Positions 1 through 64,000 of a stretch of DNA of 64,000 nucleotides are shown here, one piece after another. The stretch spans positions 35,388 through 99,387 of the forward strand of contig JAZRSY010000008.1 in NCBI GenBank assembly GCA_045651765.1. The letters run 5' to 3'. Within the stretch, counting starts at the first letter, position 1; each line of letters starts with the position of its first letter. Origin of the DNA: Acutalibacteraceae bacterium. Lineage in GTDB: Bacteria; Bacillota; Clostridia; Oscillospirales; Acutalibacteraceae. Below the pieces are notes generated by a model that was not told the DNA's origin, ran no database searches, and saw only the letters and a list, made by a program, of their open reading frames with translations. The position numbers and the translations under genes are program-made.

Positions 1-1475
1 TTGTCTGATAATTCTTTAAGTTCGGCAATAGAGCCAATGGAATGCAGGTGGCCGCACTCACACTGCCAAATATTAAGCGGTGTGCCCCAATATCTGTTAC
101 GTGAAATTCCCCAATCCTGAACATTTTCAAGCCAGTCGCCAAAACGACCCTTACCAATGCTTTCGGGTATCCAGTTAACTGTGTTGTTGTTTTTTATAAG
201 GTCTTCGCGCACGGCGGTCATTTTAATGAACCAAGATTCCCTTGCATAGTAAATAAGCGGGGTGTCGCAACGCCAGCAGAATGGGTAATCGTGCTCGAAC
301 TTAGGCGCATCAAAAAGCAGGCCTTGTTTGTCAAGGTCGGTTAACACCAATGGGTCAGCATCTTTAACAAATTTACCGGCATATGGGGTTTCTTCGGTCA
401 TTTCGCCCTTGCCGTTAACAAACTGAACAAAGGGCAAATCATATTTACGGCCAACCTTGGCATCGTCTTCACCAAAAGCGGGCGCAATATGAACTATACC
501 GGTACCGTCCGACATAGTTACATAGTTATCACAGGTAATATAGTGTGCTTTTTTGTTTTGGCTTTGGCACTTTGTGGCGGTGCATTCCCAAAGGGGCTCA
601 TATTCTTTATATTCTAACTTTGCACCTTCAAATTTTTCTAAAACGGTGTAGGCAGGTGTTTCCTCGGAGCCTAATTTGCCCAAAACTTTTTCGAGCAAAG
701 CCTCGGCCATATAATATGTATTGCCATCGGCCGCTAAAACCTTGCAGTAAATGTCGGTGGGGTTAACGCAAAGTGCAACGTTAGAAGGCAGTGTCCAAGG
801 GGTAGTGGTCCAGGCCAAGAAAAAGGCGTTTTCACCCTTTACTTTAAAGCGAACAACTGCACTGCGTTCCTTAACGTTTTTATAACCTTGTGCTACCTCG
901 TGGCTGGAAAGCGGTGTTCCGCAACGTGGGCAATATGGCACAATTTTAAATCCCTTGTAAAGTAAATCTTTTTGGAAAATTTGTTTTAAGGCCCACCATT
1001 CTGATTCTATAAAGTCGTTATGATAGGTAACATAAGGGTCGTCCATATCGGCCCAAAAGCCAACCGTGCGAGAAAAATCCTCCCACATTCCCTTATATTT
1101 CCAAACGCTTTCTTTACAGTGGTCTATAAACGGTTCAAGGCCATATTTTTCGATTTGCTCTTTGCCATCAATTCCCAAAAGTTTTTCAACCTCTAACTCT
1201 ACGGGCAGACCGTGGGTATCCCAACCGGCCTTGCGAGGAACCATTGCACCCTTCATGGTGCGGTAACGAGGAATCATATCTTTAATAACGCGCGTTAAAA
1301 CATGGCCAATGTGTGGCTTGCCGTTTGCGGTTGGTGGGCCATCATAAAACACATAAGGCTCCCCACCCTTGCGCGATTCTATGCTTTTTTCAAAGATTTT
1401 TTCGTCCACCCAAAATTTTTCTATTTGTTTTTCTTCGTTCACAAAATTTACATTGGGCGAAATACTTTTATACAT
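1..1475 (-). CDS. ileS: Isoleucyl-tRNA synthetase, N-terminal part (gene continues past the left edge)
   Basis: Absent from the ORF track because it is truncated. Reverse-strand translation from the ATG at 1473-1475 gives MYKSISPNVNFVNEEKQIEKFWVDEKIFEKSIESRKGGEPYVFYDGPPTANGKPHIGHVLTRV (class I HIGH motif in an IleRS-like context). The frame stays open to base 1 (...GTPLNIWQCECGHLHSIGSIAELKELSD). GGAGG RBS at 1483-1487. Confidence 0.85.
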   Translation of the reverse strand, partial: MYKSISPNVNFVNEEKQIEKFWVDEKIFEKSIESRKGGEPYVFYDGPPTANGKPHIGHVLTRVIKDMIPRYRTMKGAMVPRKAGWDTHGLPVELEVEKLLGIDGKEQIEKYGLEPFIDHCKESVWKYKGMWEDFSRTVGFWADMDDPYVTYHNDFIESEWWALKQIFQKDLLYKGFKIVPYCPRCGTPLSSHEVAQGYKNVKERSAVVRFKVKGENAFFLAWTTTPWTLPSNVALCVNPTDIYCKVLAADGNTYYMAEALLEKVLGKLGSEETPAYTVLEKFEGAKLEYKEYEPLWECTATKCQSQNKKAHYITCDNYVTMSDGTGIVHIAPAFGEDDAKVGRKYDLPFVQFVNGKGEMTEETPYAGKFVKDADPLVLTDLDKQGLLFDAPKFEHDYPFCWRCDTPLIYYARESWFIKMTAVREDLIKNNNTVNWIPESIGKGRFGDWLENVQDWGISRNRYWGTPLNIWQCECGHLHSIGSIAELKELSD

Positions 1476-1549
1476 TATACATCCTCCTAAAATCAGAGTA
1501 TTATTCATCACTATAAAATAGTATCACAAATACATAATAAATGCAACGA

Positions 1550-1579
1550 TGAATTTTTATATTAAATAAAGGCAAAATA
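1550..1579 (+). promoter_or_regulatory. Possible forespore sigma-G/F-type promoter of sleB (TGAATT-N17-CAAAATA)
   Basis: TGAATT at 1550-1555, a 17-nt spacer, then CAAAATA at 1573-1579. This resembles the TGAATA-N17/18-CATACTA consensus. sleB is forespore-expressed in Bacillus. The leader would be very short. Confidence 0.3.
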
Positions 1580-1595
1580 TAACAAGGTGATTTTT

Positions 1596-2234
1596 ATGAA
1601 TAAATTTTTCAAAATTATAGCATCAGTTTTAATAGTAGCGCTAATTACCGCCCCTGCCGCCATTGCGGTTTCGATGTTCGGTTCGCGCGGCGACGAGGTT
1701 ACCGCTATTCAGCGTGAACTTTCAGAACGCGGATATTACAGCGCCGGCATAGACGGCATTTTTGGCACCGCCACCAAAAACGCCGTTATTAATTTTCAAA
1801 AAGATAACGCCCTTACGCCCGACGGTATTGCCGGACCTAACACGCTTTCTGCCCTTGGCATCGACGGTGCCGACAGTTACACCTCGGCCGATTACCAACT
1901 CTTAGCCAGGCTTATTTCGGCCGAGGCACGTGGCGAAAGTTATATGGGCCAGGTGGCTGTTGGTGCGGTGGTTTTAAACCGTATATCACACCCATCCTTC
2001 CCCGATACTTTAGCCGGGGTAATCTACCAAAAGGGTGCATTTTCTTGTATTTCCGACGGTCAGTTTGACGAACCCATAAGCGACAGCGCCTATTCCGCCG
2101 CGCGAGATGCTTTGAACGGTATGGACCCAAGCGACGGCGCTATATATTACTTTAACCCCAACACCGCCACAAATTCTTGGATATGGTCGCGCCCACATAT
2201 TGTTACCATTGGCAACCACCGATTTTGCGCCTAA
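1596..2234 (+). CDS. sleB: Spore cortex-lytic enzyme SleB (signal peptide, PG-binding domain, SleB-type hydrolase domain)
   Basis: ORF 1587..2234; the ATG at 1596 is preferred over the GTG at 1587. N-terminal signal/TM segment. The PG_binding_1-like repeat reads GDEVTAIQRELSERGYYSAGIDGIFGTATKNAVINFQKDNALTPDGIAGPNT. The C-terminal cortex-hydrolase signature reads LLARLISAEARGESYMGQVAVGAVVLNRISHPSFPDTLAGVIYQKGAFS. Confidence 0.9.
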   Translation: MNKFFKIIASVLIVALITAPAAIAVSMFGSRGDEVTAIQRELSERGYYSAGIDGIFGTATKNAVINFQKDNALTPDGIAGPNTLSALGIDGADSYTSADYQLLARLISAEARGESYMGQVAVGAVVLNRISHPSFPDTLAGVIYQKGAFSCISDGQFDEPISDSAYSAARDALNGMDPSDGAIYYFNPNTATNSWIWSRPHIVTIGNHRFCA

Positions 2235-2278
2235 AAATAAAAGGTCAAATAAAGTCAAAAAATATTTTCAAAAACCCC

Positions 2279-2306
2279 TTGACATATTGAAAAATATGGT
2301 TATAAT
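2279..2306 (+). promoter_or_regulatory. Sigma-A promoter of the hrcA operon (TTGACA-N16-TATAAT)
   Basis: TTGACA at 2279-2284 and TATAAT at 2301-2306, immediately upstream of the CIRCE operator. Confidence 0.7.
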
Positions 2307-2314
2307 GGTAAGTG

Positions 2315-2341
2315 TTAGCACTCGAGTGCTTAGAGTGCTAA
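2315..2341 (+). promoter_or_regulatory. CIRCE operator (HrcA binding site)
   Basis: Perfect match to the consensus TTAGCACTC-N9-GAGTGCTAA: TTAGCACTC gagtgctta GAGTGCTAA. It lies between the promoter and the hrcA start. Confidence 0.95.
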
Positions 2342-2363
2342 TTTTTTAAAAAGGGGTGTGTTT

Positions 2364-3404
2364 ATGGAGCTTAGCGAACGCAAAAAGGCTATACTTTCGG
2401 CCATTGTAGAAATGTATATACGCTCGGGTGAGCCTGTTGGTTCAAAACTTTTGTGCTCGCTTTTGCAAAATGCACCTTCAAGCGCAACCCTTCGCAACGA
2501 AATGAATGCCCTTTGCGATATGGGCTTTTTGGCCCAAACACACACGTCATCGGGGCGTGTTCCCACCTCTAACGCATACCGCCTTTACATTAATAACCTT
2601 ATGGCTAAAGGCTCGGTGTTGCCCGAAAACAAAGAGGTTATAGATTTACAAATCAACTCTTCTAACTGCGACCCCGAAGGCATTTCGGAACGCGCGGTAG
2701 AAACACTCTCTCACATTACGGGCCTGCCCGCATTTGCGCTTAAATTTTCTAACACAGGCGTAACGCTAAAGCGGGTTGAACTTTTTCCAATGGGTATGCA
2801 CTCGGCCATGCTAATTATAATAACATCCGACGGCCGCGCCTATTCACGCCTTTGCGGGTTAGATGCCGCCTTAACATCGGGCGTTATTTCAGAGTTTGAC
2901 AGCCTTGTTACCGGCAACATAAAAAACAAAAACATACACGATTTAACCCCCGCCGCCACCCAAAGTTTAATTGCGCGCTCGGGCTCTAACATACTTAGTT
3001 TTATGCCGCTTGTTACGGCACTTTTCCAGATTATAGAGGATATTAAAAATTCCCGCGTTAGTGTTAAAGGTTTTTCAAATTTATTCTCTATGGGGCTTGA
3101 CCCCGAAACCGCCGAAAAGGTGCGGAGCCTAATATCTAACCAAGAGGCCGTTATGAACATTATTTCTAACGCCGAAGGGCCGCTTAACATTGTTTTCGGT
3201 GATGACACAGGTTATAACGCTTTAAAATCGTACAGCATTATTCTTGCAAAATATTCATTAAACGGCCGGTTTTTAGGTTGTATTGGGGTAATAGGCCCTA
3301 AAAGAATGTCTTACGAACAAATAATACCAAGCGTTGAATACACAGCAAACAGAATAACCTGTTTGCTCGAAAACACTTTTAAAGATATGGAGGAACAAAT
3401 ATGA
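2364..3404 (+). CDS. hrcA: Heat-inducible transcription repressor HrcA
   Basis: ORF 2358..3404. The ATG at 2364 lies 8 nt after an AAAGGGG RBS. MELSERKKAILSAIVEMYIRSGEPVGSKLL is a typical HrcA winged-helix N-terminus. It is the first gene of hrcA-grpE-dnaK-dnaJ, behind CIRCE. Confidence 0.93.
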   Translation: MELSERKKAILSAIVEMYIRSGEPVGSKLLCSLLQNAPSSATLRNEMNALCDMGFLAQTHTSSGRVPTSNAYRLYINNLMAKGSVLPENKEVIDLQINSSNCDPEGISERAVETLSHITGLPAFALKFSNTGVTLKRVELFPMGMHSAMLIIITSDGRAYSRLCGLDAALTSGVISEFDSLVTGNIKNKNIHDLTPAATQSLIARSGSNILSFMPLVTALFQIIEDIKNSRVSVKGFSNLFSMGLDPETAEKVRSLISNQEAVMNIISNAEGPLNIVFGDDTGYNALKSYSIILAKYSLNGRFLGCIGVIGPKRMSYEQIIPSVEYTANRITCLLENTFKDMEEQI

Positions 3405-3913
3405 GCGAACAGGCAAAAACCGAAACGGCCGAGAACATAAAACCGGAAAAAACCGTTAAAAAAAGCAAAAAAGCCGAAGAAATTGAGGCTTTAAAAGAAA
3501 AATTAGCCGCCGAACACGATTTACTGCTTAGAACAGCAGCCGAGTTCGACAATTACAAAAAAAGAACCGAGCGCGAAAGCGCCGCCACGGTTGAATACAC
3601 CAAGGCAACCGTTCTTAAAAAACTTTTACCCATTATTGACAACATTGACCGTGCCAAAGAGGCCGAATCTGGCAGCCCCGATTATATTAAGGGAATTGAA
3701 ATTATTATTAAACAATTATCTACCCTTTCAGAAACCTTAGGGCTCACCCCATTGGCCGCCGCAGGCGACGAATTTAACCCCAACATTCACGATGCTGTAA
3801 TGCATATTGAAGACGCCGACTTAGGCGAGAATGTTGTTGCCGAGGTTTTACAGCAAGGCTATAAAATAGGCGACACTGTAGTGCGCGCAGCAATGGTCAA
3901 GGTTGCAAATTAA
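3401..3913 (+). CDS. grpE: Nucleotide exchange factor GrpE
   Basis: 170 aa with a charged coiled-coil N-terminus. GrpE motifs LLRTAAEFDNYKKRTERE and FNPNIHDAVMH. 4-nt overlap with hrcA. Confidence 0.93.
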   Translation: MSEQAKTETAENIKPEKTVKKSKKAEEIEALKEKLAAEHDLLLRTAAEFDNYKKRTERESAATVEYTKATVLKKLLPIIDNIDRAKEAESGSPDYIKGIEIIIKQLSTLSETLGLTPLAAAGDEFNPNIHDAVMHIEDADLGENVVAEVLQQGYKIGDTVVRAAMVKVAN

Positions 3914-3953
3914 CATAAAAATAATAAAACATATATAAAAGGAGTAATTTATT

Positions 3954-5783
3954 ATGGGAAAAATTATAGGTATTGATTTAGGTACAACTAACTCTTGCGT
4001 TGCCGTTATGGAAGGCGGCGAAGCCGTTGTTATTGCTAATGCCGAGGGCGGCAGAACCACCCCCAGCGTTGTGGCTTTTTCAAAAACAGGCGAACGTATG
4101 GTAGGTCAGGTTGCAAAACGCCAGGCCATCACCAACCCCGACAGAACCATTAGTTCTATCAAGCGCGAAATGGGTACAAACCACACCGTAGCAATCGACG
4201 ACAAAAAGTATACCCCACAAGAAATTTCGGCCATTATTTTGCAAAAATTAAAGGCCGATGCCGAAGCATATTTGGGCACCACCGTGTCAGAGGCTGTTAT
4301 TACAGTTCCTGCCTATTTCACCGACGCACAGCGCCAAGCCACTAAAGATGCCGGCAAGATTGCAGGCTTAGAGGTTAAAAGAATTATTAACGAACCCACT
4401 GCCGCTGCTTTAGCCTACGGTATAGACAAAGATTCCGACCAAAAGGTTATGGTTTATGACCTTGGCGGCGGTACATTCGATGTTTCGATTATCGAAATGG
4501 GCGATGGCGTTCAAGAAGTTTTAGCCACTGCAGGTAACAACCGCTTGGGCGGCGACGACTTTGACAAACGCGTTATGGACTATATTGTTGCCGGTTTTAA
4601 GGCCGAAAGCGGCATAGACTTATCGGGTGATAAAATGGCAATGCAACGTGTTAAAGAGGCTGCCGAAAAGGCTAAAATCGACCTTTCGGGTATGACCCAA
4701 GCCGACATTAATTTACCATTTATTACAGCCGATGCCAATGGTCCAAAACACTTTGAAACCACCATTACCCGCGCTAAATTTAACGAACTTACTGCCGATT
4801 TGGTTGAGGCCACAATGGCGCCTGTTCGCCAAGCCTTAGCCGATTCGGGCCTAAACAAAAACGAAATTAACAAGGTGCTTATGGTTGGCGGTTCTTCCAG
4901 AATCCCTGCCGTGCAAGAGGCCGTTAAAAACTTTATTGGAGCCGAGCCTTTCAAGGGAATTAACCCCGACGAATGTGTTGCCGTTGGTGCAGCACTTCAA
5001 GGCGGTGTTTTAGGCGGCGATGTTAAAGGCCTATTGTTGCTTGATGTTACACCGCTTTCTTTAGGTATCGAAACAATGGGCGGCGTTTCCACAAAGGTTA
5101 TTGAAAGAAACACCACCATTCCCGCTAAGAAAAGTCAAATCTTCTCAACCGCAGCCGACGGTCAAACATCGGTTGAGGTACACGTGCTTCAGGGTGAACG
5201 CGAATTTGCCAAAGACAACAAAACCCTTGGTGTGTTCCACCTGGACGGCATTGCCCCTGCTCCACGCGGAATCCCTCAAATTGAAGTTACTTTTGATATC
5301 GACGCTAACGGTATTGTTCATGTTTCGGCTAAAGATTTAGGCACAGGTAAAGAAAACGACATTACCATCACCGCAAGCACAAATATGTCTAAAGACGATA
5401 TCGACAAGGCCGTTAAAGAGGCCGAGCAATATGCCGCCGAAGATAAAAAACGCCGTGAAGATATTGATTTAAGAAACGGTGCCGATCAAATGATTTACCA
5501 GACCGAAAAAACCATTACCGAACTTGGCGACAAAATTACCGAGGAAGAAAAATCTAAAATCGAATCGGCCAAAGAAGCCTTAAAAGAGGCATTAAAGGGC
5601 GACAATTCCGACGATATTAAGGCTAAGCAAGAGGCTCTTCAAAAAGAAATTTTTGCCATAAGCGAAAAACTTTATAAAGCAAGTGCCGAGGCTCAAGCCG
5701 CTGCAGGCGGTGCCGAAAACGCTGCACCCGACAATAATGTTTACGATGCCGATTTTACCGACGTTGACGAAAACAATAAATAA
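3954..5783 (+). CDS. dnaK: Molecular chaperone DnaK (Hsp70)
   Basis: 609 aa. [23 protein letters not shown] and [17 protein letters not shown] are unmistakable Hsp70 signatures. AAGGAG RBS. Confidence 0.98.
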
Positions 5784-5794
5784 TAACCAAATTA

Positions 5795-5819
5795 ATAGGG
5801 CGGGTTAAACCGCCCTATA
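5795..5819 (+). terminator. Stem-loop between dnaK and dnaJ (possible attenuator or processing site)
   Basis: ATAGGGCGG-gttaaa-CCGCCCTAT, a 9-bp GC-rich stem. No clean U-tract follows, so it is probably partial termination or mRNA stabilisation rather than a full stop. Confidence 0.4.
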
Positions 5820-5843
5820 CCCTATTACATAGGAGAGTTTTTT

Positions 5844-7010
5844 GTGGCAGATAAAAGAGATTTTTACGAAGTGCTGGGCGTAGATAAATCGGCCAGTGAT
5901 GATGAACTTAAAAAAGCATATCGAAAAGCCGCCAAAAAATACCACCCCGATTTAAACCCCGGCAACACCGAGGCCGAAAAGAGTTTTAAAGAGGTTAACG
6001 AAGCATACGAGGTGCTGTCCGACAAGGAAAAACGCGCCCGTTACGACCAATTTGGCCACGCCGGCGTAGACCCTAACTTTGGTGCCGGCGGCGGTAACCC
6101 ATACGGCAGCGGTTTTGGTGGATTCGGCGGATTCGAAGGCTTCGATGGTTTTGGCGATTTAGGCGATATTTTCGGCAGTATATTTGGTGGCGGTAACAAT
6201 GCACGCCGTAATCCAAATGCACCTCGCCGTGGCGCCGACACAGCCGCTAATGTTATACTATCGTTTGAAGAAGCCGCCAAGGGTTGCACAAAAAGTGTTA
6301 AGGTTACACGCATAGAAACCTGCGACGAATGTTCGGGCAGCGGCGCTAAAAAAGGCTCCAGCCCAAAAACCTGTTCTGCCTGCCGTGGCAGCGGTTTTGT
6401 AACAACCATGCAACGCACCCCCTTTGGCACTATTCAAAACAGGCAACCTTGTGAACACTGCCGTGGTACCGGCAAAATTATAGATGACCCATGCAACAAA
6501 TGTAACGGCAAGGGCCGTGTTCGCACAACCCAAACACGCGAAGTTAATATTCCCGCCGGTATAGACGACAGTCAAATTATAAGTGTGCGTGGCGGTGGCG
6601 ATGCCGGTGTTAACGGCGGACCATCGGGCGACCTTAGAATTAATGTTACGGTGCGCCCCCACCCCATTTTTGAAAGGGACGGGTTCGATATTTATTGCGA
6701 GGTGCCAATAACCTTTACTCAGGCCGCTTTGGGTGCCGAAATTATTGTTCCCACCATTGACGGCAAGGTTAAATTTAACATTCACGAAGGCACCCAACCC
6801 GGCGAAGAATTTCGCCTAAAGGGCAAGGGCGTGCAAAGGCTTAATTACTCGGGCCGTGGCGACCAATTTGTTAAAATTACGGTCGAGGTTCCTAAGAATC
6901 TTACCAAAGAACAAAAAGAAAAATTGCAAGAGTTTGAAAAACTTTCGCAAGACAAAAACTATAAAAAACGCCGCACCTTTGCCGATAAATTAAAAGATAT
7001 TTTCGATTAA
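5844..7010 (+). CDS. dnaJ: Co-chaperone DnaJ (Hsp40)
   Basis: GTG start after a GGAGAG RBS. J-domain with [11 protein letters not shown] (HPD), a G/F-rich linker, and four CxxCxGxG zinc motifs ([32 protein letters not shown]). Confidence 0.97.
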
Positions 7011-7011
7011 A

Positions 7012-7047
7012 AAAAGGCTTACATTGTAAAATGTAAGCCTTTTGTTT
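7012..7047. terminator. Bidirectional intrinsic terminator (dnaJ on plus, nrdG on minus)
   Basis: AAAAAGGCTTACAT-tgtaaa-ATGTAAGCCTTTTGTTTT. The stem is flanked by an A-run and a T-run, and it sits between two convergent genes. Confidence 0.85.
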
Positions 7048-7574
7048 TATATAAGTTCTTCAACCAAAACAACCTTGTTTTGTTTAAGCGATTCTTTAAC
7101 ATTTATTATACGCTGGTTAGAAGAGCCCCTGAATTTTAACGAAATATCCTTTAATTCCTCCACAAACCTGCCATCTACTAAAATGTCTATTAATTCTAAC
7201 AGTTCCAGCGTGTATTGGCCGTTCGCACGGCTTTGGCCTAACAATTCGCTATCGAACAAAAAGCCGGTGTAACACCAAATATTTTTATTTGGGTAAACAC
7301 TTTTAACCCGTTTTAAAAGGTTTATTAAAGCAGGTTGGTTTTCGGGCTCGAACGGCTCGCCGCCTAGTAACGAAAGGCCCGAAATATAGTCAGGTTCCAT
7401 GGCCTTTATAATATAATCCTCGGTTTCGGTTGTGAAGGGTGTGCCATAATTAAAACTCCAGGTTTGGCTGTTAAAGCAATTTTTACAACAGTGCCTGCAA
7501 CCCGAAACAAAAAGCGAAACCCTAACACCCAAACCGTTGGCAATATCGTTCTTTTTAATTTCACCATAGTTCAT
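7047..7574 (-). CDS. nrdG: Anaerobic ribonucleoside-triphosphate reductase activating protein (radical SAM)
   Basis: 175 aa. CRHCCKNC is a CX3CX2C radical-SAM cluster motif, preceded by the NrdG-typical N-terminus IANGLGVRVSLFVSGC. It lies directly downstream of nrdD. Confidence 0.93.
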   Translation of the reverse strand: MNYGEIKKNDIANGLGVRVSLFVSGCRHCCKNCFNSQTWSFNYGTPFTTETEDYIIKAMEPDYISGLSLLGGEPFEPENQPALINLLKRVKSVYPNKNIWCYTGFLFDSELLGQSRANGQYTLELLELIDILVDGRFVEELKDISLKFRGSSNQRIINVKESLKQNKVVLVEELI

Positions 7575-7592
7575 ATTTTCACCTTAAAGTAA

Positions 7593-7618
7593 AAATCCGA
7601 GCCTTGCGGCTCGGATTT
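7593..7618 (-). terminator. Intra-operon terminator-like hairpin between nrdD and nrdG
   Basis: AAATCCGAGCC-ttgc-GGCTCGGATTT, an 11-bp stem. On the minus strand it is followed by TTTTAC, 5 nt after the nrdD stop and about 20 nt before the nrdG start. Confidence 0.55.
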
Positions 7619-7622
7619 AATT

Positions 7623-9800
7623 TTATAAATGAAGCACGCGTTCTTTAATTTCTTGTGTTCGACCTTGGTTCCAATATTGTGTGCCTATATAACCGCAGGT
7701 GCGCCTTGCAACATTCATTTTTGCTTGGTCGGTATTGCCGCATTTTGGGCAACGCCAAATAAGCTTGCCGTGGTCATCTTTAATAACCTCAATTTCGCCA
7801 TCGAATCCACATTCTTGGCAATAATCGCTCTTTGTGTTTAGTTCGGCATACATAATATTTTCGTAAATATACTGCATAACCGACAACACGGCATCCAGGT
7901 TGTCCTGCATATTGGGAACCTCTACATAAGATATAGCGCCACCCGGCGACAATGCCTGGAATTTAGACTCTAATGCAAGTTTGTCAAAAGCATCTATTGG
8001 CTCGGTAACATGCACGTGGTAACTGTTGGTAATATAGTTTTTGTCGGTAACGCCCTCTACAACGCCAAACCTTGCCTGCAAGCATTTAGAGAATTTATAT
8101 GTTGTGCTTTCAAGCGGGGTGCCGTAAAGTGAATAATCTATGTTTTCGGCAGCCTTCCATTTAGCAGTATATTCGTTAAGTTTTTTCATAATTTCGAGAC
8201 CTAATTCTTCGCCTTCGGGCTCGGTTAATTTTTTGCCGTTAAGCGCATAAACACACTCCCACAAGCCTGCAAAGCCCAACGATATTGTTGAATAACCGCC
8301 GTGTAGCAGACCGTCAATAGTCTCGCCCTTTTTAAGCCTTGCCAAAGCGCCGTACTGCCAAAGAATTGGTGCGGCGTCGGACAATGTGCCGGTTAATCTT
8401 TCGTGGCGGCACTGTAATGCACGGTGGCATAATTCCATACGTTCGTCAAATATCTGCCAGAATTTGTCCATATCTTTATTAGCCGAAAGGCCAATATCAA
8501 CAAGGTTAACGGTTACAACCCCTTGGTTAAAACGGCCGTAATATTTAGCGTTGCCGTTTTCATCAACATAAGGCGTTAAGAAGCTGCGGCAGCCCATGCA
8601 GGTGTAGCAGTTGCCGTTGCCGTTTTTATCAATTTTGTTTTTAAGCATAATTTTTTCCGAAATATAATCGGGCACCATTCTTTTAGCGGTACATTTTGCT
8701 GCTAATTTGGTTAAATACCAAAAACGAGTTCCCTCTTTAATGTTATCTTCCTCTAAAACATAAATAAGTTTTGGGAAGGCAGGGGTTATCCAAACGCCCT
8801 CTTCGTTTTTAACACCGCGGTAGCGTTGTTTAAGGGTCTCTTCAATAATTAAGGCTAAATCGGCCTTTTCTTGCTCGGATTTTGCTTCGTTTAAATACAT
8901 AAACACAGTTACAAACGGGGCTTGACCGTTTGTTGTAAGCAATGTTACAACCTGGTATTGTATTGTTTGAACACCCTTGCTAACCTCTTCACGCAGGCGT
9001 TTTTCTACAATTTTATTAAGTTTTTCCTCGGAAATTTCTAAATCTACTGCGGCAAATTCTTCGGCAACCTGCTTTTGTAGTTTTTCACGGCTAATTTGCA
9101 CAAATGGTGCCAAATGTGTAAGGCTTATGCTTTGGCCGCCATATTGGTTAGAAGCAACCTGCGCAATAATTTGTGTGGCAATGTTGCAAGCGGTAGAAAA
9201 ACTGTGTGGTTTTTCAATGAATGTGCCGCTAATAACGGTGCCGTTTTGCAACATATCTTCTAAATTAACCAAATCGCAGTTGTGCATATGTTGTGCAAAG
9301 TAGTCGGCATCGTGGAAGTGAATGAGACCTTGCTCGTGGGCTTCTACAATGTCGCTTGGCAATAATATACGCTTGGTAATATCTTTACTAACCTCGCCGG
9401 CCATATAATCGCGCTGAACGCTGTTAACGGTTGGGTTTTTGTTGGAGTTTTCTTGCTTTACCTCTTCATTGTTGCACTCAATAAGCGATAAAATTTGCTC
9501 ATCGGTTGTGTTTGATTTACGAATTAATGCACGATTATAACGGTATTTAATATATTTTCTGGCAACCTTAAAGGCTTGCTTTTGCATAATGCCGTTTTCA
9601 ACCAAGTCTTGAATTTCTTCTACGCTCAGGGCTCTGTCCACTGCGCCGCAAGTGTTCTTCACGCTTTGGGCAATGTCGTTAATTTGGTCGGGCGTTAGCC
9701 TTTCGGCTTCATTAACGCTTTCATTAGCCTTGGTAATGGCCACAATTATTTTATTAATGTCAAAATTTTCTTCTGAGCCACTTCTTTTAATAATCTGCAT
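7623..9800 (-). CDS. nrdD: Anaerobic ribonucleoside-triphosphate reductase (class III RNR)
   Basis: ORF 7623..9815. The ATG at 9800 (MQIIKRSG...) is preferred because GGGGGAAG lies 7 nt upstream. N-terminal ATP-cone, C-terminal Zn site CQECG...CPKCG, and glycyl-radical motif RRTCGYIG. Confidence 0.96.
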   Translation of the reverse strand: MQIIKRSGSEENFDINKIIVAITKANESVNEAERLTPDQINDIAQSVKNTCGAVDRALSVEEIQDLVENGIMQKQAFKVARKYIKYRYNRALIRKSNTTDEQILSLIECNNEEVKQENSNKNPTVNSVQRDYMAGEVSKDITKRILLPSDIVEAHEQGLIHFHDADYFAQHMHNCDLVNLEDMLQNGTVISGTFIEKPHSFSTACNIATQIIAQVASNQYGGQSISLTHLAPFVQISREKLQKQVAEEFAAVDLEISEEKLNKIVEKRLREEVSKGVQTIQYQVVTLLTTNGQAPFVTVFMYLNEAKSEQEKADLALIIEETLKQRYRGVKNEEGVWITPAFPKLIYVLEEDNIKEGTRFWYLTKLAAKCTAKRMVPDYISEKIMLKNKIDKNGNGNCYTCMGCRSFLTPYVDENGNAKYYGRFNQGVVTVNLVDIGLSANKDMDKFWQIFDERMELCHRALQCRHERLTGTLSDAAPILWQYGALARLKKGETIDGLLHGGYSTISLGFAGLWECVYALNGKKLTEPEGEELGLEIMKKLNEYTAKWKAAENIDYSLYGTPLESTTYKFSKCLQARFGVVEGVTDKNYITNSYHVHVTEPIDAFDKLALESKFQALSPGGAISYVEVPNMQDNLDAVLSVMQYIYENIMYAELNTKSDYCQECGFDGEIEVIKDDHGKLIWRCPKCGNTDQAKMNVARRTCGYIGTQYWNQGRTQEIKERVLHL

Positions 9801-9814
9801 TTTTTCTTCCCCCA

Positions 9815-9862
9815 TAACTATATATTGTGTTTTACTATATTATCAAGCACAAATTATGCCAT
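9815..9862 (-). promoter_or_regulatory. Proximal pair of NrdR-box-like sites overlapping a candidate nrdD promoter
   Basis: Box 9815-9830 (taACTATATATTGTGT) matches 14 of 16 positions of the palindromic consensus acaCwAtATaTwGtgt. A weaker box lies at 9847-9862 (GCACAAATTATGCCAT, 9/16). The centres are 32 bp apart, the usual tandem-box spacing. On the minus strand TTGATA-N16-TATATA lies between and over the boxes. Confidence 0.5.
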
Positions 9863-9917
9863 TTTTAAGCGAGCAAATATATTATATCACATTTTTTTTG
9901 AATTTCAAGGGGGTAAA

Positions 9918-9975
9918 CCACAATATTTGCTATTTTTTTCGCAAAAATTGATTTTTGTACACAATATATATTATT
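9918..9975 (-). promoter_or_regulatory. Distal pair of NrdR-box-like sites
   Basis: ACACAATATATATTAT at 9960-9975 (14/16 to consensus) and CCACAATATTTGCTAT at 9918-9933 (11/16). The centres are 42 bp apart. Confidence 0.4.
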
Positions 9976-10004
9976 GAGTGCTAAAATTTGGTTATTTTTA
10001 CAAA

Positions 10005-10037
10005 AATAAAAAAAGCAACCTAAAAAGGTTGCTTTTT
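10005..10037 (-). terminator. Intrinsic terminator of the srtB/plsY/der transcription unit
   Basis: AAAAAGCAACC-taaaaa-GGTTGCTTTTT overlapping the srtB stop codon. On the minus strand it is followed by a T-rich run. Confidence 0.8.
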
Positions 10038-10767
10038 ACTCAACTTCGGCCGCCACAACTACATACCTTTCACTGTCGTCGTTGCCGTTAACGCAGGTGG
10101 AAAGGGTTAAAATTTTTGCAGGATATTGTGGTGTAACCCCCGTTTCAAACAGGTCTTTGCTTTTTATATATTCTATTTGTTTTTGATATTCCTGCGAGGT
10201 TTCTAAGTTTGTGTTTAAATACCAAGGGTCATCGCCCTTTAAAGTAGCCACCGCAAAAACCGAATATCTTGTGGTTTTAGTTTTAGTGTGGAATTCAATA
10301 ATTGGGTTATTCCTTAAATATTCAAGCGACCTATACCACCTTAACTGGTTAAACATGGTGCCGTTTTTCATATTATGTGCGTAAATTAATATATGGTTGG
10401 AATCTTGATTGCACCTGTAATCCATAAACGGAGTGCCTGCACTGCTTTTTTGACCGCTAAAGCTAAGCCTTAAATATTTTTGCGGGTCGAGTGGGGTGTG
10501 CATAACGGGGTAATCTATGATGGTATCTTTAATATAAATCCAACCAACTGTATCGGGGTTTTGGGCCAAAACGGCAGAAATATCGCGTTCGGGTCCGGTG
10601 CTTTCGGGCGTGGGTTCGGCAGGTTTTACAAGGGTTGAAATTTGTTCAAACTCGGCCTGTTCCTTTTTGCCCACAACAATTGTTTTTATTAACATAAAAC
10701 CCGAAAACAAAAACACAACAACAAAAAGTAATATTAAAATATTATATATGTTAAATTTTATTTTCAT
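10036..10767 (-). CDS. srtB: Class B sortase
   Basis: 243 aa with an N-terminal membrane anchor. DTVGWIYIKDTIIDYPVM, catalytic His in YAHNMKNGTMF, catalytic Cys in TLSTC, and a trailing Arg region. Confidence 0.85.
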   Translation of the reverse strand: MKIKFNIYNILILLFVVVFLFSGFMLIKTIVVGKKEQAEFEQISTLVKPAEPTPESTGPERDISAVLAQNPDTVGWIYIKDTIIDYPVMHTPLDPQKYLRLSFSGQKSSAGTPFMDYRCNQDSNHILIYAHNMKNGTMFNQLRWYRSLEYLRNNPIIEFHTKTKTTRYSVFAVATLKGDDPWYLNTNLETSQEYQKQIEYIKSKDLFETGVTPQYPAKILTLSTCVNGNDDSERYVVVAAEVE

Positions 10768-10782
10768 ATATAACCCTCGAAA

Positions 10783-11430
10783 CTATTTTTTAATTTTAAA
10801 CTTCTTTTCGGTACCGTTTAAAATTCTAATAATATTTTCATTGTGCCTGAAAAATACAATGCAAGCACAAGCCACCATTAACACACTTATTATATAAGGG
10901 TTGGTGCCCAACGGGAAATACCCTGTAAATGCACATATTATTGTAACTGTAGCCACCACAATTGTAGCTATTAGCGATGCCGCTGAAACCATTTTAACGG
11001 TTAGCAAACTAAGGCCGAAAAATATAAGCCCTATTATTATGGCAGGGTGGCAGCAAACTGCAAAAATGCCAACGCTTGTGGCCACTGCCTTGCCCCCTCG
11101 AAACTGAAAGAACACCGGAAAACAATGACCCAACATGCAAGCAAAAGCACAAAAGAACTTACCGTAGATAACATTAAATTCGGGCAAAAAATATTTAAAT
11201 ACAATTAGCCCCAAAAGGCAGGCCACGGCGCCCTTAATAATGTCGAAAGCAAAGGTTAACGCCCCTGCCTTAGCGCCAAAAACCCTTAGCACATTGGTGG
11301 TGCCCGCATTGCCACTGCCAAAATCTCTAATATCTTTATTATTTAATTTTTGTGTAAATATAACCGCAAAACTTATACTTCCCAATAAATATGCGGCAAC
11401 AACTGTAATAATAGCAATCAAATAATTCAT
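10783..11430 (-). CDS. plsY: Glycerol-3-phosphate acyltransferase PlsY
   Basis: 215 aa, polytopic. The GSGNAGTTN motif and FDIIKG are typical of PlsY. The start codon overlaps the der stop (TAATG). Confidence 0.93.
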   Translation of the reverse strand: MNYLIAIITVVAAYLLGSISFAVIFTQKLNNKDIRDFGSGNAGTTNVLRVFGAKAGALTFAFDIIKGAVACLLGLIVFKYFLPEFNVIYGKFFCAFACMLGHCFPVFFQFRGGKAVATSVGIFAVCCHPAIIIGLIFFGLSLLTVKMVSAASLIATIVVATVTIICAFTGYFPLGTNPYIISVLMVACACIVFFRHNENIIRILNGTEKKFKIKK

Positions 11431-12752
11431 TATTTATCACCACGTTCTCTAATAACAAATCTAACCGGTGTGCCCTCTAACCCAAAGGTAGAGCGTATTT
11501 GGTTTTCTAAATACCGTTGGTACGAAAAGTGAAAAAGCTCGGCCTTGTTGCAAAAGCACACAAATGTTGGTGGCTTGGTAGAAGCCTGTGTAATATAAAA
11601 TATTTTAAGCCTTTTGCCTTTGTCAGACGGTGGTTGCACACGCGTGGTGGCATCGGCTAAAACATCGTTAAGCATACCCGTAGAAATACGCATTGTGTTT
11701 TGAGAGTGAACATATTTTATAAGTTCAAAAAGGCGTTCTATTCTTTGGCCCGTTTTGGCCGAAATAAAAATTATTGGCGCATAAGACATAAAGGAAAAAT
11801 CTTTCATAAGATTTTTTCTGTAAATATCCATAGTAAAGCCGTCTTTTTCAACAATATCCCATTTGTTAACGGCTATAATACAGGCCTTGCCCTGCTCTAA
11901 CGCCAAGCCCGCCACTTTAGAATCCTGTTCGGTAAAACCATCTACACCATCTAACATAATAACGCAAACATCGCTGCGCTCTATTGCCATTTTGGCTCGC
12001 AAAACGCTGTATTTTTCAATAATATCTTCAACCTTGCTTTTGCGGCGCAGACCTGCGGTATCTATAAAATTAAATCTGCCGTGCTTGTTTTCAATAATGG
12101 TGTCAATGGCATCGCGGGTGGTGCCTGCAATGTCCGACACTATTGAGCGTTCTTCGCCTGCTAAATAGTTTACAAGTGAAGATTTTCCGGCATTTGGCTT
12201 GCCAATAACCGAAACATTAATAATATCTTCATCTTCTTCTGTGTTGTCGGCAAAATTTATATGCTGAAACGCGGCATCTAAAAGGTCGCCTGTGCCGTGG
12301 CCGTGCACCGAAGAAACCGCAATAGGTTCGCCAATGCCCAAGTTATAAAATTCATAAAACTCAAGCGGAACTTTTCCAATGCCATCACATTTATTCACGC
12401 AAAGCACAATGGGTTTGCCGCTTTTTTGCAACATTGCAGCAACATCACTGTCGGCTGCTGTAACGCCCGATTTAATGTCGGTTACAAAAATTATAACATC
12501 GGCCATTTCTATGGCCAGTTGCGCCTGGTTGCGCATACTTTTCAATATAAAATCGTTGGTTTTTGGCTCAATACCGCCGGTATCTATAAGGGTGAATTTT
12601 TTGCCCAACCACTCGGCATCGCCATAAATTCTGTCTCGGGTAACACCGGGGGTGTCGTCGACAATAGAAACCCTGCTGCCAACAAGCCTGTTAAACAATG
12701 TGGATTTGCCCACATTTGGCCTGCCAACAACCGCTATAATAGGTTTAGCCAT
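11430..12752 (-). CDS. der: Ribosome-biogenesis GTPase Der (EngA)
   Basis: 440 aa. Two tandem GTPase domains (GRPNVGKS...DTGG...NKCD and GKPNAGKS...DTAG...NKWD) plus a KH-like C-terminus. Confidence 0.96.
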   Translation of the reverse strand: MAKPIIAVVGRPNVGKSTLFNRLVGSRVSIVDDTPGVTRDRIYGDAEWLGKKFTLIDTGGIEPKTNDFILKSMRNQAQLAIEMADVIIFVTDIKSGVTAADSDVAAMLQKSGKPIVLCVNKCDGIGKVPLEFYEFYNLGIGEPIAVSSVHGHGTGDLLDAAFQHINFADNTEEDEDIINVSVIGKPNAGKSSLVNYLAGEERSIVSDIAGTTRDAIDTIIENKHGRFNFIDTAGLRRKSKVEDIIEKYSVLRAKMAIERSDVCVIMLDGVDGFTEQDSKVAGLALEQGKACIIAVNKWDIVEKDGFTMDIYRKNLMKDFSFMSYAPIIFISAKTGQRIERLFELIKYVHSQNTMRISTGMLNDVLADATTRVQPPSDKGKRLKIFYITQASTKPPTFVCFCNKAELFHFSYQRYLENQIRSTFGLEGTPVRFVIRERGDK

Positions 12753-12759
12753 ATTTCAC

Positions 12760-14064
12760 CTAACCTTTCGTGCCTAAAACGGCATCTAATAATTCTTGGC
12801 CGTTATTATTAACGGCAACTACCTTAATATTTAATTTTTCTTGCAGTTCTAAAACCGTTGTGTCATCTAAAAACATATCGTTTTCATGGCGCAACATACT
12901 GCTGGGAATAAGCAATTTTTCACCCAAGTTTTTGCCGCTTAATTGGCTTATAATATCGTGCCCGGTAACCAACCCCGCAACAGTAATTTTGCCGCCGAAA
13001 AAGTTATTTTCAATTGGGCAAACATTAATTTTTATTTGAGGCCACTTTTTATTAATTTGCAAAACCAAACTGTTAATAAGTGCGGCGGCCGCTTCACCGG
13101 TGGCCATTGTTATTTCTTTGTGATTGGGTTCGGCATCTGTGAATTCTATGGCATCGGTTAATTCTTGTTTTAACAACGCACACATTCCAACACCGTTTTC
13201 AAGTTGCAAAAAGTCGCCGTAAAATTCATATGGTGGAAAATCTTGCTCAGCCAAAATATAAAATTCATCGGCCCCGTAAAATTTGCGTTCGTGAAAGTCT
13301 TTCAAATTTTTTTGCCCAAACTGCTCTAAAATATCTAAAGTTTCTTTGGCCGTTTGCTTGTTAAACGGCTCTATTGAGGTCAACCCTTCACGAAAAGCGG
13401 TCAAGCCAACCGGCACCGCTGCCACCGAGCGAATGTTTTCATATTTACTTAAATCTGTAAGGGTGCGGCAAAGTTCGGCGCCTGTGTTAACGCCCGGCAC
13501 CAAAACCAACTGGCAGTTCATGCTAATGCCGGCGTTATTGAACCTTTCAATAACCTCCAACACCCTGCCTGCATTTTTGTTTTTCATCATTTTAACCCTT
13601 AATTCAGGGTTGGTGGTGTGCACCGATATATTAATCGGGCTAATATGCATTTTTATAATGCGCTCTATTTCGTGCTCGGTAATATTGGTAAGCGTTATAT
13701 AGTTACCAAACAAGAAAGAAAGGCGGGAATCATCATCTTTAAAATACAGCGACTCCCTAAGCCCTTTGGGCATTTGGTCTATAAAACAAAATATACATTT
13801 ATTAGAACAAGAACGCTGTTTGTCCATTAAATATGTTTCAAACTCAAGGCCTAATTCGTCATATTCGTTTTTGCGTATTGTTTTTTTAACCTGTTTGCCG
13901 CCACGCAAAAGGCTTAACACAACCTTTTTTTCGTTTTGGTAAAACCTATAATCTAAAACATCTATTATATTGTTACCATTAAGGGAAACTAAAACATCGC
14001 CGCTTTTTATGCCCTTTTTATGTGCGGGTGAGCCATTTAAAACACTTTTTATTACAACCGACAT
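12760..14064 (-). CDS. PDZ-domain radical-SAM-like Fe-S protein (DUF512 family)
   Basis: 434 aa. N-terminal PDZ-like segment (GSPAHKKGIKSGDVLVSLNG), a CSNKCIFC cluster motif (CX3CX2C), and a conserved position upstream of der as in other Clostridia. Confidence 0.75.
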   Translation of the reverse strand: MSVVIKSVLNGSPAHKKGIKSGDVLVSLNGNNIIDVLDYRFYQNEKKVVLSLLRGGKQVKKTIRKNEYDELGLEFETYLMDKQRSCSNKCIFCFIDQMPKGLRESLYFKDDDSRLSFLFGNYITLTNITEHEIERIIKMHISPINISVHTTNPELRVKMMKNKNAGRVLEVIERFNNAGISMNCQLVLVPGVNTGAELCRTLTDLSKYENIRSVAAVPVGLTAFREGLTSIEPFNKQTAKETLDILEQFGQKNLKDFHERKFYGADEFYILAEQDFPPYEFYGDFLQLENGVGMCALLKQELTDAIEFTDAEPNHKEITMATGEAAAALINSLVLQINKKWPQIKINVCPIENNFFGGKITVAGLVTGHDIISQLSGKNLGEKLLIPSSMLRHENDMFLDDTTVLELQEKLNIKVVAVNNNGQELLDAVLGTKG

Positions 14065-14155
14065 TCTCTTTTCCCCCTTTTTTACAAAATTTTTGCATTA
14101 AAACAAAATAGAGAAGGAATTCCTCCTCCTCTACCCATTTTGTTTAGCCTAAATA

Positions 14156-14338
14156 TTAGTCTTCAACCTTAATAACCTCGCGGCCATCGTAATAACCGCA
14201 GGCGGTGCAAAGCCTGTGTGGCCTTTTGTATTCGCCACAACGGGTGCATTTTACTAATGTGGGAGCGGTAAGCTTCCATAAATTGTTTCTTCTTTTATCT
14301 CTTCTTGCTTTTGAAGTTTTTCTCTTTGGTACTGCCAT
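14156..14338 (-). CDS. rpmF: 50S ribosomal protein L32
   Basis: 60 aa, MAVPKRKTSKARRDKRR..., with a CxxC...CxxC zinc ribbon. Confidence 0.95.
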   Translation of the reverse strand: MAVPKRKTSKARRDKRRNNLWKLTAPTLVKCTRCGEYKRPHRLCTACGYYDGREVIKVED

Positions 14339-14374
14339 TTTATAACACTCCTTAAATTGTAAATTAAAGTTAAA

Positions 14375-14869
14375 TTATTTTAAAAGTTCTGCAAGTTTAC
14401 TTAGGCGCGGGTCAATCTGCTTTTTGTTGCAGCCGCATTCGCCTTGGTTAAGATTTTTGCCGCATTCAGAGCACAAGCCCTTGCAATCTTGGTGGCACAA
14501 ATGCTTCATCGGGATATGAAGCAACACATCTGTTCGGCACAGCTCTGCCAAGTTGAGCTCCATTTCTGTTACAAGCAAGATATTGTCGTTATCCTCATTT
14601 TCAAGTTCGGTAGCAAGGATATACTCATTATCTACCGTTACGCTGTTGCAGCTTTCCTGACCGCAACGGTCGCACGGAGCTTGGTAACAGGCCTCGCAGT
14701 GTGTTCTTAACACAACCACACCTGCACGGTTGAATAACTCGCCCGATATTTGTATGGGTTTTTTGAGTGGGTACACACCCGAAAATTCAATATCGGAAAG
14801 ATTCAACTCAAAATTAATTGGGGCGCTGTAATTTTCGGTAGCAAAAGCTGCCTTTAAATTTAAAATCAC
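14375..14869 (-). CDS. DUF177 / YceD-family protein (23S rRNA accumulation protein-like)
   Basis: 164 aa and Cys-rich (CEACYQAPCDRCG, CKGLCSECG). It occupies the canonical position immediately upstream of rpmF. Confidence 0.85.
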   Translation of the reverse strand: MILNLKAAFATENYSAPINFELNLSDIEFSGVYPLKKPIQISGELFNRAGVVVLRTHCEACYQAPCDRCGQESCNSVTVDNEYILATELENEDNDNILLVTEMELNLAELCRTDVLLHIPMKHLCHQDCKGLCSECGKNLNQGECGCNKKQIDPRLSKLAELLK

Positions 14870-14895
14870 AAAATCCCCCCAATGTTGCAGTATCT

Positions 14896-14924
14896 ATTAT
14901 ATATGTGTAAATAATTTTTGTCAA
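14896..14924 (-). promoter_or_regulatory. Consensus sigma-A promoter for the DUF177-rpmF unit (TTGACA-N17-TATAAT on minus)
   Basis: The minus strand reads TTGACA (14919-14924), a 17-nt spacer, then TATAAT (14896-14901), about 27 nt upstream of the 14869 start. Confidence 0.7.
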
Positions 14925-14939
14925 GGGTTTTTTGCGCAA

Positions 14940-14972
14940 AAAAACAGGGTGGCAGCACCACCCTGTTTTGTT
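14940..14972 (-). terminator. Intrinsic terminator after the small P-loop gene
   Basis: ACAGGGTGG-cagca-CCACCCTGT, flanked by an A-run and a T-run. On the minus strand the stem is followed by TTTTTTT. Confidence 0.85.
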
Positions 14973-14978
14973 TAAAAA

Positions 14979-15395
14979 TTAAAACTTTTCGGTAATTTCG
15001 AAAATCTTTGCAGGAAGCTCAGCTTCATCGGCCGATACTGTAAAGCAAAGGTTTATGTGACTGTCTTCGGCTAAGGCCGAAACTCTGTCTAAAAAGTCGG
15101 CCAATTCGTCATAATTGCGTGAGCCAATTCTCAAGGTTGCATCGCCAAAAATATCGGTTACATCGTGGTTGCCTGCAACAATGCCGCTAATCATACCATA
15201 ATATTCGTTATAACCTTTAACTCCAAAATCTTCAACATTAATTAACCTTGTTTTGTGGCTAATGCTAAATCTTAGGTTATCTCCTAACTCTATACATACA
15301 ACATTACCCTTGCTGGATTCTGTGGTGCTGTTAACTAAATCTATTAATTTTTTAGTTTTGCCCGAACCCTTTTTTCCAACGATAAGTTTAATCAT
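14979..15395 (-). CDS. Small stand-alone P-loop NTPase, function unknown
   Basis: ORF 14979..15404 starts at a TTG. The ATG at 15395 lies 9 nt after an AAGGAG RBS. 138 aa with Walker A GKKGSGKT at residues 7-14 and a possible Walker B-like VVCIE. I recognise no other domain. Confidence 0.6.
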   Translation of the reverse strand: MIKLIVGKKGSGKTKKLIDLVNSTTESSKGNVVCIELGDNLRFSISHKTRLINVEDFGVKGYNEYYGMISGIVAGNHDVTDIFGDATLRIGSRNYDELADFLDRVSALAEDSHINLCFTVSADEAELPAKIFEITEKF

Positions 15396-15447
15396 AAATG
15401 CCAACTCCTTTATATTTTTAACTCCTTTTAGGAGCTATTTACAAATT

Positions 15448-16788
15448 TTACCTGCCAAGCCTTGCTTCAAGTTCTTTCTTTTGCTCTTCATAACCGGGTT
15501 TGCCAAGCAAAGCGAACATATTTTTCTTGTAACTTTCAACACCGGGTTGGTCGAACGGGTTTACGCCTAACATATAACCCGATATTGCACAAGCCTTTTC
15601 AAAGAAGTAAATAAGCCTGCCAAGTTCTTTTTCATCGGCCTTGTCAAGTGAAATTACAAAATTAGGCACACCGCCATCGGTATGGGCTAAAACGGTGCCT
15701 TCAAAGGCCTTTTCGTTCACGAAAGACATTGGTTTGCCGGCCAAGAAGTTAAGGCCATCGCCATTGTTTTCTTCGGATTCAATGGTAATGTCGGAACCTG
15801 TGTCGCCAATGGTAACAACCGTTTCAAACATTATGCGGCTGCCATCCTGCACAAACTGGCCAAGCGAATGTAAGTCGGTAGAGAATGTAACAGAAGCCGG
15901 GAAAAGACCTTTATTGTCTTTGCCTTCGCTCTCACCGTAAAGTTGCTTCCACCATTCTGCCATCATGGCAAAGCGTGGTTCATAACTAACAAGCAGTTCC
16001 ACCTGTTTGCCCTTGCGGTACATTGCGTTGCGCACGGCAGCATATTTATAACAATCATTTTCTTCTAAATTAGGGTTAGAATATTCTTTTTGCGCTTGGG
16101 CTGCTCCGTCCATAAGTGCGTCAATATCGGCGCCGCTTGCAGCAATTGGCAAAAGGCCAACCGCCGTTAAAACCGAGAACCTGCCGCCTACATCGTCCGG
16201 CACTACAAAGCACTCGTAACCTTTAGCGTCGGCAAGTTGCTTTAATGTGCCCCTTGCTTTGTCGGTGGTGCAGTAAATTCTTTTGGCTGCCTCGGCTTCG
16301 CCATAAAGTTCTTCTAACAATTTTCTAAACACTCGGAATGCCACGGCCGGTTCGGTAGTGGTGCCCGATTTTGAAATAATGTTAACCGAAATTCTTTTGC
16401 CTTTGCAAATTTCGAGCAACTGGCTTAAATCAGAACCGCTGATGCTGTTGCCTGCAAAATAAATTTGCGGTGTGTTTTTGGCCAAACTGTTGTAATATTG
16501 GCCGTGTAAAAATTCAATAGCGGCTCTGGCGCCCAAATATGAACCGCCAATGCCTATAACTATTAAAATATCGGTGTCATTCTTAATTTTTTCGGCCGCT
16601 TTTTTAATGCGGGCAAATTCTTCTTTATCGTAATTAACAGGCAGGTCTGCCCAACCTAAAAAATCGTTTCCTAAACCATTTTTGCTTTCAAGCATATTAT
16701 TGGCTAAATCAACCTGTGCTGCTAAGCCTTTAATGTCGTTTTCGCGTAAAAATTCACTGGCATAATTGGTGCTGAATTTGATTGCCAT
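15448..16788 (-). CDS. pgi: Glucose-6-phosphate isomerase
   Basis: 446 aa. Firmicute-type PGI motifs [21 protein letters not shown] and [14 protein letters not shown]. Confidence 0.96.
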
Positions 16789-16882
16789 TCTGTTATATTG
16801 CCTCCCAAAAATTCTGTTAATTATATTTTACACCAAAACCCATATATTTTCAATAAAAATATGCTTAAAATTTAAAATTTAT

Positions 16883-18088
16883 TTACAAAGTAAAAAGCGC
16901 CCTTAACAAAGTTTTAAAAATATATTTAAGTGTAAGTTTTTCAACACTTTGTTCTGCCTTTAATTCAATAACGCCTACCTGTTCTTCGCCGACATTGACA
17001 TAAACACAACCAACCGTATCACCCGCCATTATGGGCGCCGTAACATTTTCGGGCACCGACACACTTTTGGTTATTGCGCCCATATTACTTTTTTTAAGCA
17101 ATATTTTCAAATTGCCGTCGGGCACCACCGAAACAGAACCCACCGTGCCCGACAACACCGGGACTTTAATTTCGCCAATATCGGCGCAGTCAACGGTTGT
17201 GTATTTATAGTTGGCAAAGCCGTAATTTAACAACTTTCTTGCGTCGTCAAAGCGGTTATTGCTGGAATCGGCGCACATAACCACCGCCACCAGTGAAAGT
17301 CCGTCGCGCTCGGCGGTGGCCGAAACACAATACCCCGCGCCTGATGTGGTGCCGGTTTTAAGACCTGTGCAGCCTTCGTAAAAACGCACAAGTTTATTGG
17401 TATTCACAAGCTCGCTTTGACCTTGGCGCAGGCTATCCATCCAAACGGTTGAATATTTTTTAACAAGCTCGTGGCTTATAAGCTCGGCCGACATAATTGC
17501 AACATCGTGCGCATTGGTAAGGTGTCCTTCGGCATCGAGCCCTGTTGTGTTTACAAAATTAGTTCCGTTAAGGCCTAACTGTTTTGCACGCTCGTTCATA
17601 AGTGATACAAAGGCCTCTTCGCTGCCGGCAACGGCCTCTGCCAAGGCAACGGTGGCATCGTTGGCCGATGCTATAAAACAGGCCTTTAAAAGTTCATCTA
17701 CCGTCATAATCTCGTCGGGCTCAAGCCATATTTGCGAACCGCCCATACTGCAGGCATAAGGGCTTGCTGTGATTTGGGTTTCAAGCGTTAAACTGCCGTT
17801 TTCTATGGCCTCGCACACCAATAAAAGCGACATTATTTTGGTAATAGATGCAGGTTTAAGCCTTTCATCACTATTGCTTTCGTATAAAATTTGTTTGCTG
17901 TTGGCCTCTAACAAAATTACCGATTTTGCATTAAGTTCTAACACCTGACCTATTGGTGCAGCCGTTTCTATTAGCTCGGGCAGCGGTTCAAAAATTTCGG
18001 CGTTTTGGTGCTCACTTGCTATTTGGGTAGCCCCCACCGGAAAAACCGCTAACATAAAAATTAATATTACAGAAATAAAAAACTTCAC
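16883..18088 (-). CDS. D-alanyl-D-alanine carboxypeptidase (PBP5-type, S11 family)
   Basis: 401 aa with a GTG start after GGGGGAG. Signal peptide, SITK (SxxK), SAND (SxN), KTGTT (KTG), and a C-terminal PBP5_C-like beta domain. Confidence 0.9.
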   Translation of the reverse strand: MKFFISVILIFMLAVFPVGATQIASEHQNAEIFEPLPELIETAAPIGQVLELNAKSVILLEANSKQILYESNSDERLKPASITKIMSLLLVCEAIENGSLTLETQITASPYACSMGGSQIWLEPDEIMTVDELLKACFIASANDATVALAEAVAGSEEAFVSLMNERAKQLGLNGTNFVNTTGLDAEGHLTNAHDVAIMSAELISHELVKKYSTVWMDSLRQGQSELVNTNKLVRFYEGCTGLKTGTTSGAGYCVSATAERDGLSLVAVVMCADSSNNRFDDARKLLNYGFANYKYTTVDCADIGEIKVPVLSGTVGSVSVVPDGNLKILLKKSNMGAITKSVSVPENVTAPIMAGDTVGCVYVNVGEEQVGVIELKAEQSVEKLTLKYIFKTLLRALFTL

Positions 18089-18147
18089 TTTGCACTCCCC
18101 CTATTTTAAAGGTTATGCAGTGTGAAGTTTTATAATTACCTAAATTA

Positions 18148-19221
18148 TTATTCTTGCAGGTTGTTAAATGCTTCGGCTATAATTCCGCCGCCCAAAACAC
18201 TGTCATTAATATAAAATACGGCCGCTTGACCGGCACTCGGAGCCCTTTGTGGTTCTTCGAACTCCACAATAACACCGTCCTCGGTTTTTCTAATGGTGGC
18301 GGGTTGTGGCTTGGCGGCATATCTTAATTTAACTTCGGCCTTGGTGGGTTCTGTAATGTCGGGCACCGAAATAAAGTTAACATTAATAACCTTAACATAT
18401 TTGTAAAAAAGGTCTTGCTCGTCGCCCAACACAACCGTGTTGTTTTGGACATTTTTGCTTAACACAAACTGCGGCTTGCCAAGGGCTATTCCCAGGCCTT
18501 TGCGTTGGCCTATTGTGTAGTGAATAATACCCTTGTTTTCACCCAAAATTTTGCCGTTTTTGTCGGTAAAAACGCCGCTTTCAAGGCCTTTACCGCAATT
18601 ATTTAATATAAACTCGGCATAATTGCCGTCGGGCACAAAGCAAATATCTTGACTGTCTTTTTTATGGGCGTTTTCAAAGTCTGAATTTTGGGCCATTTGC
18701 CTAATTTCTGCTTTGGTGTATTCTCCCAACGGGAAAAGTGTTTTAGCCAAAACATCTTGGCTCAAAAAATAAAGAAAATAGCTTTGGTCTTTGGTTTCGT
18801 CTTTAGCCCTTAAAAGCTCATACCTATTGGTTTTAGAATTATATGCAATTCTTGCATAGTGCCCCGTTGCAATTTTTTGGCAACCTAAAGCGTTAGCGCT
18901 TTGCAAAAAACTTCCAAACTTCATGGTTTTGTTACAAACAACGCAGGGGTTTGGGGTTAAACCCGCAAAATAATCGTTTATAAAACTATTAACCACTTTT
19001 TCTTTAAACTCGGCCCTTTTATCAAGCACATTAAAGGCAATACCCAAATTATCACAAATGTTTTTAGCATCGGAAATATCGGTATTTTCGTTAACGCTTG
19101 TGCTGCCGTGGTGCAGGCACATTATGGCACCCTCACAGCAGTAGCCTTGCTCTATTAAAACCTTTGCCGCTACCGAGGAATCCACCCCGCCCGACATTGC
19201 AACCAAAACCTTTTCAGGCAT
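18148..19221 (-). CDS. mnmA: tRNA 2-thiouridine(34) synthase MnmA
   Basis: 357 aa. PP-loop AMSGGVDSS, catalytic Cys in NPCVVCN, and the DQSYFL motif. Confidence 0.95.
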   Translation of the reverse strand: MPEKVLVAMSGGVDSSVAAKVLIEQGYCCEGAIMCLHHGSTSVNENTDISDAKNICDNLGIAFNVLDKRAEFKEKVVNSFINDYFAGLTPNPCVVCNKTMKFGSFLQSANALGCQKIATGHYARIAYNSKTNRYELLRAKDETKDQSYFLYFLSQDVLAKTLFPLGEYTKAEIRQMAQNSDFENAHKKDSQDICFVPDGNYAEFILNNCGKGLESGVFTDKNGKILGENKGIIHYTIGQRKGLGIALGKPQFVLSKNVQNNTVVLGDEQDLFYKYVKVINVNFISVPDITEPTKAEVKLRYAAKPQPATIRKTEDGVIVEFEEPQRAPSAGQAAVFYINDSVLGGGIIAEAFNNLQE

Positions 19222-19240
19222 TTTTTATCCCCTTTAAAAA

Positions 19241-21979
19241 TTAATCTATATCTTTACCGCAACAGCGTTTATATTTTTTGCCGCTGCCACACGGGCATAA
19301 TGCATTTTTGCTTACTACACCCTTGCCCCTAACGGTTTTAGATACGCTGTCATCGCCGCCGGTGCCGGTTTCTTCGGCCACCTTTTCACGCTTGATTTCG
19401 CGTTTTTCGGCAATTTCGGCCGAAAGCACAACCTTGGCGGTTTCTTCCCTAATGGCATCGGTCAAGGCCGAGAACATATCGTAACTCTCATTTCGGTATT
19501 CTACCACAGGGTTGTGTTGTCCATACGCTCTAAGGCCTATTCCACGGCGCAGTTCATCCATGGCGTCTATATGGTTCATCCAGTGGGTATCCACCGCGCG
19601 AAGCAGAACATAACGCTCAATTTCGCCCACACGCTCGGGGCCGTATTTTTTAACCTTTTGTTCCATTTTAGCCTTGGCCATATTTAACAGATTTGCCGCT
19701 ACTTCACTAGGTGTGGTGTTGGCAAGTTCGGAAACCGTAAACCTTAAATCCTGGTCATTTGTAAGCCAACCGTATGTGTAACGCCTAAGGCCCTCTAAAT
19801 TCCAATTATCGTGCACAACATCGTCGTCTAAATAGGTAGCCACAGCCGAGTTTATGGTGCTTTCGACCATTGACATAACACTGGCGCTAATATCGTCGCC
19901 ATCGAGCACTCTGTTGCGTTGGTTGTAAATAACTTCGCGCTGTTTGTTCATAACATCGTCGTACTCTAACACATTTTTACGGGCGCCAAAGTTGCGGCCC
20001 TCTACGGTTTTTTGGGCGTTTTCTATGGCGTTAGATAAAATAGAGAACTGCAAAGGTATATTTTCGTCTACCTTTAAAGTTTCCATCATATTATAAACCC
20101 TTTCGCCGCCAAACAATCGCATTAAATCGTCTTCGAGCGAAATATAAAATTGTGTATTACCCGGGTCGCCCTGTCTACCAGCACGGCCGCGCAATTGGTT
20201 GTCGATTCGGCGGGATTCGTGCCTTTCGGTACCTATAATGCAAAGACCGCCGGCCTTGCGCACCTGCTCGGCCTCGGGGGCTATTTGATTTTTAAATTCG
20301 GTGTTATATTCTTTAAATTTTTGGCGTGCCGCAATAATATCGGCGTTGGTTGTTTCGGCAAAACCGGTGGCTTCGGCAATAAGTTCTTCGCTTAAGCCCT
20401 CGGCCCTGAGTTTAGATTTTGCCAAATATTCGGCATTACCGCCAAGCATAATATCGGTACCACGGCCGGCCATGTTGGTGGCAATGGTAACGGCGCCTAA
20501 TTTTCCGGCTTGGGCAATAATTTCGGCCTCTTTTTCGTGGTGCTTAGCATTTAAAACATTGTGCTTAATGCCCTGTTTTTTAAGAAGTGAACTTAAAAGT
20601 TCGGATTTTTCTATTGTAACGGTGCCAACAAGCACGGGTTGGCCTTTTTGGTTTGCCTTAATGATTTTTTCAATAACGGCGGCATATTTAGCCCTTTCGG
20701 TTTTAAAGACAACATCGGGTTCGTCCACCCTGGCCAACGGCTTGTTGGTTGGAATTTCTATAACATCCAACTTGTAAATTTCGCGGAATTCTTGTTCTTC
20801 GGTCATGGCGGTACCGGTCATGCCCGAAAGTTTGGTGTAAAGCCTGAAAAAGTTTTGGAAGGTTATGGTGGCCAAGGTTTTAGACTCGTTGGCAACCTTA
20901 ACGCCCTCTTTGGCTTCTATTGCCTGGTGCAGACCCTCGTTATAACGGCGGCCAAGCATTAATCGGCCGGTAAATTCGTCTACAATAATAACCTGACCGT
21001 CTTTTACAACATAGTCGGCATCGCGCTTCATAATGCCATAAGCCTTAATGGCTTGGTTAATGTGGTGCGAAATTGTCATATTTTCGGCATCGTTTAAATT
21101 TTCAATACCAAAATATTGCTCGGCCTTTTTAACGCCAGCAGGGGTTAATGTGCAAGACCTTGCAGTTTCATCCACAACATAGTCGCCATCGAAATTTTGT
21201 TGTTCATCGGTAAGTTTTGAATCGGTCTCTTTAACCTTTATGCCCTTAAAACTCTTGGCCAACTTATTGGCTTTTTCGTACAAATCGGTCGATTTATCGC
21301 CATTGCCTGAAATTATAAGCGGAGTTCTGGCTTCGTCAACTAAAATTGAGTCAACCTCGTCAACAATGGCAAAGTTATGCCCGCGCTGAACTCGTTGCTC
21401 GGCATAAACCACCATGTTATCCCTTAAATAATCAAAACCTAATTCGTTATTAGTGCAATAGGTAATATCAGCGTTATAGGCATCTCTCTTTTCTTCGGGG
21501 TCCATGCCGTGAATAATAAGGCCAACGCTAAAGCCTAAAAATCTATATAATTTGCCCATCCATTCCGAGTCGCGCTTTGCAAGGTAATCGTTGACCGTAA
21601 CAATGTGCACACCCTTGCCCGACAACGCATTTAAATATGCCGGCAGTGTGGCAACCAAGGTTTTGCCTTCGCCTGTTTTCATTTCACTTATGCGGCCTTG
21701 GTGCAGCACAATACCGCCCAAAATTTGTACCGGAAAGTGCTTCATATTAAGCACCCTGTCGGCTGCTTCGCGGCAAACGGCAAAGGCCTCGGGCAAAATG
21801 GAATCAAGGCTTTCACCATTTGCAATTCTTGATTTGAACTCGTCGGTTTTGGCCCTTAAATCTTGGTCAGATAATGCTTTATATTCGGCTTCGTATCCAA
21901 GCACCTTTTGTTGTATTGGGTACAAGCGCTTTAATTCTTTTTCGCTGTAATTTCCAAAAATTTTTTTAAGAAAACTCAT
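19241..21979 (-). CDS. secA: Preprotein translocase ATPase SecA
   Basis: 912 aa. [49 protein letters not shown], and the C-terminal zinc finger [14 protein letters not shown]. Confidence 0.98.
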
Positions 21980-22057
21980 TTTAATACCTCGTTTAAATCG
22001 GTTTTATAATAGTATAACTTATATTTGTTAATAAATAAAGAATATATCAGCGTTTAT

Positions 22058-23005
22058 TTATAGCAAATATACACCGTTTTCACAATAAAGCCCCGAAGAA
22101 ACCTTAATTTCGCCGTTATTCGTAATAACTATTGCCTCGACAAAGTCTAACTGTTCAATAAGTTCGAGCCCGTTTTTAGCCCCCAATAACACAATGCAGG
22201 TTGAAAGGGCATCGGCTTCGGTGGCCGAATCGCATATTACCGAAGCGCTTATAACATCGGTATTAGCGGGGTAGCCTGTGGAAACATCTAAAATATGGTG
22301 GTATTTTTCATTTCCCACGCTAAAGGCACGTTCGTAGGTGCCTGCCGTGGCCACAGCCTTGTTTTTAAGCCTTACGGTAGCAATGTTGCCGTCGTTGAAA
22401 GGGTTTTTAATGCCTATGTCAGAATATTCCTCACCCAAAAGCAGCACATTGCCGCCCAAATTTATAACGGCGCTTTCCACTTTTTGTTCTTTTAAAAAGG
22501 TGGCTAATTTATCGGCAATATAGCCCTTGGCAATGCCGCCAAAATCTAATTTAGTGCCGTTTGTTTGAACAAAATCGCCATTAATTTCCAACTTGTTAAA
22601 ACCAACACTGCCTAAAGCGGTTAAAACCTGTGATTGCCCCGGCACCTTTTGCTCTTTAAAATCCCAAATACTGCTCAAAGCGCCCACAGTAACATCGAAA
22701 CGCCCACCCGACAAATTAAAAAACCTTTGGGCGCTGCCAATAAGTTCTATGCACTCGGGCGAAACATTTCCTTCACCTTCGGCATTAAGTGCAAAAACCT
22801 CACTGCCCGGAAGGGTTTTAGAAAATTTATTTTCATATTGCTCACATAAGCCAAATGCTTCATTAAGCGTTTGGTAACTGCACGAGGCCGAAATATTTAC
22901 CACAGTGTCTAACATAAATCTTGTGGCCGAATTGTTTTGTTTGGGTGCACAGCCGCAAACCAGCAACATTGCCACAGCCGGCACCAAAGTTAAATATTTT
23001 TTCAT
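22058..23005 (-). CDS. apbE: FAD:protein FMN transferase (ApbE family lipoprotein)
   Basis: 315 aa. Lipobox LLVCGC. FMLDTVV, GGIAKGYIADK and HHILD are typical ApbE motifs. Confidence 0.88.
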   Translation of the reverse strand: MKKYLTLVPAVAMLLVCGCAPKQNNSATRFMLDTVVNISASCSYQTLNEAFGLCEQYENKFSKTLPGSEVFALNAEGEGNVSPECIELIGSAQRFFNLSGGRFDVTVGALSSIWDFKEQKVPGQSQVLTALGSVGFNKLEINGDFVQTNGTKLDFGGIAKGYIADKLATFLKEQKVESAVINLGGNVLLLGEEYSDIGIKNPFNDGNIATVRLKNKAVATAGTYERAFSVGNEKYHHILDVSTGYPANTDVISASVICDSATEADALSTCIVLLGAKNGLELIEQLDFVEAIVITNNGEIKVSSGLYCENGVYLL

Positions 23006-23102
23006 ATTATAAAGTATAACATTATTTTATATTCTTGTAAAGCAAAGAAAAATGTGGTATATTAATATAGATGGTATATTTTATATTTAAGGAGCAAACC
23101 AT

Positions 23103-24941
23103 ATGTGCGGCTTTGTAGGCTTTACAAACGGGGTATCGGATGATGGTACTTTACTTAAAAATATGATGGATAAGATTATCCACCGCGGTCCCGATTCCTC
23201 GGGGCAGTATGTAGATAATAATATTTGCTTGGGCTTTAGAAGACTAAGCATTGTAGATATTGCCGACGGCGACCAACCAATGTTTAATGAAGATGGAAAT
23301 TTAGTTGTTGTTTTTAACGGCGAAATATACAACCACTTAGAACTTAGAAAAAGTTTAATTATAGCCGGACACACCTTTAAAACAAGCCACTCCGACACCG
23401 AGGTTTTATTGCACGGATACGAAGAATATGGTGCCGAATTAGTTAAAAAATTGCGCGGTATGTTTGCGTTTGTAATTTTCAACCGCACAACAGGCGAAAT
23501 TTTCGGCGCAAGGGATATGTTTGGTATAAAGCCGCTTTATTACACCTTTACCGATAATTCCTTTGTTTTCGGCAGCGAAATAAAATCGTTTTTGCCCCAC
23601 CCTGAGTTTAAAAAAGAACTCAACCAAGATGCCCTTGCACACTTTTTATCGTTCCAATATTCGCCCACCGAAGAAACATTTTTTAAGGGCGTTTTCAAAT
23701 TACCGCCTGCCCACTACTTCACATATGATGGCAAAGAACTTGTAAAAACCCGTTATTTTGTGCCCGATTTTAAGGCCGAAGAAGGTTCGCTCGATTATTA
23801 CAGCGACAAGGTTGATGCCGCCGTTAGAGAATCGGTTAAGGCGCACAAAATTGCCGATGTTGAGGTAGGCTCTTTCCTCTCAAGCGGCATAGATTCAAGC
23901 TACATTGCCGAGGCCGCAAATGTTGACAAAACCTTTACCGTTGGATTCGAAAGCCCCGACGGCAATCGCTACAACGAAATTGATTTTGCCAAAAAATTTG
24001 CCGACACAATTAATGTTGAAAACATAAGCAAAATTATTACCCCCGAAGAATATTGGGGCGAATTTGCCAATATTCAGTACCAAATGGACGAGCCTTTGGC
24101 CGACCCCGCCGCCATTGCGTTATATTTTGTTTCAAAATTGGCCAGTGAACATGTAAAGGTTGTTATGTCGGGCGAAGGGGCCGACGAACTTTTTGGTGGC
24201 TACCGCATTTATCAAGAACCGCTAACCCTTACCTATTACGACAGCATTCCCTTCCCAATAAGGCGGTTCATAAGCAAGGCCATTACCGCTTTGCACCTGC
24301 CCAAAAAACACGGCATTAACTACCTTATACGCCGCGGCCTTACAATAGAAGAACGCTTTATTGGTAACGCCAATATTTTCAGCAAAAAAGAACGCGATAA
24401 AATTTTATTAAACGGTAAAAACAGTGTAGCCCCACAAGTGCTTTGCCAAAAGTTTTATAACGAAGCCCAAGGCCTTGACACAGTTACAAAAATGCAATAT
24501 TTAGATATTAATATGTGGCTTATGGGCGATATTTTATTAAAGGCCGACAAAACAAGTATGGCCAACTCGTTAGAATTGCGTGTTCCGTTTTTAGATAAAA
24601 AGGTTATGGAATTGGCCGAAAAAATTCCGCTTTACTGCAGGGTTAACACCAAAACCACCAAATTAGCGCTCAGAAAAGCGGCCGAAAAAACTCTGCCAAA
24701 ACTGACCGCCGAAAAGGACAAACTTGGTTTCCCTGTGCCAATAAGGGTTTGGCTTACTTGGGAAACATACTATAACACCGTTAAAGAAACCTTTTTAAGC
24801 GAAACTGCTAAAAAATATTTTAACACCAAAAAATTAGTGGCTCTGCTTGACCGCCACAAAAGCGGCAAAGAAGATGTCAGCCGCAAAATTTGGACGGTAT
24901 ATACATTTTTAGTTTGGCACAAACAATATTTTGAAGATTAA
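23103..24941 (+). CDS. asnB: Asparagine synthetase, glutamine-hydrolysing
   Basis: 612 aa. The N-terminal nucleophile MCGF (Ntn amidotransferase), a PP-loop-like FLSSGIDSS, and SGEGADELFGGY. A TGgTATATT extended -10-like element lies upstream, at 23056-23064. Confidence 0.94.
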   Translation: MCGFVGFTNGVSDDGTLLKNMMDKIIHRGPDSSGQYVDNNICLGFRRLSIVDIADGDQPMFNEDGNLVVVFNGEIYNHLELRKSLIIAGHTFKTSHSDTEVLLHGYEEYGAELVKKLRGMFAFVIFNRTTGEIFGARDMFGIKPLYYTFTDNSFVFGSEIKSFLPHPEFKKELNQDALAHFLSFQYSPTEETFFKGVFKLPPAHYFTYDGKELVKTRYFVPDFKAEEGSLDYYSDKVDAAVRESVKAHKIADVEVGSFLSSGIDSSYIAEAANVDKTFTVGFESPDGNRYNEIDFAKKFADTINVENISKIITPEEYWGEFANIQYQMDEPLADPAAIALYFVSKLASEHVKVVMSGEGADELFGGYRIYQEPLTLTYYDSIPFPIRRFISKAITALHLPKKHGINYLIRRGLTIEERFIGNANIFSKKERDKILLNGKNSVAPQVLCQKFYNEAQGLDTVTKMQYLDINMWLMGDILLKADKTSMANSLELRVPFLDKKVMELAEKIPLYCRVNTKTTKLALRKAAEKTLPKLTAEKDKLGFPVPIRVWLTWETYYNTVKETFLSETAKKYFNTKKLVALLDRHKSGKEDVSRKIWTVYTFLVWHKQYFED

Positions 24942-24953
24942 TAAATAATAAAT

Positions 24954-24995
24954 CCTCCGTTTGCTAATAATAAAAGCAAAGGGAGGTTTTATTTT
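24954..24995 (+). terminator. asnB terminator hairpin whose 3' arm carries the RBS of the next ORF
   Basis: CCTCCGTTTGCT (24954-24965), a 9-nt loop, then AGCAAAGGGAGG (24975-24986): 12 bp with one mismatch. TTTTATTTT follows, then the ATG at 24996. Confidence 0.7.
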
Positions 24996-25178
24996 ATGCA
25001 AAACAATAATATTTCAAGCTTTGCTAAGGGCACACTTGTTGGTATGGTGGCCGGCGCGGCGCTGCTGGTTGGCGGAAAAATGGTTATGAACAACAACCAC
25101 AATATGTCTAAGGGTTCGAGCAAAGCCATTAAGGCTGTTGGCGAGTTTGTAGATGGCGTCCACACAATGTTTAAATAA
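24996..25178 (+). CDS. Small membrane protein (YtxH-like?), hypothetical
   Basis: 60 aa with one hydrophobic Gly/Ala-rich helix (GTLVGMVAGAALLVGG). GGGAGG RBS 9 nt upstream and a terminator immediately downstream. The RBS is buried in the asnB terminator stem, so expression is uncertain. Confidence 0.5.
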   Translation: MQNNNISSFAKGTLVGMVAGAALLVGGKMVMNNNHNMSKGSSKAIKAVGEFVDGVHTMFK

Positions 25179-25207
25179 AAACACGGGGCTTAAACCCCGT
25201 GTTTTTT
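25177..25207. terminator. Bidirectional intrinsic terminator (small ORF on plus, mazF on minus)
   Basis: AAAACACGGGG-cttaaa-CCCCGTGTTTTTT, an A-run/T-run flanked stem between convergent genes. Confidence 0.85.
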
Positions 25208-25565
25208 AATAAAATTTATTATCGGTTAAACCAAAGCTTACCGAAAGCGCCTTGTCTACCATATTCATATCAGGCACATTTAATGTGCCCATTTTTTCTT
25301 TAAGGCGCTGTTTGTCAATTGTTCTGACCTGCTCAAGCAAGATTATGGAATCACGCGCAAGGCCGCAGCCGTCGGCATTAATTTTAATATGTGTTGGCAG
25401 TTTGCTTTTTTCTTGCTGGCTGGTTATGGCCGCCGCAATTACGGTGGGGCTGTAACGGTTACCAACATCATTCTGAATTATAAGCACGGGCCGAACCCCG
25501 CCCTGCTCTGAGCCTATAACGGGGCTTAAATCGGCATAAAATATATCTCCGCGTTTTACTGTCAT
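25206..25565 (-). CDS. mazF: MazF/PemK/EndoA-family mRNA interferase toxin
   Basis: ORF 25206..25589. The ATG at 25565 ([33 protein letters not shown]...LPTHIKI...[14 protein letters not shown]) is preferred, with GGAG 12 nt upstream. It aligns almost residue for residue with my memory of B. subtilis EndoA/NdoA. Confidence 0.9.
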
Positions 25566-25678
25566 TTTTATTTCACGCTCCGAAAACATTTGGTAATTAT
25601 ATTTTTACCCATATATTGCTTTTTTAAGCAATTAATAAAAATATTTTTAATATATTCTATGCGTGAAATTTTTTAAGG

Positions 25679-27199
25679 TTATTCTTCTTCGGCTTCTTCG
25701 GCTTCTTCTAAAAGTTCAAAGTCATCCTGCTCAGGTTCATAATAATCGTATTCTTCTAATTCTTCTAATTCTTCTAATTCATCTATCCTTGCTAAACGGT
25801 TTTGTGAAGCCGTTTTAGCAATTTTTACAATCATTATAATAATTAAAGCCAGAACTAATAAACCACTCACAAAAACAGCGCCAACAAAAATGCGTTCTTT
25901 AACCGTTAATGCTGCAAGTCTTGAAGAAAATTTGCTGTTTTCCAATATTTTAGCCTCTGCTAAATCAACATTAAATTCCGGTGAGCGTTGAACACTGCCT
26001 GTTGTTGAATCGTAACGGAAATAATCTTTTATTTCCGAGTTGTATTCGGCATAAAAAATTAAATAATCGGCATAATTGGGGTTTTCGTATTTAAACACCT
26101 CTACCGAATGGCCGCCCAAAACAGCGGTTGTTTTATAATATCCTTTTGGTGTTTCGGTGTTTGGCACTAAATCCAATAGCACATAATTTTGTGATGCTTC
26201 TTTTAACATTCTGTATTCTTTAAATTCCCCTGTGGCAGAAGTGTATTCAAAATATTTAGTAACACTGCCATCGGCATTTTTTGCCATTACAACAACCTTG
26301 TTGTTAACCTCGTTAACAATTGCAGGCACTTCCAGCGAATTAACCATTGTGCTCGAAAGTGTAAATCTTTCTAAAACGGTGCCTTCGGGGTATTCGTTTG
26401 CTAAAATCCATTTTTCTCCGTTAATTGTAACTTCATATGGATTAATATCAAGTGTTGTGCCATCGGCTGTGGCGCGGTTAATGTTAATAACATATTTTTT
26501 CTGTGTACCGTTGGGTGCGGTAACAACAACAATTCTCTGGTTGGCGCCCTCTTTCATATCGGCGGAGCCCTTCACACTGATTCCTGCGCCGGCATCTTCA
26601 GCAATAGCACTAACCAAAACCTTTGTTATGGAATTATCTATGTTAACATTATAGGTGGTAACATCTTTATTAAAGGCGGGTGTGAGTGGTATATTATTTG
26701 AAAGATAGAGCGTTTTTAAGTTAGCATTACTCGATTTTTGGCTGCTGGTGTCGGCAACGTTAACGGTTGCGTTTGAACCCGATACAGTTATCTGGCCAAA
26801 GCCCCTATCGGGAGCCTGAACATAAGAGGCATCGTAAAACTTGAGCGAACACTGACCAATCTTTTTAGTCTTAAAGGTCATTGTCGCGGAAATGGATTTA
26901 ACCTCACCTCCGGTTAGTGCCATTTGAACTCGATTTGTACCTTTAAGATTTACTCCTGCGGTGGAGGAGGAAACATATTCGAGTATGTTTTCATCGAACT
27001 GCAAAAAACCCTCTGCTGAGTACATTTCTTCATCCGCCGTTATTTTTACGGTAACAGTTAGGGTTGAGCCAACATATAATGAATTATTACTTAGTGAAAT
27101 TGAGGTTGAGCCTGCCGCAAATGTGCTGAAGCTGAATGCCGACAGCACAATTATTAATGACATAACTAAAACTACCGATTTTTTTAATATTGATTTCAT
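25679..27199 (-). CDS. Membrane-anchored surface protein: signal peptide, cohesin-like domain, cadherin-like beta-sandwich, C-terminal TM helix and acidic cytoplasmic tail
   Basis: ORF 25679..27268. The ATG at 27199 (MKSILKK...) follows an AAGAGG RBS and avoids overlap with the upstream gene. The cohesin-like segment reads GSTLTVTVKITADEEMYSAEGFLQFDENILEYVS...CSLKFYDASYV. The cadherin-like module reads LKTLYLSNNIPLTPAFNKDVTTYNVNI...QKKYVININR. TM helix IFVGAVFVSGLLVLALIIIMIV, then the tail ELEELEELEEYDYYEPEQDDFELLEEAEEAEEE. Confidence 0.65.
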   Translation of the reverse strand: MKSILKKSVVLVMSLIIVLSAFSFSTFAAGSTSISLSNNSLYVGSTLTVTVKITADEEMYSAEGFLQFDENILEYVSSSTAGVNLKGTNRVQMALTGGEVKSISATMTFKTKKIGQCSLKFYDASYVQAPDRGFGQITVSGSNATVNVADTSSQKSSNANLKTLYLSNNIPLTPAFNKDVTTYNVNIDNSITKVLVSAIAEDAGAGISVKGSADMKEGANQRIVVVTAPNGTQKKYVININRATADGTTLDINPYEVTINGEKWILANEYPEGTVLERFTLSSTMVNSLEVPAIVNEVNNKVVVMAKNADGSVTKYFEYTSATGEFKEYRMLKEASQNYVLLDLVPNTETPKGYYKTTAVLGGHSVEVFKYENPNYADYLIFYAEYNSEIKDYFRYDSTTGSVQRSPEFNVDLAEAKILENSKFSSRLAALTVKERIFVGAVFVSGLLVLALIIIMIVKIAKTASQNRLARIDELEELEELEEYDYYEPEQDDFELLEEAEEAEEE

Positions 27200-27209
27200 A
27201 ACATACCTC

Positions 27210-29273
27210 TTACTGCTTGATTGTATATTTTTCAAGTATTGCCGCCTGTACCATTGCCAAATCGACAATGCTTATTTTATTGTCCTTAGAAATATCGCCT
27301 GCGGATTTATAAACACCGCTAAGCTCATATTTACCCAAAATTGCCGCCTGTACCATTGCCAAATCAACAATGGTGGTTTTGCCATCGGAGTTAGTATCAC
27401 CCACAACAAGCACTGTAAAACTCTGCTTTTCGGTTCCGGCGGTATCGTAAATTTTAACCGTGTCGCCCGTGCCGATTACACCCGTTGTTTTGGCATTCCC
27501 ATTTTTATCATAAACTGTGGCAGAGCCTTTTTCAACACCAAGGTTTGTTTTAAAATTATCAACCGAGGTTGAAAATGCAACACCCGTTAAAAATTCACCC
27601 GTTTTATAGTTATTACTAATTGTAGGGGTGGGAGTTACGACAGATTCACCTTCGGACAGACGTGCAACACTCAACTTATAAACTCGTTTTTCGCCCGACG
27701 ATGCGGTAACCACAATATCAAAATCGTTATGTCCAACCTTTAGTTGTTTTACGCCTGCACCCTCGACAGAAGCGGACTGTGAACTTGTAACAGCAACGAT
27801 TTCAATAGTATCTACCGGGTACTGAACAATAAGCTCACTCGGTTTTGTTGTATCGTACTTGTTAAAGCCCATTACCGTGTGGTTCTTTACTGTAAGCGAC
27901 TCCAAGAAGTTATTGTTGTTACCTGTTTCTTCAGGTAGCCTTGTAATTTCGGGCATATTCTTATAAACAGGAATATGGAAAACTAAGGAAGAACTCATAG
28001 CCGAACTGTAAGCCTTGGCCAAAAAGTTTGCCTTACCATATGCATCATAAGCGCTGGTGGCGTACTGGTGGTTATAAAGTCCGCCTTCGGGAATAACATC
28101 AAAATCCATGTAATAATATGTATCCTGACCTATCGAAATATACCCTTCAGCATACCATTGTGCGCCACCCGTAATTGATTTTTCACGGGTGTTCCAGGGG
28201 CGGTTATAGCTTGTCTTGCCCGAATCCTCGCCCTTGGCGTACCAAAGGCCACGCTGAACGGCACTAAGCCCACCGCCTTTACTAGCGCCGACATTAAAGA
28301 AATTGAAATAACCTTCGTATCCAACCTCGGTTCCCGAAATGTTTCCACCTTCACCTGCACTGCCCTGCTCTTGCAAAATGTTGGATGCAATGAAAAAAGG
28401 GCTAACCCTAGAAGCCTTGGCCGCGCTCATAATTGCATCGGCATAGGTCATATTTTCGTTATCAGGTGGCGATGGCAAAGCAGCATTCATAAATGTGCCA
28501 TTAAGCATTAGCATTAGGTTTTCTTTGGTGTCATACTTTTCATCATACGCCTGTGAAGAAAACATAAAAATACTTTGAGAATCCAAGAAATTTCTTGGGT
28601 CGGTGTAATATTCAACAACCGTTTTAGAGGCTGCAACCCAGCCGCCCGAATCAATCTCATACCATTCGCCCGTTGCCGAATTATAAGCCTCCGGGTCAAG
28701 TGATTTCCAAGAATCCGGCTTGCTACCATGTACGGTCTTTTTACCGGTCTCGCTTTCGGCAGCAATAACATCGGACCATTCAAGGTTTGTTTGGTCGGCA
28801 TAAAACACCCAGTTAGGATAAAGCGAATGTAAATCGCGAAGCTTTATCTTATAACTCTCGGGGAAGTTTTGCTGGGTCAACCAATTTTCAAAATCGTTGT
28901 CCTGCACATAATTTCCCAAAAGTTTTATTCTGCCGCTATATGCATAGCCTATGTTAGCATAGTTGGGGCCATAACCTATTTTATACCACATATCCCCGTC
29001 GCCGTCTATTCCGGTGCCAAAGGCTTTTACCACGGTTCCTTGTTCCAGAGATGCTAAAAATTGGCTACTGTTATCGTGTTCAACCTCATGCCCTGTGGTG
29101 CCGGGTTTTGAAAATATGTTTGCCTTGCTTGTGGTTTCGGCATAAACAGGGAATTCCACAGCAAAAGCCGAGAACGAAAACTGTATTAAAATTAGGCTAA
29201 AAACCAGCAAAAATGCGGTTAATTTTTTTGCAATAATTTTAGTCATATCCATATCCTTTTTTTCAAAATTCAT
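27210..29273 (-). CDS. Secreted dockerin-bearing GH73-like peptidoglycan hydrolase (SH3b-like, glucosaminidase-like, cadherin-like and type-I dockerin domains)
   Basis: 687 aa with a signal peptide (the start could be M1, M8 or M10). SH3b-like segment ANIFSKPGTTG...GDMWYKIGY. Glucosaminidase-like core with SPFFIASNILQEQGSAG...YFNFFNVGA. Cadherin-like module LESLTVKNHTV...RVYKLSV. C-terminal dockerin with two Ca-binding loops, DTNSDGKTTIVDLAMVQAAIL and DISKDNKISIVDLAMVQAAIL. Confidence 0.7.
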   Translation of the reverse strand: MNFEKKDMDMTKIIAKKLTAFLLVFSLILIQFSFSAFAVEFPVYAETTSKANIFSKPGTTGHEVEHDNSSQFLASLEQGTVVKAFGTGIDGDGDMWYKIGYGPNYANIGYAYSGRIKLLGNYVQDNDFENWLTQQNFPESYKIKLRDLHSLYPNWVFYADQTNLEWSDVIAAESETGKKTVHGSKPDSWKSLDPEAYNSATGEWYEIDSGGWVAASKTVVEYYTDPRNFLDSQSIFMFSSQAYDEKYDTKENLMLMLNGTFMNAALPSPPDNENMTYADAIMSAAKASRVSPFFIASNILQEQGSAGEGGNISGTEVGYEGYFNFFNVGASKGGGLSAVQRGLWYAKGEDSGKTSYNRPWNTREKSITGGAQWYAEGYISIGQDTYYYMDFDVIPEGGLYNHQYATSAYDAYGKANFLAKAYSSAMSSSLVFHIPVYKNMPEITRLPEETGNNNNFLESLTVKNHTVMGFNKYDTTKPSELIVQYPVDTIEIVAVTSSQSASVEGAGVKQLKVGHNDFDIVVTASSGEKRVYKLSVARLSEGESVVTPTPTISNNYKTGEFLTGVAFSTSVDNFKTNLGVEKGSATVYDKNGNAKTTGVIGTGDTVKIYDTAGTEKQSFTVLVVGDTNSDGKTTIVDLAMVQAAILGKYELSGVYKSAGDISKDNKISIVDLAMVQAAILEKYTIKQ
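27238..27372 (-). repeat. Direct 33-nt repeat (32/33 identical) encoding the two dockerin helices
   Basis: ATTGCCGCCTGTACCATTGCCAAATC[G/A]ACAATG at 27238-27270 and 27340-27372, 102 nt (34 codons) apart. Both copies encode IVDLAMVQAAI. Confidence 0.9.
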
Positions 29274-29368
29274 CCATTGTAATTATATTGTTTTTAGGCG
29301 GTTATGTCAACCTATTTGGCCAAATTACCTTTATTTTACACCAAAAGTTTTTTGCTGTTTTTTTAATG

Positions 29369-29397
29369 TTGAATAAAAAGGCAATTCATAGTATAAT
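29369..29397 (+). promoter_or_regulatory. Sigma-A promoter for the flippase gene (TTGAAT-N17-TATAAT)
   Basis: TTGAAT at 29369-29374 and TATAAT at 29392-29397, 34 nt upstream of the GTG start. Confidence 0.55.
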
Positions 29398-29430
29398 ATT
29401 TAAGGTAATTATTTTTTAAGGAGTTTTTGT

Positions 29431-30819
29431 GTGGATAAATATAAAAGCTTGGCGCGTAACACCGCCGTTTTTGCAATAGGCACCTTTGGCTCTAAAATAC
29501 TTTCGTTTATAATGGTGTTTTTTTACAGCCGCGCCATGCAAACGGCCGAGTTTGGCACACTGGACATTATTATAAACAGCGGCAGCCTGTTATTGCCCAT
29601 TGTAATGCTTGGCATACAAAACGCCATTATTCGTTTTGGACTGGATAACGACTATAAACAAAGTGATGTTTTTTCGGTCGGAATAATATCGGTTTTGTTG
29701 GGTTTTTCATTTGTATTGTGCTTTAGCCCGTTAATTGTTAGGGTTCAAGAGTTTAAAAATTATATATTTTTGTTATATGGTTATGTTTTTATGTCGGCCA
29801 TGCGGCATATTTGCAGTTACTTTGTAAGGGCCATTGGCAAGGTGAAACTGTTTGCGGCCGACGGCATTTTTTCCACCTTTATGACCTGCCTGTTAACAAT
29901 AATATTTTTACTGCCCTTAAAAATGGGTATTAGGGGTTATTTATTAGCCATAATTTTGGCCGATTTTTGCTCGGTTTTGTTTTTAACTTTTTTTGGTGGG
30001 CTTTTAAAATATGTTAATTTTAAAGGGCTTAAATTTTCGCTCATTAAAAAGATGTTGCTCTTTTCGCTACCACTCATACCAACCTCGCTTTTGTGGTGGG
30101 TTATAAATGTGTCCGACCGCTATTTTGTTCAATATATGGTTAGCGCCTCGGCCAATGGGCTATACTCGGTGGCATACAAGGTGCCCACAATTTTAACACT
30201 GGTTTCCACCGTGTTTTTAGATGCTTGGCAAATTTCGGCCGTAACCGAAAACAGCACCCGAAGTCGCAACCACTTTTACAGCAATGTTTTTAAATCGTTT
30301 CAGGGTGCCGTGTTTGTAGTATCTTCGGGGCTTATACTTTTTGCAAAATTTATTACAAAAATTTTATTAGATGCCGATTATTACGCTTCTTGGCAATATA
30401 TTCCCGTTTTAATGCTGGCCACGGTTTATTCTTGTTTTGTGGTGTTTTTAGGCAACATTTACCTTGCCGAAAAACGCAGCGTTTCCACCTTGATTACAAC
30501 ACTGCTTGGCGCCGTGCTTAATTTGATATTAAACTTTGTTTTAATAAAACCGCTTGGTGTTCACGGAGCGGCTGTGGCCACCTGTATTAGTTATTTTGTG
30601 GTTTATGCAATAAGGGCTGTCGATATTAAAAGGCGAAACAAAACGATAACCTTTTCTTCGGGCATAATTTTAATAAACTCTTTAATAACCACCTCGCAAA
30701 TTATATTAATGCTACTTGAACCGCCTTATTGGGTGGCTTACCAAATAGTTTGCTTATGTTTATTAATTGCCGTAAACTACAAGATGCTTTTAGATGTTAT
30801 TAAAAAAATATTGAAATAA
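29431..30819 (+). CDS. Polysaccharide biosynthesis / oligosaccharide flippase family protein (MOP superfamily)
   Basis: 462 aa with a GTG start after AAGGAG and about 12-14 TM helices. The N-terminus MDKYKSLARNTAVFAIGTFGSKILSFIMVFFYSRAM is typical of Wzx/Polysacc_synt proteins. Confidence 0.8.
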   Translation: MDKYKSLARNTAVFAIGTFGSKILSFIMVFFYSRAMQTAEFGTLDIIINSGSLLLPIVMLGIQNAIIRFGLDNDYKQSDVFSVGIISVLLGFSFVLCFSPLIVRVQEFKNYIFLLYGYVFMSAMRHICSYFVRAIGKVKLFAADGIFSTFMTCLLTIIFLLPLKMGIRGYLLAIILADFCSVLFLTFFGGLLKYVNFKGLKFSLIKKMLLFSLPLIPTSLLWWVINVSDRYFVQYMVSASANGLYSVAYKVPTILTLVSTVFLDAWQISAVTENSTRSRNHFYSNVFKSFQGAVFVVSSGLILFAKFITKILLDADYYASWQYIPVLMLATVYSCFVVFLGNIYLAEKRSVSTLITTLLGAVLNLILNFVLIKPLGVHGAAVATCISYFVVYAIRAVDIKRRNKTITFSSGIILINSLITTSQIILMLLEPPYWVAYQIVCLCLLIAVNYKMLLDVIKKILK

Positions 30820-30850
30820 AAAAAGGGGGCTTTAAAAGCCCCTTTTTATT
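30820..30850. terminator. Bidirectional terminator (flippase on plus, asp23-like on minus)
   Basis: AAAGGGGGC-tttaaaa-GCCCCTTTTT between convergent genes. Confidence 0.85.
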
Positions 30851-30854
30851 TTAA

Positions 30855-31211
30855 TTATTCGGCCTCGGCCACTTCTTCGGCAAGGTCAGCAATATGAACA
30901 TTAACGCGGGTTATTGCGTTACCGGTCATATCTTGTAATTTATCTTTAACGTTGGTTTGAACGGCCTCGGCCACTGTTTTAACATTGGCCGACTGCTTAA
31001 CACAAATATAAACATCTATATCTATTGCCCCGTTTCTAACAGCAACCTTAACGGGCTTTAATGCAGAGCCTGTATTTACTATTCCCTTAATATCTACCGT
31101 TTTGTTAGACATAGAAACAGCACCTTCAACCTCCAACGCAGCAATGGAAACCATTTTTTCAATAACATCGGTATTAATTTCGAGTCCGCTTAAAATTTTG
31201 TTTTCTGCCAT
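30855..31211 (-). CDS. Asp23/Gls24-family alkaline shock protein
   Basis: ORF 30855..31256. The ATG at 31211 follows a GGAGG RBS. MAENKILSGLEINTDVIEKMVSIAALEVEGAV is a typical Asp23 N-terminus, and the gene sits in the common position after spoIIIAH. Confidence 0.85.
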   Translation of the reverse strand: MAENKILSGLEINTDVIEKMVSIAALEVEGAVSMSNKTVDIKGIVNTGSALKPVKVAVRNGAIDIDVYICVKQSANVKTVAEAVQTNVKDKLQDMTGNAITRVNVHIADLAEEVAEAE

Positions 31212-31272
31212 AACATAAGCCTCCGTTTTTAAAATTCCAAACATATTATACCACATTTTTTAATAAACTCAA

Positions 31273-31800
31273 CTATTTTACGGCAAGAATTTTAATTTTA
31301 TCTATATTAAATCCACTTTGGGCTATGGCAATATCTTGTATTTGCACCGTTTGGGCACCGCTTAAAGACTCGCCCTTTACCACAACATTAATATCGTTTT
31401 GGCCTATAATGGCTATGGCATCGGGGAATCCTTTGGCTTTAAGCAGGTTTTCAATGTTGGTTTCCTTTTGTTGCCTTAAGGCTAAATCTGCCGCCGTTTT
31501 AGAGGCCTCGCCCAAGGCGGCAGCATCGCCCCCTGCATTTTTTATGGCTTCGGTAATGTTTTCTTGTGCCGCTTTGCGAGATGCCTCGCGTTCGGCACGG
31601 GCGGTTTCAAAATAATCAGCCACACTGCCCGAAGTTTCAACCAACTCACCGTTTTCGGAGTTTACATATTGGGCTTCGCCTAAATATTTAGTTCCACTAT
31701 TGCCGGAATATTTCATATTAAACCAAACCGCTGCACCCAGTGCTAAAACCATCACCGCCAAAACAATTTGACTTTTTCCTAATACCTTACCTTTTTTCAT
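31273..31800 (-). CDS. spoIIIAH: Stage III sporulation protein AH
   Basis: 175 aa with an N-terminal TM helix, a charged linker, and a C-terminal YscJ/FliF-like ring domain (NLLKAKGFPDAIAIIGQNDINVVV). It is the last gene of the spoIIIA operon. Confidence 0.85.
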   Translation of the reverse strand: MKKGKVLGKSQIVLAVMVLALGAAVWFNMKYSGNSGTKYLGEAQYVNSENGELVETSGSVADYFETARAEREASRKAAQENITEAIKNAGGDAAALGEASKTAADLALRQQKETNIENLLKAKGFPDAIAIIGQNDINVVVKGESLSGAQTVQIQDIAIAQSGFNIDKIKILAVK

Positions 31801-31801
31801 T

Positions 31802-32353
31802 TTAATTGCCTCCCTTATTTACTATGTTAATGCGTTTAGATGTTATGCCCAATGCCGCCGTTACGGCATTTTTTATTTTTTCCTCGGTGGCTTTGGCCGA
31901 TGCCGAGGGTGCCGAATAAACAATGCTTACACCTCTAACCTCGGGGTAATATTCATACACCGGCACCGCCTGCTCGTTGCCGGCCGAATCGGTTATAATT
32001 ATGTAGTCGGTTTCTTGGTCGGACTCTTTGTCGGTGCCGTTTTGATTGCTTTTTTCGGTAGTGCTGCTTTTATTATTAACACCGTAAGAATATTTTTTAC
32101 CGCCTTCAAGCGTTAATAAAACCGTTATATCACGGCTGCCTGTTATGCTGCTAACAATTTTTTTAACATTTTTTTCAAGTTCTTGACGATAATTTTCGGC
32201 ATCGAAAACACCGCTCTCGGCGGTGGTGTTTTTTTCTTGAGCGGGCGTAAAAACCGAAGAAAGCCCCACCAATAAAATCCCAATTAACCCCACAATTAAA
32301 AGGGTTTTTCCGTTTTTTAAATTAGATTTAATTTTTAAGAATAAATCATTCAT
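31802..32353 (-). CDS. spoIIIAG: Stage III sporulation protein AG
   Basis: 183 aa with an N-terminal TM helix and a C-terminal ring-building motif region (PEVRGVSIVYSAP...). Its position in the operon is consistent. Confidence 0.85.
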   Translation of the reverse strand: MNDLFLKIKSNLKNGKTLLIVGLIGILLVGLSSVFTPAQEKNTTAESGVFDAENYRQELEKNVKKIVSSITGSRDITVLLTLEGGKKYSYGVNNKSSTTEKSNQNGTDKESDQETDYIIITDSAGNEQAVPVYEYYPEVRGVSIVYSAPSASAKATEEKIKNAVTAALGITSKRINIVNKGGN

Positions 32354-32783
32354 TTATCACTTCCACCTCGCAGGCATCTATTACCGATAAAATGCTTTCC
32401 TTTATTCCTGCGCCCGAATTATTTGTAAAAACCGTTATTCTTTTAATAAATATGCTGTTATCCTCGGCAATATCCGTAATAACCGAAATTTTATTAAAAT
32501 CATGGCCGTTTTGTTTTAAAATTTGTGTTGTTAAATATTTGGCTTGGGTTTTTGTAACATTGGCCGATGCCGCAATAATTTCATTTTGAGAATTAGCAAC
32601 GGTAAAATTAATTTTAGCCCCCTTAACACCCTTTAAGCCCATAATTATTACCGATAAAAATATAAGTGAAAAAACAAGTTTAATGCTTTTTTCGGTGTTA
32701 CCTTTAGGGCGCAACATATACACCGCGCCCAGCAACACCGAGCAGGCCGAAAAGGCCAAAACAAAACTTAAAATCGTTTTCAT
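32346..32783 (-). CDS. spoIIIAF: Stage III sporulation protein AF
   Basis: 145 aa with two N-terminal TM helices. Its operon position is between AE and AG, and it overlaps both neighbours. Confidence 0.8.
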   Translation of the reverse strand: MKTILSFVLAFSACSVLLGAVYMLRPKGNTEKSIKLVFSLIFLSVIIMGLKGVKGAKINFTVANSQNEIIAASANVTKTQAKYLTTQILKQNGHDFNKISVITDIAEDNSIFIKRITVFTNNSGAGIKESILSVIDACEVEVINE

Positions 32784-33874
32784 GCCGCACCCGCCTTCAT
32801 TAATACAGCCAGCGATATTATAAATAAAGCCGCAGTAAAAAGCATTACACCAATAATTAACGAAACTACCGAATCCACCGCCTTTAATGCTGCCGGGGGT
32901 GGCTCTTTAAACATAATTTGGGCGGCAATATCGGCGCCGTTTAACACAATTCGCCAAAGGGTTAACTTTAAAATTACGGGCAAGGTTGTTGCCGCTATGA
33001 CAAAAACAGCATATATTCCAACGCCGCTTTGCAACAGTTTTACCGAGCTGCCCAGGGTGGATACCACCTCACTGAGTGCCGTGCCTGCCACAGGCACAAA
33101 ACTACCCACCATAAACTTAACCGTTTTAATGCCTACGGTGTCGGCCGCCGAGCCAATTGCAGAACTGACCGAAAGCAGCCCTAAAAACACCGTAAAGGTA
33201 AAGGTTAAAATATAGTTAGCCCCTTTTTTTATGGCCGCAGCCAATCGCACCCCGGGCGACACATTGCTTAAAACTCCGCTTAAATAAAGGGCCAACTGAA
33301 CTAAGCCCAGCGGCACCACAATAAAAGCCAATATTTGCACGGTAAATTCGGCAGCCACCAACAGCATACCGCCCGACTGCATAGCGGTGGCAACATTACC
33401 GCCCGAGGCCACAATGCCGCAAAAGGCCGGAATAAAAGAAAGCATAAACACACCGCTGCCCTTAATGGCCGACCCTGACGCTGATATATCCGACAGCACA
33501 GGCACCGTAATTATTAAGGTTAAAATTATTGTAAAGGCCGTGTTAACACCGTCGTTTTGACTGAGCGTATTAAAAACCGCCCATAAAATTAACACCGAAA
33601 TTACGCTTAAAAATATGGTTTTAAGCCCCGAAAAGCCATTAACAAAAATATCTTTTAAAAGCGAAAAAATATTGCCGGGCGCCTTTTCGACCCATTCGGT
33701 GTCGTACGGGGTTGCCCCTAAATCGTTTAAAATTTGCCGGGTTTCTTTGTTTGGTATTTTGGTTATTTCTTCCATACCAATGGCATTTAATTGGTCGGTG
33801 TAAACATTTTCGTCCGCCTTTGCAGGTACCGAAAAAATGAGCAAAAAAATTAAAATAATTATTATTCTTTTCAT
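32780..33874 (-). CDS. spoIIIAE: Stage III sporulation protein AE
   Basis: 364 aa with a signal peptide followed by a polytopic membrane domain. It is the largest membrane component of the operon. Confidence 0.85.
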   Translation of the reverse strand: MKRIIIILIFLLIFSVPAKADENVYTDQLNAIGMEEITKIPNKETRQILNDLGATPYDTEWVEKAPGNIFSLLKDIFVNGFSGLKTIFLSVISVLILWAVFNTLSQNDGVNTAFTIILTLIITVPVLSDISASGSAIKGSGVFMLSFIPAFCGIVASGGNVATAMQSGGMLLVAAEFTVQILAFIVVPLGLVQLALYLSGVLSNVSPGVRLAAAIKKGANYILTFTFTVFLGLLSVSSAIGSAADTVGIKTVKFMVGSFVPVAGTALSEVVSTLGSSVKLLQSGVGIYAVFVIAATTLPVILKLTLWRIVLNGADIAAQIMFKEPPPAALKAVDSVVSLIIGVMLFTAALFIISLAVLMKAGAA

Positions 33875-33875
33875 T

Positions 33876-34259
33876 TCATAAAATTCCCGATATTACATTA
33901 AATAAATCTTTAATAAGCGGCACGCAAAGTAAAAAAATTGCCACCTTGCCTGCAAGTTCAGCCTTAGACGCTATGGCCGAAAAACCAAAATCACGGCAGG
34001 CATCGGCCACAAACTGCGTTATGTAACCGAGCGCCACCGTTTTTAAGGCTATGAAAAAATATTTTTGGTTAACCCCCGCCGTTTTCAATTCCGAAAACAG
34101 TTGCATTAAGGGGTTAATTACAGCAACCGACACCGCAATTATTAAACCGCACCCAACCACCACCGTTATTGCAGTTGCATATTCTTTTTTATATTCCAAA
34201 AAAATTACACCCACAAAGGCAGCCACAATGCACAAGGCAAATATTTTAAAAATATCCAT
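33876..34259 (-). CDS. spoIIIAD: Stage III sporulation protein AD
   Basis: ORF 33876..34271. The internal ATG at 34259 (MDIFKIFALCIVAAF...) matches the SpoIIIAD N-terminus and abuts the AC stop. It has 4 TM helices. Confidence 0.85.
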   Translation of the reverse strand: MDIFKIFALCIVAAFVGVIFLEYKKEYATAITVVVGCGLIIAVSVAVINPLMQLFSELKTAGVNQKYFFIALKTVALGYITQFVADACRDFGFSAIASKAELAGKVAIFLLCVPLIKDLFNVISGIL

Positions 34260-34260
34260 T

Positions 34261-34455
34261 TTAAAGTCCAAACAAGCCCTTTACCGTTGTGAAAAGTTCG
34301 GCTATTACCTTAACCACCATTAAAAGCACAACCACCAAACCTGCAAGGGTTGTTAGCATTGCCTGTTCCTCACGCCCCGAGCGCACCAAAACCTGATTAA
34401 GCACCGTAACAATAATGCCTATTGCGGCAACCTTGAAAATAAAATCTACATCCAT
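34261..34455 (-). CDS. spoIIIAC: Stage III sporulation protein AC
   Basis: 64 aa and 2 TM helices. MDVDFIFKVAAIGIIVTVLNQVLVRSGREEQAMLTTLAGLVVVL is very SpoIIIAC-like. Confidence 0.88.
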   Translation of the reverse strand: MDVDFIFKVAAIGIIVTVLNQVLVRSGREEQAMLTTLAGLVVVLLMVVKVIAELFTTVKGLFGL

Positions 34456-34465
34456 TTTTTGCCTC

Positions 34466-34924
34466 CTACACCAATAAGACCGCTATGCTAAGGCCCGAAA
34501 ACAACCCCAACATTTTATATAATTTAGATTTTTTAATATACTCATTGTCGGCCGAGGCCCACCTTTGTTTTAAAATATCGGCATAGGTTTCACACCTTTT
34601 AATTTGCGATTCTATATTACCCATGCCAAGCTCGGCAAAAAATTCCTCAATAATTTTTTGGTCATCTTTATTAAGGTGGCCGTTTTTAATTTGCACACAA
34701 AACGGCTTTTTAAGGGTTAAATAATTCTCTTTGCCCAAAATGGTGTTTAAAATATCGTAAATTTCGGCCGCTGTGCCCGAAATTTTTTGGCCAATGCACA
34801 AGACCGAAAAATAAAACCACTCTAATGCATCTGCCCTGTTTTTAAGTTGTAAAGAATTTTTTCGGCCCAATAAAAATCCGCTTAAAACAATAAAAGCAAG
34901 ACCTATAATTTTAATTATCCACAT
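34466..34924 (-). CDS. spoIIIAB: Stage III sporulation protein AB
   Basis: 152 aa with N- and C-terminal TM helices around a soluble GspF-like domain. Its position in the operon is consistent. Confidence 0.82.
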   Translation of the reverse strand: MWIIKIIGLAFIVLSGFLLGRKNSLQLKNRADALEWFYFSVLCIGQKISGTAAEIYDILNTILGKENYLTLKKPFCVQIKNGHLNKDDQKIIEEFFAELGMGNIESQIKRCETYADILKQRWASADNEYIKKSKLYKMLGLFSGLSIAVLLV

Positions 34925-35832
34925 ATTTCCCCCTCTAAAATTAAAGGCGGTTCGCCCACCTTTTTTAAAAAAACAACCTTATTTATAACGCCGCTTTCAA
35001 TTAATTTTTTTGTAACACCCCTCTTTTTAAGCTCGGCCACACTGCCAATGTGCGCCGTGGTTACAATAAAAACTCCGGTGTTAATGCTTTGCATAACACC
35101 TAAAAGTTCCTTTTCGGTTCCAATTTCGTCAAAGGCTATAACCTCGGGCGACATAGAGCGTAATGCTACCTCAATTCCCTCGGGTTTGGGGCGGCCTGTT
35201 ATAACATCGGTGTTAAATCCAACTTCATTTTGCGGCACGCCACAAGTTGCGGCGGCTATTTCGCCACGGGTATCTATCACCGAAACCCTATAACTTTTAC
35301 CGGTTTCTCCATTCGAAAGGCTCCTTACAAAATCTCGCAAAAATGTAGTCTTGCCACTGCCGGGCGGGCCACAAATTAAAACCGAGCCACCGCTATAATT
35401 TTGGGTTAAATTTTTTGCCACCCCAATAATTTGGTGTGAAATTCTAATATTTACCGATGTTATGTCGCAAAACTTACCCTGTCTGAAAACACCGCAAATT
35501 CCCGCTCTGTTGCCAAACGGCATGGTTATATATCCATTCAAAATTTCGTCGAGGTGCGAATAAACCGAATTATTGCAAATAAGTCTGGCCACCTCAAGTA
35601 AATCGGCCGCCGCCACTAAAACCGAATCTTGTTGCGGAGTGAGATAAAGTTCTGACGTCTTGGTTAAAAAATATGTTTTACCGCCAAACACAACAGCCAA
35701 ACCGCCACCCGCCCTGAGCCTTATTTCCTCTGTTTTTGCCTGTATGTTTAGCGGTAACAGCTTAAGAACACTTGCAAATTTTTGCGGCAAAAACTCACAG
35801 GCCGAAACATAACCTTTTGTTTTCGTTTCCAT
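34915..35832 (-). CDS. spoIIIAA: Stage III sporulation protein AA (secretion-type AAA ATPase)
   Basis: 305 aa. Walker A GPPGSGKTT and Walker B-like VIAFDEIG. It is the first gene of the eight-gene operon. Confidence 0.9.
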   Translation of the reverse strand: METKTKGYVSACEFLPQKFASVLKLLPLNIQAKTEEIRLRAGGGLAVVFGGKTYFLTKTSELYLTPQQDSVLVAAADLLEVARLICNNSVYSHLDEILNGYITMPFGNRAGICGVFRQGKFCDITSVNIRISHQIIGVAKNLTQNYSGGSVLICGPPGSGKTTFLRDFVRSLSNGETGKSYRVSVIDTRGEIAAATCGVPQNEVGFNTDVITGRPKPEGIEVALRSMSPEVIAFDEIGTEKELLGVMQSINTGVFIVTTAHIGSVAELKKRGVTKKLIESGVINKVVFLKKVGEPPLILEGEICG

Positions 35833-35890
35833 TTTTTATTCACCATTAAATGCTATGAGGACAAGCGAAAAAAAAGAACTAAAATTAAAT

Positions 35891-35923
35891 AAAAAAGGAC
35901 AGGTTTTAAACCTGTCCTTTTTT
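35891..35923 (-). terminator. Intrinsic terminator overlapping the stop of the DMT gene, upstream of spoIIIAA
   Basis: AAAAAAGGACAGG-ttttaaa-CCTGTCCTTTTTT. The TAA stop of the 35906..36808 gene lies in the loop. Confidence 0.8.
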
Positions 35924-36808
35924 ATTTACCCCGTAAACCGAAAGTATTATTACAATACACAAAATAAACTCTAATAAAGTTATTTTTTCTTTTAATATTA
36001 AAACCCCGGCCAACAACGACACCACCGTTATTATATTAGAAAACGATGCCGCCCTTACCGCACTTATTTTGGCCGTAGCATAGTTATAAAGCATAAACGC
36101 ACCGATGCTTGAAACAATGCTTAAATAAACTATGGCCACCCAAAATTCTGTGTTTACTGCGGCTTGAGTGAGCATACTTAAAGTTTGGCCTTTAAAGACC
36201 GCAAAGGCTATTGCATTAAAGCCCACAGCCCCCACCAAAAACATTGTAAAGGTTTTTTCTATTGGTGTAAATTCTTTTGAAAGCAGTCGGCTTAAAATGT
36301 TAAAAACCGCCGCCATACACACAGCGCCCACCAAAAGCAATATGCCTTTTATGCTGTTACGGCCGCCGCCTGAAGATATAACACTGATACCCGACACCGC
36401 CAAAATTGAACACACCGAACATATAATTTGTGTGCGGGTAGCCTTTTCTTTTAAAACAAAGCCCGACAATATTATTACCCCAACCGGCACCAACGAAATT
36501 ATAACCCCCGAAACCGCGCTGGTGGTAAAATTAATGCCGTAAAGTTCAAACAAAAAATACAAAAGCGGTTGCGCCACCGCCATTAATATAAGGCGTAACA
36601 CCTGCTTACCCTTAAGGTTTATTTTAATAACACCAAATAAAGCAAGGCAAAGCAGAACAACAAAAGCCAGCGTAAACCTAACCTGTAAAACTATTAGCGG
36701 GTTGGCATAATTTAATGCTAATTTAGAAAACAAAAAACTAAAACCAAAAATTATGTTAGCAAAAAGCGCCGCTAATGCACCAAAATTTTTATTGCCCGAT
36801 TTTTGCAT
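35906..36808 (-). CDS. EamA/DMT-family transporter
   Basis: 300 aa with 10 predicted TM helices in a duplicated 5+5 EamA architecture. Confidence 0.8.
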   Translation of the reverse strand: MQKSGNKNFGALAALFANIIFGFSFLFSKLALNYANPLIVLQVRFTLAFVVLLCLALFGVIKINLKGKQVLRLILMAVAQPLLYFLFELYGINFTTSAVSGVIISLVPVGVIILSGFVLKEKATRTQIICSVCSILAVSGISVISSGGGRNSIKGILLLVGAVCMAAVFNILSRLLSKEFTPIEKTFTMFLVGAVGFNAIAFAVFKGQTLSMLTQAAVNTEFWVAIVYLSIVSSIGAFMLYNYATAKISAVRAASFSNIITVVSLLAGVLILKEKITLLEFILCIVIILSVYGVNKKGQV

Positions 36809-36819
36809 TTTAATTCCCC

Positions 36820-37686
36820 TTAAAATTGTAAAATTAAAATTGCCGCCGTGCCTAAAACGGCCGCCGCTATTTGTTTGGGTGTTAATTTTTCTTTGAAAAA
36901 CACTGCCGAAAATATAAAGTTAAACAAAAGTGTAAATCCACTTATTAACGGGTACATAAATGTGGCGTCTAAAAGTCCGGAAAGCCAAATTAAAACAAAC
37001 TGGTAGCCCGCTAAAACAATGCCGCCGGCAAAACCGAGTGTTATAAATTTTTTATTAATTTTTAATGAAGCCTTATTTTTAAATAAAAGCACCAATAGCA
37101 CCGAAACCGCTGTTGCAAAAAGGTAGCCGTAAAACAAAAACACGTTGCGCTCGGCTGCATAAGGAGTGTTTTGGTGAATTCTTAAAATAATCATTCCAAG
37201 ACCGGAAAGTAAAGCCGAACCAACGGCCGTTAAAAGCCACAGGGCCCCTGCTTTTTTGTTTTCACGGCGGGTGTTAAGCGCAAGACTTATTAACACAAGC
37301 ACCAACCCAATTATTCTTGCGGGTTTGGCCGCCTCACCGCATATTAACCCATAAACCGACACCGGCAAAACCGAAAAATTTGCTATTAAAACACTTATTG
37401 ACACAGGGCCTTTATTAATTGCTAAAATAAACAAAAGCTGGTAAAGCACCGTGGCGGCGCCAAACAAAACGCTTAAAATTAGGGTTGTTGGGCTTACTTT
37501 TGTGCCTAAAAAAACAACAAAACTTAGTGTTGTAAACATAAATATTACATTATTAAAGGCAACAGCCCCTAAAACGCCCGTAACATTAGCCTTTTTTTGT
37601 GCTAAAACCTTAACATTAGCAAGCAAACCAAGACAAACCAGCAAAGCAATATTCATAAAAACCCCCAAACAAAAATATACTGGCAA
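36820..37686 (-). CDS. DMT-superfamily membrane transporter (EamA/GRP-like)
   Basis: 288 aa (possibly starting at the internal Met at 37656) and about 10 TM helices. It is adjacent to, and co-directional with, another DMT gene. Confidence 0.65.
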   Translation of the reverse strand: MPVYFCLGVFMNIALLVCLGLLANVKVLAQKKANVTGVLGAVAFNNVIFMFTTLSFVVFLGTKVSPTTLILSVLFGAATVLYQLLFILAINKGPVSISVLIANFSVLPVSVYGLICGEAAKPARIIGLVLVLISLALNTRRENKKAGALWLLTAVGSALLSGLGMIILRIHQNTPYAAERNVFLFYGYLFATAVSVLLVLLFKNKASLKINKKFITLGFAGGIVLAGYQFVLIWLSGLLDATFMYPLISGFTLLFNFIFSAVFFKEKLTPKQIAAAVLGTAAILILQF

Positions 37687-37786
37687 GATTATAGCATTTT
37701 AATAAAAAAATAACAAGGTTTTGACTTAATTTATTTGACATTTTTGCTTTTTTAACTTAAAATTAAAATGATTAGGAGGTTTCTTT

Positions 37787-38566
37787 ATGCAAGAGATATT
37801 AAATAAAACCGGTTTTATTTGTGATATGGACGGTGTTATATACCACGGAAATAAAATTTTAGATGGCGTTTTCGAATTTGTTAATTGGTTAATAGATAAC
37901 AACAAAAAGTTTGTGTTTTTAACCAACAGCCCCGAAAAAACCCCGCACGAACTTAGCATGAAGTTAGAGCGTATGGGTCTTAAAGTGTCGGCCGACCATT
38001 TTTACACAAGTGCCATGGCCACAGCCGCATTTTTAAATTCACAAAAACCAGGTTGCACAGCCTATGTTATTGGCGAGGCTGCCCTTACCAAAGCCCTTTA
38101 CGACCAAGGAATTTACATGAACGATGTTAACCCCGATTATGTTGTGGTGGGGGAAACCCGCAGTTATAATTTTGAAAAAATTGAAAAGGCCATTGAACTT
38201 GTGAACCGAGGTGCCAAACTTATTGGCGCCAACCCCGACATTACCGGCCCAACCGAGCATGGAATTATGCCGGCAACCGGCTCACTTATTGCCCCTATTG
38301 AAATTGCAACGGGCAAAAAGGCATATTTTGTTGGCAAACCAAACCCCTTAATGCTGCGCCACGGCCTTAAAAAAATTAATTGCCACAGTGAAGAAATTGC
38401 CTTTATTGGCGACCGAATGGATACCGACATTATTGCCGGCATTGAATCTAACATTGATACTGTTTTGGTTCTTACAGGTGTAACCGACCTTGCCGAAATC
38501 GACAAATTCCCCTACCGCCCAAAATATATTTTAAACGGCGTTAGTGACATAATTAAAAATTTATAA
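37787..38566 (+). CDS. HAD-IIA family sugar-phosphate phosphatase (NagD-like)
   Basis: 259 aa. HAD motif I FICDMDGVIYHG, motif II LTNS, and motif IV GDRMDTDI. Confidence 0.88.
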   Translation: MQEILNKTGFICDMDGVIYHGNKILDGVFEFVNWLIDNNKKFVFLTNSPEKTPHELSMKLERMGLKVSADHFYTSAMATAAFLNSQKPGCTAYVIGEAALTKALYDQGIYMNDVNPDYVVVGETRSYNFEKIEKAIELVNRGAKLIGANPDITGPTEHGIMPATGSLIAPIEIATGKKAYFVGKPNPLMLRHGLKKINCHSEEIAFIGDRMDTDIIAGIESNIDTVLVLTGVTDLAEIDKFPYRPKYILNGVSDIIKNL

Positions 38567-38599
38567 TAAAAAATCGGAGGCCTTAAACCTCCGATTTTT
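38566..38599. terminator. Bidirectional terminator (HAD gene on plus, TRAP permease on minus)
   Basis: AAAAATCGGAGG-ccttaaa-CCTCCGATTTTTTT. Confidence 0.85.
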
Positions 38600-40537
38600 T
38601 TATGCTGTTTTTTTGCTGTTTTTAAAAATCAATTGTGTTGCAGCGGCTATGCCAACCAAAATTAAACCAATTAGGTCGGTTGTAAGGCCCGGATATATAA
38701 GTAATAATCCGCCTGCCACACACAAAATTCGTTCATACCACAACATATTTTTAATGAAATAACCTGTAAGCGCTGCCGATACGGCAAATATTCCCACAAA
38801 CGAGGTTATGCAAATCAGCACCACCTCGGGCGCTGTTGTGTTAACAAACAACATTGCGGGGTTAAGCGCAAACACATATGGCACTATAAATGCGCCAATG
38901 GCCAACTTTGTGGCGGTAACTGCCGTTTTCATTGGATTGCCTTGGGCAATTGCTGCACCGGCGTATGCTGCAAGGGCTACCGGTGGTGTTAAATCGGCCA
39001 CAATGCCAAAATAAAACACAAAGAAATGTGCTGCAATGGCAGGAACACCCATTCTTATAAGTATTGGTGCGCATGTGGCAGCCATAATGCAATAGTTTGC
39101 TGTGGTTGGCACGCCCATGCCCAAAACTATACAGCAAAGCATTGTTAAAAACAACGCAATTATTACCTGATTACCGGCCAAGGCCACAATTCCGTTAATA
39201 ATCACATTGGCAAGGCCTGTCATGGTAATGGTGCCGGCAACAATGCCTGCAACACCACAAGCTGCTGCAACGGTTATCATGCCGCGGCCGCCTGCTGCCA
39301 GGGCCTCTAAAATGCGTTTTGGTGTAATGCGGTTTTCTTTGTTAAACAAACTAACAACAATGGTGGCTATTATTGCAATAGCGGCAGCATATTGTATTGT
39401 AAACCAACTATTACTTACCAAATAAATAAGTAACACTAAGGGTAACAACAAATAAATCTTTTTAACAAGTGGTTTAAATTTAGGTAATTCTTCGCGGCTA
39501 ATGCCCCTTAAGCCATTCTTTTTAGCCTCTAAGTGAACGGCCACAAAAATACCGGCAAAATAAAGCACGGCAGGCAAAATTGCCTTTAGTGCTATATTGC
39601 TGTAAGAAATGCCTACATAATCGGCCATTAAAAATGCGGCGGCACCCATAATGGGTGGCATAATTTGTCCACCGGTAGAAGCAGCGGCTTCGGCAGCGGC
39701 GGCAAACTCGGGTTTATAGCCTGTCTTTTTCATGAGCGGTATTGTTACTGAGCCCGAGCCAACAGTATTAGCAACCGACGAGCCCGAAACCATACCCTCT
39801 AAGGCGGAAGCGACAACGGCAACCTTAGCGGGACCACCCGAAAATCCACCAACAATTGTATTAGAAATATTAATAAAGAAATCGGCAATTCCGGTACGCT
39901 CTAAAAACGCGCCGAAAATTATAAATACCACTATAAACTTAGAGCACACATTAACCGGTGTTGAAAGGATTCCCTCTTTACTATAAAAAAGGTAGTGCAC
40001 AATGTAGTTCAGTTTGCCCACAAGCGTTGGGTTGTTAAGTCCCACCGTTAAGGCGTAAACCAAAAGGCAACCTGCCACTATTAATATGGGCAGACCCACA
40101 CTGCGTCTACAAACCTCTGCTAAAGATAAAACACCAACAATACCAATAATTATTTGATAAAGTTCGAAGTTGCTGCCCTGCTGTATAATGTTTAAGGCAT
40201 TAAAGGTGTAATACAAAAAGGCTCCTGTGCCGCAAACCATAAGCAAAATATCGTACCATGGTATAAAATTGGTGCGTTGTTTGCCTTTTTTGGCAGGGAA
40301 CACTATGTAACCTATGAACATTATAAAAGCCATAAAAGATGCCAAGCGAATTTCTTCTAACCAGCTTGCAAATAAAGTAACATATAAACAAAAAATCGAA
40401 AACGATGCTAAAATACAGGTTACTATTATTTTGGGAACACCCTCCCAAACGCGCACATTCGATTCTCTGTCGAACTTTTTCATTACCGATTCTAAATCCA
40501 TTGGCTCTGATTCGACATTTTTCTTTTTAAAGAACAA
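38600..40537 (-). CDS. TRAP transporter fused permease (TAXI-type 4TM/12TM fusion)
   Basis: 645 aa and highly polytopic. It lies directly downstream of a TAXI solute receptor. Confidence 0.88.
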   Translation of the reverse strand: MFFKKKNVESEPMDLESVMKKFDRESNVRVWEGVPKIIVTCILASFSIFCLYVTLFASWLEEIRLASFMAFIMFIGYIVFPAKKGKQRTNFIPWYDILLMVCGTGAFLYYTFNALNIIQQGSNFELYQIIIGIVGVLSLAEVCRRSVGLPILIVAGCLLVYALTVGLNNPTLVGKLNYIVHYLFYSKEGILSTPVNVCSKFIVVFIIFGAFLERTGIADFFINISNTIVGGFSGGPAKVAVVASALEGMVSGSSVANTVGSGSVTIPLMKKTGYKPEFAAAAEAAASTGGQIMPPIMGAAAFLMADYVGISYSNIALKAILPAVLYFAGIFVAVHLEAKKNGLRGISREELPKFKPLVKKIYLLLPLVLLIYLVSNSWFTIQYAAAIAIIATIVVSLFNKENRITPKRILEALAAGGRGMITVAAACGVAGIVAGTITMTGLANVIINGIVALAGNQVIIALFLTMLCCIVLGMGVPTTANYCIMAATCAPILIRMGVPAIAAHFFVFYFGIVADLTPPVALAAYAGAAIAQGNPMKTAVTATKLAIGAFIVPYVFALNPAMLFVNTTAPEVVLICITSFVGIFAVSAALTGYFIKNMLWYERILCVAGGLLLIYPGLTTDLIGLILVGIAAATQLIFKNSKKTA

Positions 40538-40566
40538 TACTTTTAACCCCCTAACAAAAACTTAAA

Positions 40567-40591
40567 GGCTGCGGCGAACTTTGCCGCAGCC
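40567..40591 (-). terminator. Intra-operon hairpin between the TAXI receptor and the permease
   Basis: GGCTGCGGC-gaacttt-GCCGCAGCC, a 9-bp GC stem. On the minus strand it is followed by TTTAAGTTTTT. Confidence 0.55.
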
Positions 40592-40618
40592 CGAATTCAA
40601 CAACTAAAGCAAACAAAA

Positions 40619-41572
40619 TTATTTAACAGTTACCTGAACGCCTTTTTCGGCAAAATATTTAGCAGCGCCTGCGTGGAAAGGAACTGTCATACCACTGGTA
40701 GCATTTTCAATGCTTAATTCTGCGCCCTTGCCGTTTTCGGCTGTTATGGCAGCAGTGTTTTCGAAAATAGCAGCGGTAAGGTTGTAAACCTGCTCTTCAG
40801 AAGCGTTGGCATCTACAATTAAGGTAGCCTTAACGGTAACTGTCTTAACGGCTTCTGGTTGGTCGGAATATGTGCCTGCAGGAATATCATATACTGTGTA
40901 GAATGGGCAGGTTTCCATAAGTTTATCGGCAACTGCGCCATCTATAGGAACTAAATAAGCATCGTTAGTGGTGCAGAGCTCGGTAATAGCGGGTGTAGGA
41001 GCACCTGCAACTATAAATGCAGCGTCAATTTTGCCGTCTTTTAAAGCATCGGTACTGTCGGCAAAAGATTGATATTGCGGTTTAATGTCGTTTTCGGTAA
41101 GACCGGCAGCTGTTAAAACATCAATAGCGTTAAAATAAACGCCCGAGCCTGGTGCACCAATAGAAACCTTTTTGTCTTTTAAATCGGCAACCGATTTAAT
41201 TGAAGGGTCCATAGTTATTAACTGAACAGCCTCGGCATAAAGACCGGCTACAACACGGAAGGATTCAACCTTGCCCTCTTTTTCGAACGAGCGTGTGCCT
41301 TCCCAAGCGTAAGCCATAACATCGGATTGTACGGTACCTAATTGGTAGTTACCGGCAGCAATACCCTGAATGTTGGCCTTAGAACCATCGGTAGAAACTA
41401 CGGTAACATTAATGCCGGCGTGATTTTTAATATATTGGCCTAAAACACCGCCGTAACCGTAATATGTACCGGCTGTTCCACCTGTGCCCATTGTCATACC
41501 AGCGGTGCCAGAACAAGCGCAAACGCTGAATGCTAAAACTAAAACTAACAATAATGCAATAATTTTTTTCAT
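40619..41572 (-). CDS. TAXI-family TRAP transporter solute-binding lipoprotein
   Basis: ORF 40619..41635. The ATG at 41572 (MKKIIALLLVLVLAFSVCAC, lipobox) follows a GGAGGAG RBS. The motif region reads NVTVVSTDGSKANIQGIAAGNYQLGTVQSDV. Confidence 0.88.
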   Translation of the reverse strand: MKKIIALLLVLVLAFSVCACSGTAGMTMGTGGTAGTYYGYGGVLGQYIKNHAGINVTVVSTDGSKANIQGIAAGNYQLGTVQSDVMAYAWEGTRSFEKEGKVESFRVVAGLYAEAVQLITMDPSIKSVADLKDKKVSIGAPGSGVYFNAIDVLTAAGLTENDIKPQYQSFADSTDALKDGKIDAAFIVAGAPTPAITELCTTNDAYLVPIDGAVADKLMETCPFYTVYDIPAGTYSDQPEAVKTVTVKATLIVDANASEEQVYNLTAAIFENTAAITAENGKGAELSIENATSGMTVPFHAGAAKYFAEKGVQVTVK

Positions 41573-41670
41573 AACTTCTCCTCCTAAATTTAAATATTTC
41601 CTATTAATTATACTATATTTTAAGTTATATTGCAAGGCAAAATTTTAAGCGTAATTTACACTAAATAAAA

Positions 41671-41697
41671 AAGCACCAACCACAAAGGTTGGTGCTT
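41671..41697 (-). terminator. Terminator downstream of tRNA-Ala
   Basis: AAGCACCAACC-acaa-AGGTTGGTGCTT. On the minus strand the stem is followed by TTTTTTATTT. Confidence 0.75.
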
Positions 41698-41701
41698 TAT
41701 T

Positions 41702-41777
41702 TGGTGGAGCATAGGGGACTTGAACCCCTGACCCCCACACTGCCAGTGTGGTGCGCTACCAACTGCGCTAATGCCCC
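41702..41777 (-). tRNA. tRNA-Ala (anticodon GGC)
   Basis: The minus strand reads GGGGCAT-TA-GCGC-AGTTGGTA-GCGC-A-CCACA-CTGGCAG-TGTGG-GGGTC-AGGGG-TTCAAGT-CCCCT-ATGCTCC-ACCA. It folds as a cloverleaf with the G3:U70 alanine identity pair, and CCA is encoded. Confidence 0.92.
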
Positions 41778-41857
41778 GTGCAAAAATTAATATATCACAT
41801 ATACAAGAATAATGCAAGGTATTTTTTTAAATTTGCAAAAAATAATTTATTTATTGG

Positions 41858-41885
41858 TTGACTTTTCATGAAAATGCGGTATAAT
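41858..41885 (+). promoter_or_regulatory. Sigma-A promoter for tRNA-Gln (TTGACT-N16-TATAAT)
   Basis: TTGACT at 41858-41863 and TATAAT at 41880-41885, 17 nt upstream of the mature tRNA 5' end. Confidence 0.6.
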
Positions 41886-41902
41886 AACCTTGTTACAAAT
41901 TT

Positions 41903-41976
41903 TGGGGAATTGTGTAACGGTAGCACGACAGACTCTGACTCTGTTTGTTGGGGTTCGAATCCCTATTCCCCAGCCA
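41903..41976 (+). tRNA. tRNA-Gln (anticodon CUG)
   Basis: TGGGGAA-TT-GTGT-AACGGTA-GCAC-G-ACAGA-CTCTGAC-TCTGT-TTGT-TGGGG-TTCGAAT-CCCTA-TTCCCCA-GCCA. The U1:A72 pair is typical of bacterial tRNA-Gln, and CCA is encoded. Confidence 0.92.
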
Positions 41977-41977
41977 A

Positions 41978-42007
41978 AAAGCACTAACATTTGTTAGTGC
42001 TTTTTTT
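41978..42007. terminator. Bidirectional terminator (tRNA-Gln on plus, EamA gene on minus)
   Basis: AAAAGCACTAA-catttg-TTAGTGCTTTTTTT, overlapping the stop of the 41994..42887 gene. Confidence 0.8.
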
Positions 42008-42887
42008 GTTTTATATTTAATTGTGATAATATTATTCCTGAAAATATAATAAAGCAACCTATGTAAGAACGCAGCGACATTTTGTCAATGCCGAAAATTG
42101 CGCCGCCTATGGCCGCGAATACCGCTTCGCTCGAAAGTATAATGGCTGAATAGGTTGGGTCGGCATTTTTTTGGCCGAGCGCCTGTGTTGTATAGGCCAC
42201 GCCTGACGATAAAACGCCAACATATAAAAGCGATGGCACTATGCCCGATAACCCCGTTACCGCCGCCGTAACATTAACGCCCGTAACACAAAATGCTATT
42301 AACATGCCCAACACACCGCAGGTTAAAAACTGGTAAAACGAAAGTTTTATGGCATCGGATTTTTTTACAAAAAAATCAATGGCTATTATATGTATTGCCC
42401 ACAGTATTGCCCCTAAAAAAATTATAATGTCGGATTTTTCTATGCTTTTTATTCCGTTTTGCACGCTTAAAACATAAAGACCAACCACCGCCAAAATAGC
42501 GCCAAAGCAAACATTAATGCCCGTTTTCTTTCTAAAAAACAAAAAATAAAATATTGGAACTAACACGGTGTAAATTCCGGTAATAAAACCCGCCTTGCCT
42601 GCGTTTGGGTTTAAATTTATGCCATATTGCTGCAAGGCCGAAGCCGTAAACAAAATTATACCACACACCATACCCGGTAATAAATTTTTTGTTTTTTGGC
42701 CCTTTTTTGTAAAAATTAAAATTACAGGCACAAGGGAAAGCGCGCCTAAAAAATACCTTGCGCCCAAAAACAAAAATAAATCTATTTTACCGGCAACGGT
42801 GCACTGAGCCACAAAGGCCATGCCCCAAATAATTGTTGTTATTAAAAACAATATGTTGGATTGTGATTTTTTACTTAATTTTGCCAA
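41994..42887 (-). CDS. EamA/DMT-family transporter
   Basis: 297 aa and 10 TM helices in a duplicated EamA architecture. Confidence 0.8.
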   Translation of the reverse strand: MAKLSKKSQSNILFLITTIIWGMAFVAQCTVAGKIDLFLFLGARYFLGALSLVPVILIFTKKGQKTKNLLPGMVCGIILFTASALQQYGINLNPNAGKAGFITGIYTVLVPIFYFLFFRKKTGINVCFGAILAVVGLYVLSVQNGIKSIEKSDIIIFLGAILWAIHIIAIDFFVKKSDAIKLSFYQFLTCGVLGMLIAFCVTGVNVTAAVTGLSGIVPSLLYVGVLSSGVAYTTQALGQKNADPTYSAIILSSEAVFAAIGGAIFGIDKMSLRSYIGCFIIFSGIILSQLNIKQKKH

Positions 42888-42888
42888 T

Positions 42889-43752
42889 TTAATTCACCTT
42901 AATTATCCCGTTTTCTACCGTAAAAACAATGTCGCCGTGCCTATCGGTTCTAAAGACCTGGCTGCCCATTTGTTTTAAACTGTTAATAACGCTGTCGGCC
43001 GGGTGGCCGTACGAATTGGAGCTTACCGATATTGCCGAAATTTGCGGTGTTGCAATTTCTAAAAATTCGGCCGTGGTAGAGGTTGTGCTGCCGTGGTGGC
43101 CAACCTTTAAAACATCGCAATCAAAATTAATTTTACTGTCAATTAACAGTTCTTCGCCTTCGGCCTCTAAATCGGCCATAAACAAGAATTTTTTGCCCTC
43201 TAACTTTGCCATCAAAACGGTTGAACGGTTGTTAATATCGGTCTGATTAGCATCACTTTGTAAAACGGTGAATTCTATATCCCCCGTATTTATAACCATA
43301 CCCTGAGTGGCTATGTATTTTTGGGCATTGCTTTTTGAAACGGCATCATTCAACTCTTTTAATAATTTATTATCCTGTGTTTCATCACTTTTAAATTCGG
43401 GCAGAACAATATTTTCCACCTTTAGTGTAGACAGAATATACTCGGCCGAGCCAATATGGTCGGAGTGAGAATGGGTTAAAACAAGGGTTTCAATGCTGTT
43501 TATGCCGTAACCCCTTATTTTTCTTACAAGTTCGCGAGAGTACATTTGGTCGCCTGTATCTATCAGCGTGGCCGAACCGTTGCTGCAAACCAAAATGCTA
43601 TCGCCATTGCCCACGCTTAAAACCGATATAAAATCGTCATTATTGTTTCCACCAAAATTATTGCCGGTAAAAAACTTACCGGCAATAATTATTATAAGAG
43701 CAACTATTCCTAAACATATGGCCCTTTTGGCCCTTTTATTTAAAGCCTTCAT
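42889..43752 (-). CDS. Membrane-anchored MBL-fold metallo-hydrolase (ComEC C-terminal-domain-like)
   Basis: 287 aa with an N-terminal TM anchor. HxHxDH motif LTHSHSDHIG and a later GHHGS. The start overlaps the ftsK stop (TAATG). Confidence 0.8.
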   Translation of the reverse strand: MKALNKRAKRAICLGIVALIIIIAGKFFTGNNFGGNNNDDFISVLSVGNGDSILVCSNGSATLIDTGDQMYSRELVRKIRGYGINSIETLVLTHSHSDHIGSAEYILSTLKVENIVLPEFKSDETQDNKLLKELNDAVSKSNAQKYIATQGMVINTGDIEFTVLQSDANQTDINNRSTVLMAKLEGKKFLFMADLEAEGEELLIDSKINFDCDVLKVGHHGSTTSTTAEFLEIATPQISAISVSSNSYGHPADSVINSLKQMGSQVFRTDRHGDIVFTVENGIIKVN

Positions 43753-46130
43753 TAACTTTCTTCGCTTGCCTGTTTTTCTAATAACTGTTCTTTAGTTATT
43801 AACACCTGGCGTGGTTTAGAGCCTTCATATGGGCCAACAACGCCTCGTTCTTCCATAACATCTATTAGTCTTGCGGCACGGGCATAACCCAACTTTAACT
43901 TGCGTTGTAAAAGTGAGGTTGATGCTTGACCAATTTCTACCACCGTTTCAATTGCGGCCGAAAGCATTGGGTCATCATCCAACGCATCGTCCGAAAGTCC
44001 GGTTTTTTGCTTTTTATCTATGGCGGCTTGGCGTTCTATTTCGTGCATAACATTTTCGTCATAATCACTTGTATGGTCGCCTTTAATATAGTTTACAACG
44101 GCCTCTACCTCGTCGTCGCTTACAAAGCAACCCTGAAGTCTGCTTGCCTTGGCGGCGCCCATTGGGTTAAAGAGCATATCGCCACGGCCTAATAATTTTT
44201 CGGCGCCGGCAACATCTAATATAGTTCGACTGTCAACCTGGCTTGAAACCGCAAAGGCAATACGGGTGGGTATGTTGGCTTTGATTACACCCGTTACAAC
44301 ATCAACCGACGGCCTTTGGGTTGCTATGAGCAGGTGCATACCCGCAGCACGAGCCTTGGCGGCAATGCGGTTAATGGAATCTTCCACTTCACCGGGTGCT
44401 GTCATCATAAGGTCGGCCAACTCATCAATAATAATAACAATATGCGGCATTTTTGGGGTGTCTTGATTTTCTTCGGCAAATTTGTTATAGCCTGTTAAAT
44501 CCCTAACGCCTGTTTCGGCAAACAGAGCATAGCGTTTTTCCATTTCGGTAACGGCCCAGCTAAGCGCACCCGACGCTTTTCGAGGATCGGTAACAACAGG
44601 CACCAACAAATGCGGTATGCCATTGTAAATGCCAAGTTCTACAACCTTTGGGTCTATCATAAGCAGTTTAACTTCTTCGGGGGTGGCTTTATATAAAATA
44701 CTCATAATAATTGAGTTTATACAAACCGATTTACCCGAGCCTGTGGCACCGGCAATAAGGCCGTGCGGCATTTTTGCAATATCGGTAACAACGGCCTTGC
44801 CGCCAATATCACGGCCAAGCGCCACGGTAAGTTTGCTTTTAGAGCCTGTGAATAACGGCGACTCTAAAATTTCGCGCACACCAACAACATTGCTTTGTTT
44901 GTTTGGTACCTCAATACCAACGGCAGCCTTGTTAGGAATGGGGGCTTCAATTCTAACCCCTGCTGTAGCAAGGTTTAGGGCAATATCGTCGGCCAAGTTT
45001 GTAATTTTACTTATTTTTACGCCGGCGCAAGGTTGCAACTCATAACGGGTTACGGTTGGGCCACGACTAATATCAACAATACGGGTTTCAACGCCAAAAC
45101 TGCGCAGGGTTTCTACGAGATGCGAGGCTGTCGAGTCTAAATCGGCCCCTGTTGCAGCAGAATTTTCAAAAACGGGTGGCTTTAAAAGTGATAGCGGCGG
45201 GAATTTATATGTATCGTCATCGGCCAATACCATAGTATTTTTGGCCTGAGCAGTTTCGATTTCTTGCTCAACTGCCAATTTTTCGGCCTCGGTAAGTTCG
45301 GGCACCTTTTGTGCCTCTTTGGCGGTTTCGGCTAAGGCGTCGGATATTTTAGGTTGTTCGGCAGTGTCATTACCGTTATAAGCATCTACAACCTTTCTTT
45401 GTTTTTCGCTTAATGTTAAATTATCATTTTCGCGTTTTTCGGGGATATCATCTACCGGGATATCAACTTGGGACCTTTGTTTTCTAACACCTTCGCTTTT
45501 TGCCTCGGCAAAGCGGGCAAATGCGTCGCCTGCGTGGTCTTCAATGTGCTTAACGGGTTTGGCCATTGCCTTAAAAAATGCAATAAGGGTGGTGCCTGTA
45601 ATTAACATTAAAATAACAAACAACAATAAAATTATGGTAATTACTGCGCCTGTTCTGCCAAAAAGCAGATAAAGCGGTTGACCTAACAAAGCGCCAAAAA
45701 ATCCGCCGCTTTTTATATTAACGCCCGAAACATAAGCCGCTTTTAAGTGCTCCCAAAATGTTAGTGCTTCGTTGTGTTTTGTAAAAATATCTACAGCGGC
45801 GCCCACAAGCATAACAAGTATGCCCGATTCCACCACCTTGGCATAAATTGAGCCGTAAAACCTATTAAGTGCAAACATTACGGCAACAAACCCAAGCAGC
45901 ACCGGATAAAAATACGCCGTTACACCAAATATACCAAAAATAATATTATGTAAACCGTTCCAAGCATTTTCGCCCGGAACTATAATAACGGCCATTAAAA
46001 ACACAGCAACGGCAAACCATACTATTGAAAGCACCTGCCTTTTTGCGTTGTTTTCGGCTGTTCTGCGTTCGTTTGCTATTTTTGTTGCTGTGGAACTGCC
46101 CCTTGGCCTTCCCCTTTTTTTAGCAGCCAT
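43752..46130 (-). CDS. ftsK: DNA translocase FtsK/SpoIIIE
   Basis: 792 aa. It has 4-5 N-terminal TM helices, a linker, a motor domain with Walker A GATGSGKS and Walker B IIIDELADL, and a C-terminal gamma winged-helix (LLQRKLKLGYARAARLIDVMEERGVV). Confidence 0.95.
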   Translation of the reverse strand: MAAKKRGRPRGSSTATKIANERRTAENNAKRQVLSIVWFAVAVFLMAVIIVPGENAWNGLHNIIFGIFGVTAYFYPVLLGFVAVMFALNRFYGSIYAKVVESGILVMLVGAAVDIFTKHNEALTFWEHLKAAYVSGVNIKSGGFFGALLGQPLYLLFGRTGAVITIILLLFVILMLITGTTLIAFFKAMAKPVKHIEDHAGDAFARFAEAKSEGVRKQRSQVDIPVDDIPEKRENDNLTLSEKQRKVVDAYNGNDTAEQPKISDALAETAKEAQKVPELTEAEKLAVEQEIETAQAKNTMVLADDDTYKFPPLSLLKPPVFENSAATGADLDSTASHLVETLRSFGVETRIVDISRGPTVTRYELQPCAGVKISKITNLADDIALNLATAGVRIEAPIPNKAAVGIEVPNKQSNVVGVREILESPLFTGSKSKLTVALGRDIGGKAVVTDIAKMPHGLIAGATGSGKSVCINSIIMSILYKATPEEVKLLMIDPKVVELGIYNGIPHLLVPVVTDPRKASGALSWAVTEMEKRYALFAETGVRDLTGYNKFAEENQDTPKMPHIVIIIDELADLMMTAPGEVEDSINRIAAKARAAGMHLLIATQRPSVDVVTGVIKANIPTRIAFAVSSQVDSRTILDVAGAEKLLGRGDMLFNPMGAAKASRLQGCFVSDDEVEAVVNYIKGDHTSDYDENVMHEIERQAAIDKKQKTGLSDDALDDDPMLSAAIETVVEIGQASTSLLQRKLKLGYARAARLIDVMEERGVVGPYEGSKPRQVLITKEQLLEKQASEES

Positions 46131-46141
46131 ATTTACACCCC

Positions 46142-46810
46142 TTAATTTTCTATTAATTCATATAATTTTTTAATGGCGTCGGACAACGAGCCTAAATAAT
46201 CTATTAACCCCTCTTTAACGGCGGCTGTGCCGTTTAAAACCGAGCCAACATCGGTAACCAGTTCGCCCGTGTTCATCATAAGTTTTGTGAACCGCTCACT
46301 ATTAATGGCAGAGTGGCTTGTTACAAACTCGGTAATGCGGTTTTGCATTCGTTCAAAGTGGTTCATGGTTTGCGGAACACCCAGCACCAATCCGTTCATT
46401 CTAACGGGATGAATGGTCATGGTGGCCGATGGCACTATGAACGATTTTTTTGCTGAGACTGCCAGCGGAACACCAATTGAATGGCCACCGCCAAGCACCA
46501 ACGAAACGGTTGGTTTTTTCATGCCGGCAATAAGTTCGGCAATGGCTAATCCTGCCTCCACATCGCCACCCACGGTGTTTAAAATAATTAAAAGCCCTTC
46601 TATTGAATTATCTTGCTCTATATTAACGAGCAACGGAATAATGTGCTCATATTTAGTGGATTTGCTTTGTTCGGGCAGTGCAGTGTGTCCTTCAATTTCA
46701 CCGACAATTACAATACATTGTATTTTATGTGGCGAATTTTCGGGGCAGACGGTGCCAAAATCTTCAATATTTTCTAAAATGCTTTTATCTTCATTTTGCT
46801 TGTTTTTCAT
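46142..46810 (-). CDS. ClpP-fold serine protease-like protein (TepA-like)
   Basis: 222 aa. The ClpP-like core reads LNTVGGDVEAGLAIAELI...GGGHSIGVPL...MTIHPV, with Ser and His at the catalytic positions. It is adjacent to ftsK/spoIIIE, as tepA is in Bacillus. Confidence 0.7.
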   Translation of the reverse strand: MKNKQNEDKSILENIEDFGTVCPENSPHKIQCIVIVGEIEGHTALPEQSKSTKYEHIIPLLVNIEQDNSIEGLLIILNTVGGDVEAGLAIAELIAGMKKPTVSLVLGGGHSIGVPLAVSAKKSFIVPSATMTIHPVRMNGLVLGVPQTMNHFERMQNRITEFVTSHSAINSERFTKLMMNTGELVTDVGSVLNGTAAVKEGLIDYLGSLSDAIKKLYELIEN

Positions 46811-46896
46811 AATATCAGTCCTCCAACTATATTATTGGAAAAACAACTTTAAAGATACATTTTATTATAACAAATTTTAACACATAATTCAAGATT

Positions 46897-46931
46897 TAAA
46901 AAACCGCAGTTAAAAAATAACCGCGGTTTTT
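46897..46931 (-). terminator. Terminator after clpC
   Basis: AAAAAACCGC...GCGGTTTTTT with a long A-rich loop, 3 nt downstream of the clpC stop. Confidence 0.6.
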
Positions 46932-46933
46932 TG

Positions 46934-49372
46934 TTATTCAAATACATATTGACCGTTTTGGTAACTGCAGGTAACCGAATCGCCTTTTTTAATGGTGCCT
47001 TCAAGCATTAATTCGCTTAATTTGTCTTCAATATTATTTTGTATTGCGCGCCTTAACGGACGGGCGCCATAAACGGCATCGTACCCTTCGTTTGCCACGG
47101 CACTCACGGCAGATTCTTTGAACTCGGCCGTAATTCCAAGGTTTTTAAGTTTTTCAGCCAAATTTTCCAACATATTTTGAGCAATGGTTGTTATTTGCTC
47201 GGTGCTTAATTTGTGGAAAACTATGGTATCGTCAATGCGGTTTAAAAATTCGGGCCTAAAGGTCTTTTTAAGTTCGGCTATTACAAGGCTTTTTATATTG
47301 TCGTAATCGGTGTCGCTGCCTTGCTCCACACCAAAACCAAAGGCCTGCTTTTTTTCGGTTATAAGGCGGGCACCAATGTTAGATGTCATAATAATAACGG
47401 TGTTTTTAAAATCTACCTTACGGCCGGCCGAATCGGTTAAGATGCCATCGTCTAATATTTGCAACAAAATATTAAAAACATCGGGGTGGGCCTTTTCAAT
47501 CTCGTCAAAAAGCACCACAGAATATGGTTTTTTCCTAACCTGCTCGGTAAGTTGGCCGCCCTCTTCAAACCCAATGTAACCGGGCGGCGAACCAATCAAG
47601 CGTGAAACGGTGTGTTTTTCCATATATTCCGACATATCCAGCCTTATTATTGCCGATTCATTGCCAAACATGGCCTCGGCCAAGGCTTTGCAAAGCTCGG
47701 TTTTGCCAACACCCGTGGGGCCTAAAAATATAAACGAGCCTATTGGCCTGTTTGGGTCTTTAAGGCCGACTCTGCCGCGGCGTATTGCCTTGGAAACTGC
47801 CTTAACGGCCTCGTTCTGACCAACAATGCGGCCATGCAAAACATTTTCTAAATTAAGAAGCCTTTGGCTTTCGGACTCGGTTAACTGTGTAACCGGAACG
47901 CCACTCCAGGCCGATACAATATTGGCAATATCTTCGGCGTCCACCACGCCGTTGGCCGTTTCACCCTTCCATTCGGTGCGGTTTTGGTTTAATTTTAAAT
48001 TAAGTTCTCGTTCGCGGTCGCGCAGACTTGCCGCTAATTCAAAATCTTGGCTGTTAATGGCAGCCTCTTTTTGTTTGGAAATATCGGCAATTTGCGCCTC
48101 TAAATTTTTAATATCCTGTGGGGCCACCGAATTTTTAAGCCGCACCTTAGAGCCCGCTTCGTCAATTAAATCTATTGCCTTGTCGGGCAAATATCGGTCG
48201 GTTATATAACGGGCTGAGAGTTCTACCGCTGCCTTAATGGCTTGGTCGGTAAACTTAACCGAATGGTGTTGCTCGTATTTTTGTATTAACCCTTTTAATA
48301 TTAAAATCGAATCTTCGGTGCTTGGCTCGCCAACATTTACAGGCTGAAAGCGGCGCTCTAAGGCCGAGTCTTTTTCAATATATTTGCGGTATTCATTCAG
48401 CGTTGTGGCACCTATAACCTGCATTTCGCCTCGGGCGAGTGATGGTTTTAATATATTTGCGGCGTCGGTAGAGCCTTCTGCCGAGCCTGCGCCCACAATG
48501 TTATGAATTTCGTCTATAAACAAAATAACATCTTGGTTTTTAATAACCTCATCAATTACCGCCTTAATTCTTTCTTCAAAATCTCCCCTATATTTTGTGC
48601 CGGCCACCATACCTGTTAAATCAAGCGACACAACCCTTTTATTAAGCAAAATTTCGGGGACATCGTTTTGTGAAATCTTAAGTGCCAAGCCCTCGGCAAT
48701 GGCGGGTTTGCCAACGCCCGGCTCGCCGATTAAGCAAGGGTTGTTTTTTTGGCGGCGACATAAAATTTGTATAACCCTTTCTATTTCGTCGCTCCTGCCA
48801 ATAACGGGGTCGATTTTGCCGTTTTTAGCGGCAGCGGTTAAATCTCGGCCGTATTTTTCAAGGGTTGGGGTTTTGCCGTTTTTGTTTTCGGGTTTGTTTT
48901 CAAAATTACTGTTGCCGTTATATTCATTACTTACCCCTGCAGCATTAAGTGCGGCCGAGGTTAAAAAAGCAACATCTACACCCAGTTTATTAATAAACCT
49001 GATGGCGTAATTATCATTTTCACTTAAAATTCCAATAAGCAAATGTTCGGTGCCAACCTGTTTTTTGTTAAGATTAAAGGCTCCGTTTGTGGCAACCTCG
49101 ATGGCCTTTTTAGCCCTTTGGGTAAAATAATCGGGTGAAAGATTTGTAACATTGCCCTTGCCAATGGTTTTTACAATTAAATCCTCAATTTTTTCGGCAG
49201 TTATATTGTTTTTTACAAGTATTGTCGAGGCAACACCGCTGCCGCCCTTTAAAATACCAAGTAAAATATGTTCGCTGCCAATATATGTGTGCCCCATTAA
49301 TTCTGCCGAGCTTATTGCTAAGTTCAAGGCCTCGTTGGCCTTTTGGGTAAACCCGTTAAAATTATATTTCAT
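46934..49372 (-). CDS. clpC: ATP-dependent Clp protease ATP-binding subunit ClpC (D1 Walker A reads GKP, not GKT)
   Basis: 812 aa. It has N-terminal Clp_N repeats, D1 ([15 protein letters not shown], Walker B ILFIDEIH), a UVR-like M-domain, and D2 ([26 protein letters not shown]). It is the last gene of ctsR-mcsA-mcsB-clpC. Confidence 0.95.
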
Positions 49373-49400
49373 TTAAAGCACCTCTTAAAATTAAATTACA

Positions 49401-50408
49401 TTACAAGGCTTCCCTTATAAAGCTCGCCCTTTTTATGTCACGCTCGCGAGAATCTAGTTCGCCAAACGCACGCATTAACATATTGGGTTGGCCTTCTACT
49501 AATAATTTTATGGGCAAGGAAGCATCTATATTAATTATGCCCATGCCAACACCTAATTTAATCAGCGATAAATGTCTTAGCATTTCTTTGCTGCTTAAAA
49601 GTCGTGCATTTTTTAAAATTCCAAAGGCCCTGAAAATTTCATCTTCTAAAAGTTGTTTGTCGGTTTTTTCGCGGGCCTCTAATTCTTTGGCAATAAACTG
49701 TTTTGCAATGGCCTCAAGGTTATCAAGGGCGTCTTGCTCGGTTATTCCCAAAGTGATTTGGTTAGAAAGTTGGTATAAATTTGCCCCTGCGTTGCTGCCC
49801 TCGCCATAAAGGCCGCGCATTGTAAACCCAATTTTATTAACCGATTCGGTAAGTTCCCTTACTGCCGAAGAATAATCAAGCATTGGTAAATGCATCATTA
49901 CCGACGCCCTAAGGCCTGTGCCAATGTTGGTTGGGCATTCAGTTAAAAAACCAAGTTCACTGTTATATGCAAAACCTAATTTTTGGCAAAGCAATGTGTC
50001 TAACCTTTCGGCAATGTCGTAAGCCTCTTTTAAATTAAGGCCTGTTTTTAAAACCTGAATTCTAAGGTGGTCTTCTTCGCCAATCATCACCGAAACCGAT
50101 TCGTCTTCCGAAATTATTATGCCGCGTGTGCTGTAAGAACCAGCAAACTCAGGGCTTATTATATGGCGTTCTACCATGGCATAAACTTCGCGCTCGGGCA
50201 CATCGCCCATATCAATATACCTTAAATTTTTGGCAAAAGGAGCGTTAATTTCAAGCAACGCTTTTTTTACCTTTTGGGTCATCTCGGACCGTTGTTGCTC
50301 GCTCATTTTAGAGGGAAACGGAAACCCTGTAATGTTGCGGGCTAATCTTATGCGTGAGGTAACTATAATGTCCGATTCCGGCCCTATTTCATTATACCAA
50401 TTAGCCAT
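49401..50408 (-). CDS. mcsB: Protein arginine kinase McsB
   Basis: 335 aa. Phosphagen-kinase-like motifs EEDHLRIQ and CPTNIGTGLRASVM. Confidence 0.94.
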   Translation of the reverse strand: MANWYNEIGPESDIIVTSRIRLARNITGFPFPSKMSEQQRSEMTQKVKKALLEINAPFAKNLRYIDMGDVPEREVYAMVERHIISPEFAGSYSTRGIIISEDESVSVMIGEEDHLRIQVLKTGLNLKEAYDIAERLDTLLCQKLGFAYNSELGFLTECPTNIGTGLRASVMMHLPMLDYSSAVRELTESVNKIGFTMRGLYGEGSNAGANLYQLSNQITLGITEQDALDNLEAIAKQFIAKELEAREKTDKQLLEDEIFRAFGILKNARLLSSKEMLRHLSLIKLGVGMGIINIDASLPIKLLVEGQPNMLMRAFGELDSRERDIKRASFIREAL

Positions 50409-50410
50409 TT

Positions 50411-50902
50411 TTATTTCTCCTTTGCTTCTAATTCTTTAATTTCGTCGCGCACCTTTGCGGCGGCTTCAAATTCTTCGCGGGCCACAAGGTCGTTTAAATG
50501 TTGTTTTAAAAGCGCTATTCGGTTGGGTTCTGCCACGGCCAGCGGTGCGCTGTTGGGCACCTTGCCAATGTGTTTTATGCTGCCGTGTACCCTTTTAATA
50601 TATGGCAATAAATCGTTATAAAATTCGTTATAACACTCGGCACAGCCCACCTTGCCCGACTCGATAATCTCGCTAAAACTGGTGCCGCAACCTGCGCACC
50701 TTTTGGTGTTAAGACCTGCATTTTCGGTTAGCATATCGCCCAAAAATGACGACAACATCCCGGCAATGCTGCCACTGCCAAGACCTGTAAAGCCCAACTT
50801 GGCGGCGCAACTGCCACATAAATATTTTTGGGTTGAAACCCCGTTTATTACCTTTTTTATATGGGTTGTAGCGGTGTTTTTACCGCAGTTTTCACATAAC
50901 AT
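50411..50902 (-). CDS. mcsA: McsA (McsB activator; zinc-finger plus UVR domain)
   Basis: 163 aa. CENCGK...CGSCA and CAGCG...CAECY zinc motifs, with a C-terminal UVR motif EEFEAAAKVRDEIKELE. Confidence 0.92.
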   Translation of the reverse strand: MLCENCGKNTATTHIKKVINGVSTQKYLCGSCAAKLGFTGLGSGSIAGMLSSFLGDMLTENAGLNTKRCAGCGTSFSEIIESGKVGCAECYNEFYNDLLPYIKRVHGSIKHIGKVPNSAPLAVAEPNRIALLKQHLNDLVAREEFEAAAKVRDEIKELEAKEK

Positions 50903-50916
50903 AATAATTTTCCCCC

Positions 50917-51369
50917 TTAAAGTTGTGTTAAAAGCATTTGCTTAAGTAATGCTGCTCGCAATTCGTCGCGATATTCTATCGGAACGGTACGAAGCGCAGT
51001 GTCGGCCACAACCGACTTAAAAATTCTGGCGGCTTCATCGTTAATTAAAGAAGATTGCAAACAATTCTCTATAAGTATACGCGCTGAAAAGGCATCTATG
51101 GCAGTGCCAAGTGAATTTATTATATGCATTATTGCAGAAGAACGGTTTAAAGTTACCCTTTTAATGCGAATATATCCGCCGCCGCCACGCCTACTCTCTA
51201 TAATATAGCCGTGCTCGGGTGTAAAACGCGAAGACAACACATAGTTAATTTGGCTGGGCACACAACCCATTAAGCCTGCAAACTCGTTACGTTGAATTTC
51301 GGCGGTATTGTCTTCTGAACTGTTTAACAATTTTATAATTTCTTCGGTTATTAAATCACTTAATCGCAT
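50917..51369 (-). CDS. ctsR: Class III stress-gene repressor CtsR
   Basis: 150 aa. MRLSDLITEEIIKLL...RNEFAGLMGCVPSQINYVLSSRFTPEHGYIIESRRGGGGYIRI is the canonical CtsR HTH plus glycine-rich loop. Confidence 0.95.
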   Translation of the reverse strand: MRLSDLITEEIIKLLNSSEDNTAEIQRNEFAGLMGCVPSQINYVLSSRFTPEHGYIIESRRGGGGYIRIKRVTLNRSSAIMHIINSLGTAIDAFSARILIENCLQSSLINDEAARIFKSVVADTALRTVPIEYRDELRAALLKQMLLTQL

Positions 51370-51386
51370 TTGATTTATCCCTTTCG

Positions 51387-51403
51387 TTTGACTTTAATTG
51401 ACC
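51387..51403 (-). promoter_or_regulatory. CtsR operator 1 (GGTCAAT-TAA-AGTCAAA on minus)
   Basis: A direct heptad repeat matching the consensus A/GGTCAAA-NAN-A/GGTCAAA, just downstream of the candidate -10 of ctsR. Confidence 0.85.
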
Positions 51404-51414
51404 TTCTAATTATT

Positions 51415-51442
51415 ATTATACACAAAGGTCAAAAAAAGTCAA
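51415..51442 (-). promoter_or_regulatory. Sigma-A promoter of the ctsR operon (TTGACT-N16-TATAAT on minus)
   Basis: The minus strand reads TTGACT (51437-51442) and TATAAT (51415-51420). Both CtsR operators abut or overlap it. Confidence 0.65.
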
Positions 51443-51443
51443 A
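51427..51443 (+). promoter_or_regulatory. CtsR operator 2 (GGTCAAA-AAA-AGTCAAA, plus-strand orientation)
   Basis: Matches the heptad-repeat consensus but is inverted relative to operator 1. It overlaps the -35 and spacer of the ctsR promoter. Confidence 0.85.
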
Positions 51444-51510
51444 CACTTTTTTTGTGTAACACAAAAAATTTTTCGGCATAGAATAAAGTAGTTGAAAGGA
51501 GGTCTGTAAA

Positions 51511-51633
51511 ATGTGTTGCAATTCTTTCGGCGGTAACAACTGCACTTGGATTCTTATTGTAATCCTTCTTCTCATCTGCTGTGGCGGTAACGGCGGTTGT
51601 GATAACGGTTGTGGTAACAATGGCTGCTGCTAA
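51511..51633 (+). CDS. Unlisted 40-aa Cys/Gly/Asn-rich small membrane peptide (YjcZ-like sporulation peptide?)
   Basis: Below the ORF-track length cut-off. AAGGAGG RBS at 51497-51503, 7 nt before the ATG. The translation is MCCNSFGGNNCTWILIVILLLICCGGNGGCDNGCGNNGCC. TAA stop at 51631-51633, with a strong terminator at 51654-51688. Confidence 0.7.
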   Translation: MCCNSFGGNNCTWILIVILLLICCGGNGGCDNGCGNNGCC

Positions 51634-51653
51634 TTTTTTTAAAATTAACGGCA

Positions 51654-51688
51654 AAAATCCCTGCAAAAGCAGGGATTTTTATTTTTTC
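51654..51688 (+). terminator. Intrinsic terminator after the small Cys-rich ORF
   Basis: AAAATCCCTGC-aaaa-GCAGGGATTTTTATTTTTT. Confidence 0.88.
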
Positions 51689-51747
51689 TTTACATTTTTA
51701 AAAAATTGTTATATATTTATTTTATAAAACAAACAGGAGTATACAAT

Positions 51748-52266
51748 ATGGATTTTTTAGAATTTGCCAAAAACAGATTTTCGGTTAGAAAATTTACACA
51801 AGAGCCGGTAAAACAAGAGCATATAGAAAAAATTTTAGATGCTGCAGCGCTGGCGCCCACAGGTTGCAACCTGCAACCGCAAAGAATTTTAGTTATTAAC
51901 AACCAAACAACACTAGAAAAACTAAAAAATTGCACACGCTGCCATTTTGATTGCACCGCTGCTTTTTTGGTTTGCTGCAACACTAAAGAAAGTTGGGTTA
52001 GAAAATACGATGGCGCAACAAGCGGCATAATTGATACATCTATTGTTGCCACACATATGATGTTAGAATCACACAATTTGGGCCTCGGCTGCACCTGGGT
52101 TATGCACTTTAACCCCCAGGCCATGCGCGAAGAATTTAACATACCAAGTTGTTTAGTGCCTGTTGCTTTGCTGGTTATGGGCTACCCCGCAAAAGACGCC
52201 GAACCGCTTGAAATGCACTTTAAAAGCAAAGAAAAACAAGAATTTGTTTTTTACAATGAATTTTAA
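51748..52266 (+). CDS. Nitroreductase-family (FMN-dependent) oxidoreductase
   Basis: ORF 51706..52266. The ATG at 51748 (MDFLEFAKNRFSVRKF...) follows an AGGAG RBS. RFSVRKF and APTGCNLQPQRILVI are typical nitroreductase N-terminal motifs. Confidence 0.88.
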   Translation: MDFLEFAKNRFSVRKFTQEPVKQEHIEKILDAAALAPTGCNLQPQRILVINNQTTLEKLKNCTRCHFDCTAAFLVCCNTKESWVRKYDGATSGIIDTSIVATHMMLESHNLGLGCTWVMHFNPQAMREEFNIPSCLVPVALLVMGYPAKDAEPLEMHFKSKEKQEFVFYNEF

Positions 52267-52273
52267 ATAATAA

Positions 52274-52306
52274 AAAAACACCCGAGGTTAAACCTCGGGT
52301 GTTTTT
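52274..52306. terminator. Bidirectional terminator (nitroreductase on plus, 8-gene ABC locus on minus)
   Basis: AAAAACACCCGAGG-ttaaa-CCTCGGGTGTTTTT. Confidence 0.9.
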
Positions 52307-52313
52307 ATTTAAT

Positions 52314-53645
52314 TTATTTTGTTGCTAAAACTTGGTTAAGTTCTTCCATTTTAGCAGTGGCTTGGTTTTCCATTGATTGTATAAATGTTGTAATTTGTGC
52401 AGCGGTACCATTGTTGAATAGGTTCCAGTGGAAAGGATGAGTTTCGAATGTGAAAATATCACGAGAGATAGATTGATATTGATTATCGGTGGCCAATAAG
52501 GTCATCATAACATCATAAGCTTGCTCATTGTAATAATATGAGTGTGGCTCGTAATTAGCAAGGTTAGCAAAATAACCAACAAAGTAAGGAACAGCAGCCG
52601 GGTTCTTAGCACCTGTGGCAATGGAGAAACCTATTGTTTCGTTTATAGGTGTGAAAGCCTCTTTGCCTTCAAACTTGGGCATTGGAACAGCCTTAAAGTT
52701 ACCATATTTTTGAATTTTCATGGTTGCGTTTTCAGTTTCTAAAACATGAGTGTTACCAATTGCAAACAAGGTTGTGGGCTTCATGGAATCGAAAGTACCT
52801 GCGCCTTGTGTGAAGATTCTGTTAGCGCGGCCTTCTAATAAGAATTTCCAAGCATCTAACAGATCGGCATCGTAAAGGTTAAGGGAATATTTTGAACCGT
52901 CATATGTAACAAAGTCTTTACCAATAGTTTCGCCGGCCATATTGTAAAAAACGGTCTGCATGCCGTAATAATCGGTGCCTTGTTTAACCCATTCTTCGCT
53001 CATTTCTTCTAATTTTTCCCAGGTCCATTCGCCTTTTTTATAAAGCTCCCATGGGTCTTCAAAGCCCATTTCTTCCATAACTCTAGTGTTATAAACTATG
53101 ATAGTGAACCTTTTAAATGGTGTGTAAGAAAGACCAAATGCATAAGGAGTGCCGTTAACCGAATATAAATCGGCAGTGGATTTGCTCCAAGCAGGGCCTG
53201 AGAAATCGTAACCTGTTACAGAGATAGGTTGCGAGAACTTCATAGCATTAAATGTAGGTGTGTAGTTTGTGTAAACATCGGGGGAATCGCCGGTAGCTAC
53301 CATGGCTGCTAACTTTTCGTTATAAGTATCGCCATATTGGGCATCTATAATCTCAACATTAATGCCCGATTCTTGTTTAAACCTGTCAATAACTTGACCC
53401 TCTTGGCCGAAATCATACGGGTCGTACCAGTTCAAGAACCTAACAGTTGTGCCCTTAAGTTCTGCCGGCACTGAAGCGATTAATGCAGCTGAATCGAGTG
53501 CATTTTCGGCAGAAACACCAGCTTGTGTGCCTACATTATTGCCTCCATTGCCACCATTGCCACTATTGCCGCCGCAAGCAGCAACCGAAAGTGCCAACAA
53601 AAGAACAAGCATAAGGGCAACTATTTTTTTAATAGTTTTAGACAT
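52314..53645 (-). CDS. ABC transporter extracellular solute-binding lipoprotein (sugar/CUT1-like)
   Basis: 443 aa. Lipobox LSVAACGG followed by a Gly/Asn-rich linker. It has typical SBP_bac_1 size and composition and is the last gene of the locus. Confidence 0.82.
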   Translation of the reverse strand: MSKTIKKIVALMLVLLLALSVAACGGNSGNGGNGGNNVGTQAGVSAENALDSAALIASVPAELKGTTVRFLNWYDPYDFGQEGQVIDRFKQESGINVEIIDAQYGDTYNEKLAAMVATGDSPDVYTNYTPTFNAMKFSQPISVTGYDFSGPAWSKSTADLYSVNGTPYAFGLSYTPFKRFTIIVYNTRVMEEMGFEDPWELYKKGEWTWEKLEEMSEEWVKQGTDYYGMQTVFYNMAGETIGKDFVTYDGSKYSLNLYDADLLDAWKFLLEGRANRIFTQGAGTFDSMKPTTLFAIGNTHVLETENATMKIQKYGNFKAVPMPKFEGKEAFTPINETIGFSIATGAKNPAAVPYFVGYFANLANYEPHSYYYNEQAYDVMMTLLATDNQYQSISRDIFTFETHPFHWNLFNNGTAAQITTFIQSMENQATAKMEELNQVLATK

Positions 53646-53694
53646 ACTTTTTTCTCCTTTAATAAAAAATTTGTGTGTATTTGCTAAATTTATT

Positions 53695-54657
53695 TTAACC
53701 TACAATTCCTACTCTGTCAATACTTTTTATGAAATTTTTTTGCATTATACAATACATAACAAGCATAGGTAAAATGAACAACAAGCAAGCCGCCATTACA
53801 GCACCCGAAGAACTATTTGCATATTGGTCTAGGCCGAATGCACTCACTTTATTATATATTTTAGAAAGATTTACTGCTAAAATATCACTGTTGGTAAAGT
53901 ACATTTCGCAAAGGTAAGAATCGTTCCAGTGCCAAATAACACTGAATATTGTAACGGTTAAGAATGCAACGCCAGAAGACGGTACAACGATTGATAAGAA
54001 TGTTTTTATAGGACCTGCGCCATCAATAGAGGCGGCCTCTTCAAGTTCTTTGGGCATACCCTTATAGAACTGAACAAATATGAATATGAAAAGACCGGCT
54101 TTGAGTCCCACACCTAAAATACTTGGCAAATAGAATGCCCACGGGGTATTAAGCAAATTAGGTCGAATATCGGTTCCGATTAGGTTGCCTATTAATTTTA
54201 AAATTCCAAGGCAATCAAAATAACGCATGTTAAGCATTAACGGAATCATAATCATATTAGTTGGGATTAATATGGTTAAAATGAGGAAAAACATTAATAG
54301 TTTTTTCTCTTTAAAATCAAACCTTGCAAGACCGTATGCAAACACAGAGCAAGAAACAACCTCGATTAATCCTGAAACTATTTCGGTTTTAAGGGTATTA
54401 AACAAACCTATTGGGTATTGTAAAGCCTTCCACGCGATAGACATATTCTCTAACGTGTAGTGCTTAGAAATCCATACAACCGTTTGGTCTTCAAAATCGT
54501 AAATATGTCGGAACGAAACCGAAAGCATATAAATTAACGGGTATATGATAACGTAGCCTACAAGTAACAAAAATGCCCAACGTAATATTGTAACAACAAC
54601 AGATGTTGCTTTCTGCCTTGCCTTAAGAGGAGAAATTTCTTTATTAAATAATGTCAT
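53695..54657 (-). CDS. Carbohydrate ABC transporter permease (MalG-like)
   Basis: ORF 53695..54693. The ATG at 54657 (MTLFNKE...) follows an AAGGGGGA RBS. It has 6 TM helices and an EAA loop, EEAASIDGAGPIKTFLSIVVP. Confidence 0.88.
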   Translation of the reverse strand: MTLFNKEISPLKARQKATSVVVTILRWAFLLLVGYVIIYPLIYMLSVSFRHIYDFEDQTVVWISKHYTLENMSIAWKALQYPIGLFNTLKTEIVSGLIEVVSCSVFAYGLARFDFKEKKLLMFFLILTILIPTNMIMIPLMLNMRYFDCLGILKLIGNLIGTDIRPNLLNTPWAFYLPSILGVGLKAGLFIFIFVQFYKGMPKELEEAASIDGAGPIKTFLSIVVPSSGVAFLTVTIFSVIWHWNDSYLCEMYFTNSDILAVNLSKIYNKVSAFGLDQYANSSSGAVMAACLLFILPMLVMYCIMQKNFIKSIDRVGIVG

Positions 54658-54671
54658 TTTGTTTTCCCCCT

Positions 54672-55586
54672 TTAAGACCAGCGTTTTAGGCATAACTTGT
54701 TATAAACTGCAAGTATTACTGCCATGAAAACACCTATTATTAAAAAGTAAAGCCACAGCATTGCCGAAGATTTGTCGTAAACCTGTTGGCCGCTCATTAG
54801 ATCGAACGCCATAGACATTATATACTTTCTGGTTGTTATTAGGTCTATCATGGTGTAAACCATAACAAGTAAAATGTTTTGACCTAACATTGGGAAGGTA
54901 ATGTACCAAAATTCTTCCCATTTAGAACAACCTTCAACCTTAGCAACCTCATAAAGAGATTCAGGTATAGACTGCAAACCCGAAATAAACAGAATAATTT
55001 GAATTCCGCAGTTCCATAAAAGGTTAAATATACCGCTTATGTAACCCGAAATCAACTCGGTTAATTCGGCGGGCAGGCCTAAATTTTCTAGTACTTTATC
55101 AAAATTTATCATATTGCCGTAGGTGCCGGCAGACTCGCCCGAGGTAGCACCAATTATCATACCGCTTTTTGATAAATAATCAATAATAACACCGGTTGCT
55201 ATTATTACAGGCAAAAAGTAAATTGCCCTCATTACAATTCTGCCTTTGAATTTTTGGTTAAGAATAATGGCAAGAATTAAACTTAATGCCAAAATAATGG
55301 GAAGCTGAACCAAAAACACTCCCACGGCATCTTTAAGTCGGTTTAAGTAATCCGGGTCTTGATTGATTATGTCATTGAACCACTTAAAGCCTACAAATTT
55401 TGCCTCTACACCGCCCGAAATAATTCTTACATCGGAAAAGGCATAGCGTATAGAGTTAATAATTGGCATTACAAAGAACAATATTAAACCTATCTCCCAC
55501 GGGAGAACGAACAGTCTGCCATATCTGCTTTTTAAGGCCTCAACGCCTTTTGTTTTCTTTTTGATTTTTGTACCCAAACTGTTCAC
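54672..55586 (-). CDS. Sugar ABC transporter permease (MalF-like)
   Basis: 304 aa (GTG start, or the TTG at 55577) with 6 TM helices and an EAA-like loop, YEVAKVEGCSKWEEFWYITFPML. Confidence 0.85.
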   Translation of the reverse strand: MNSLGTKIKKKTKGVEALKSRYGRLFVLPWEIGLILFFVMPIINSIRYAFSDVRIISGGVEAKFVGFKWFNDIINQDPDYLNRLKDAVGVFLVQLPIILALSLILAIILNQKFKGRIVMRAIYFLPVIIATGVIIDYLSKSGMIIGATSGESAGTYGNMINFDKVLENLGLPAELTELISGYISGIFNLLWNCGIQIILFISGLQSIPESLYEVAKVEGCSKWEEFWYITFPMLGQNILLVMVYTMIDLITTRKYIMSMAFDLMSGQQVYDKSSAMLWLYFLIIGVFMAVILAVYNKLCLKRWS

Positions 55587-55590
55587 CCCC

Positions 55591-57810
55591 TTATTTAATT
55601 ACCAAATAGTCGTTGGCTTTAACTATGCCATCGGCTACGGTGTAATCGGAATTCGAATAATTTACATAAGTTTTAACGCCATTTGCGAAGGTTGTGCAAC
55701 GAACATCTTTTGTTATGAGTTCGTGGTTTACAATTGTTTGACCACTTATTGCACTGTAATAATCTTTAAATTCGTTGCCGGCATTAATAATAACATCTTT
55801 ATTACCTTTGTAAAGGCCACCGTATAAATCTTTATGTGGTGAAAGTGTTATGGTCTCGTTATAGTTGTTGTAAAGTGTAAACAACATTGAAGAACCTGTT
55901 TCAAGAGCATAAAGCTTTTTAGTTTCAAAACTCTCGCCCGCGTTCATAGCCTCGGATGTGATTTCGGTTTTTCCTTTAAATATCATTTGGTAGAAAGGAA
56001 TATCAGCCGTGAACATATCTTGTTTAGATGATGTGTGCGGAGCTTCGAAAATACAATCGGCAATTTGTGCAGCATAAACATTAGCGCCTGTGGCAGCAAA
56101 CGAATAACCATTTTGCTTGTAGTTGTTGGCAATTTCGCTTACCTGTGCGCCCATGCCGTTTTTAGCATAATATTCATCCGACGTATAATCGGAATAAGCG
56201 TTTGATGTTATGCTGGCAAAGCTAACGCCGCTAATATTATATTTACCGATTTTCTTGAGCAATTTGTTAGCAATTGCATCTAACTTTGTTCTGGTAATTA
56301 ACCTGTGGCGACTGTAATTGTCAACATCAGGTATATGAGCACCTCTGCTTATTTGATACACGTAAGCCGAGGCTTTAGTGGCTGTTTTGGCGGTGTCGAA
56401 TGTGTTATAACCGCCGCCTGCCTTAGCAAATTCGCTAATATTGAAATCTACAAACGAATCTATTCCGTTTTGTTTACAATATTCGGTAAGACTATTTAAC
56501 TCTTTTTTGCTGCCGAACTTGTTTGCTAACTTAAAGTTGCCGGCAATTTTGCTTATATCTAAGCCCGATTCGCCAAATCCATAAAGTTGAATATTGGGTT
56601 TAACGCCGGTTACCGAAAGTTCATTTAAAATGTTAGAAATATCGGAATATGTGGTAAGTGCCAATAATGATTTATACGGGAAGCCTATAAAGTTTTTCTG
56701 TTGACCTAAACCACCAATAAACTTAAGCGAATAAACCGAATCTTCTACATCGCTTGCAGCGTCATTGTTACCATAAAGGTATTCTTGGTACAACCTAGCC
56801 ATACCGTTATAGTTGGCATTCGCGTCGCTCAGTGGATAATAATCCACCGTGAACACGGCTTTTTCTAAGCGCTCGTCAGAATATAATTCCGAATCGTTTC
56901 CACTGCCCGACTGAATATAGGTGTAGTCGCTGTTGCGCAAATCAAAACTGGCGCAAATTGAACTGTAACCCGTTACATTGTCGGCTACTGTTGCGTTTAT
57001 TGATGCTGAATCGGCACCCGAAGAAATTATGGCAAGCACCGCATTGTTTCCTGTTTTAATGCCGTAAACCGGTAAATAAACATTCTTTTCGTTGGTTTGT
57101 TTGTCCTTAATTTTTCTGGCAGCATCGTTTCCGTAAACCTCTGACGAGGTTGTCATTTTTTCGGTTACGGGCTTGCTAATGTCAATTAAAGCACCGCTGC
57201 CCGACGGATAGAACATATAGGAATCAGCCTGGCCATGTGGAGCCGAGCATAAATAAGGTGCTACTTGAATGCTGTAAACCAAGTTCTCATTTTCAACAAT
57301 TTTAGATGTATCTATAGAAATGCTCATGCCTTTTTCTTTAAGAGAATAGGTTACAGGAATTAAAATTTCAGCATCTTTAAACAAATAGGTTACTGTAACA
57401 GCACCATCTGTAATTTCGGCCGAATATGTGCCCTTATTAACACTGTGAGTATAGGCTCTGGCGTCGGCAATGGCGTTTTCTTCGGCCATTTTATATGAAA
57501 CTAAAATTGCCGATTCTAAATAATTCCTTTGCCTTGCTTGTTTTTCTTCGGTTGGGGTGTTCATATAACCTTCCGGTGTGGTTGACCACTGAACACCCGT
57601 TGCCTTATCGGTAAGAACTACACATTTTTCGTCGTTATTCCAAGAAAGTATAAAATTGCTGTTTTCGTTAATAACGCCTTCTTGAATTTTTGCTTTAGGC
57701 AAAAGTGAGGTAACATCAACTGTAACCGTTTTGCCACAGCCTGCCATAGTGGTAACCAGCATAATTGCACAGATAGCGAAACTAACAAATTTTAATATAA
57801 ATTTTTTCAT
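55591..57810 (-). CDS. Large extracellular lipoprotein of unknown function (DUF5696-like by recollection; possibly glycosidase-like)
   Basis: 739 aa with lipobox TTMAGCGK. I can read no recognised catalytic motif. It sits between the two ABC permease pairs. Confidence 0.6.
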   Translation of the reverse strand: MKKFILKFVSFAICAIMLVTTMAGCGKTVTVDVTSLLPKAKIQEGVINENSNFILSWNNDEKCVVLTDKATGVQWSTTPEGYMNTPTEEKQARQRNYLESAILVSYKMAEENAIADARAYTHSVNKGTYSAEITDGAVTVTYLFKDAEILIPVTYSLKEKGMSISIDTSKIVENENLVYSIQVAPYLCSAPHGQADSYMFYPSGSGALIDISKPVTEKMTTSSEVYGNDAARKIKDKQTNEKNVYLPVYGIKTGNNAVLAIISSGADSASINATVADNVTGYSSICASFDLRNSDYTYIQSGSGNDSELYSDERLEKAVFTVDYYPLSDANANYNGMARLYQEYLYGNNDAASDVEDSVYSLKFIGGLGQQKNFIGFPYKSLLALTTYSDISNILNELSVTGVKPNIQLYGFGESGLDISKIAGNFKLANKFGSKKELNSLTEYCKQNGIDSFVDFNISEFAKAGGGYNTFDTAKTATKASAYVYQISRGAHIPDVDNYSRHRLITRTKLDAIANKLLKKIGKYNISGVSFASITSNAYSDYTSDEYYAKNGMGAQVSEIANNYKQNGYSFAATGANVYAAQIADCIFEAPHTSSKQDMFTADIPFYQMIFKGKTEITSEAMNAGESFETKKLYALETGSSMLFTLYNNYNETITLSPHKDLYGGLYKGNKDVIINAGNEFKDYYSAISGQTIVNHELITKDVRCTTFANGVKTYVNYSNSDYTVADGIVKANDYLVIK

Positions 57811-57829
57811 TTAATTTCCCTCCTGTGCG

Positions 57830-59962
57830 TTATCTGAAGAACAGTTCCATTGCAACTGTTTCTATGAAAATTTTAACCTGCTGGCATAAAATAAACATCA
57901 TGAATATTAAGAATATAATTAATATCATTGCTAACAGGGTTATAATTGTTGTGAACACAAATTTTCCAAAGGTAAATTCGTGCAGGTTGATAAGCCCCAT
58001 AACAAGAATAACACCTGTTAATATAATGCAAACATAATTAAGTATTGCTAATATATTAGCTTCGTTAAGGGTTAATACATTAGATAAAATATCGTAACCT
58101 ATTGCCTGAATTATCATTGGGATTAAGCTATAACTTGTTACAATATATATATCCTTTAACTTACCTTTACCCTCAAACAATGTGGTAACAGCCCAGTTGG
58201 CAACAGTAAACAAAATTACAAGGCCAAATGTTTGGGCTAAGGCATACCATGCGTTAACATCTTTAATGCTGGAATCGTTAAAAATAAATCCTGTTGAAAG
58301 ACCTATTATTTTAAACACATACCAAACGGCTAAAAATGCAGTTGCTATTAAAACAGAGCCGCCTTTGTTATTTTTAATTTCATAAAAAGTGTCGGCCGGG
58401 TGCAATAATGTTGAAATTGCTGTTTTAAATTTATAGTTTTTAATTAAAACAATGTTTTTCTTCTTTTTCCAATGTAAGAATAATATTAAAGCAACAACCA
58501 AAACAACAATTATTGCAACAATTAACACGAAGTTTTTGGTTAGAAAATCTTTTCTTACATATTCATACGCACGGCTATAGGTTGTGCGGTCCACACCTTT
58601 TTTAGCGTAATCTAAAGCTTCGTGGTAATTTTCTTGTAAAAGTTTTGCTTTAGCAATACCGCGATATGCCAAAATGTTATTAACATCTAGTTCTAAAACT
58701 TTGTTCCAATATGCTTCGGCATCGTTATAATCGCCCGAAATAGTTAAGTTTTGGGCTGTTTGAACTAAATCGCCATATGCGTTGCGACCAAACACGGTAA
58801 TATTGTTTTTAATGGCATCCACTACATATAACTTTCCGTTCATGGTGCTAATGGCTTTGGAACTTTTAAATGTGCCTTCTTGCGAGCCGAAATATACACC
58901 GCCGCCTATTGTAGTAATAAGGTTACATTCGTTATCGTAAACATAAATTCTGCCATAGGCAACGTCGCACACATAAATGAAGTTATTTTCATCTATGCAA
59001 ATGCTGGCCATATCGTGTCCTAATTCACGTGCGCCGTATTTAATCATTTCCTCGGTGGCAAACATAACACTTGCGGAATCAGAAACATCGGTTCCTGATT
59101 TATCTTTTAATATGTTTGTTCCTATTGGGTTAAGTTTTTTAACCGAACCTGTTGCCGAGGCTGTAGCTTCTGTGGAACCTGTACAGGTGTAAATATAACC
59201 GTCGGGACCAAGCTCCATATCTACAAACGAGAAAGGTAATATCTTTTCGCTTTTAGAAAGTTTTATATCGTTTTGGAAAAGCATATCCCAAAGGTTATTC
59301 ATGGCGTCTAATATGGTGGTACTTACAGAGTTAGCGCCAAAGAAGCCTTTGAACTCGTAATCGGGGGTGTACATTGCAGCACCGTGGTAGCTACCTTCAC
59401 ACAAAACGTATAAATAGTCCATTTCGTCTTTAACTATTTTAATTGGTGAATAGTGAAGCGATTCCGGCCACATTACAGTATCGGGTTTCTCTAACACCGT
59501 TGTAACATTGCCCAAAGTGTCGCCAATAAGCAAACGGTTATGTGCAGTGTCGGCTATGTAAAGAACATTATCTTCATCTATCAAAATGCCGCGAGCATCT
59601 TTAAAATCGCTAACTTCGCCATTAATTGTTACACTGCTAATAACACTAATAAGATTAAAGTTTTCATCGGTTATAACAATTTTGCCCGAGGCAGAATCTA
59701 ATATATAAATTTTGCCGTCGGTAGCATAAATATCATATAACGAACCAAAATTTTCAAGACCTAAATCGGCCGCTATAATGGTTTTTTCGTGCTCAAACAT
59801 CGGCCTTGTGTAAACCATTTCTTTTTTGCCCTGGCTACCGGCCCAATTTGATACAGCATCGTTAACGCTATCGCCAAATTCGGCAGCAGAAGCTGTTATG
59901 TTAAATGTAAAAAGGCAAAGGGCGCACAACAAAACCGCTAAAATTCTTTTAAAGTTTTTCAT
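57830..59962 (-). CDS. Fusion protein: signal peptide, NHL-repeat beta-propeller, TPR, and C-terminal Yip1-type polytopic membrane domain
   Basis: 710 aa. NHL-like blades IYILDSASGKIVITD, LYIADTAHNRLLIGD, IYVCDVAYGRIYVYD and LYVVDAIKNNITVFG. TPR-like segment DYNDAEAYWNKVLELDVNNILAYRGIAKAKLLQENYHEALDYAKKG. About 6 TM helices follow from residue ~470. Confidence 0.65.
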   Translation of the reverse strand: MKNFKRILAVLLCALCLFTFNITASAAEFGDSVNDAVSNWAGSQGKKEMVYTRPMFEHEKTIIAADLGLENFGSLYDIYATDGKIYILDSASGKIVITDENFNLISVISSVTINGEVSDFKDARGILIDEDNVLYIADTAHNRLLIGDTLGNVTTVLEKPDTVMWPESLHYSPIKIVKDEMDYLYVLCEGSYHGAAMYTPDYEFKGFFGANSVSTTILDAMNNLWDMLFQNDIKLSKSEKILPFSFVDMELGPDGYIYTCTGSTEATASATGSVKKLNPIGTNILKDKSGTDVSDSASVMFATEEMIKYGARELGHDMASICIDENNFIYVCDVAYGRIYVYDNECNLITTIGGGVYFGSQEGTFKSSKAISTMNGKLYVVDAIKNNITVFGRNAYGDLVQTAQNLTISGDYNDAEAYWNKVLELDVNNILAYRGIAKAKLLQENYHEALDYAKKGVDRTTYSRAYEYVRKDFLTKNFVLIVAIIVVLVVALILFLHWKKKKNIVLIKNYKFKTAISTLLHPADTFYEIKNNKGGSVLIATAFLAVWYVFKIIGLSTGFIFNDSSIKDVNAWYALAQTFGLVILFTVANWAVTTLFEGKGKLKDIYIVTSYSLIPMIIQAIGYDILSNVLTLNEANILAILNYVCIILTGVILVMGLINLHEFTFGKFVFTTIITLLAMILIIFLIFMMFILCQQVKIFIETVAMELFFR

Positions 59963-59976
59963 TGTTTACCCCCCTT

Positions 59977-60882
59977 TTAATCCTTCATACCGGAATTACT
60001 CATGGTTTCCATTACATTACTTTGTGAAATCAAATACACAATTATAGGCGGAATCATCATAATTACGGTGGTGGCCATGGCGTTACCGGCACGGGCAATA
60101 CCGCCTGCTGTAATCTGGCTCATTGCCGATGGCAGTGTTTTTAAAGATTCGGTAAATATTGTAGATACCGTACCTGTGGCCCACATTCCGCTGAACGAGA
60201 ACAACAACAATGTTAACCAACAAGGTTTAACCATTGGCATTAATATTTTCCAGAAAATGAGCGGATAGCCTGCACCGTCAATACGGGCGGCTTCAAGCAA
60301 TGCATCGGGCACCGAGGCGTCCATATATTGTTTCATAAGGAATACACCCATTGCTGATGGTATTGCGGGTAGAATATACACCCAATATGTATCAATAATG
60401 CCCATTTTTGAGAAAATAATATATTGTGGAACAAACAATGTTGTACCGTTATATAATAGCGCAAACTGAACAATCAAGAAAACAACGGTGCGCCATTTGT
60501 ATTTGCTTTTTGAAAAGAAGAAGGCTGCTGCCGCTGCACATAAAATATGCAAAACGGTACCAACTATGGTAATGAAAATACTGTTGAACACATACCTTGA
60601 AAGCGGAACCTGCAATTTAGAAAGCAGTGAAGGCAACAGTGTATAGTTGGAAATTGTTGGCCTTTTTACAAAAAACCTTGGTGGGAAAATTAAAATTTCA
60701 TCCAACGGTTTAAGTGAAGTTGATACCGAATAAACTAAAGGTAAAACGCTAATAATACCAAAACCTAACAGCATAATTACAAATATTGTTGTAACAGCCT
60801 TGGAACGAGTATAGCGTTTGTACTGTAATTCGCTTGTATCAAACAATTTAAATTTACGAAGTTTATCCCTAAATTTTTTCAT
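59977..60882 (-). CDS. Carbohydrate ABC transporter permease (MalG-like)
   Basis: 301 aa with 6 TM helices and an EAA loop, LEAARIDGAGYPLIFWKILMPMVKP. Confidence 0.88.
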   Translation of the reverse strand: MKKFRDKLRKFKLFDTSELQYKRYTRSKAVTTIFVIMLLGFGIISVLPLVYSVSTSLKPLDEILIFPPRFFVKRPTISNYTLLPSLLSKLQVPLSRYVFNSIFITIVGTVLHILCAAAAAFFFSKSKYKWRTVVFLIVQFALLYNGTTLFVPQYIIFSKMGIIDTYWVYILPAIPSAMGVFLMKQYMDASVPDALLEAARIDGAGYPLIFWKILMPMVKPCWLTLLLFSFSGMWATGTVSTIFTESLKTLPSAMSQITAGGIARAGNAMATTVIMMIPPIIVYLISQSNVMETMSNSGMKD

Positions 60883-60896
60883 AATTACAGCACCCC

Positions 60897-61853
60897 CTAT
60901 TTACCCATTCTGTTAAGTAGTTTTGCAACTACATTACGGAATATTGCCATCATGGCAAACAAGAATATAGAAATTGCTGCTGCATAGCCCATTTCCATAC
61001 GTGTGTTGGCAACGTCACCCAAATATGTAACTATTGTGTCGGCGCAGTTGTTAACCGTTGGGTAACCGCAAAGCGTTGTTATGGTGGCACCTATTGAGAA
61101 AGCGCCTGCAATTTGCATAACCGCACCAAACAAAAGAATTTCTTTCATACATGGTAGGGTTATATACCAAAGTTCTTGCCAACGGTTTCTAATACCGTCT
61201 ATAGCGCCGGCTTCAAAAAGTGACACATCTAAGCCCTGCAAACCTGCAATATCGGCCAAGAAAGAAACGCCTATACTCGACCAAATTGTAATTGCAATTA
61301 TAATTGGCACAATGTATGTTGGGTTGGAAAGCCATAAAATAGGCTCGTTTATAAGACCCACGCTCAAGAGTGCACTGTTAACATAACCGTAAGAGTCGCT
61401 GCTGAAGGCAATTTGCCAAATAAAGAAGGCGTTACCAACAAGTGCCGGAGCATAGAATAAAAACGACATAAAGGAACGAACCTTTGGATTAAACTCGTTT
61501 ATAAACCAAGCCAATACATAGGAAAGTAAAAATCCTGCAGGGGCGGTTGCTACGGCCAAAATAAGTGTGTTGGTTGTTATTTTTATAAATAAATCATCGG
61601 TAACGAACATACGAAGGAAGTTGTCAAGCCCTATAAACTTAGGGGCCGATAACATATCGTAAGAGAAGAAACTTAAAACAAGTGAAACCACTATTGGCAG
61701 TGCTGTAAATAAGCCAAATAAAATAAAGAAAGGAAGGGCCAGCGAAAATAACGATATCTCACTACCGCCAAACGACGACTTGCTTTTTTTCTTTTTAATA
61801 ACTTTATTGTTAGTCAAGGTTATATTCGCCTCTCTTTCTTTCAATTTCGGCAT
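60897..61853 (-). CDS. Sugar ABC transporter permease (MalF-like)
   Basis: ORF 60897..61859 starts at a TTG. Alternative starts are the ATG at 61853 and an in-frame TTG at 61817 that overlaps the upstream stop. It has 6 TM helices and an EAA loop, FEAGAIDGIRNRWQELWYITLPCM. The start is uncertain. Confidence 0.8.
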   Translation of the reverse strand: MPKLKEREANITLTNNKVIKKKKSKSSFGGSEISLFSLALPFFILFGLFTALPIVVSLVLSFFSYDMLSAPKFIGLDNFLRMFVTDDLFIKITTNTLILAVATAPAGFLLSYVLAWFINEFNPKVRSFMSFLFYAPALVGNAFFIWQIAFSSDSYGYVNSALLSVGLINEPILWLSNPTYIVPIIIAITIWSSIGVSFLADIAGLQGLDVSLFEAGAIDGIRNRWQELWYITLPCMKEILLFGAVMQIAGAFSIGATITTLCGYPTVNNCADTIVTYLGDVANTRMEMGYAAAISIFLFAMMAIFRNVVAKLLNRMGK

Positions 61854-64000
61854 CGGCAATTTTTGCCCATTTGAAAATCATATCTTTCGGGTTTTCCGAA
61901 AGGTTGATAACATTTTGGAAAGCCTGCATTACCGAACGCTCTACATAATAGCCACCGGGAACCTCTTTAAGTCCTTTAACATAACTCCAGGCGTCTAACA
62001 TAATTTCAAGGTCGTTAGATTCCCAAGAAAGCATCTTAAAGGCCTCAACATTGGCTGTTGTTCTACGGCCAACTTCACCTAAAATGGCCTCTAACATAAC
62101 CGAATATCTGTATTGTGTATTGGCGTTTGTCCACCATTTTAAGAAGGTCCAGGCCTCATCTTTATGTTTGCTTATATTTGGTATAACACAAGCAGTACCG
62201 GTGTCGGACTGAGCATAGTTGATAACTCCGTCTTCACCCATTGTACCCGGCATTTTAGCAATGCCCCATTTGCCTACAATTTCGGGGGCTGCTTGGCTGA
62301 ACAAGGTGTAGTTTGTATAACCTGAAACGCCCATTGGCATTGTGCCCGCACGGAAACGGTTGTATAAATCGAAGCTTACCGGGAAGCTTAGGTTGGTGTA
62401 ATAATCGGTCCATTCAACAAAGGTTTCAACTGCGGCACCATTTAAGAAGTTGGTGCGGTCGTTTTCGGTGTAAACCGGAATGTTCTTTTGCATTAAACGT
62501 GTTGAATAAACATTAAGTGTGGTACTTAACATTCCGCCTGAAACAACACCTGTCGGCAAACCAACCTGCAGGTTTTGCCTTTGAAGCAAGGCTGTAACAT
62601 TCCTAAACTCTTCCCAAGTTTTAGGTGGTTCAATGCCTATTTCTTCAAAAATATCGGTTCTGTAGAAAAGAATCGAGAAATCTTGTGTATCGGGTATACC
62701 ATAAATTGCATTACCTAATTTATATGGGTCGTCGGCACCGGGTTGGAAGCGCTTAACAACCTCGTTGTAATCGGGGAAGTTAGATAAATCGTATAACGCG
62801 CCACGCATTCCGTAGTTTACCGGCTCGGTACGGCCTTGACCTATAAGCAGGTCAGGTCCGCTACCGGCTAAAATAGCCTGAATGAGCGATGCGCCAACTA
62901 TTTGAACATTAACATTAATGTTGGGGTTTTCTGCCTCGAAAGAGTCTTTAATAAGTGAGGTTAAAATTTGTGTTTGGTCACGGCCCCAGGTTACCCATAA
63001 AGTAAGGGTGGTTTTGTCCTTAGTGCTTTCGGTGCTATAACTGTATTCGTCCATAAACGAAACCAAGAAGCGTTCGGCCGAGAATTTAGTCTTTTCCCAC
63101 CAGTTTGCCATTTTAAACTCATAATCCTTTTCGGGTGAGGCTAAAATAATTTGGTCTAAATCGAGTGGTAGTTTTGCAACGTCGGAAACAAGAGCAGTTA
63201 ACGAGCAATAGTTATCGTAATAACTTTGCACGTATTTTTGTGCGCTATATTGGTTTTCAAGCATATCGCGCATTACACGCACCATATTTTGAATGGTCGA
63301 AACATATGTACCGCTTTCTTCCTGGGTTATTTCTATAATCCTTTTGGAAACAGCCTCAAGGCTTTCTATGTTAGCGGCAAGGGTTTCGTTAAATTGCGGT
63401 ATGTTTTTAAAGAATTCATAACTACGGCCGGCGTCTATTTTTTCGCCCGTAATCATTTTAATTTTAAGGTAAAGGTTACCAACATCGTAGGCAACATCGT
63501 TAATTTGGCGACTAACCTCACCAAATTCGCCCAAAGTAACGCTAAGGCTTATGGTGCGTTTGCCTTTTTTTAAATAAATGAGAGCCGGCTCATCCGAACC
63601 TGCATTAAGTTCAGAGAATTGCCAGTTACCATCGTAATAGAACGGAACACTTGCGGCCTCGGTAAACGGATTTTTACCGTCAATTTTAAGGTTACGGTAA
63701 GAGTTACCGCTTATAACTACATTTTGGCGGTACCTAAAAGCCATTCTGTAAAGGCCATCTTCGGGTATATACACTTCCCAAGAAATGGTGTCGTTAGGTT
63801 TTTGCCAACCTGTGCCACCTATGTAGTTAATAATATTTTTAAATGCCTCGGAAGGTGTAAGGCTTGGGTCGCTGTTATCTATAAGAGGGTTAATAGAAGC
63901 GGTGCTTTTGTAGGTTGCTTTTTCGCCTTCTATAAGAATATCGGCTCCGGTGTAGTTTTTATAACCGTTTTGTTCGTATTCTTTAGCCACTTGTTCGTAA
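61810..64000 (-). CDS. Oversized ABC solute-binding protein with an N-terminal lectin/CBM-like beta-sandwich and helical linker (5' end beyond the right edge)
   Basis: More than 729 aa. The frame is open to base 64000 and the listed start is only an internal GTG. The N-terminal part reads WQKPNDTISWEVYIPEDGLYRMAFRYRQN...YRNLKIDGKNPF (CBM-like). Next comes a ~150-aa helical region. A canonical SBP domain then starts near TLTLWVTWGRDQTQILTSLIKDSFEAENPNINVNVQ. Confidence 0.75.
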   Translation of the reverse strand, partial: YEQVAKEYEQNGYKNYTGADILIEGEKATYKSTASINPLIDNSDPSLTPSEAFKNIINYIGGTGWQKPNDTISWEVYIPEDGLYRMAFRYRQNVVISGNSYRNLKIDGKNPFTEAASVPFYYDGNWQFSELNAGSDEPALIYLKKGKRTISLSVTLGEFGEVSRQINDVAYDVGNLYLKIKMITGEKIDAGRSYEFFKNIPQFNETLAANIESLEAVSKRIIEITQEESGTYVSTIQNMVRVMRDMLENQYSAQKYVQSYYDNYCSLTALVSDVAKLPLDLDQIILASPEKDYEFKMANWWEKTKFSAERFLVSFMDEYSYSTESTKDKTTLTLWVTWGRDQTQILTSLIKDSFEAENPNINVNVQIVGASLIQAILAGSGPDLLIGQGRTEPVNYGMRGALYDLSNFPDYNEVVKRFQPGADDPYKLGNAIYGIPDTQDFSILFYRTDIFEEIGIEPPKTWEEFRNVTALLQRQNLQVGLPTGVVSGGMLSTTLNVYSTRLMQKNIPVYTENDRTNFLNGAAVETFVEWTDYYTNLSFPVSFDLYNRFRAGTMPMGVSGYTNYTLFSQAAPEIVGKWGIAKMPGTMGEDGVINYAQSDTGTACVIPNISKHKDEAWTFLKWWTNANTQYRYSVMLEAILGEVGRRTTANVEAFKMLSWESNDLEIMLDAWSYVKGLKEVPGGYYVERSVMQAFQNVINLSENPKDMIFKWAKIADAEIERKRGEYNLD

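Follow-up and report, generated by a model that had tools for sequence, protein, structure and literature searches.

Why a cohesin-dockerin pair should accompany a predicted peptidoglycan hydrolase is the question raised by two adjacent genes in a 64,000-nucleotide stretch of an Acutalibacteraceae genome (contig JAZRSY010000008.1; hereafter the window). Reading of the sequence placed both ORFs on the minus strand, at the coordinates given in the initial annotation; all features described below lie on this strand. Gene A (27210..29273) encodes a predicted secreted peptidoglycan hydrolase of GH73 type that ends in a dockerin, and gene B (25679..27199) encodes a type I membrane protein of 506 amino acids that carries a cohesin and is identical to database protein P0001. 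The window's large ORFs encode DnaK, NrdD, SecA, ClpC, FtsK, spoIIIA genes and transporters. None of them is a cellulosomal enzyme, as the annotation had remarked, and the gene pair sits in a chromosomal housekeeping neighbourhood. HMMs, AlphaFold models and Foldseek comparisons supported the dockerin, cohesin and GH73 assignments, and the original observation of a two-gene cohesin-dockerin system with a hydrolase holds.

The TAA stop codon of gene A (27212..27210) is followed by a 10-nt spacer and the gene B ATG at 27199. The AAGAGG ribosome-binding site of gene B (27206..27211) overlaps this stop codon and lies 6 nt before the ATG, in agreement with the spacing and motif reported initially. 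The short gap and the stop-overlapping ribosome-binding site indicate that genes A and B are translationally coupled. Directly upstream of gene A lies a sigma-70-type promoter, TTGACA-17-TATAAT, with 12/12 matches (29282..29310). Because this perfect consensus ends 8 nt before the ATG at 29273, the start of the longest ORF (687 amino acids), the true start is probably the ATG at 29246; the resulting protein of 678 amino acids is identical to database protein P0053. Residue numbers of gene A refer to the 687-amino-acid ORF, in which the signal peptide starts at residue 10.

The product of gene A comprises, in order, a signal peptide, an SH3b-like domain, a GH73-fold glucosaminidase, a cadherin-like module, a small linker domain and the dockerin. 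The signal peptide (residues 10-38; 29160..29246) ends in AFA/VE and was recognized from the sequence and a helix at 2-24 in the model. The SH3b-like beta domain (residues 39-117; 28923..29159) was detected with our own family HMM (4e-25); the window's protein falls under the Pfam threshold, but 19 of the 23 homologues match SH3_3, which upholds this call for the family. Similarly, the GH73 assignment of residues 120-441 (27951..28916) stood on evidence other than Pfam, whose Glucosaminidase model PF01832 matched neither gene A nor any family member in the scan. NCBIfam SagB matched partially at 1.7e-12 (47 bits against a cut-off of 425), and the PDB sequence matches were the glucosaminidases Atl (6fxo) and Acp (5wqw). 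Using the AlphaFold model (pLDDT 86), Foldseek retrieved SagB, Atl, Acp, AtlE and LytB with E values of 3e-11 to 2e-5; SagB 6fxp and Atl 6fxo were the best (TM by target 0.74-0.76), and SagB in the SagB-SpdC complex was the top structural match. The region has a conserved helical N-terminal part, FE..L..Q.FPESYK..LR.LH..YP.W. The predicted general acid of catalysis is Glu302 (codon 28368..28370; ILQEQG), which lines up with HETG in C. perfringens Acp, and Tyr404 (codon 28062..28064; HQYATS) corresponds to the tyrosine of the GH73 'YATD'-type motif; both are invariant in 23 homologues. Because the Pfam Glucosaminidase model misses the whole family, we infer from the fold alone that the bond cleaved would be of the GH73 type.

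The C-terminal part of the protein begins with a cadherin-like beta-sandwich (residues 458-538; 27660..27902; Pfam PF12733, 24.8 bits), which is present in all 23 homologues. Between it and the dockerin stands a small conserved alpha/beta module (residues 547-621; 27411..27635), defined by our own HMM (7e-30) and the secondary structure of the model, to which no family was assignable. The dockerin (residues 625-680; 27234..27401) scored 37.2 bits with Pfam Dockerin_1 PF00404 (cut-off 22.9) and resembled 4uyp_B and 2vn6_B in Foldseek (TM 0.79-0.83). It had been described as having two DxNxDGxxxxxD-type calcium loops: DTNSDGKTTIVD fits this pattern exactly, whereas DISKDNKISIVD is a DxSxDN variant. 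No other protein in the window has such a double loop. Each calcium loop is followed by the identical helix IVDLAMVQAAIL, and the two helices share 77% identity within one protein versus only 36% between orthologues. A dockerin with a dual binding mode that follows a single cohesin would be expected to show this pattern.

Gene B encodes a signal peptide, the cohesin, a cadherin-like module, a beta-rich domain, one transmembrane helix and an acidic cytoplasmic tail. The signal peptide (residues 1-28; 27116..27199), ending in TFA/A, was assigned from the sequence and a helix at 2-23 in the model. The cohesin module (residues 30-152; 26744..27112) fell narrowly below the Pfam Cohesin cut-off (23.0 versus 24.1 bits), and 10 of 26 homologues match this model. 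The AlphaFold model had a pLDDT above 90 over residues 30-150, and its top Foldseek matches were the cohesins 2w1n, 2jh2, 5nrk and 2xdh, with E 1e-8 and TM 0.72-0.76 for the C. perfringens GH84C cohesin (2w1n/2jh2). The predicted structure and the family-level HMM matches thus identify the N-terminal domain of gene B as a cohesin, as first claimed. The following cadherin-like beta-sandwich (residues 155-243; 26471..26737) matched Pfam PF12733 at 39.2 bits and was found in all 26 homologues. It had been called the same module as that of gene A; the two are homologous but not identical (29% identity over 49 residues). The membrane-proximal beta-rich domain, termed X (residues 251-410; 25970..26449), was delimited by alignment and the model (pLDDT 75-90) and contains the conserved motifs NPYEV, GYYK and YYRYD..S.QR.PEF; it had no known family match and no PDB sequence match. 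The single transmembrane helix (residues 437-458; 25826..25891), predicted from model and sequence, is followed by K/R on the cytoplasmic side, and the tail (residues 459-506; 25682..25825) contains 21 D/E and 4 K/R in 48 residues. Both features had been noted initially. The tail is predicted to be disordered (pLDDT below 50), and an acidic tail occurs in only about half of the gene B homologues.

Conservation of the pair was surveyed in genome loci seeded with the hydrolase alone. Among 74 evaluable loci, 59 contained dockerin-bearing and 15 dockerin-less enzymes. A gene encoding cohesin, cadherin-like module, X and transmembrane helix lay immediately downstream of 53 of the 59 dockerin-bearing enzymes, typically after an intergenic gap of 8-17 nt. 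Five of the six exceptions adjoin an upstream, divergently transcribed cohesin-linker-TM gene, one of which matches Pfam Cohesin at 36.6 bits. The flanking genes vary among loci, and any third gene is shared by at most 13 of 80. The pair is single-copy, in a core chromosomal context and inherited across several families. These results showed that many gut Clostridia retain the cohesin-dockerin pair as a unit.

Divergence of the dockerin correlated best with that of the cohesin (r 0.53) and less with that of the GH73 domain of its own protein (0.31). In a mirror-tree analysis, the dockerin-cohesin partial Mantel r given GH73 was 0.455, a value reached by 0/2000 permutations, and in 93.5-100% of bootstraps this correlation was higher than that of each of the other domain pairs. 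The two modules thus appear to track each other beyond phylogeny; mirror-tree correlations can also come from shared rate variation, and together with the concerted helix evolution the signal indirectly favours the predicted cohesin-dockerin binding. The dockerin-less loci point to a further element. A cohesin-like TM protein still follows 8 of the 15 dockerin-less relatives; in four loci (L071, L083, L087 and L088) the hydrolase ends right after the catalytic domain, and a minimal protein of 204-264 amino acids, consisting of a signal peptide, a cohesin-like domain and a TM helix, is encoded about 10 nt downstream. Because these mini proteins remain below Pfam Cohesin, their domain identity comes from our own HMM. 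Since some dockerin-less relatives keep a cohesin-like partner, cohesin-dockerin contact by itself does not account for the partnership, which may rest partly or originally on something else. One such alternative is that B, instead of being a passive tether, mainly regulates or positions A through contact of its cohesin-like domain with the catalytic or SH3 part, activating, inhibiting or orienting the enzyme, and that the dockerin was added later and does no more than reinforce the association. Besides the mini proteins, the correlation between divergence of the dockerin and that of B's X domain (partial r 0.34) agrees with this reading. However, dockerin-cohesin is the strongest co-variation in dockerin-bearing proteins, classical cohesin-dockerin contact is the simplest explanation for the concerted evolution of both helices, and the mini proteins miss the Pfam model; we therefore consider this alternative unlikely.

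The direction in which the hydrolase acts was considered next to these data. Dockerin-bearing lysozyme-like enzymes from rumen metagenomes have been read as means of attack or defence (PMC6487960), and a 'lyticome' has already been proposed (PMC6403190); the pair could likewise be a weapon or minimal lyticome for contact lysis of neighbours, or for harvesting peptidoglycan as food. This is quite improbable, as B is anchored by a helix in the membrane, underneath the wall of the producer itself, rather than by an outward-reaching wall-linked or S-layer anchor, the promoter is of a constitutive type, no immunity-like third gene is conserved, and the single-copy core-chromosomal pair is neither patchy nor mobile. 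Sporulation-specific remodelling (engulfment, cortex processing or mother-cell lysis), a role suggested initially, would fit the spoIIIA operon 2-6 kb away in the window and the spore-forming nature of many carrier lineages. It is not favoured and seems very doubtful, because the promoter matches the sigma-A-type consensus perfectly, and not a sporulation sigma pattern, and linkage to spoIIIA was absent in the other genome contexts examined. Endolysins can have GH73 and SH3 domains, and by tblastn the pair occurs in GenBank entries labelled 'Bacteriophage sp.', as might be expected of a phage or prophage lysis cassette of endolysin and accessory protein. These records, however, are unverified virome scaffolds with bacterial housekeeping genes (LtaS-like sulfatase, YfhO, ClpC, RadA, PurM and PurD), A has a Sec signal peptide, and no phage genes surround the pair in the window, which leaves the cassette with next to no probability.

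Known systems share parts of this arrangement. C. perfringens cohesin-dockerin modules join secreted host-glycan enzymes to one another. Its GH84C cohesin, the best structural match of the B cohesin, likewise represents a cohesin-dockerin system outside plant-fibre degradation in a Gram-positive gut bacterium, whereas here one predicted peptidoglycan enzyme would be joined to a dedicated single-pass membrane anchor, which the same operon encodes. The anchoring scaffoldins of cellulosomes and amylosomes, among them the transmembrane-anchored single-cohesin proteins recently predicted in Ruminococcus (bioRxiv 10.64898/2026.02.05.704116), are alike in that an enzyme docks, through a dockerin with two symmetric calcium-loop repeats, onto a cohesin bound to the cell. 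Unlike these, the A-B system is monovalent, pairing a single cohesin with a single enzyme; it lacks CBMs, fibre or starch enzymes and a scaffoldin cluster, and is a fixed bicistronic unit whose cargo is a GH73 wall hydrolase. The rumen hydrolases show the same fusion of peptidoglycan-active module and dockerin; those reports list dockerin-enzyme fusions envisaged on multi-enzyme scaffolds attacking other cells (PMC6487960, PMC6403190), and a conserved operon with a dedicated membrane cohesin, or the GH73 type, was not described in the literature searched on dockerin-bearing hydrolases. The proposed tether resembles in principle hydrolases that depend on a partner in the membrane, such as SagB in the peptidoglycan release complex SagB-SpdC of S. 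aureus (PDB 6u0o), where a membrane protein retains the GH73 glucosaminidase, acts together with it and positions it to cut nascent strands (bioRxiv 10.1101/2020.05.21.109470). SagB is the top match of the A enzyme in both structure and NCBIfam, but it carries a TM helix of its own and its partner SpdC is CAAX-protease-like, with eight helices, whereas A is soluble and B a single-pass cohesin protein; given 47 versus 425 bits, the likeness is an analogy and not family membership. Autolysins with SH3b repeats from Clostridia and Bacillus (C. perfringens Acp 5wqw and 8yxn; S. aureus Atl 6fxo) share the combination of SH3b-type wall binding and GH73, and the catalytic Glu and YAT(D/S) motif of A align with theirs. 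They attach to the wall only via their own binding repeats, without a dockerin or a cohesin partner gene.

Setting the observed domain identities, operon structure, conservation as a unit and dockerin-cohesin co-variation beside the inferred binding, bond cleaved, site of action and physiological role, we propose, with a probability of roughly 60%, that the pair is a dedicated tether that holds a predicted GH73 autolysin at the producer's membrane and inner wall. A and B would constitute a self-contained operon of two genes under a strong promoter of the housekeeping type. A would be exported by Sec and act as an endo-beta-N-acetylglucosaminidase cutting peptidoglycan glycan strands, with its SH3b-like module helping to engage the wall. 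B would be a single-pass membrane protein exposing X, the cadherin-like module and, at the tip, the cohesin on the outer face. Binding of the calcium-loaded dockerin to this cohesin would keep A in the zone of the cell's own membrane and inner wall, so that it could not diffuse away. Such a location is more likely than display on the outer surface; the initial reading of the pair as a docking system is supported. The pair would likely serve to cut the producer's peptidoglycan in a controlled way, whether to trim or release glycan strands, to turn over the wall or to separate daughter cells. No description of a wall hydrolase tethered to the membrane via cohesin-dockerin was found in the literature searched. 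The link would be species-specific and built from cellulosome parts, a cellulosome-style docking pair put to use on the cell's own wall.

Genes A and B were arranged in tandem on the minus strand. Gene A (27210..29273), called as an open reading frame of 687 amino acids, encodes a predicted secreted GH73-type hydrolase, and gene B (25679..27199), with 506 amino acids from its ATG, encodes a cohesin-bearing membrane protein. The stop codon of gene A (TAA at 27212..27210) was separated by a spacer of 10 nt from the ATG of gene B, and the ribosome-binding site of gene B, AAGAGG, which the initial annotation had already named, overlapped this stop codon and ended 6 nt short of the ATG. A predicted sigma-70 promoter matching the consensus at 12 of 12 positions (TTGACA-17 nt-TATAAT, 29310..29282) was located upstream of gene A. 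Since this sigma-70-type promoter ended only 8 nt from the ATG at 29273, the true start of gene A is probably the ATG at 29246, which is preceded by AAAGGA and yields a protein of 678 amino acids. The 678-residue form is also carried by public annotation (database protein P0053).

The predicted architecture of A, assembled from Pfam, NCBIfam and PDB matches, AlphaFold and Foldseek analyses and the matches of its homologues, consists of a signal peptide, an SH3b-like module, a GH73 domain, a cadherin-like module, a small module and a dockerin. Both the sequence and the model indicated a cleavable signal peptide and no transmembrane (TM) helix. The AlphaFold model, built on 23 homologues, had a pLDDT of 86.3 and showed beta strands at residues 34-111, the N-terminal module. 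In this module, SH3_3 (Pfam PF08239) was not matched by A of the window at E<=0.1; 19 of the 23 homologues matched it in the aligned region. The glucosaminidase-like region proposed earlier was borne out by fold and catalytic residues and not by Pfam, as Glucosaminidase (PF01832) matched neither A nor any of the 23 homologues. Residues 275-439 matched NCBIfam SagB at 1.7e-12, but with 47 bits against an equivalog cut-off of 425 bits, and the same region matched the PDB sequences of the Staphylococcus aureus Atl glucosaminidase (6fxo, E 2.5e-4) and Clostridium perfringens Acp. In Foldseek, the 14 best PDB structure matches of the model were all GH73 enzymes (E 3e-11 to 2e-5, TM by target up to 0.76), including SagB (6u0o, 6fxp), Atl (6fxo), Acp (8yxn, 5wqw), AtlE (4pi8) and LytB (7pj4); the top match was SagB in the SagB-SpdC complex. 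The putative general acid Glu302 (ILQEQG) aligned with the HETG glutamate of Acp, and Tyr404 (HQYATS), the YATD-type tyrosine, with the HQYAT tyrosine of Atl and Acp; both residues were invariant across the 23 homologues. By fold and catalytic residues, A is thus predicted to be a GH73 endo-beta-N-acetylglucosaminidase. GH73 glucosaminidases cut the glycan strands of peptidoglycan.

The type-I dockerin with two calcium loops, described previously at the end of A, was recovered in full. Pfam PF00404 (Dockerin_1, type I-like) scored 37.2 bits against a cut-off of 22.9, covering model positions 2-57 of 57, and was matched by all 23 homologues. A dockerin was recognized by two tandem segments of ~22 residues, each with an EF-hand-like calcium loop (D1, D/N/S3, D5, D12) and a helix, and A carried both, namely DTNSDGKTTIVD-LAMVQAAILG and DISKDNKISIVD-LAMVQAAILE. 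The predicted fold matched the dockerins 4uyp_B and 2vn6_B with TM 0.79-0.83 (Foldseek), and the C-terminus of the model superposed on dockerins at 1.5-2.1 A. A small conserved module of ~75 residues (27411..27635, minus strand) just before the dockerin was assigned to no family and could be an X-module-like dockerin stabiliser. This module was missing in some homologues (loci L034, L040, L044, L058 and L059).

The N-terminal domain of B had been proposed to be a cohesin. Its fold agreed with this proposal, and its own Pfam score did not reach the threshold: PF00963 gave 23.0 bits, under the cut-off of 24.1, and covered only model positions 4-59 of 139. Within the B family, comprising homologues of about 500 amino acids (26 members in the alignment), Pfam Cohesin was matched at E<=0.01 by 10 members. 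The AlphaFold model of B had a pLDDT of 80.7 overall and >90 in residues 30-150, and its first structural matches were cohesins (Foldseek probability 1.0). The C. perfringens GH84C cohesin was at the top (2w1n and 2jh2, E 1e-8 to 2e-6, TM by target 0.72-0.76), followed by cellulosomal type I/II and Archaeoglobus non-cellulosomal cohesins; 1qzn, 5nrk and 2xdh were also among the matches. The further claim that A and B share the same cadherin-like module was refined: Pfam PF12733 exceeded its cut-off of 24.2 bits in both proteins (24.8 in A and 39.2 in B), and the two modules are homologous, with 29% identity to each other. Downstream of this module, B contained a conserved beta-rich X domain of ~160 residues (residues 251-410), for which no sequence relative was found in the PDB and Pfam gave weak matches to DUF4367 and DUF4179.

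The single C-terminal TM helix and acidic intracellular tail noted earlier in B were located at residues 437-458, followed by a K/R-rich stop-transfer stretch, and in the last 48 residues, 21 of which are acidic and which were predicted to be disordered. No LPXTG motif was present in B. These features predict a type I topology with the cohesin outermost and the tail in the cytoplasm. Among B homologues, the tail was acidic in 30 of 68 and short and basic in 19 of 68. Tail ends recurred within subsets, namely ~D-[LI]-E-F-I-D-L in Lachnospiraceae-type B proteins (e.g. L036, L043, L050, L052, L053, L066 and L067) and EEEEF in close relatives of the window (e.g. L001). In two loci (L074:5488-8361 and L076:5232-7961), Gln/Gly/Tyr-rich low-complexity tails of >500 residues ended in DDDFEFxFID. 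The recurrence of EEEEF and D-L-E-F-I-D-L hints at a cytoplasmic ligand, and such tail ends may be linear motifs for a partner inside the cell.

The 64-kb window was an ordinary chromosomal core, with genes for DnaK, NrdD, PGI, SecA, ApbE, asparagine synthase, FtsK, ClpC and sugar transporters as well as the spoIIIA operon. As claimed previously, cellulosomal enzymes were absent: no fibre or starch enzyme was identified among the large ORFs of the window. Likewise, no second double-calcium-loop dockerin signature was found among its proteins, and our cohesin profile matched no other protein in it. The window therefore contained one cohesin and one dockerin rather than the multi-enzyme scaffoldin of a cellulosome or amylosome. 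The spoIIIA operon (AA, AE and AH recognised by Pfam) and the following Asp23-family gene (31273..35832, minus strand) mark the source organism as a likely endospore former. By its best match (73%), it is a relative of Clostridia and Acutalibacteraceae MAGs from goat, sheep and human gut. A MOP-family flippase gene (Polysacc_synt; 29431..30819, plus strand) was divergent from gene A across a shared 157-nt intergenic region, and this position was kept in the close relatives L001-L003 and not in more distant loci. Beyond close relatives, neither the spoIIIA operon nor the flippase gene was kept beside the pair, so that a general functional tie to either of them was rejected. On the other side of the pair, a PemK/MazF-like toxin gene (25206..25589, minus strand; Pfam 1.7e-35) was situated 89 nt downstream of gene B, with no antitoxin-sized ORF on the minus strand of the gap. 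It also followed the pair in close relatives (L001-L003 and L009) and, overall, in 7 of 80 loci.

Conservation of the pair as a unit, which the initial annotation had listed as a point to check, was evident across genomes. Genes for four B homologues (24-41% identity), each in a genomic context of its own, directly followed one for an SH3/cadherin-like/dockerin protein. A scan of bacteria and archaea with one genome per species, seeded with the hydrolase alignment only, yielded 487 relatives, from which 80 loci were kept and 74 were evaluable with domain HMMs built from the A and B family alignments. The kept loci derived from gut and rumen MAGs of Acutalibacteraceae, Oscillospiraceae, Lachnospiraceae (Roseburia, Agathobacter, Faecalimonas and Lachnobacterium), Anaerovoracaceae and some 'Bacilli' bins. 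A cohesin-like gene was directly downstream of 53 of the 59 dockerin-bearing hydrolases and absent there in six, and the gaps between the two genes were mostly 8-17 nt. The 53 downstream genes encode a cohesin, to which most add the cadherin-like module, the X domain and a C-terminal TM helix. In five of the six exceptions, a divergent upstream gene (L034:1700-3337, L040:1680-3353, L044:1759-3366, L046:1544-3211 and L064:964-2532, all on the minus strand of the locus) encoded a signal peptide, a cohesin, a Thr-rich linker, a domain and a TM helix, and one of these proteins matched Pfam Cohesin at 36.6 bits; the sixth had a B-like gene whose N-terminal domain was of another, Ig-like type. Thus, a cohesin-TM gene was linked, downstream or divergently upstream, to 58 of the 59 dockerin-bearing hydrolases. 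The divergent type, with a long Thr/Pro linker between the cohesin and another domain, characterized a Ruminococcus/Oscillospiraceae subgroup. A conserved third gene was lacking, as the most frequent neighbour, encoding a ClpC-like ATPase, was present at 13 of the 80 loci, and genes A and B therefore make up a two-gene module that is autonomous.

Contact between the dockerin and the cohesin was assessed indirectly on 51 cognate pairs. In the mirror-tree analysis, pairwise dockerin divergence correlated with that of the cohesin at r 0.53, compared with r 0.31 for the GH73 domain and 0.28 for the cadherin-like module, both of which are on the dockerin's own polypeptide. The partial correlation between dockerin and cohesin given GH73 divergence was 0.455, the top value of all domain pairs, which was reached in 0 of 2000 permutations, and the dockerin-cohesin correlation exceeded those of other domain pairs in 93.5-100% of bootstraps. 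Moreover, the two dockerin helices were 77% identical within a protein, whereas the same helix was 36% identical between orthologues; in A of the window, both read IVDLAMVQAAIL. Among cellulosomal dockerins, this pattern is characteristic of symmetric modules with a dual binding mode, in which both faces follow a single cohesin. The mirror tree, the concerted helix evolution and the operon linkage together make a specific contact between the dockerin of A and the cohesin of B the most economical reading. The initial observation was confirmed with small corrections, and its core interpretation was supported by every test run.

One group of loci does not fit a simple cohesin-dockerin tether. Among 15 hydrolase relatives that have no dockerin, eight were directly followed by a gene for a cohesin-like membrane partner and seven were not. 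In four of the eight, minimal partners of 204-264 amino acids (L071:5344-5994, L083:5095-5709, L087:5016-5810 and L088:5137-5874) consisted of a signal peptide, a cohesin-like domain, an acidic or Thr-rich linker and a TM helix, and the hydrolases ahead of them had several SH3 repeats and ended after the catalytic domain. Possibly, the cohesin-like domain also touches the enzyme directly, or the partnership is older than the dockerin; it is also possible that the dockerin was recently lost in these lineages.

As to function, we favour remodelling of the producer's own wall by a membrane-leashed autolysin, to which we assign a probability of roughly 0.6. B would be anchored in the producer's membrane by its helix beneath the wall, and its ectodomain, with only three small beta modules, is estimated to extend into the inner wall of the producer itself, not towards the outside. 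Compared with a weapon, a factor confined to sporulation or a mobile element, a housekeeping autolysin is in better agreement with the consensus vegetative-type promoter, the core chromosomal setting, the vertical spread across several families and the lack of an immunity-like third gene at the loci. The pair was also found in three human faecal virome records labelled 'UNVERIFIED: Bacteriophage sp.' (L089, MT836697.1; L090, MT836742.1; and MT839502.1). Since their flanks encode bacterial housekeeping proteins (LtaS-like sulfatase, YfhO, GT2, ClpC and RadA; PurM and PurD), these records seem to represent bacterial DNA carried along in virome preparations, and a phage origin of the pair was rejected. 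A more far-reaching proposal, which we regard as rather unlikely, is that the cohesin-type TM protein is an ancient, dedicated partner of a GH73-autolysin clade in gut Clostridia, positioning the enzyme from the inside out. The ectodomain would then set where in the wall the enzyme cuts, via the dockerin in most lineages and via direct contact in the dockerin-less ones, and the tail-end motifs would couple it to a cytoplasmic partner, e.g. the division or elongation machinery. If true, this would be a new mechanism of autolysin control built from cellulosome modules.

The nearest functional precedent for the membrane-leashed autolysin is SagB-SpdC of S. aureus, in which a membrane protein acts as the scaffold of a GH73 enzyme and thereby fixes how far from the membrane SagB cleaves nascent strands (bioRxiv 10.1101/2020.05.21.109470). 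The likeness is one of functional analogy only: enzymes of the SagB type have their own TM helix and a polytopic, CAAX-protease-like partner, whereas A has no TM helix and B is single-pass, built of beta-sandwich modules and unrelated to SpdC. Dockerin-bearing lysozyme-like enzymes in rumen metagenomes have been read as attack or defence (PMC6487960), and a 'lyticome' was proposed in a review (PMC6403190). Recent work predicted TM-anchored single cohesins in Ruminococcus (bioRxiv 10.64898/2026.02.05.704116), and for C. perfringens, cohesin-dockerin pairs outside cellulosomes are well documented (PDB 2w1n, 2jh2). Our literature search found no description of a conserved GH73-dockerin and cohesin-TM operon, with a mention in Peer et al. 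2009 on non-cellulosomal cohesins being possible. In the literature on the amylosome of R. bromii, no equivalent pair was described.

Cohesin-dockerin pairs are known for joining the components of cellulosomes, amylosomes and a few toxin complexes, and the control of autolysins by membrane partners such as FtsEX and SpdC is a separate active topic. The A-B locus unites both: in a fixed operon, one cohesin is predicted to leash one dockerin-bearing peptidoglycan hydrolase. Hundreds of species carry the pair, among Lachnospiraceae, Oscillospiraceae, Acutalibacteraceae and their relatives, groups that together account for a large share of the gut microbiota. If the leash is real, it would provide protein engineers with numerous co-evolved cohesin-dockerin pairs that are orthogonal by nature. 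It would also account for the stray single cohesin and dockerin genes of non-cellulolytic Firmicutes, and would represent a new way to restrain autolysins in Gram-positive anaerobes.

Follow-up and report, generated by a model that had tools for sequence, protein, structure and literature searches.

What does a gut bacterium do with an operon in which two full pairs of sugar-ABC permeases are separated by two large surface proteins of no described function? The initial annotation of this locus proposed a dedicated surface machine. We consider it probable, at roughly 60%, that the locus is an operon for a multi-part apparatus of glycan capture, processing and import in a monoderm gut Clostridium (Oscillospirales). 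The substrate, catalysis by the DUF5696 lipoprotein and the physical assembly of the apparatus are what we infer, and a surface machine is what the parts taken together suggest.

Eight co-directional genes form a single operon

An ORF check of the window (the whole 64-kb stretch of DNA analysed) returned eight ORFs on the minus strand between 52314 and 64000, separated by 4–49 nt or overlapping, in agreement with the initial annotation. Transcription runs from a large binding protein (SBP; 61810 to 64000, 5'-truncated, its frame open to base 64000) through the permeases of module 1, F1 (MalF/UgpA-like; 60897–61859) and G1 (MalG/UgpE-like; 59977–60882), a 710-aa NHL-TPR-Yip1 membrane protein (57830–59962), a 739-aa DUF5696 lipoprotein (55591–57810) and the permeases of module 2, F2 (54672–55586) and G2 (53695–54693), to a small SBP of 443 aa (52314–53645). 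The profile searches that had been proposed as a check found SBP_bac_1 on both SBPs, BPD_transp_1 on all four permeases, and DUF5696, Yip1, NHL and TPR on the remaining two proteins.

We find these genes to be one real operon. The sole strong terminator at the locus, as had been claimed, is a bidirectional intrinsic one at 52274–52306, with a 15-pair stem (7 G-C pairs), a 3-nt loop and T runs on both strands; it is common to the end of the operon and the end of a convergent nitroreductase gene. Inside the locus lie a weak hairpin at 61884–61902 and a promoter-like site at 53692–53720 scoring 11/12. Promoter-like sites number 41, just as many as chance predicts, and terminator-like sites 21 against 14 expected, barely over the chance level; no convincing internal terminator that would split the genes into unrelated units was found.

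All four permeases retain the EAA loop, which couples to the ABC ATPase: EAGAIDG...LP, read from the sequence, in F1 (BPD_transp_1, E = 2.8e-7), EAARIDGAG...MP in G1, an EAA-type loop, YEVAKVEGCSKWEEFWYITFP, in F2 and EEAASIDGAG...VP in G2. Longest-ORF starts are given throughout, and those of the 320-aa F1, where the TTG start overlaps the stop of the large SBP, and of the 332-aa G2, which overlaps F2 by 22 nt, are uncertain; F2 begins 4 nt past the DUF5696 stop. The window contains neither an ATPase nor a regulator, as initially annotated. Firmicute CUT1 systems normally come without an ATPase gene of their own, and the missing ATPase is therefore not a distinguishing feature. The subset of window ORFs scanned has no match to a curated Pfam GH family; the further claim that no recognisable glycoside hydrolase is present has nevertheless to be modified, since the lipoprotein has a GH129-like/GH101-like fold (see below).

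A seven-gene core is conserved while its surroundings change

We compared about 90 loci from gut Clostridia, mostly the best 80 of 424 matches. Every untruncated locus in this sample has the same seven genes in the same order (big SBP, F1, G1, NHL-TPR-Yip1, DUF5696, F2, G2), and the order is kept in loci whose DUF5696 proteins are 52%, 36%, 32%, 27%, 25%, 23% and 21% identical to that of the window. Conservation across about 90 independent loci places the gene order beyond chance. Each permease best matches the window permease in the same position (80 genome loci), and core intergenic gaps have medians of –4 to 15 nt (83–86 loci). The core is thus a deeply conserved, translationally packed unit. 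The association of Yip1 and DUF5696 genes with ABC genes in Clostridia, mentioned in the initial annotation, is borne out in Acutalibacteraceae and Oscillospiraceae MAGs: each untruncated locus of the sample has both genes beside both modules. All DUF5696 genes of this sample, which is mostly the best 80 of 424 matches, belong to the cassette, and more distant members of the family could occupy other contexts. Nine genomes carry two or three copies of the cassette, 33–53% identical to one another. Our literature search found no paper describing it.

Conservation is highest in module 1, where G1 is the best-conserved protein of the set (median identity 59–80%) and F1, with a positional orthologue in every locus, has 56–77%; it is lowest in the small SBP, the fastest-evolving member (25–38%). 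The latter carries a lipobox (VAA/C in the window, and present in 59 of 59 small SBPs), matches SBP_bac_1 (Pfam, E = 8e-9) and has no PDB relative at E ≤ 0.01. It is present in 61 of the 81 complete loci, and in 21 of 54 it lies more than 100 nt from G2. The eight-gene unit initially described consequently holds for its seven-gene core; the eighth gene, that of the small SBP, is optional and only loosely attached.

Could these be two ordinary, independent CUT1 importers and two unrelated surface proteins that share a transcript and form no joint apparatus? Each module has standard parts, F1/F2 and G1/G2 are only 22–25% identical (25% for F2 and F1, 22% for G2 and G1), hence no recent duplication, and absence of the ATPase is normal. 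The invariant seven-gene order down to 21% identity despite changing flanks, the near-zero gaps and the confinement of sampled DUF5696 to the cassette make this very unlikely.

The flanks change completely between loci. GH16 enzymes with dockerin adjoin 46 loci, GH36 adjoins 16 and AraC genes 18; CE2/GDSL, GH2 and beta-helix proteins are also found. Some loci are flanked by GH53, by GH9, by GH94 with PF10091 and GH35/42, or by GH27 with CBM35-GH26 and GH113. Beside the operon, both here and in the close relative L008, there is no other CAZyme and no regulator.

Compared with the CUT1 importers of gpPULs (the Roseburia/Ruminococcus type: SBP, MalF-like, MalG-like and a shared MsmK), the cassette has the same SBP_bac_1 binding proteins, two BPD_transp_1 permeases with EAA loops per module, an ATPase encoded elsewhere and, near many relatives' cassettes, GHs, esterases and AraC regulators. 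It differs in locking two anciently diverged modules in one operon, in its ~965-aa SBP, which is no lipoprotein and combines two CBM35-like modules with a helical domain, and in the obligatory presence of NHL-TPR-Yip1 and the DUF5696 lipoprotein.

The large binding protein carries CBM35-like modules and no anchor

The window covers the C-terminal 729 aa of a protein of ~965 aa, judging from L008; neither the signal peptide nor the first of its CBM35-like sandwiches falls within it. The visible part comprises the second CBM35-like sandwich (~63430–63987), a helical region (~62995–63417) and an SBP_bac_1 domain (~62119–62973; Pfam E = 9e-28) that is similar to Lin1841, MBP1, CbpB and other oligosaccharide SBPs. 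For the CBM35-like modules, a match to the CBM35 of 5x7g has E = 5e-7, and sub-threshold Pfam matches are to CBM_35 in 14 and to Golvesin_C in 20 of 26 large SBPs. The full-length protein of L008 begins with an SPase-I-type signal peptide, MKRYIAIILAVAFTVSVFQVTCFA. A lipobox-like motif occurs in only 5 of 79 large SBPs, and a C-terminal transmembrane helix or LPXTG in none of the 79. This is a large SBP with two CBM35-like modules and no recognisable anchor of any kind.

An anchorless SBP might suit a cassette that works on the bacterium's own surface glycan, by export or remodelling, instead of taking up nutrients, and CBM35 modules such as CsxA-CBM35 can bind a bacterium's own wall glycans. 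BPD_transp_1 permeases with SBPs are importers (type I ABC), and the flanks, with their GHs, esterases and AraC regulators, are catabolic, which renders this reading extremely improbable.

The DUF5696 lipoprotein has a glycosidase fold

The 739-aa lipoprotein belongs to PF18952 (DUF5696) over its full length (E = 7.8e-125) and has a lipobox, MAG/C25, as do 76 of 87 DUF5696 proteins. Its AF2 model (pLDDT 90.9, pTM 0.90) shows a (beta/alpha)8 barrel between two beta-sandwiches, one N-terminal and one C-terminal. Foldseek matches this model to DagB/ZgGH129, a 3,6-anhydro-D-galactosidase (5opq, 8rzk; E = 5e-32, TM 0.61–0.70), then to NagBb, a GH129 alpha-N-acetylgalactosaminidase (5wzn; E = 7e-25), and then to GH101, GH36 and GH31; TM values to ZgGH129 and NagBb span 0.6–0.74, and the other families are more distant. 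A profile search against the PDB gave E = 7e-9 in three collinear stretches. The model thus has the GH129-like/GH101-like three-domain glycosidase architecture, with conserved carboxylates: among the conserved residues E173, D229, D541, N577, N623 and E637, the four acidic ones are kept in >90% of 93 sequences.

Mutating Asp202 or Asp486 inactivates ZgGH129 (PMC5698469). By collinear offsets, D229 in the N-domain and D541 in the barrel would match these two residues, and the best-conserved motifs fall where ZgGH129 has active-site residues. Equivalents of ZgGH129 Glu517/Glu531 and NagBb Glu478 are not evident, and comparison by sequence gave no alignment across the catalytic region. Unlike ZgGH129 and NagBb, to which it is ~12% identical, DUF5696 is a separate Pfam family and a lipoprotein encoded within an ABC operon, and its flanks suggest beta-linked plant or fungal glycans rather than carrageenan or mucin. 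The literature searched contains no mention of DUF5696/PF18952, and we found no characterised function for it or for the Yip1 fusion, as the initial annotation had supposed.

A rather unlikely alternative is that DUF5696 is no enzyme and instead binds glycan at the surface or hands it over, taking the place of the SBP for permease pair 2, with NHL-TPR-Yip1 scaffolding a two-transporter supercomplex. The order DUF5696-F2-G2 mirrors SBP-F-G, and DUF5696 always directly precedes F2 (median gap –1 nt, 86 loci). No small SBP lies within 10 kb in 20 of the 81 complete loci, so that in about a quarter of them module 2 is without an obvious binding protein. For two of the four catalytic residues of ZgGH129 no conserved equivalent is evident, and the core adjoins enzymes for chemically unrelated polysaccharides, which is awkward for one fixed activity. 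GH129, GH101, GH36 and GH31 are alpha-glycosidases, whereas the backbones targeted by most flanking enzymes are beta-linked, so that it is difficult to envisage a single trimming activity conserved throughout. Against this, the conserved carboxylates and the placement of the top motifs at ZgGH129 active-site positions argue for an enzyme, and the fast divergence of DUF5696 (35–51% identity) fits one that bears specificity. Nor are we aware of any protein with a GH fold docking on a type I ABC importer.

A propeller fused to Yip1 sits between the two modules

The 710-aa protein starts with a cleavable signal peptide, followed by an extracytoplasmic six-bladed NHL propeller (~58784–59857), two to three TPR-like helical pairs (~58598–58780), one transmembrane helix and, after a short stretch in the cytoplasm, a Yip1 domain of five helices (~57908–58414; Pfam E = 4.4e-14). 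The NHL/TPR and Yip1 parts are two adjacent genes in three loci (L005, L089 and L090). The propeller matches NHL domains of Thin, TRIM2 and PknD at E down to 2e-21, while Foldseek on the AF2 model (pLDDT 81.8) returned generic NHL propellers only.

The PknD sensor domain and BtuG are likewise extracytoplasmic beta-propellers of this fold class. BtuG is a surface lipoprotein with a structure solved with bound cobalamin, a ligand that it passes to a transporter. The likeness is at fold level only (TM ~0.5–0.77 on the target), with no ligand-site evidence in common and different membrane partners. The closest precedent for the other half is Bacillus YknW, a Yip1-family membrane protein encoded with an ABC transporter, YknXYZ, whose assembly it is reported to modulate (PMC4887032). 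YknW has no domain besides Yip1 and acts together with a MacB-type exporter and a membrane fusion protein, whereas here the Yip1 domain shares one chain with an extracytoplasmic NHL propeller and TPR, and lies between two type I importers.

Resemblance to PknD and other ligand-binding NHL domains suggests that the protein, possibly with module 1, is a sensor whose propeller detects polymer and modulates transporter activity or gene expression, instead of a scaffold. That conservation is far higher in module 1 and the big SBP than in module 2 and the small SBP would fit a common signal over diverse nutrients. We nevertheless regard a sensor as quite unlikely: the protein has just ~35 residues plus loops in the cytoplasm and no output domain there, no regulator is adjacent in the window or in L008, and AraC genes accompany only 18 loci.

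A proposed generic transport platform with variable enzymes

In the preferred reading, that of glycan capture, processing and import, endo-enzymes would first cut the polysaccharide extracellularly. Their genes lie beside the core in most relatives and would lie elsewhere in this genome; with no flanking CAZyme here or in L008, the polymer-degrading step must rest on genes elsewhere. The CBM-like modules of the big SBP would hold the polymer or a long oligosaccharide, and this protein would load oligosaccharide into permease pair 1, while membrane-tethered DUF5696 would trim or cleave the captured glycan at the surface. Permease pair 2 would take in the product, with the fast-evolving small SBP where present. 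NHL-TPR-Yip1 may act as a membrane scaffold or gate, keeping the anchorless SBP and the lipoprotein at both transporters, and an MsmK-type ATPase encoded elsewhere would power both importers.

As a functional analogy only, the SusC/SusD core of Bacteroidota PULs is also a multi-copy, diverged transport core with varying enzymes around it. The cassette consists of monoderm inner-membrane ABC importers, as opposed to an outer-membrane TonB-dependent transporter, and has no sequence or fold relationship to SusC/SusD. Since different copies are flanked by different enzymes, the core may be a generic transport platform with specificity tuned copy by copy, its own genes being conserved while the substrate-specific enzymes around it change.

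The locus encodes two diverged CUT1-type importer modules in one tightly packed operon

The initial annotation had described eight co-directional genes on the minus strand, and our ORF listing places all of them where they had been reported. In the direction of transcription these are the gene for a large substrate-binding protein (big SBP; 61810 to the window end), cut by the window end as its reading frame is still open at base 64000; a MalF-like permease (F1; 60897-61859) and a MalG-like permease (G1; 59977-60882); a 710-aa NHL-TPR-Yip1 membrane protein (the Yip1 fusion; 57830-59962); a 739-aa DUF5696 lipoprotein (55591-57810); a second permease pair, F2 (54672-55586) and G2 (53695-54693); and a 443-aa lipoprotein SBP (small SBP; 52314-53645). 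We refer to the first seven genes as the core, or cassette, to the big SBP with F1 and G1 as module 1, and to F2 and G2, with the small SBP, as module 2.

Neighbouring ORFs in the locus overlap or are 4-49 nt apart. The one terminator seen in the initial annotation is indeed a strong hairpin of 15 bp at the far end (52274-52306), which also serves the convergent nitroreductase gene. We rejected a division of the operon by internal promoters or terminators: promoter-like consensus matches occur inside it at chance level and terminator-like ones only slightly above. Two internal sites, neither of which we count as an operon boundary, can be described individually. The promoter-like TTGACA-17-TAAAAT (11/12 matches; 53692-53720, minus strand) falls within the final codons of G2 and precedes the start of the small SBP by 47 nt. 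The weak terminator-like hairpin at 61884-61902 (minus strand; seven pairs, four of them G-C) sits approximately 75-90 nt before the stop of the big SBP, just ahead of F1; it could attenuate read-through and so set the SBP-to-permease ratio, or could be a chance occurrence. Outside the locus, ctsR and the nitroreductase gene are separated by another strong terminator-like hairpin, bidirectional and with 13 pairs (51652-51681).

The family assignments of the initial annotation were upheld by Pfam and NCBIfam. Both SBPs match SBP_bac_1 (E = 9e-28 for the big and 8e-9, above the gathering score, for the small SBP), and the big SBP also matches SBP_bac_8 (E = 5e-20). All four permeases score above the Pfam gathering score for BPD_transp_1 and match UgpA/UgpE/MalF/MalG/GlcT/GlcU models, and an EAA coupling loop can be read directly from each translation. 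Both modules, therefore, have the clustered binding protein and two EAA-bearing permeases of a CUT1 system. No MalK/MsmK-type ATPase is encoded among the window ORFs scanned; the initial annotation had noted this absence, which we do not take as a sign of oddity since CUT1 systems in Firmicutes normally have no ATPase gene alongside. F1 and F2 are 25% identical, and G1 and G2 22%: the two modules diverged long ago, and we rejected their origin in a recent tandem duplication of a single transporter. No PDB structure is related to the small SBP at E ≤ 0.01, so that it offers no ligand hint.

The seven-gene core is conserved among gut Oscillospirales

The initial annotation had proposed that the accessory proteins recur with the ABC genes, and the neighbourhood proved to be conserved. 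The order big SBP (~950-980 aa), F, G, NHL/TPR/Yip1, DUF5696, F, G is found on contigs with DUF5696 proteins of 52, 36, 32, 27, 25, 23 and 21% identity to that of the window. Scanning one genome per GTDB species with an alignment of 20 closer DUF5696 sequences yielded 424 relatives, and we analysed the loci of the best 80, labelling ORFs by the window proteins. Almost all of these 80 come from gut or rumen Acutalibacteraceae, Oscillospiraceae or 'Ruminococcus' metagenome-assembled genomes (MAGs). In every untruncated locus among them the seven genes stand in the fixed order, and each permease finds its best match in the window permease of the same position. Median intergenic gaps within the core range from -4 to 15 nt. 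A further homologue search with the DUF5696 alignment returned no additional proteins. Faced with this fixed order, we consider it very improbable that independent parts are merely co-transcribed here.

Conservation is uneven across the locus. Median identities to the window proteins in the near and the far clade, respectively, are 80 and 59% for G1, 77 and 56% for F1, 63 and 42% for the big SBP, 63 and 47% for F2, 60 and 49% for G2, 57 and 37% for the Yip1 fusion, 51 and 35% for DUF5696, and 38 and 25% for the small SBP. The last of these always carries a lipobox (59/59 relatives), and an ordinary SBP lies within 10 kb of the core in only 61 of 81 complete loci. Its median distance from the core is 74 nt and exceeds 100 nt in 21 of 54 loci; so loosely attached a gene may have extra expression of its own.

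Nine genomes represented among the best 80 loci carry two or three cassettes each (UMGS1148, with L027, L074 and L086, is an example). DUF5696 copies from the same genome are only 33-53% identical to each other and have different flanks, which marks them as old paralogues rather than assembly duplicates.

The big SBP combines CBM35-like modules with a domain resembling oligosaccharide binders and lacks a recognisable anchor

We took the missing 5' end of the big SBP from L008, a locus of a close relative (94% DUF5696 identity). By this comparison the full protein has ~965 aa and is made up of an SPase-I-type signal peptide, two tandem beta-sandwiches, a helical region of ~140 aa and the SBP domain; every domain is retained in all clades. 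The sandwiches give weak but repeated profile matches to CBM35/CBM6 structures, namely 5x7g (CITase CBM35; E = 5e-7), the CBM35 structures 2w47/2vzp (E = 0.002-0.006) and 2cdp, while Pfam CBM_35 is matched in 14 of 26 members at scores below gathering (best E = 5.5e-6). The SBP domain is nearest to oligosaccharide binders: Lin1841, RafE-like proteins, MBP1 and CbpB. A lipobox-like motif is present in only 5 of 79 relatives, and none of the 79 has a C-terminal TM helix or LPXTG motif. An SBP without an anchor is unusual in a monoderm and calls for some other means of retention.

DUF5696 is predicted to have a GH129-like glycosidase fold

PF18952 covers the DUF5696 protein at full length (E = 8e-125; 418 bits versus a cut-off of 25.6; profile positions 5-612 of 612), and 76 of 87 relatives carry a lipobox. 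The family is large, with 6,901 clusters at 50% identity at E ≤ 1e-3 and 4,049 at E ≤ 1e-30. The AlphaFold model of the window protein is confident (pLDDT 90.9, pTM 0.90): a (beta/alpha)8 barrel lies between an N-terminal and a C-terminal beta-sandwich. In a Foldseek search of the PDB the top matches are the GH129-like 3,6-anhydro-D-galactosidase ZgGH129/DagB (5opq, 8rzk; E = 5e-32, TM 0.61-0.70), followed by the GH129 alpha-GalNAc-ase NagBb (5wzn; E = 7e-25) and then by GH101, GH36 and GH31. Independently, the sequence profile matches the GH129-like proteins in three collinear stretches (DagB, E = 7e-9; NagBb, E = 0.03). The predicted fold is thus that of a glycosidase, with the three GH129-like domains and a central barrel. 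By sequence, DUF5696 falls outside GH129: the structural alignment shows ~12% identity, profile scores are weak and Pfam keeps a separate family.

Across 93 distinct members the best-conserved polar residues are E173, Y226, D229, D541 (87/93), N577, N623, E637 and N717. In ZgGH129, mutation of Asp202 in the N-domain, Asp486, Glu517 or Glu531 inactivates the enzyme (PMC5698469). The catalytic Asp486 corresponds to Asp435 of NagBb, in which the acid/base is Glu478. Judged by collinear alignment offsets, D229 and D541 may occupy the positions of Asp202 and Asp486. Equivalents of Glu517/Glu531 are not evident in DUF5696, no conserved Glu stands at the expected acid/base position, and no GH129 structure could be aligned to a sub-profile built on residues 495-660, the putative catalytic region. 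Fold and conserved polar residues together suggest that the protein probably has a conserved sugar-binding or catalytic pocket.

The Yip1 fusion is a six-bladed NHL propeller carried on a membrane domain

Pfam recognises Yip1 (PF04893; E = 4e-14, 53.1 bits versus a cut-off of 28.6; residues 517-685), NHL and TPR in this protein. Profile searches and the AlphaFold model (pLDDT 81.8) give the layout, from N to C terminus, as a cleavable signal peptide, an NHL propeller of six blades (strands spanning residues 36-393), TPR-like helices (395-455), a separate TM helix, a short cytoplasmic segment and a Yip1 membrane domain of five long helices (537-709). The best NHL profile match is the Thin NHL domain (E = 2e-21), with TRIM2/3/71 and PknD also matched. 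Foldseek with the propeller retrieved generic NHL propellers only (TM on target 0.72-0.77): TRIM/Thin, Drp35, BtuG and the Pizza proteins, which are designs based on PknD.

In three distant loci the NHL/TPR ectodomain, with its TM helix, and Yip1 are encoded by two overlapping adjacent genes (L005 7867-10001, L089 3086-5178 and L090 7902-9984), with the break in the short cytoplasmic linker. Such fusion and fission is evidence that the two parts act together. The propeller protein could be a sensor, a role that we regard as improbable; we favour a scaffold or gate. The only precedent for such a role of a Yip1 protein is YknW, reported to modulate assembly of the YknXYZ ABC exporter (PMC4887032). 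In YknWXYZ, however, the Yip1 protein is partnered by a MacB-type permease/ATPase and a membrane fusion protein, whereas here the partners are type I importer permeases and SBPs. The locus is therefore not a YknWXYZ-type system. We give next to no credence to the idea that the cassette serves export.

Related cassettes are flanked by differing sets of glycan-active enzymes

Downstream of the operon lie the nitroreductase gene and ctsR-mcsA-mcsB-clpC; upstream, in L008, come rplM-rpsI, then a terminator, an AT-rich spacer and a promoter of the form TTGACA-17-TATTAT. We rejected a mobile-element or phage origin: in the window and L008 the operon is bordered by ribosomal-protein and clpC operons, and the flanking genes scanned include none for mobility. 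By its working definition, a Gram-positive polysaccharide utilisation locus (PUL) brings together enzyme, transporter and regulator. Here the transporter is present as two ABC modules and the sole enzyme candidate is DUF5696, on the strength of its modelled fold; no other CAZyme was found among the window ORFs scanned, and no recognised GH flanks the core in L008. Neither window nor L008 has a regulator beside the operon, or a regulatory RNA recognised by Rfam.

In most relatives recognised GHs flank the core. GH16, often with dockerin, accounts for 79 ORFs in 46 related loci, on both sides of the core, the proteins being nearest to laminarinases and the GH16 structure 6t2n. GH36 occurs in 16 related loci, one relative has GH9-CBM3-dockerin, and other flanking genes encode GH2, GH53, CE2/GDSL esterases and beta-helix proteins. 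AraC-type regulator genes lie near 18 of ~85 related loci. A Pfam scan of the 92 remaining flank proteins showed a heterogeneous set, mostly of housekeeping families only. The clearest substrate hint for any cassette copy comes from L090 (1-17580), in which the core appears to lie within a mannan locus: GH27, SBP, the seven-gene core, CBM35-GH26 and GH113. In L007 (1-19025) the genes around the core encode GH94, two PF10091 ('Glycoamylase') proteins and a GH35/GH42-like enzyme; taking PF10091 to be the family of GH144 beta-1,2-glucanases, these flanks suggest beta-1,2-glucan, or something related, as a possible substrate. A fixed transport core, several diverged copies per genome and differing enzyme sets follow the logic of PULs.

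These neighbours pose the main difficulty for an enzymatic role of DUF5696: its fold relatives are alpha-glycosidases, whereas most of the enzymes encoded nearby act on beta-linked backbones. This leaves room for the alternative that DUF5696 binds glycans or hands them over, from the place that an SBP would occupy before F2-G2; we consider that unlikely and still prefer a role in trimming or cleavage.

Several further features were recorded. In the clade nearest the window, a conserved protein of ~300 aa is encoded in divergent orientation, immediately upstream of the cassette on the opposite strand (L001, L011, L013-L018 and L024; for example L014 196-1107); it has a TM helix at the N terminus and a tail rich in Ser/Thr, matches no Pfam family, usually adjoins a GDSL/CE2 esterase, and is absent from the window and L008. 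Elsewhere in the window, 27210-29273 (minus strand) encodes a 687-aa protein whose only Pfam match at 1e-8 is a type I dockerin at the C terminus, its gene overlapping that of a 529-aa protein with a cadherin-like domain (25679-27268, minus strand). The organism thus probably has a cohesin-dockerin system, which fits the dockerin-bearing GH16 beside related cassettes. The spoIIIA genes AA, AB, AE and AH at 31273-35832 (minus strand) indicate a likely endospore former. An EamA gene and an NMT1-like SBP/TRAP transporter region are separated by divergent genes for tRNA-Ala(GGC) (41702-41777, minus strand) and tRNA-Gln(CTG) (41903-41976, plus strand).

A proposed apparatus for glycan capture, processing and import

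We propose, with a confidence of about 0.6, that the locus encodes a single co-functioning apparatus for glycan capture, processing and import. The anchorless big SBP would hold a polymer or long oligosaccharide by its CBM35-like modules and load permease pair 1; the DUF5696 lipoprotein would trim or cleave the glycan at the membrane surface; and permease pair 2, with the variable small SBP where present, would import the product. The NHL-TPR-Yip1 protein would scaffold or gate the assembly and may also retain the big SBP, and a shared ATPase encoded elsewhere would power both importers. The sequence analysis establishes gene content, order and packing, types of signal, folds and conservation; where the proteins reside, what they catalyse, how they share the work and whether they assemble is inferred. 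More tentatively, and with considerable doubt, the core could be a general glycan-import platform of gut Oscillospirales, a monoderm counterpart of SusC/SusD, forming one membrane supercomplex in which the Yip1 fusion tethers the CBM-bearing big SBP and the GH-fold lipoprotein between the two importers, with DUF5696 as a new GH family or pseudo-enzyme feeding permease pair 2 directly. If so, the assembly would physically couple the capture of polymer to cleavage at the surface and to the import of two classes of product.

Taken singly, all the parts are of known classes (CUT1 importer, CBM35-like module, GH129-like fold, NHL propeller, TPR and Yip1). Keyword searches of the open-access literature found no description of the fixed seven-gene combination and no mention of DUF5696/PF18952. 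The cassette is real and non-random, and is undescribed as far as such searches reach. We class the locus with those for carbohydrate uptake in Gram-positives, to which it adds accessory components that are new and obligatory.

Oscillospirales (Acutalibacteraceae, Oscillospiraceae and Ruminococcus-like bacteria) are major fibre degraders of human and ruminant guts, and much less is known of how they take up glycans than of the Sus-like systems in Bacteroidota; nearly all relatives that we found are uncultured MAGs. The 7-8-gene unit recurs in hundreds of species (424 matches among GTDB species genomes), often in several diverged copies per genome, and adjoins mannan, beta-glucan, galactan and other enzyme sets. 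It raises three questions: that of a probable new GH family in DUF5696, as its modelled fold suggests, that of the role of a bacterial Yip1 protein with importers, and that of how an anchorless SBP is retained in a monoderm. As a marker, the cassette would also help to predict polysaccharide loci in Oscillospirales.

Follow-up and report, generated by a model that had tools for sequence, protein, structure and literature searches.

An NHL-TPR-Yip1 membrane protein is a fixed part of a sugar-uptake cassette widespread in gut Clostridia

Introduction

Among the major degraders of fibre in the guts of animals and humans are the Oscillospirales (Ruminococcaceae and Acutalibacteraceae). Much less is known about how these bacteria link extracellular glycan degradation to import than about the Sus-like systems of Bacteroidota. 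Here we analyze a gene for a Yip1-domain protein in a window of 64,000 nucleotides from an Acutalibacteraceae bacterium. The closest described counterpart is YknW of Bacillus subtilis, which is reported to be a Yip1-family protein that modulates the assembly of the YknXYZ ABC transporter (PMC4887032, PMC4338810). YknW is also reported to form an interface with the other YknWXYZ components (PMC4887032, PMC4338810). A preliminary description of the window had assumed that bacterial Yip1 homologues have no established role, a view that the reported action of YknW on YknXYZ contradicts. YknW was the only characterized bacterial Yip1 case that our literature searches returned, and it is part of an exporter.

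The gene studied here resembles yknW in encoding a polytopic Yip1-domain membrane protein within an ABC transporter operon, and differs from it in most other respects. YknW is a small, Yip1-only protein of a MacB-type exporter with a membrane-fusion protein (MFP), and protects against SDP toxin, whereas our target carries an extracellular NHL-TPR module of 450 aa and an additional TM helix. Its operon encodes type I (BPD_transp_1) carbohydrate importer permeases, with neither an MFP nor an ATPase. With the Yip1/Yif1 (YIPF) proteins of the eukaryotic Golgi and ER the target shares the Pfam domain PF04893, which it matches above the gathering threshold over its full length, and a five-TM core; in our reading, its (S/C)Y..P motif in TM4 and its HP.D.F motif before the first Yip1 TM helix resemble the GY and DLYGP motifs of the family. 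Unlike YIPF proteins, the target has no cytosolic Rab-binding N-terminal region, its N-terminal extension being extracellular, and its context is nutrient transport rather than vesicle traffic. The Rab system is absent from bacteria. A third point of comparison is the PknD sensor of Mycobacterium tuberculosis (PDB 1rwi), likewise a six-bladed NHL propeller tethered outside a bacterial membrane by a TM segment; PknD signals through a cytoplasmic Ser/Thr kinase, whereas the target has only its Yip1 bundle and no signaling domain.

The operon and its conserved core

The target gene (57830..59962; minus strand, as are all genes and protein features below) belongs to an operon of eight ORFs that, by Pfam, include four BPD_transp_1 permeases and two SBP_bac_1 substrate-binding proteins (SBPs). 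The first gene (61810..64000, SBP_bac_1 at 98.6 bits), whose 5′ end lies beyond the window, encodes a big SBP and is followed by the permeases P1a (60897..61859) and P1b (59977..60882), the target, a DUF5696 lipoprotein (55591..57810; Pfam 418 bits, lipobox MAGC), the permeases P2a (54672..55586) and P2b (53695..54693), and an ordinary 443-aa lipoprotein SBP (52314..53645, lipobox VAAC, from sequence and Pfam) that lies outside the conserved core. All four permeases carry EAA loops in addition to their Pfam matches, with the loop of the divergent P2a being only EAA-like and that of P2b read from the sequence as EEAASIDGAG. Gaps between the genes range from −50 to +49 nt, and the one strong terminator follows the last gene: a bidirectional intrinsic terminator (52274..52306) whose 15-bp stem includes 7 GC pairs, with a T-run on either strand. 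The operon is flanked by rplM-rpsI (in locus L006) and by nitroreductase and ctsR.

An SBP_bac_1 protein together with two BPD_transp_1 permeases bearing EAA loops identifies a CUT1-type importer operon. A cognate ATPase (ABC_tran) is absent from the eight ORFs; in Firmicutes a shared MsmK-type ATPase, whose gene lies elsewhere, commonly serves such importers. Pfam likewise finds no MFP or MacB-type permease in the operon. The likeness to Gram-positive polysaccharide utilization loci of the CUT1 type extends from the SBP_bac_1 protein and the MalF/MalG-type permeases with EAA loops to the missing operon ATPase, the surface glycosidase-like lipoprotein and the variable CAZyme flanks. Where the cassette departs from them is in having two permease pairs with one core SBP (~970 aa, CBM35-like and without a lipid anchor), and in the obligatory NHL-TPR-Yip1 and DUF5696 components.

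Conservation of this arrangement is strict. The order of big non-lipidated CBM-SBP, two permeases, target protein, DUF5696 protein and two permeases is identical in 13/13 independent loci, down to ~25% identity (window/L006-L009, L001, L003, L004, L005, L010, L011, L012, L013, L014, L016 and L017), and the best match of each component is the one in the syntenic position. The core is fixed at seven genes, so constituted that two permease pairs accompany only one core SBP. The ABC operon recognized in the preliminary description is borne out by the Pfam calls on the neighboring genes, although that label is too general for a cassette whose seven-gene makeup is invariant and comprises two permease pairs, a CBM-bearing SBP without lipidation and a GH129-like DUF5696 protein. 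Identity to the L001 orthologues is 79-80% for the permeases, 63% for the big SBP, 53% for the target protein and 49% for the DUF5696 protein. The flanking CAZymes, on the other hand, vary among related loci (GH28, GH36, GH94, GH9), and two paralogous cassettes in one sample adjoin GH28 in one case and CBM/dockerin/beta-helix proteins in the other. Such recurrence of the core beside different CAZymes, sometimes repeatedly within one metagenome sample, is what one would expect if the core were a general-purpose engine of transport and processing in Gram-positive polysaccharide utilization loci. We found no description of the seven-gene cassette in the searchable literature (queries on DUF5696, PF18952, and Yip1 with permeases/SBPs, Ruminococcus or NHL). 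The target gene is a fixed, unstudied part of a sugar-uptake cassette widespread in gut Clostridia, and the cassette links the bacterial Yip1 domain to ABC importers.

Architecture and topology of the target protein

The ORF, its translation, Pfam calls, homologues and an AF2 model (pLDDT 81.6) together define a 710-aa protein composed of a signal peptide, an NHL propeller, a TPR region, TM1 and a Yip1 domain. Its ATG start codon is preceded by the Shine-Dalgarno sequence AAAGGGGGG 7 nt upstream. Hydropathy and sequence delimit a Sec-type signal peptide at aa 1-26 (59885..59962) with the cleavage motif ASA/AE, of which ASA is kept in the family consensus; the protein is exported via this signal peptide, which had already been called cleavable from the sequence alone.

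A six-bladed NHL beta-propeller occupies aa ~37-393 (58784..59854), as delimited by DSSP strands of the model, Foldseek and profile comparison with the PDB. The Pfam match of the target itself (PF01436, 24.7 bits against a cutoff of 20) is marginal for one sequence, and in the alignment of 50 relatives used for Pfam checks NHL is matched in 39, at best with 1.9e-17. The family profile recovers NHL propellers in the PDB (Thin 1e-21, TRIM2 3e-15, PknD sensor 8e-12), and the assignment is solid at the family level. In the AF2 model, ~24 strands between aa 37 and 393 are predicted to form six four-stranded blades in a closed propeller, and Foldseek aligns it with the six-bladed NHL propellers of Thin, TRIM71 and TRIM2 at an E-value of 1e-13 and TM scores of 0.73-0.79. 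The AlphaFold and Foldseek comparison that the preliminary description had proposed therefore returns the NHL fold it had named; its count of at least four blades rises to six.

Between blades 3 and 4 lies a family-specific insert (aa 204-243, 59234..59353), delimited by conservation, pLDDT and hydrophobic moment, in which the motif FxGFFGANxV is followed by an amphipathic helix (hydrophobic moment 2.07 for aa 217-228) and by LP. It is the ectodomain segment with the highest conservation (F207, G209, N211 and P243 are invariant), and it is modeled poorly, with pLDDT <50 at aa 211-221 and 230-243. When the alignment includes the split forms described below, only the F-x-G-x-N core (F207, G209, N211) of the insert remains fully conserved. 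We consider the insert a candidate partner interface.

Two TPR motifs follow at aa 395-455 (58598..58780), placed by model helices, profile matches and conserved residues. The score of the single target sequence is sub-threshold (~19.6 bits), and the family profile matches consensus TPR proteins at 1.7e-9 to 5e-29 over profile positions 406-459. The model contains the paired antiparallel helices by which TPRs were recognized (395-408, 412-425, 430-442 and 446-455), together with residues of the W4, G8, Y11, A20, A27 signature; the canonical residues conserved in the family are W419, A432, Y433, G435, A437, A449 and Y452. The four helices and profile matches substantiate the TPR-like pair noted earlier. 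Separately, three longer relatives (P0294, P0296 and P0349, with 1030, 897 and 1000 aa) were considered as permease fusions, an arrangement that would have demonstrated physical coupling, and ruled out, the extra length being insertions within the ectodomain. These extra inserts look beta-sandwich-like and have no PDB match; one matches CBM_4_9 at 14.7 bits, which is not significant.

The membrane part begins with a conserved juxtamembrane helix and TM1 (aa 459-502, 58457..58588), placed by hydropathy, loop charge and the breakpoints of split genes. TM1 itself spans aa 477-497, with a hydropathy peak of 3.76 at aa 478-496; the cytoplasmic loop behind it is K-rich and contains 9 K/R. Pfam, TM segments and invariant residues define the remainder (57833..58414) as a five-TM Yip1 domain with a conserved extracellular C-terminal helix (QQ...E706...R710). 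With 53.1 bits, the Yip1 match (PF04893) lies above the cutoff of 28.6; it extends over aa 517-685, takes in positions 2-172 of the 173 in the model, and recurs in all 50/50 aligned relatives. Hydropathy segments at aa 536-556, 573-596, 606-629, 637-660 and 668-692 agree with the AF2 helices, so that the roughly six TM helices of Yip1 appearance first noticed here resolve into TM1 plus a five-TM domain.

The K/R-rich loop after TM1, the acidic ectodomain (452 aa) and the charge pattern along the loops, the cytoplasmic ones being 7-38 aa long, together predict that the propeller is outside the cell. Independent support comes from the layout of split homologues, in which the propeller is preceded by an N-terminal signal peptide and followed by a C-terminal TM helix whose tail is rich in K/R. 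The propeller and the two TPR motifs are exposed on the outer face of the membrane, held by TM1 and the five-TM Yip1 bundle. The preliminary description was to fall if either domain lacked a significant HMM match or if the propeller was cytoplasmic; both matches exceed their Pfam cutoffs, and the charge pattern puts the propeller on the other side.

Family extent and gene fission

We collected 158 full-length homologues of the target protein, and full-length relatives form at least ~135 clusters at 50% identity, from Acutalibacteraceae, Oscillospiraceae and other Clostridia MAGs. The architecture, described at the outset as unusual, is so with respect to the literature but is not rare, belonging to a large conserved family.

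In five loci (L004, L010, L011, L013, L014) the gene is split after TM1 into one for a propeller-TPR-TM protein and one for a separate Yip1 protein of ~210 aa, adjacent and often overlapping. The stand-alone Yip1 genes encode 208-228 aa that align to the C-terminal Yip1 domain of the target. In L004, L010 and L011 the ectodomain is matched by HMM at E-values of 1e-67 to 1e-106 and Yip1 at 1e-46 to 1e-50, and for L013 and L014 the calls are based on precomputed Pfam matches (faint NHL, Yip1) and gene sizes. The breakpoint is located precisely within the cytoplasmic loop that follows TM1, with stop and start overlapping. Since the two parts are separate genes in these five loci, the gene in the window represents a fusion: it joins two subunits of the cassette which exist as separate polypeptides in other lineages. 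L012 was also considered as a split form and rejected, because its assembly has a stretch of N at the very position of the break.

Extracellular partners in the cassette

The big SBP (~970 aa) has CBM35-like N-terminal modules, the N-terminal part matching the CBM35 region of the CITase 5x7g at an E-value of 7e-5; a full-length orthologue in L006 is 94% identical. It has no lipobox. Across the loci, lipoboxes are present in 0/9 big SBPs, which carry a signal-peptidase-I-type signal in 9/9 cases, and in 7/7 ordinary SBPs of ~450 aa. The DUF5696 protein is modeled with AF2 (pLDDT 91.9) as a beta-sandwich, a TIM barrel and a beta domain. Its model matches ZgGH129 by Foldseek (E 3e-31) and its profile gives a collinear match to the same protein (E 4e-8); the fold is GH129/GH101/GH36-like. 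The retaining alpha-glycosidases of these families share the three-domain arrangement at TM scores of 0.62-0.73, with a sequence identity of only ~12%. D541 (96%) is the only strongly conserved barrel Asp, D229 and E637 also being conserved; conservation assigns no catalytic pair, and glycosidase activity is only putative. No conserved C-terminal peptide of the TPR-ligand type was found on the big SBP or the DUF5696 protein.

Possible roles of the target protein

There are several possible explanations for the presence of such a protein in an importer cassette. We tentatively favor, at somewhat less than even confidence, the view that the target has no catalytic function and serves as an accessory or docking subunit within a carbohydrate ABC importer of several components. 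By analogy with YknW and YknXYZ, the Yip1 bundle would pack laterally against the transmembrane domains of the ABC permeases, while propeller, TPR pair and conserved insert together would form a protein-docking platform that holds extracellular partners at the permeases. The foremost of these would be the big SBP, which uniquely lacks a lipid anchor, and the DUF5696 glycosidase-like protein may be another. In a cell without an outer membrane, docking would link the capture and trimming of glycans to their import. In favor of docking are the architecture and topology of the target, the invariance of the cassette, the operon organization in the window, the fusion and fission of the gene, the missing lipobox of the big SBPs, the lack of catalytic-type conserved residues in the ectodomain, the FxGxN core common to fused and split forms, and the precedent of YknW; gene fusion/fission and invariant synteny are indirect pointers to a putative physical association of the target with the transporter. 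Against it, the target's rate of divergence is close to that of the components that face the substrate, so that a direct substrate-contacting role is equally compatible, and the CBM-like ectodomain inserts of some relatives hint at carbohydrate contact. Moreover, it could be an uncleaved signal anchor or CBM-like modules of its own, and not the target, that keep the big SBP in place, and the YknW precedent belongs to a MacB-type exporter with an MFP rather than to a type I importer. The evidence agrees with docking or scaffolding no less well than with substrate presentation.

Substrate capture and presentation, which we consider rather unlikely, would make the propeller, with or without the TPR region, a lectin-like surface binder of oligo- or polysaccharides that are passed to the big SBP, the DUF5696 protein or the permeases. 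BtuG, a surface beta-propeller that captures B12 for BtuB, offers an analogy, and BtuG propellers are among the Foldseek matches (E ~2e-9), but with poor TM scores. Divergence of the ectodomain keeps pace with that of the SBP and of the GH-like protein, paralogous cassettes adjoin different CAZymes, and some relatives carry the beta-sandwich inserts, although their CBM-like matches fall below significance. However, the FxGxN core is unchanged across cassettes with different flanking CAZymes, and this constancy points to a partner that stays the same, not to a ligand that varies. The usual ligands of NHL domains are proteins or RNA, not glycans, and the characterized ones among the Foldseek matches include RNA binders (TRIM71/Lin41).

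A bolder elaboration, and quite an improbable one, is that the cassette is a Gram-positive ‘utilisome’, in which the big SBP is a ‘glycophore’ freed by signal peptidase I and the NHL-TPR-Yip1 protein is its receptor. The CBM-bearing SBP would be free or loosely held, a glycan-scavenging shuttle analogous to hemophores, and the receptor would dock it, along with the GH129-like DUF5696 protein, onto the two ABC permease pairs. If so, bacterial Yip1 domains would be general organizers of ABC transporter supercomplexes, and light might be shed on what the Yip1 fold of eukaryotes did ancestrally.

Alternatively, the Yip1 part may act solely in biogenesis, helping to fold or assemble the permease pairs or to localize the DUF5696 protein and the big SBP, with the target being no stable subunit of the working transporter. 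The reported action of YknW on assembly or oligomeric state and that of eukaryotic Yip1 proteins in membrane organization would agree with this; the large, strictly conserved ectodomain and the operon-level coupling of the genes suggest a stoichiometric component instead. A pure assembly factor seems decidedly improbable.

An extracellular enzyme beside the transporter, a lyase, lactonase or hydrolase that modifies the substrate before uptake in the manner of virginiamycin B lyase (Vgb), PAL, Drp35 or SMP-30, seems very improbable. Vgb, Drp35 and PAL are among the Foldseek matches (E ~1e-8 to 1e-9) and there are weak SGL and ScyF matches, but TM scores to enzymes are 0.55-0.6 as against the 0.73-0.79 to non-enzymatic NHL domains. 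The family alignment shows no conserved His, Cys, Ser, Glu or Lys in the ectodomain, and neither a His triad nor a Glu/Asn/Asp set of the Ca/Zn type. Its near-invariant Asp residues occur once per blade, and in our reading of the repeat they probably occupy a structural position of the NHL motif. Least credible is the sensing role raised in the preliminary description, with the propeller detecting substrate or envelope state and signaling via Yip1 to the operon or transporter: its sensor-like arrangement of extracellular propeller and TM helices and the PknD profile match speak for it, but Pfam and NCBIfam find no kinase, GGDEF, HTH or other output domain, the cytoplasmic loops are short, the conserved cassette has no regulator gene, and the split forms place propeller and Yip1 on separate polypeptides.

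Among the best 150 matches of an exhaustive search almost all were full-length, while a genome scan with the single target protein gave only four close MAG loci and a metagenome scan with the family alignment one truncated locus. A search with the Yip1 part only returned few protein matches, yet it revealed the split forms. Because both fused and split versions occur in nature, they show which polypeptides are expected to interact.

Domain architecture and topology of the Yip1 protein

The minus-strand ORF at 57830..59962 comprises 710 codons and starts with ATG, with a strong Shine-Dalgarno sequence, AAAGGGGGG, 7 nt 5' of the start. The preliminary description had proposed a Yip1 domain and NHL repeats, and a Pfam scan bears out both. 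The protein scores 53.1 bits against Yip1 (PF04893, gathering score 28.6), with residues 517-685 covering model positions 2-172 of 173, and 24.7 bits against NHL (cutoff 20), which is a weak call for a single sequence. Several TPR models reach about 19.6 bits each, under their cutoffs. Across 50 aligned relatives, Yip1 is matched in all 50, NHL in 39 and TPR models in up to 15. The family profile additionally matches solved NHL propellers (Thin, 1e-21; TRIM2, 3e-15; the extracellular sensor of Mycobacterium tuberculosis PknD, 8e-12) and consensus TPR proteins (1.7e-9 to 5e-29). The NHL and TPR assignments, weak from one sequence, thus become firm at the level of family profiles, and the protein truly belongs to the Yip1, NHL and TPR families.

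The AlphaFold2 model (mean pLDDT 81.6, pTM 0.69) contains approximately 24 beta-strands at aa 37-393, four helices at aa 395-455, and a 44-residue helix at aa 459-502 that includes TM1, followed by five further membrane helices. Foldseek aligns the ectodomain with six-bladed NHL domains (E 1e-13, TM 0.73-0.79). The propeller therefore stands, with six blades and not just the four or more counted earlier, and the four helices, together with the family-profile matches, agree with the TPR-like pair.

Topology was derived from hydropathy and charge analysis, which recovers the signal peptide and roughly six TM helices noted before. The signal peptide spans aa 1-26, with a cleavage site between ASA and AE that is retained in the family consensus. 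It is followed by a net acidic ectodomain of 452 aa (aa 27-476), TM1 (aa 477-497), a 38-aa loop with 9 K/R, and TM2-TM6 (aa 536-692), whose intervening loops hold 1, 3, 0 and 1 K/R. By the positive-inside rule, this distribution places the propeller and TPR motifs outside the cell, as had been proposed. Homologues in which the protein is split carry the propeller-TPR part on a polypeptide that begins with a signal peptide of its own and ends in a TM helix with a K/R-rich tail behind it, and these sequences independently confirm the outside placement.

Fused and split forms

In five related loci (L004, L010, L011, L013 and L014), two genes, often with overlapping stop and start, occupy the position of the fused gene. 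The first encodes a protein of 479-668 aa with a signal peptide, NHL propeller, TPR motifs and one TM helix, and the second a five-TM Yip1 protein of 208-228 aa. For L004, L010 and L011, these match the ectodomain HMM (E 1e-67 to 1e-106) and the Yip1 HMM (E 1e-46 to 1e-50), respectively; the split call for L013 and L014 is based on gene sizes and on precomputed Pfam matches (faint NHL, Yip1). The apparent break in another locus, L012, is an assembly gap, and it was rejected as a split form. In the alignment, the split point falls exactly within the cytoplasmic loop behind TM1. The gene in the window is therefore a Rosetta-stone case: it joins in one polypeptide two subunits specific to the cassette, which have to work next to each other in the membrane.

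Fused and split proteins alike conserve three elements: a juxtamembrane helix before TM1 (D458, Y462, R470), an extracellular C-terminal helix after TM6 (E706, R710) that lies beyond the Pfam Yip1 model, and the FxGxN core of an insert between blades 3 and 4. The amphipathic helix and LP following FxGxN vary among split forms. The blade 3-4 insert is the best conserved segment of the ectodomain and the one modelled with least confidence. Some members (the relatives P0294, P0296 and P0349, and L011 at 4823-6829) carry insertions of 170-300 aa inside the propeller ectodomain, and one such insertion weakly matches CBM_4_9 (14.7 bits).

An invariant importer cassette

In the window, the gene belongs to an operon of eight co-directional genes running from beyond 64000 down to 52314, with gaps of -50 to +49 nt. 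A large SBP_bac_1 protein (61810 to 64000, its 5' end outside the window) is followed by permeases P1a (60897-61859) and P1b (59977-60882), the fusion gene, a DUF5696 lipoprotein (55591-57810; 418 bits, lipobox MAGC), permeases P2a (54672-55586) and P2b (53695-54693), and an ordinary lipoprotein SBP (52314-53645). All four permeases have EAA loops, and no ATPase or regulator gene is found among the operon genes. A bidirectional terminator with a 15-bp stem (52274-52306) ends the operon. Beyond it lie a convergent nitroreductase gene (51706-52266) and, at 46142-51369, a class III heat-shock cluster (ctsR-mcsA-mcsB-clpC) with genes for a ClpP-like protease and FtsK after it, an arrangement typical of Firmicutes; the nitroreductase and the ctsR-mcsA-mcsB-clpC cluster bound the sugar operon on its downstream side. 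In a 94% identical locus (L006), the operon begins directly behind rplM-rpsI and a terminator.

Gene order is identical in all independent loci examined, down to approximately 25% identity, which establishes membership in an invariant ABC-importer cassette: large SBP (908-991 aa), two permeases, propeller-TPR-TM plus Yip1, DUF5696, two permeases. The best BLAST match of each component lies in the syntenic position, and the ordinary SBP at the operon end lies outside this core. The core holds two complete permease pairs with EAA loops throughout, yet only one SBP, and the DUF5696 gene occupies the slot usual for an SBP gene. DUF5696 overlaps the second permease pair in several related loci (including L004, L010, L013 and L014), and several have an overlap between DUF5696 and the Yip1 or fused gene.

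One JGI sample (3300029305) contains the entire cassette twice, as paralogues L016 and L017, one flanked by AraC and GH28 and the other by CBM_4_9, dockerin and beta-helix proteins. In other loci the neighbours are GH36, GH94 together with PF10091 and GH35/42, or GH9-CBM3-dockerin. The cassette behaves as a generic transport core reused among different polysaccharide utilisation loci, with PUL-like modularity.

Full-length homologues number 158 (684-752 aa). The few that are named are annotated 'YIP1 family protein' or 'hypothetical protein' and come from Clostridia or Ruminococcaceae MAGs; genome matches are to one goat-rectum Clostridia MAG and to Acutalibacteraceae MAGs. When 1.84 billion representatives were searched exhaustively with the profile, 2641 proteins matched at E<=1e-30, of which the best 150 (E<1e-152) are nearly all full-length at about 700 aa. 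Gut metagenomes thus commonly contain this architecture, though it is uncharacterised. One match, P0310, is a giant NHL-repeat protein of 7428 aa, unrelated to the cassette, in which 27 separate stretches align with the NHL part of the profile.

Full-text literature searches found no description of the cassette. We rate the protein as not categorically new, since the Yip1, NHL and TPR families are known and its context is akin to known carbohydrate ABC importers and, at a greater distance, to YknW, the Yip1-family accessory protein of the Bacillus subtilis YknXYZ transporter. Its chief interest is as part of a predicted, conserved Gram-positive glycan-uptake machine, more than as a single odd fusion.

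The DUF5696 lipoprotein and the large SBP

The DUF5696 model (pLDDT 91.9) resembles, by Foldseek, the three-domain glycosidases GH129 (ZgGH129, E 3e-31; NagBb, TM 0.72), GH101 and GH36, and the family profile matches ZgGH129 by sequence in three collinear segments (E 4e-8). DUF5696 is a remote three-domain protein of the GH129/GH101/GH36-like kind. D541 (96%), D229 (90%) and E637 (88%) are conserved, and no catalytic pair is assignable from residue conservation. Literature searches found no paper mentioning DUF5696 or PF18952, and the family has no structure. The L011 member is enlarged to 1030 aa.

The large SBP is present in full in L006 (1851-4766; ~965-971 aa, according to which start codon is used), with its SBP domain from about residue 585. 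The N-terminal extension of approximately 580 aa has CBM35/CBM6-like modules; part of it aligns with the CBM35 region of a CITase (E 7e-5), and one orthologue gives a faint CBM_6 match. In all nine loci (9/9), the large SBPs have a signal-peptidase-I-type signal without a lipobox, and ordinary SBPs of the same loci (~450 aa; 441-506 aa) have a lipobox in 7/7. An anchorless SBP in a monoderm needs other means of retention.

Possible roles of the fusion protein

One tentative hypothesis, which we favor, is that of a non-catalytic accessory subunit with a docking or scaffolding role. Its Yip1 bundle would associate with the permease transmembrane domains, and the propeller, TPR motifs and insert may dock extracellular partners, most attractively the anchorless large SBP and perhaps DUF5696 too. 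The main rival, direct glycan capture by the protein itself, is less likely; it would fit a divergence as fast as that of the SBP and DUF5696, and the additional beta-sandwich-like inserts of some relatives. The remaining probability is shared by an assembly-only role, an enzyme and a sensor. An enzymatic ectodomain seems unlikely, as none of its His, Cys, Ser, Glu or Lys residues is conserved, the Asp residues that are conserved recur one per blade at repeat positions, and enzymatic propellers are poorer Foldseek matches. The sensing subunit raised in the preliminary description likewise seems unlikely, given that the protein has no output domain and the cassette no regulator.

Other transport and surface genes

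Elsewhere in the window, a TAXI-type TRAP transporter (38600-41635) consists of an NMT1_3 binding protein and a fused 645-aa DctQM-like membrane protein, a pair that L007 also has upstream of its cassette. At 25679-29273, two adjacent genes encode a 687-aa protein ending in a type I dockerin and a 529-aa protein containing a cadherin-like beta-sandwich, so the organism possesses surface components of the cellulosome type.
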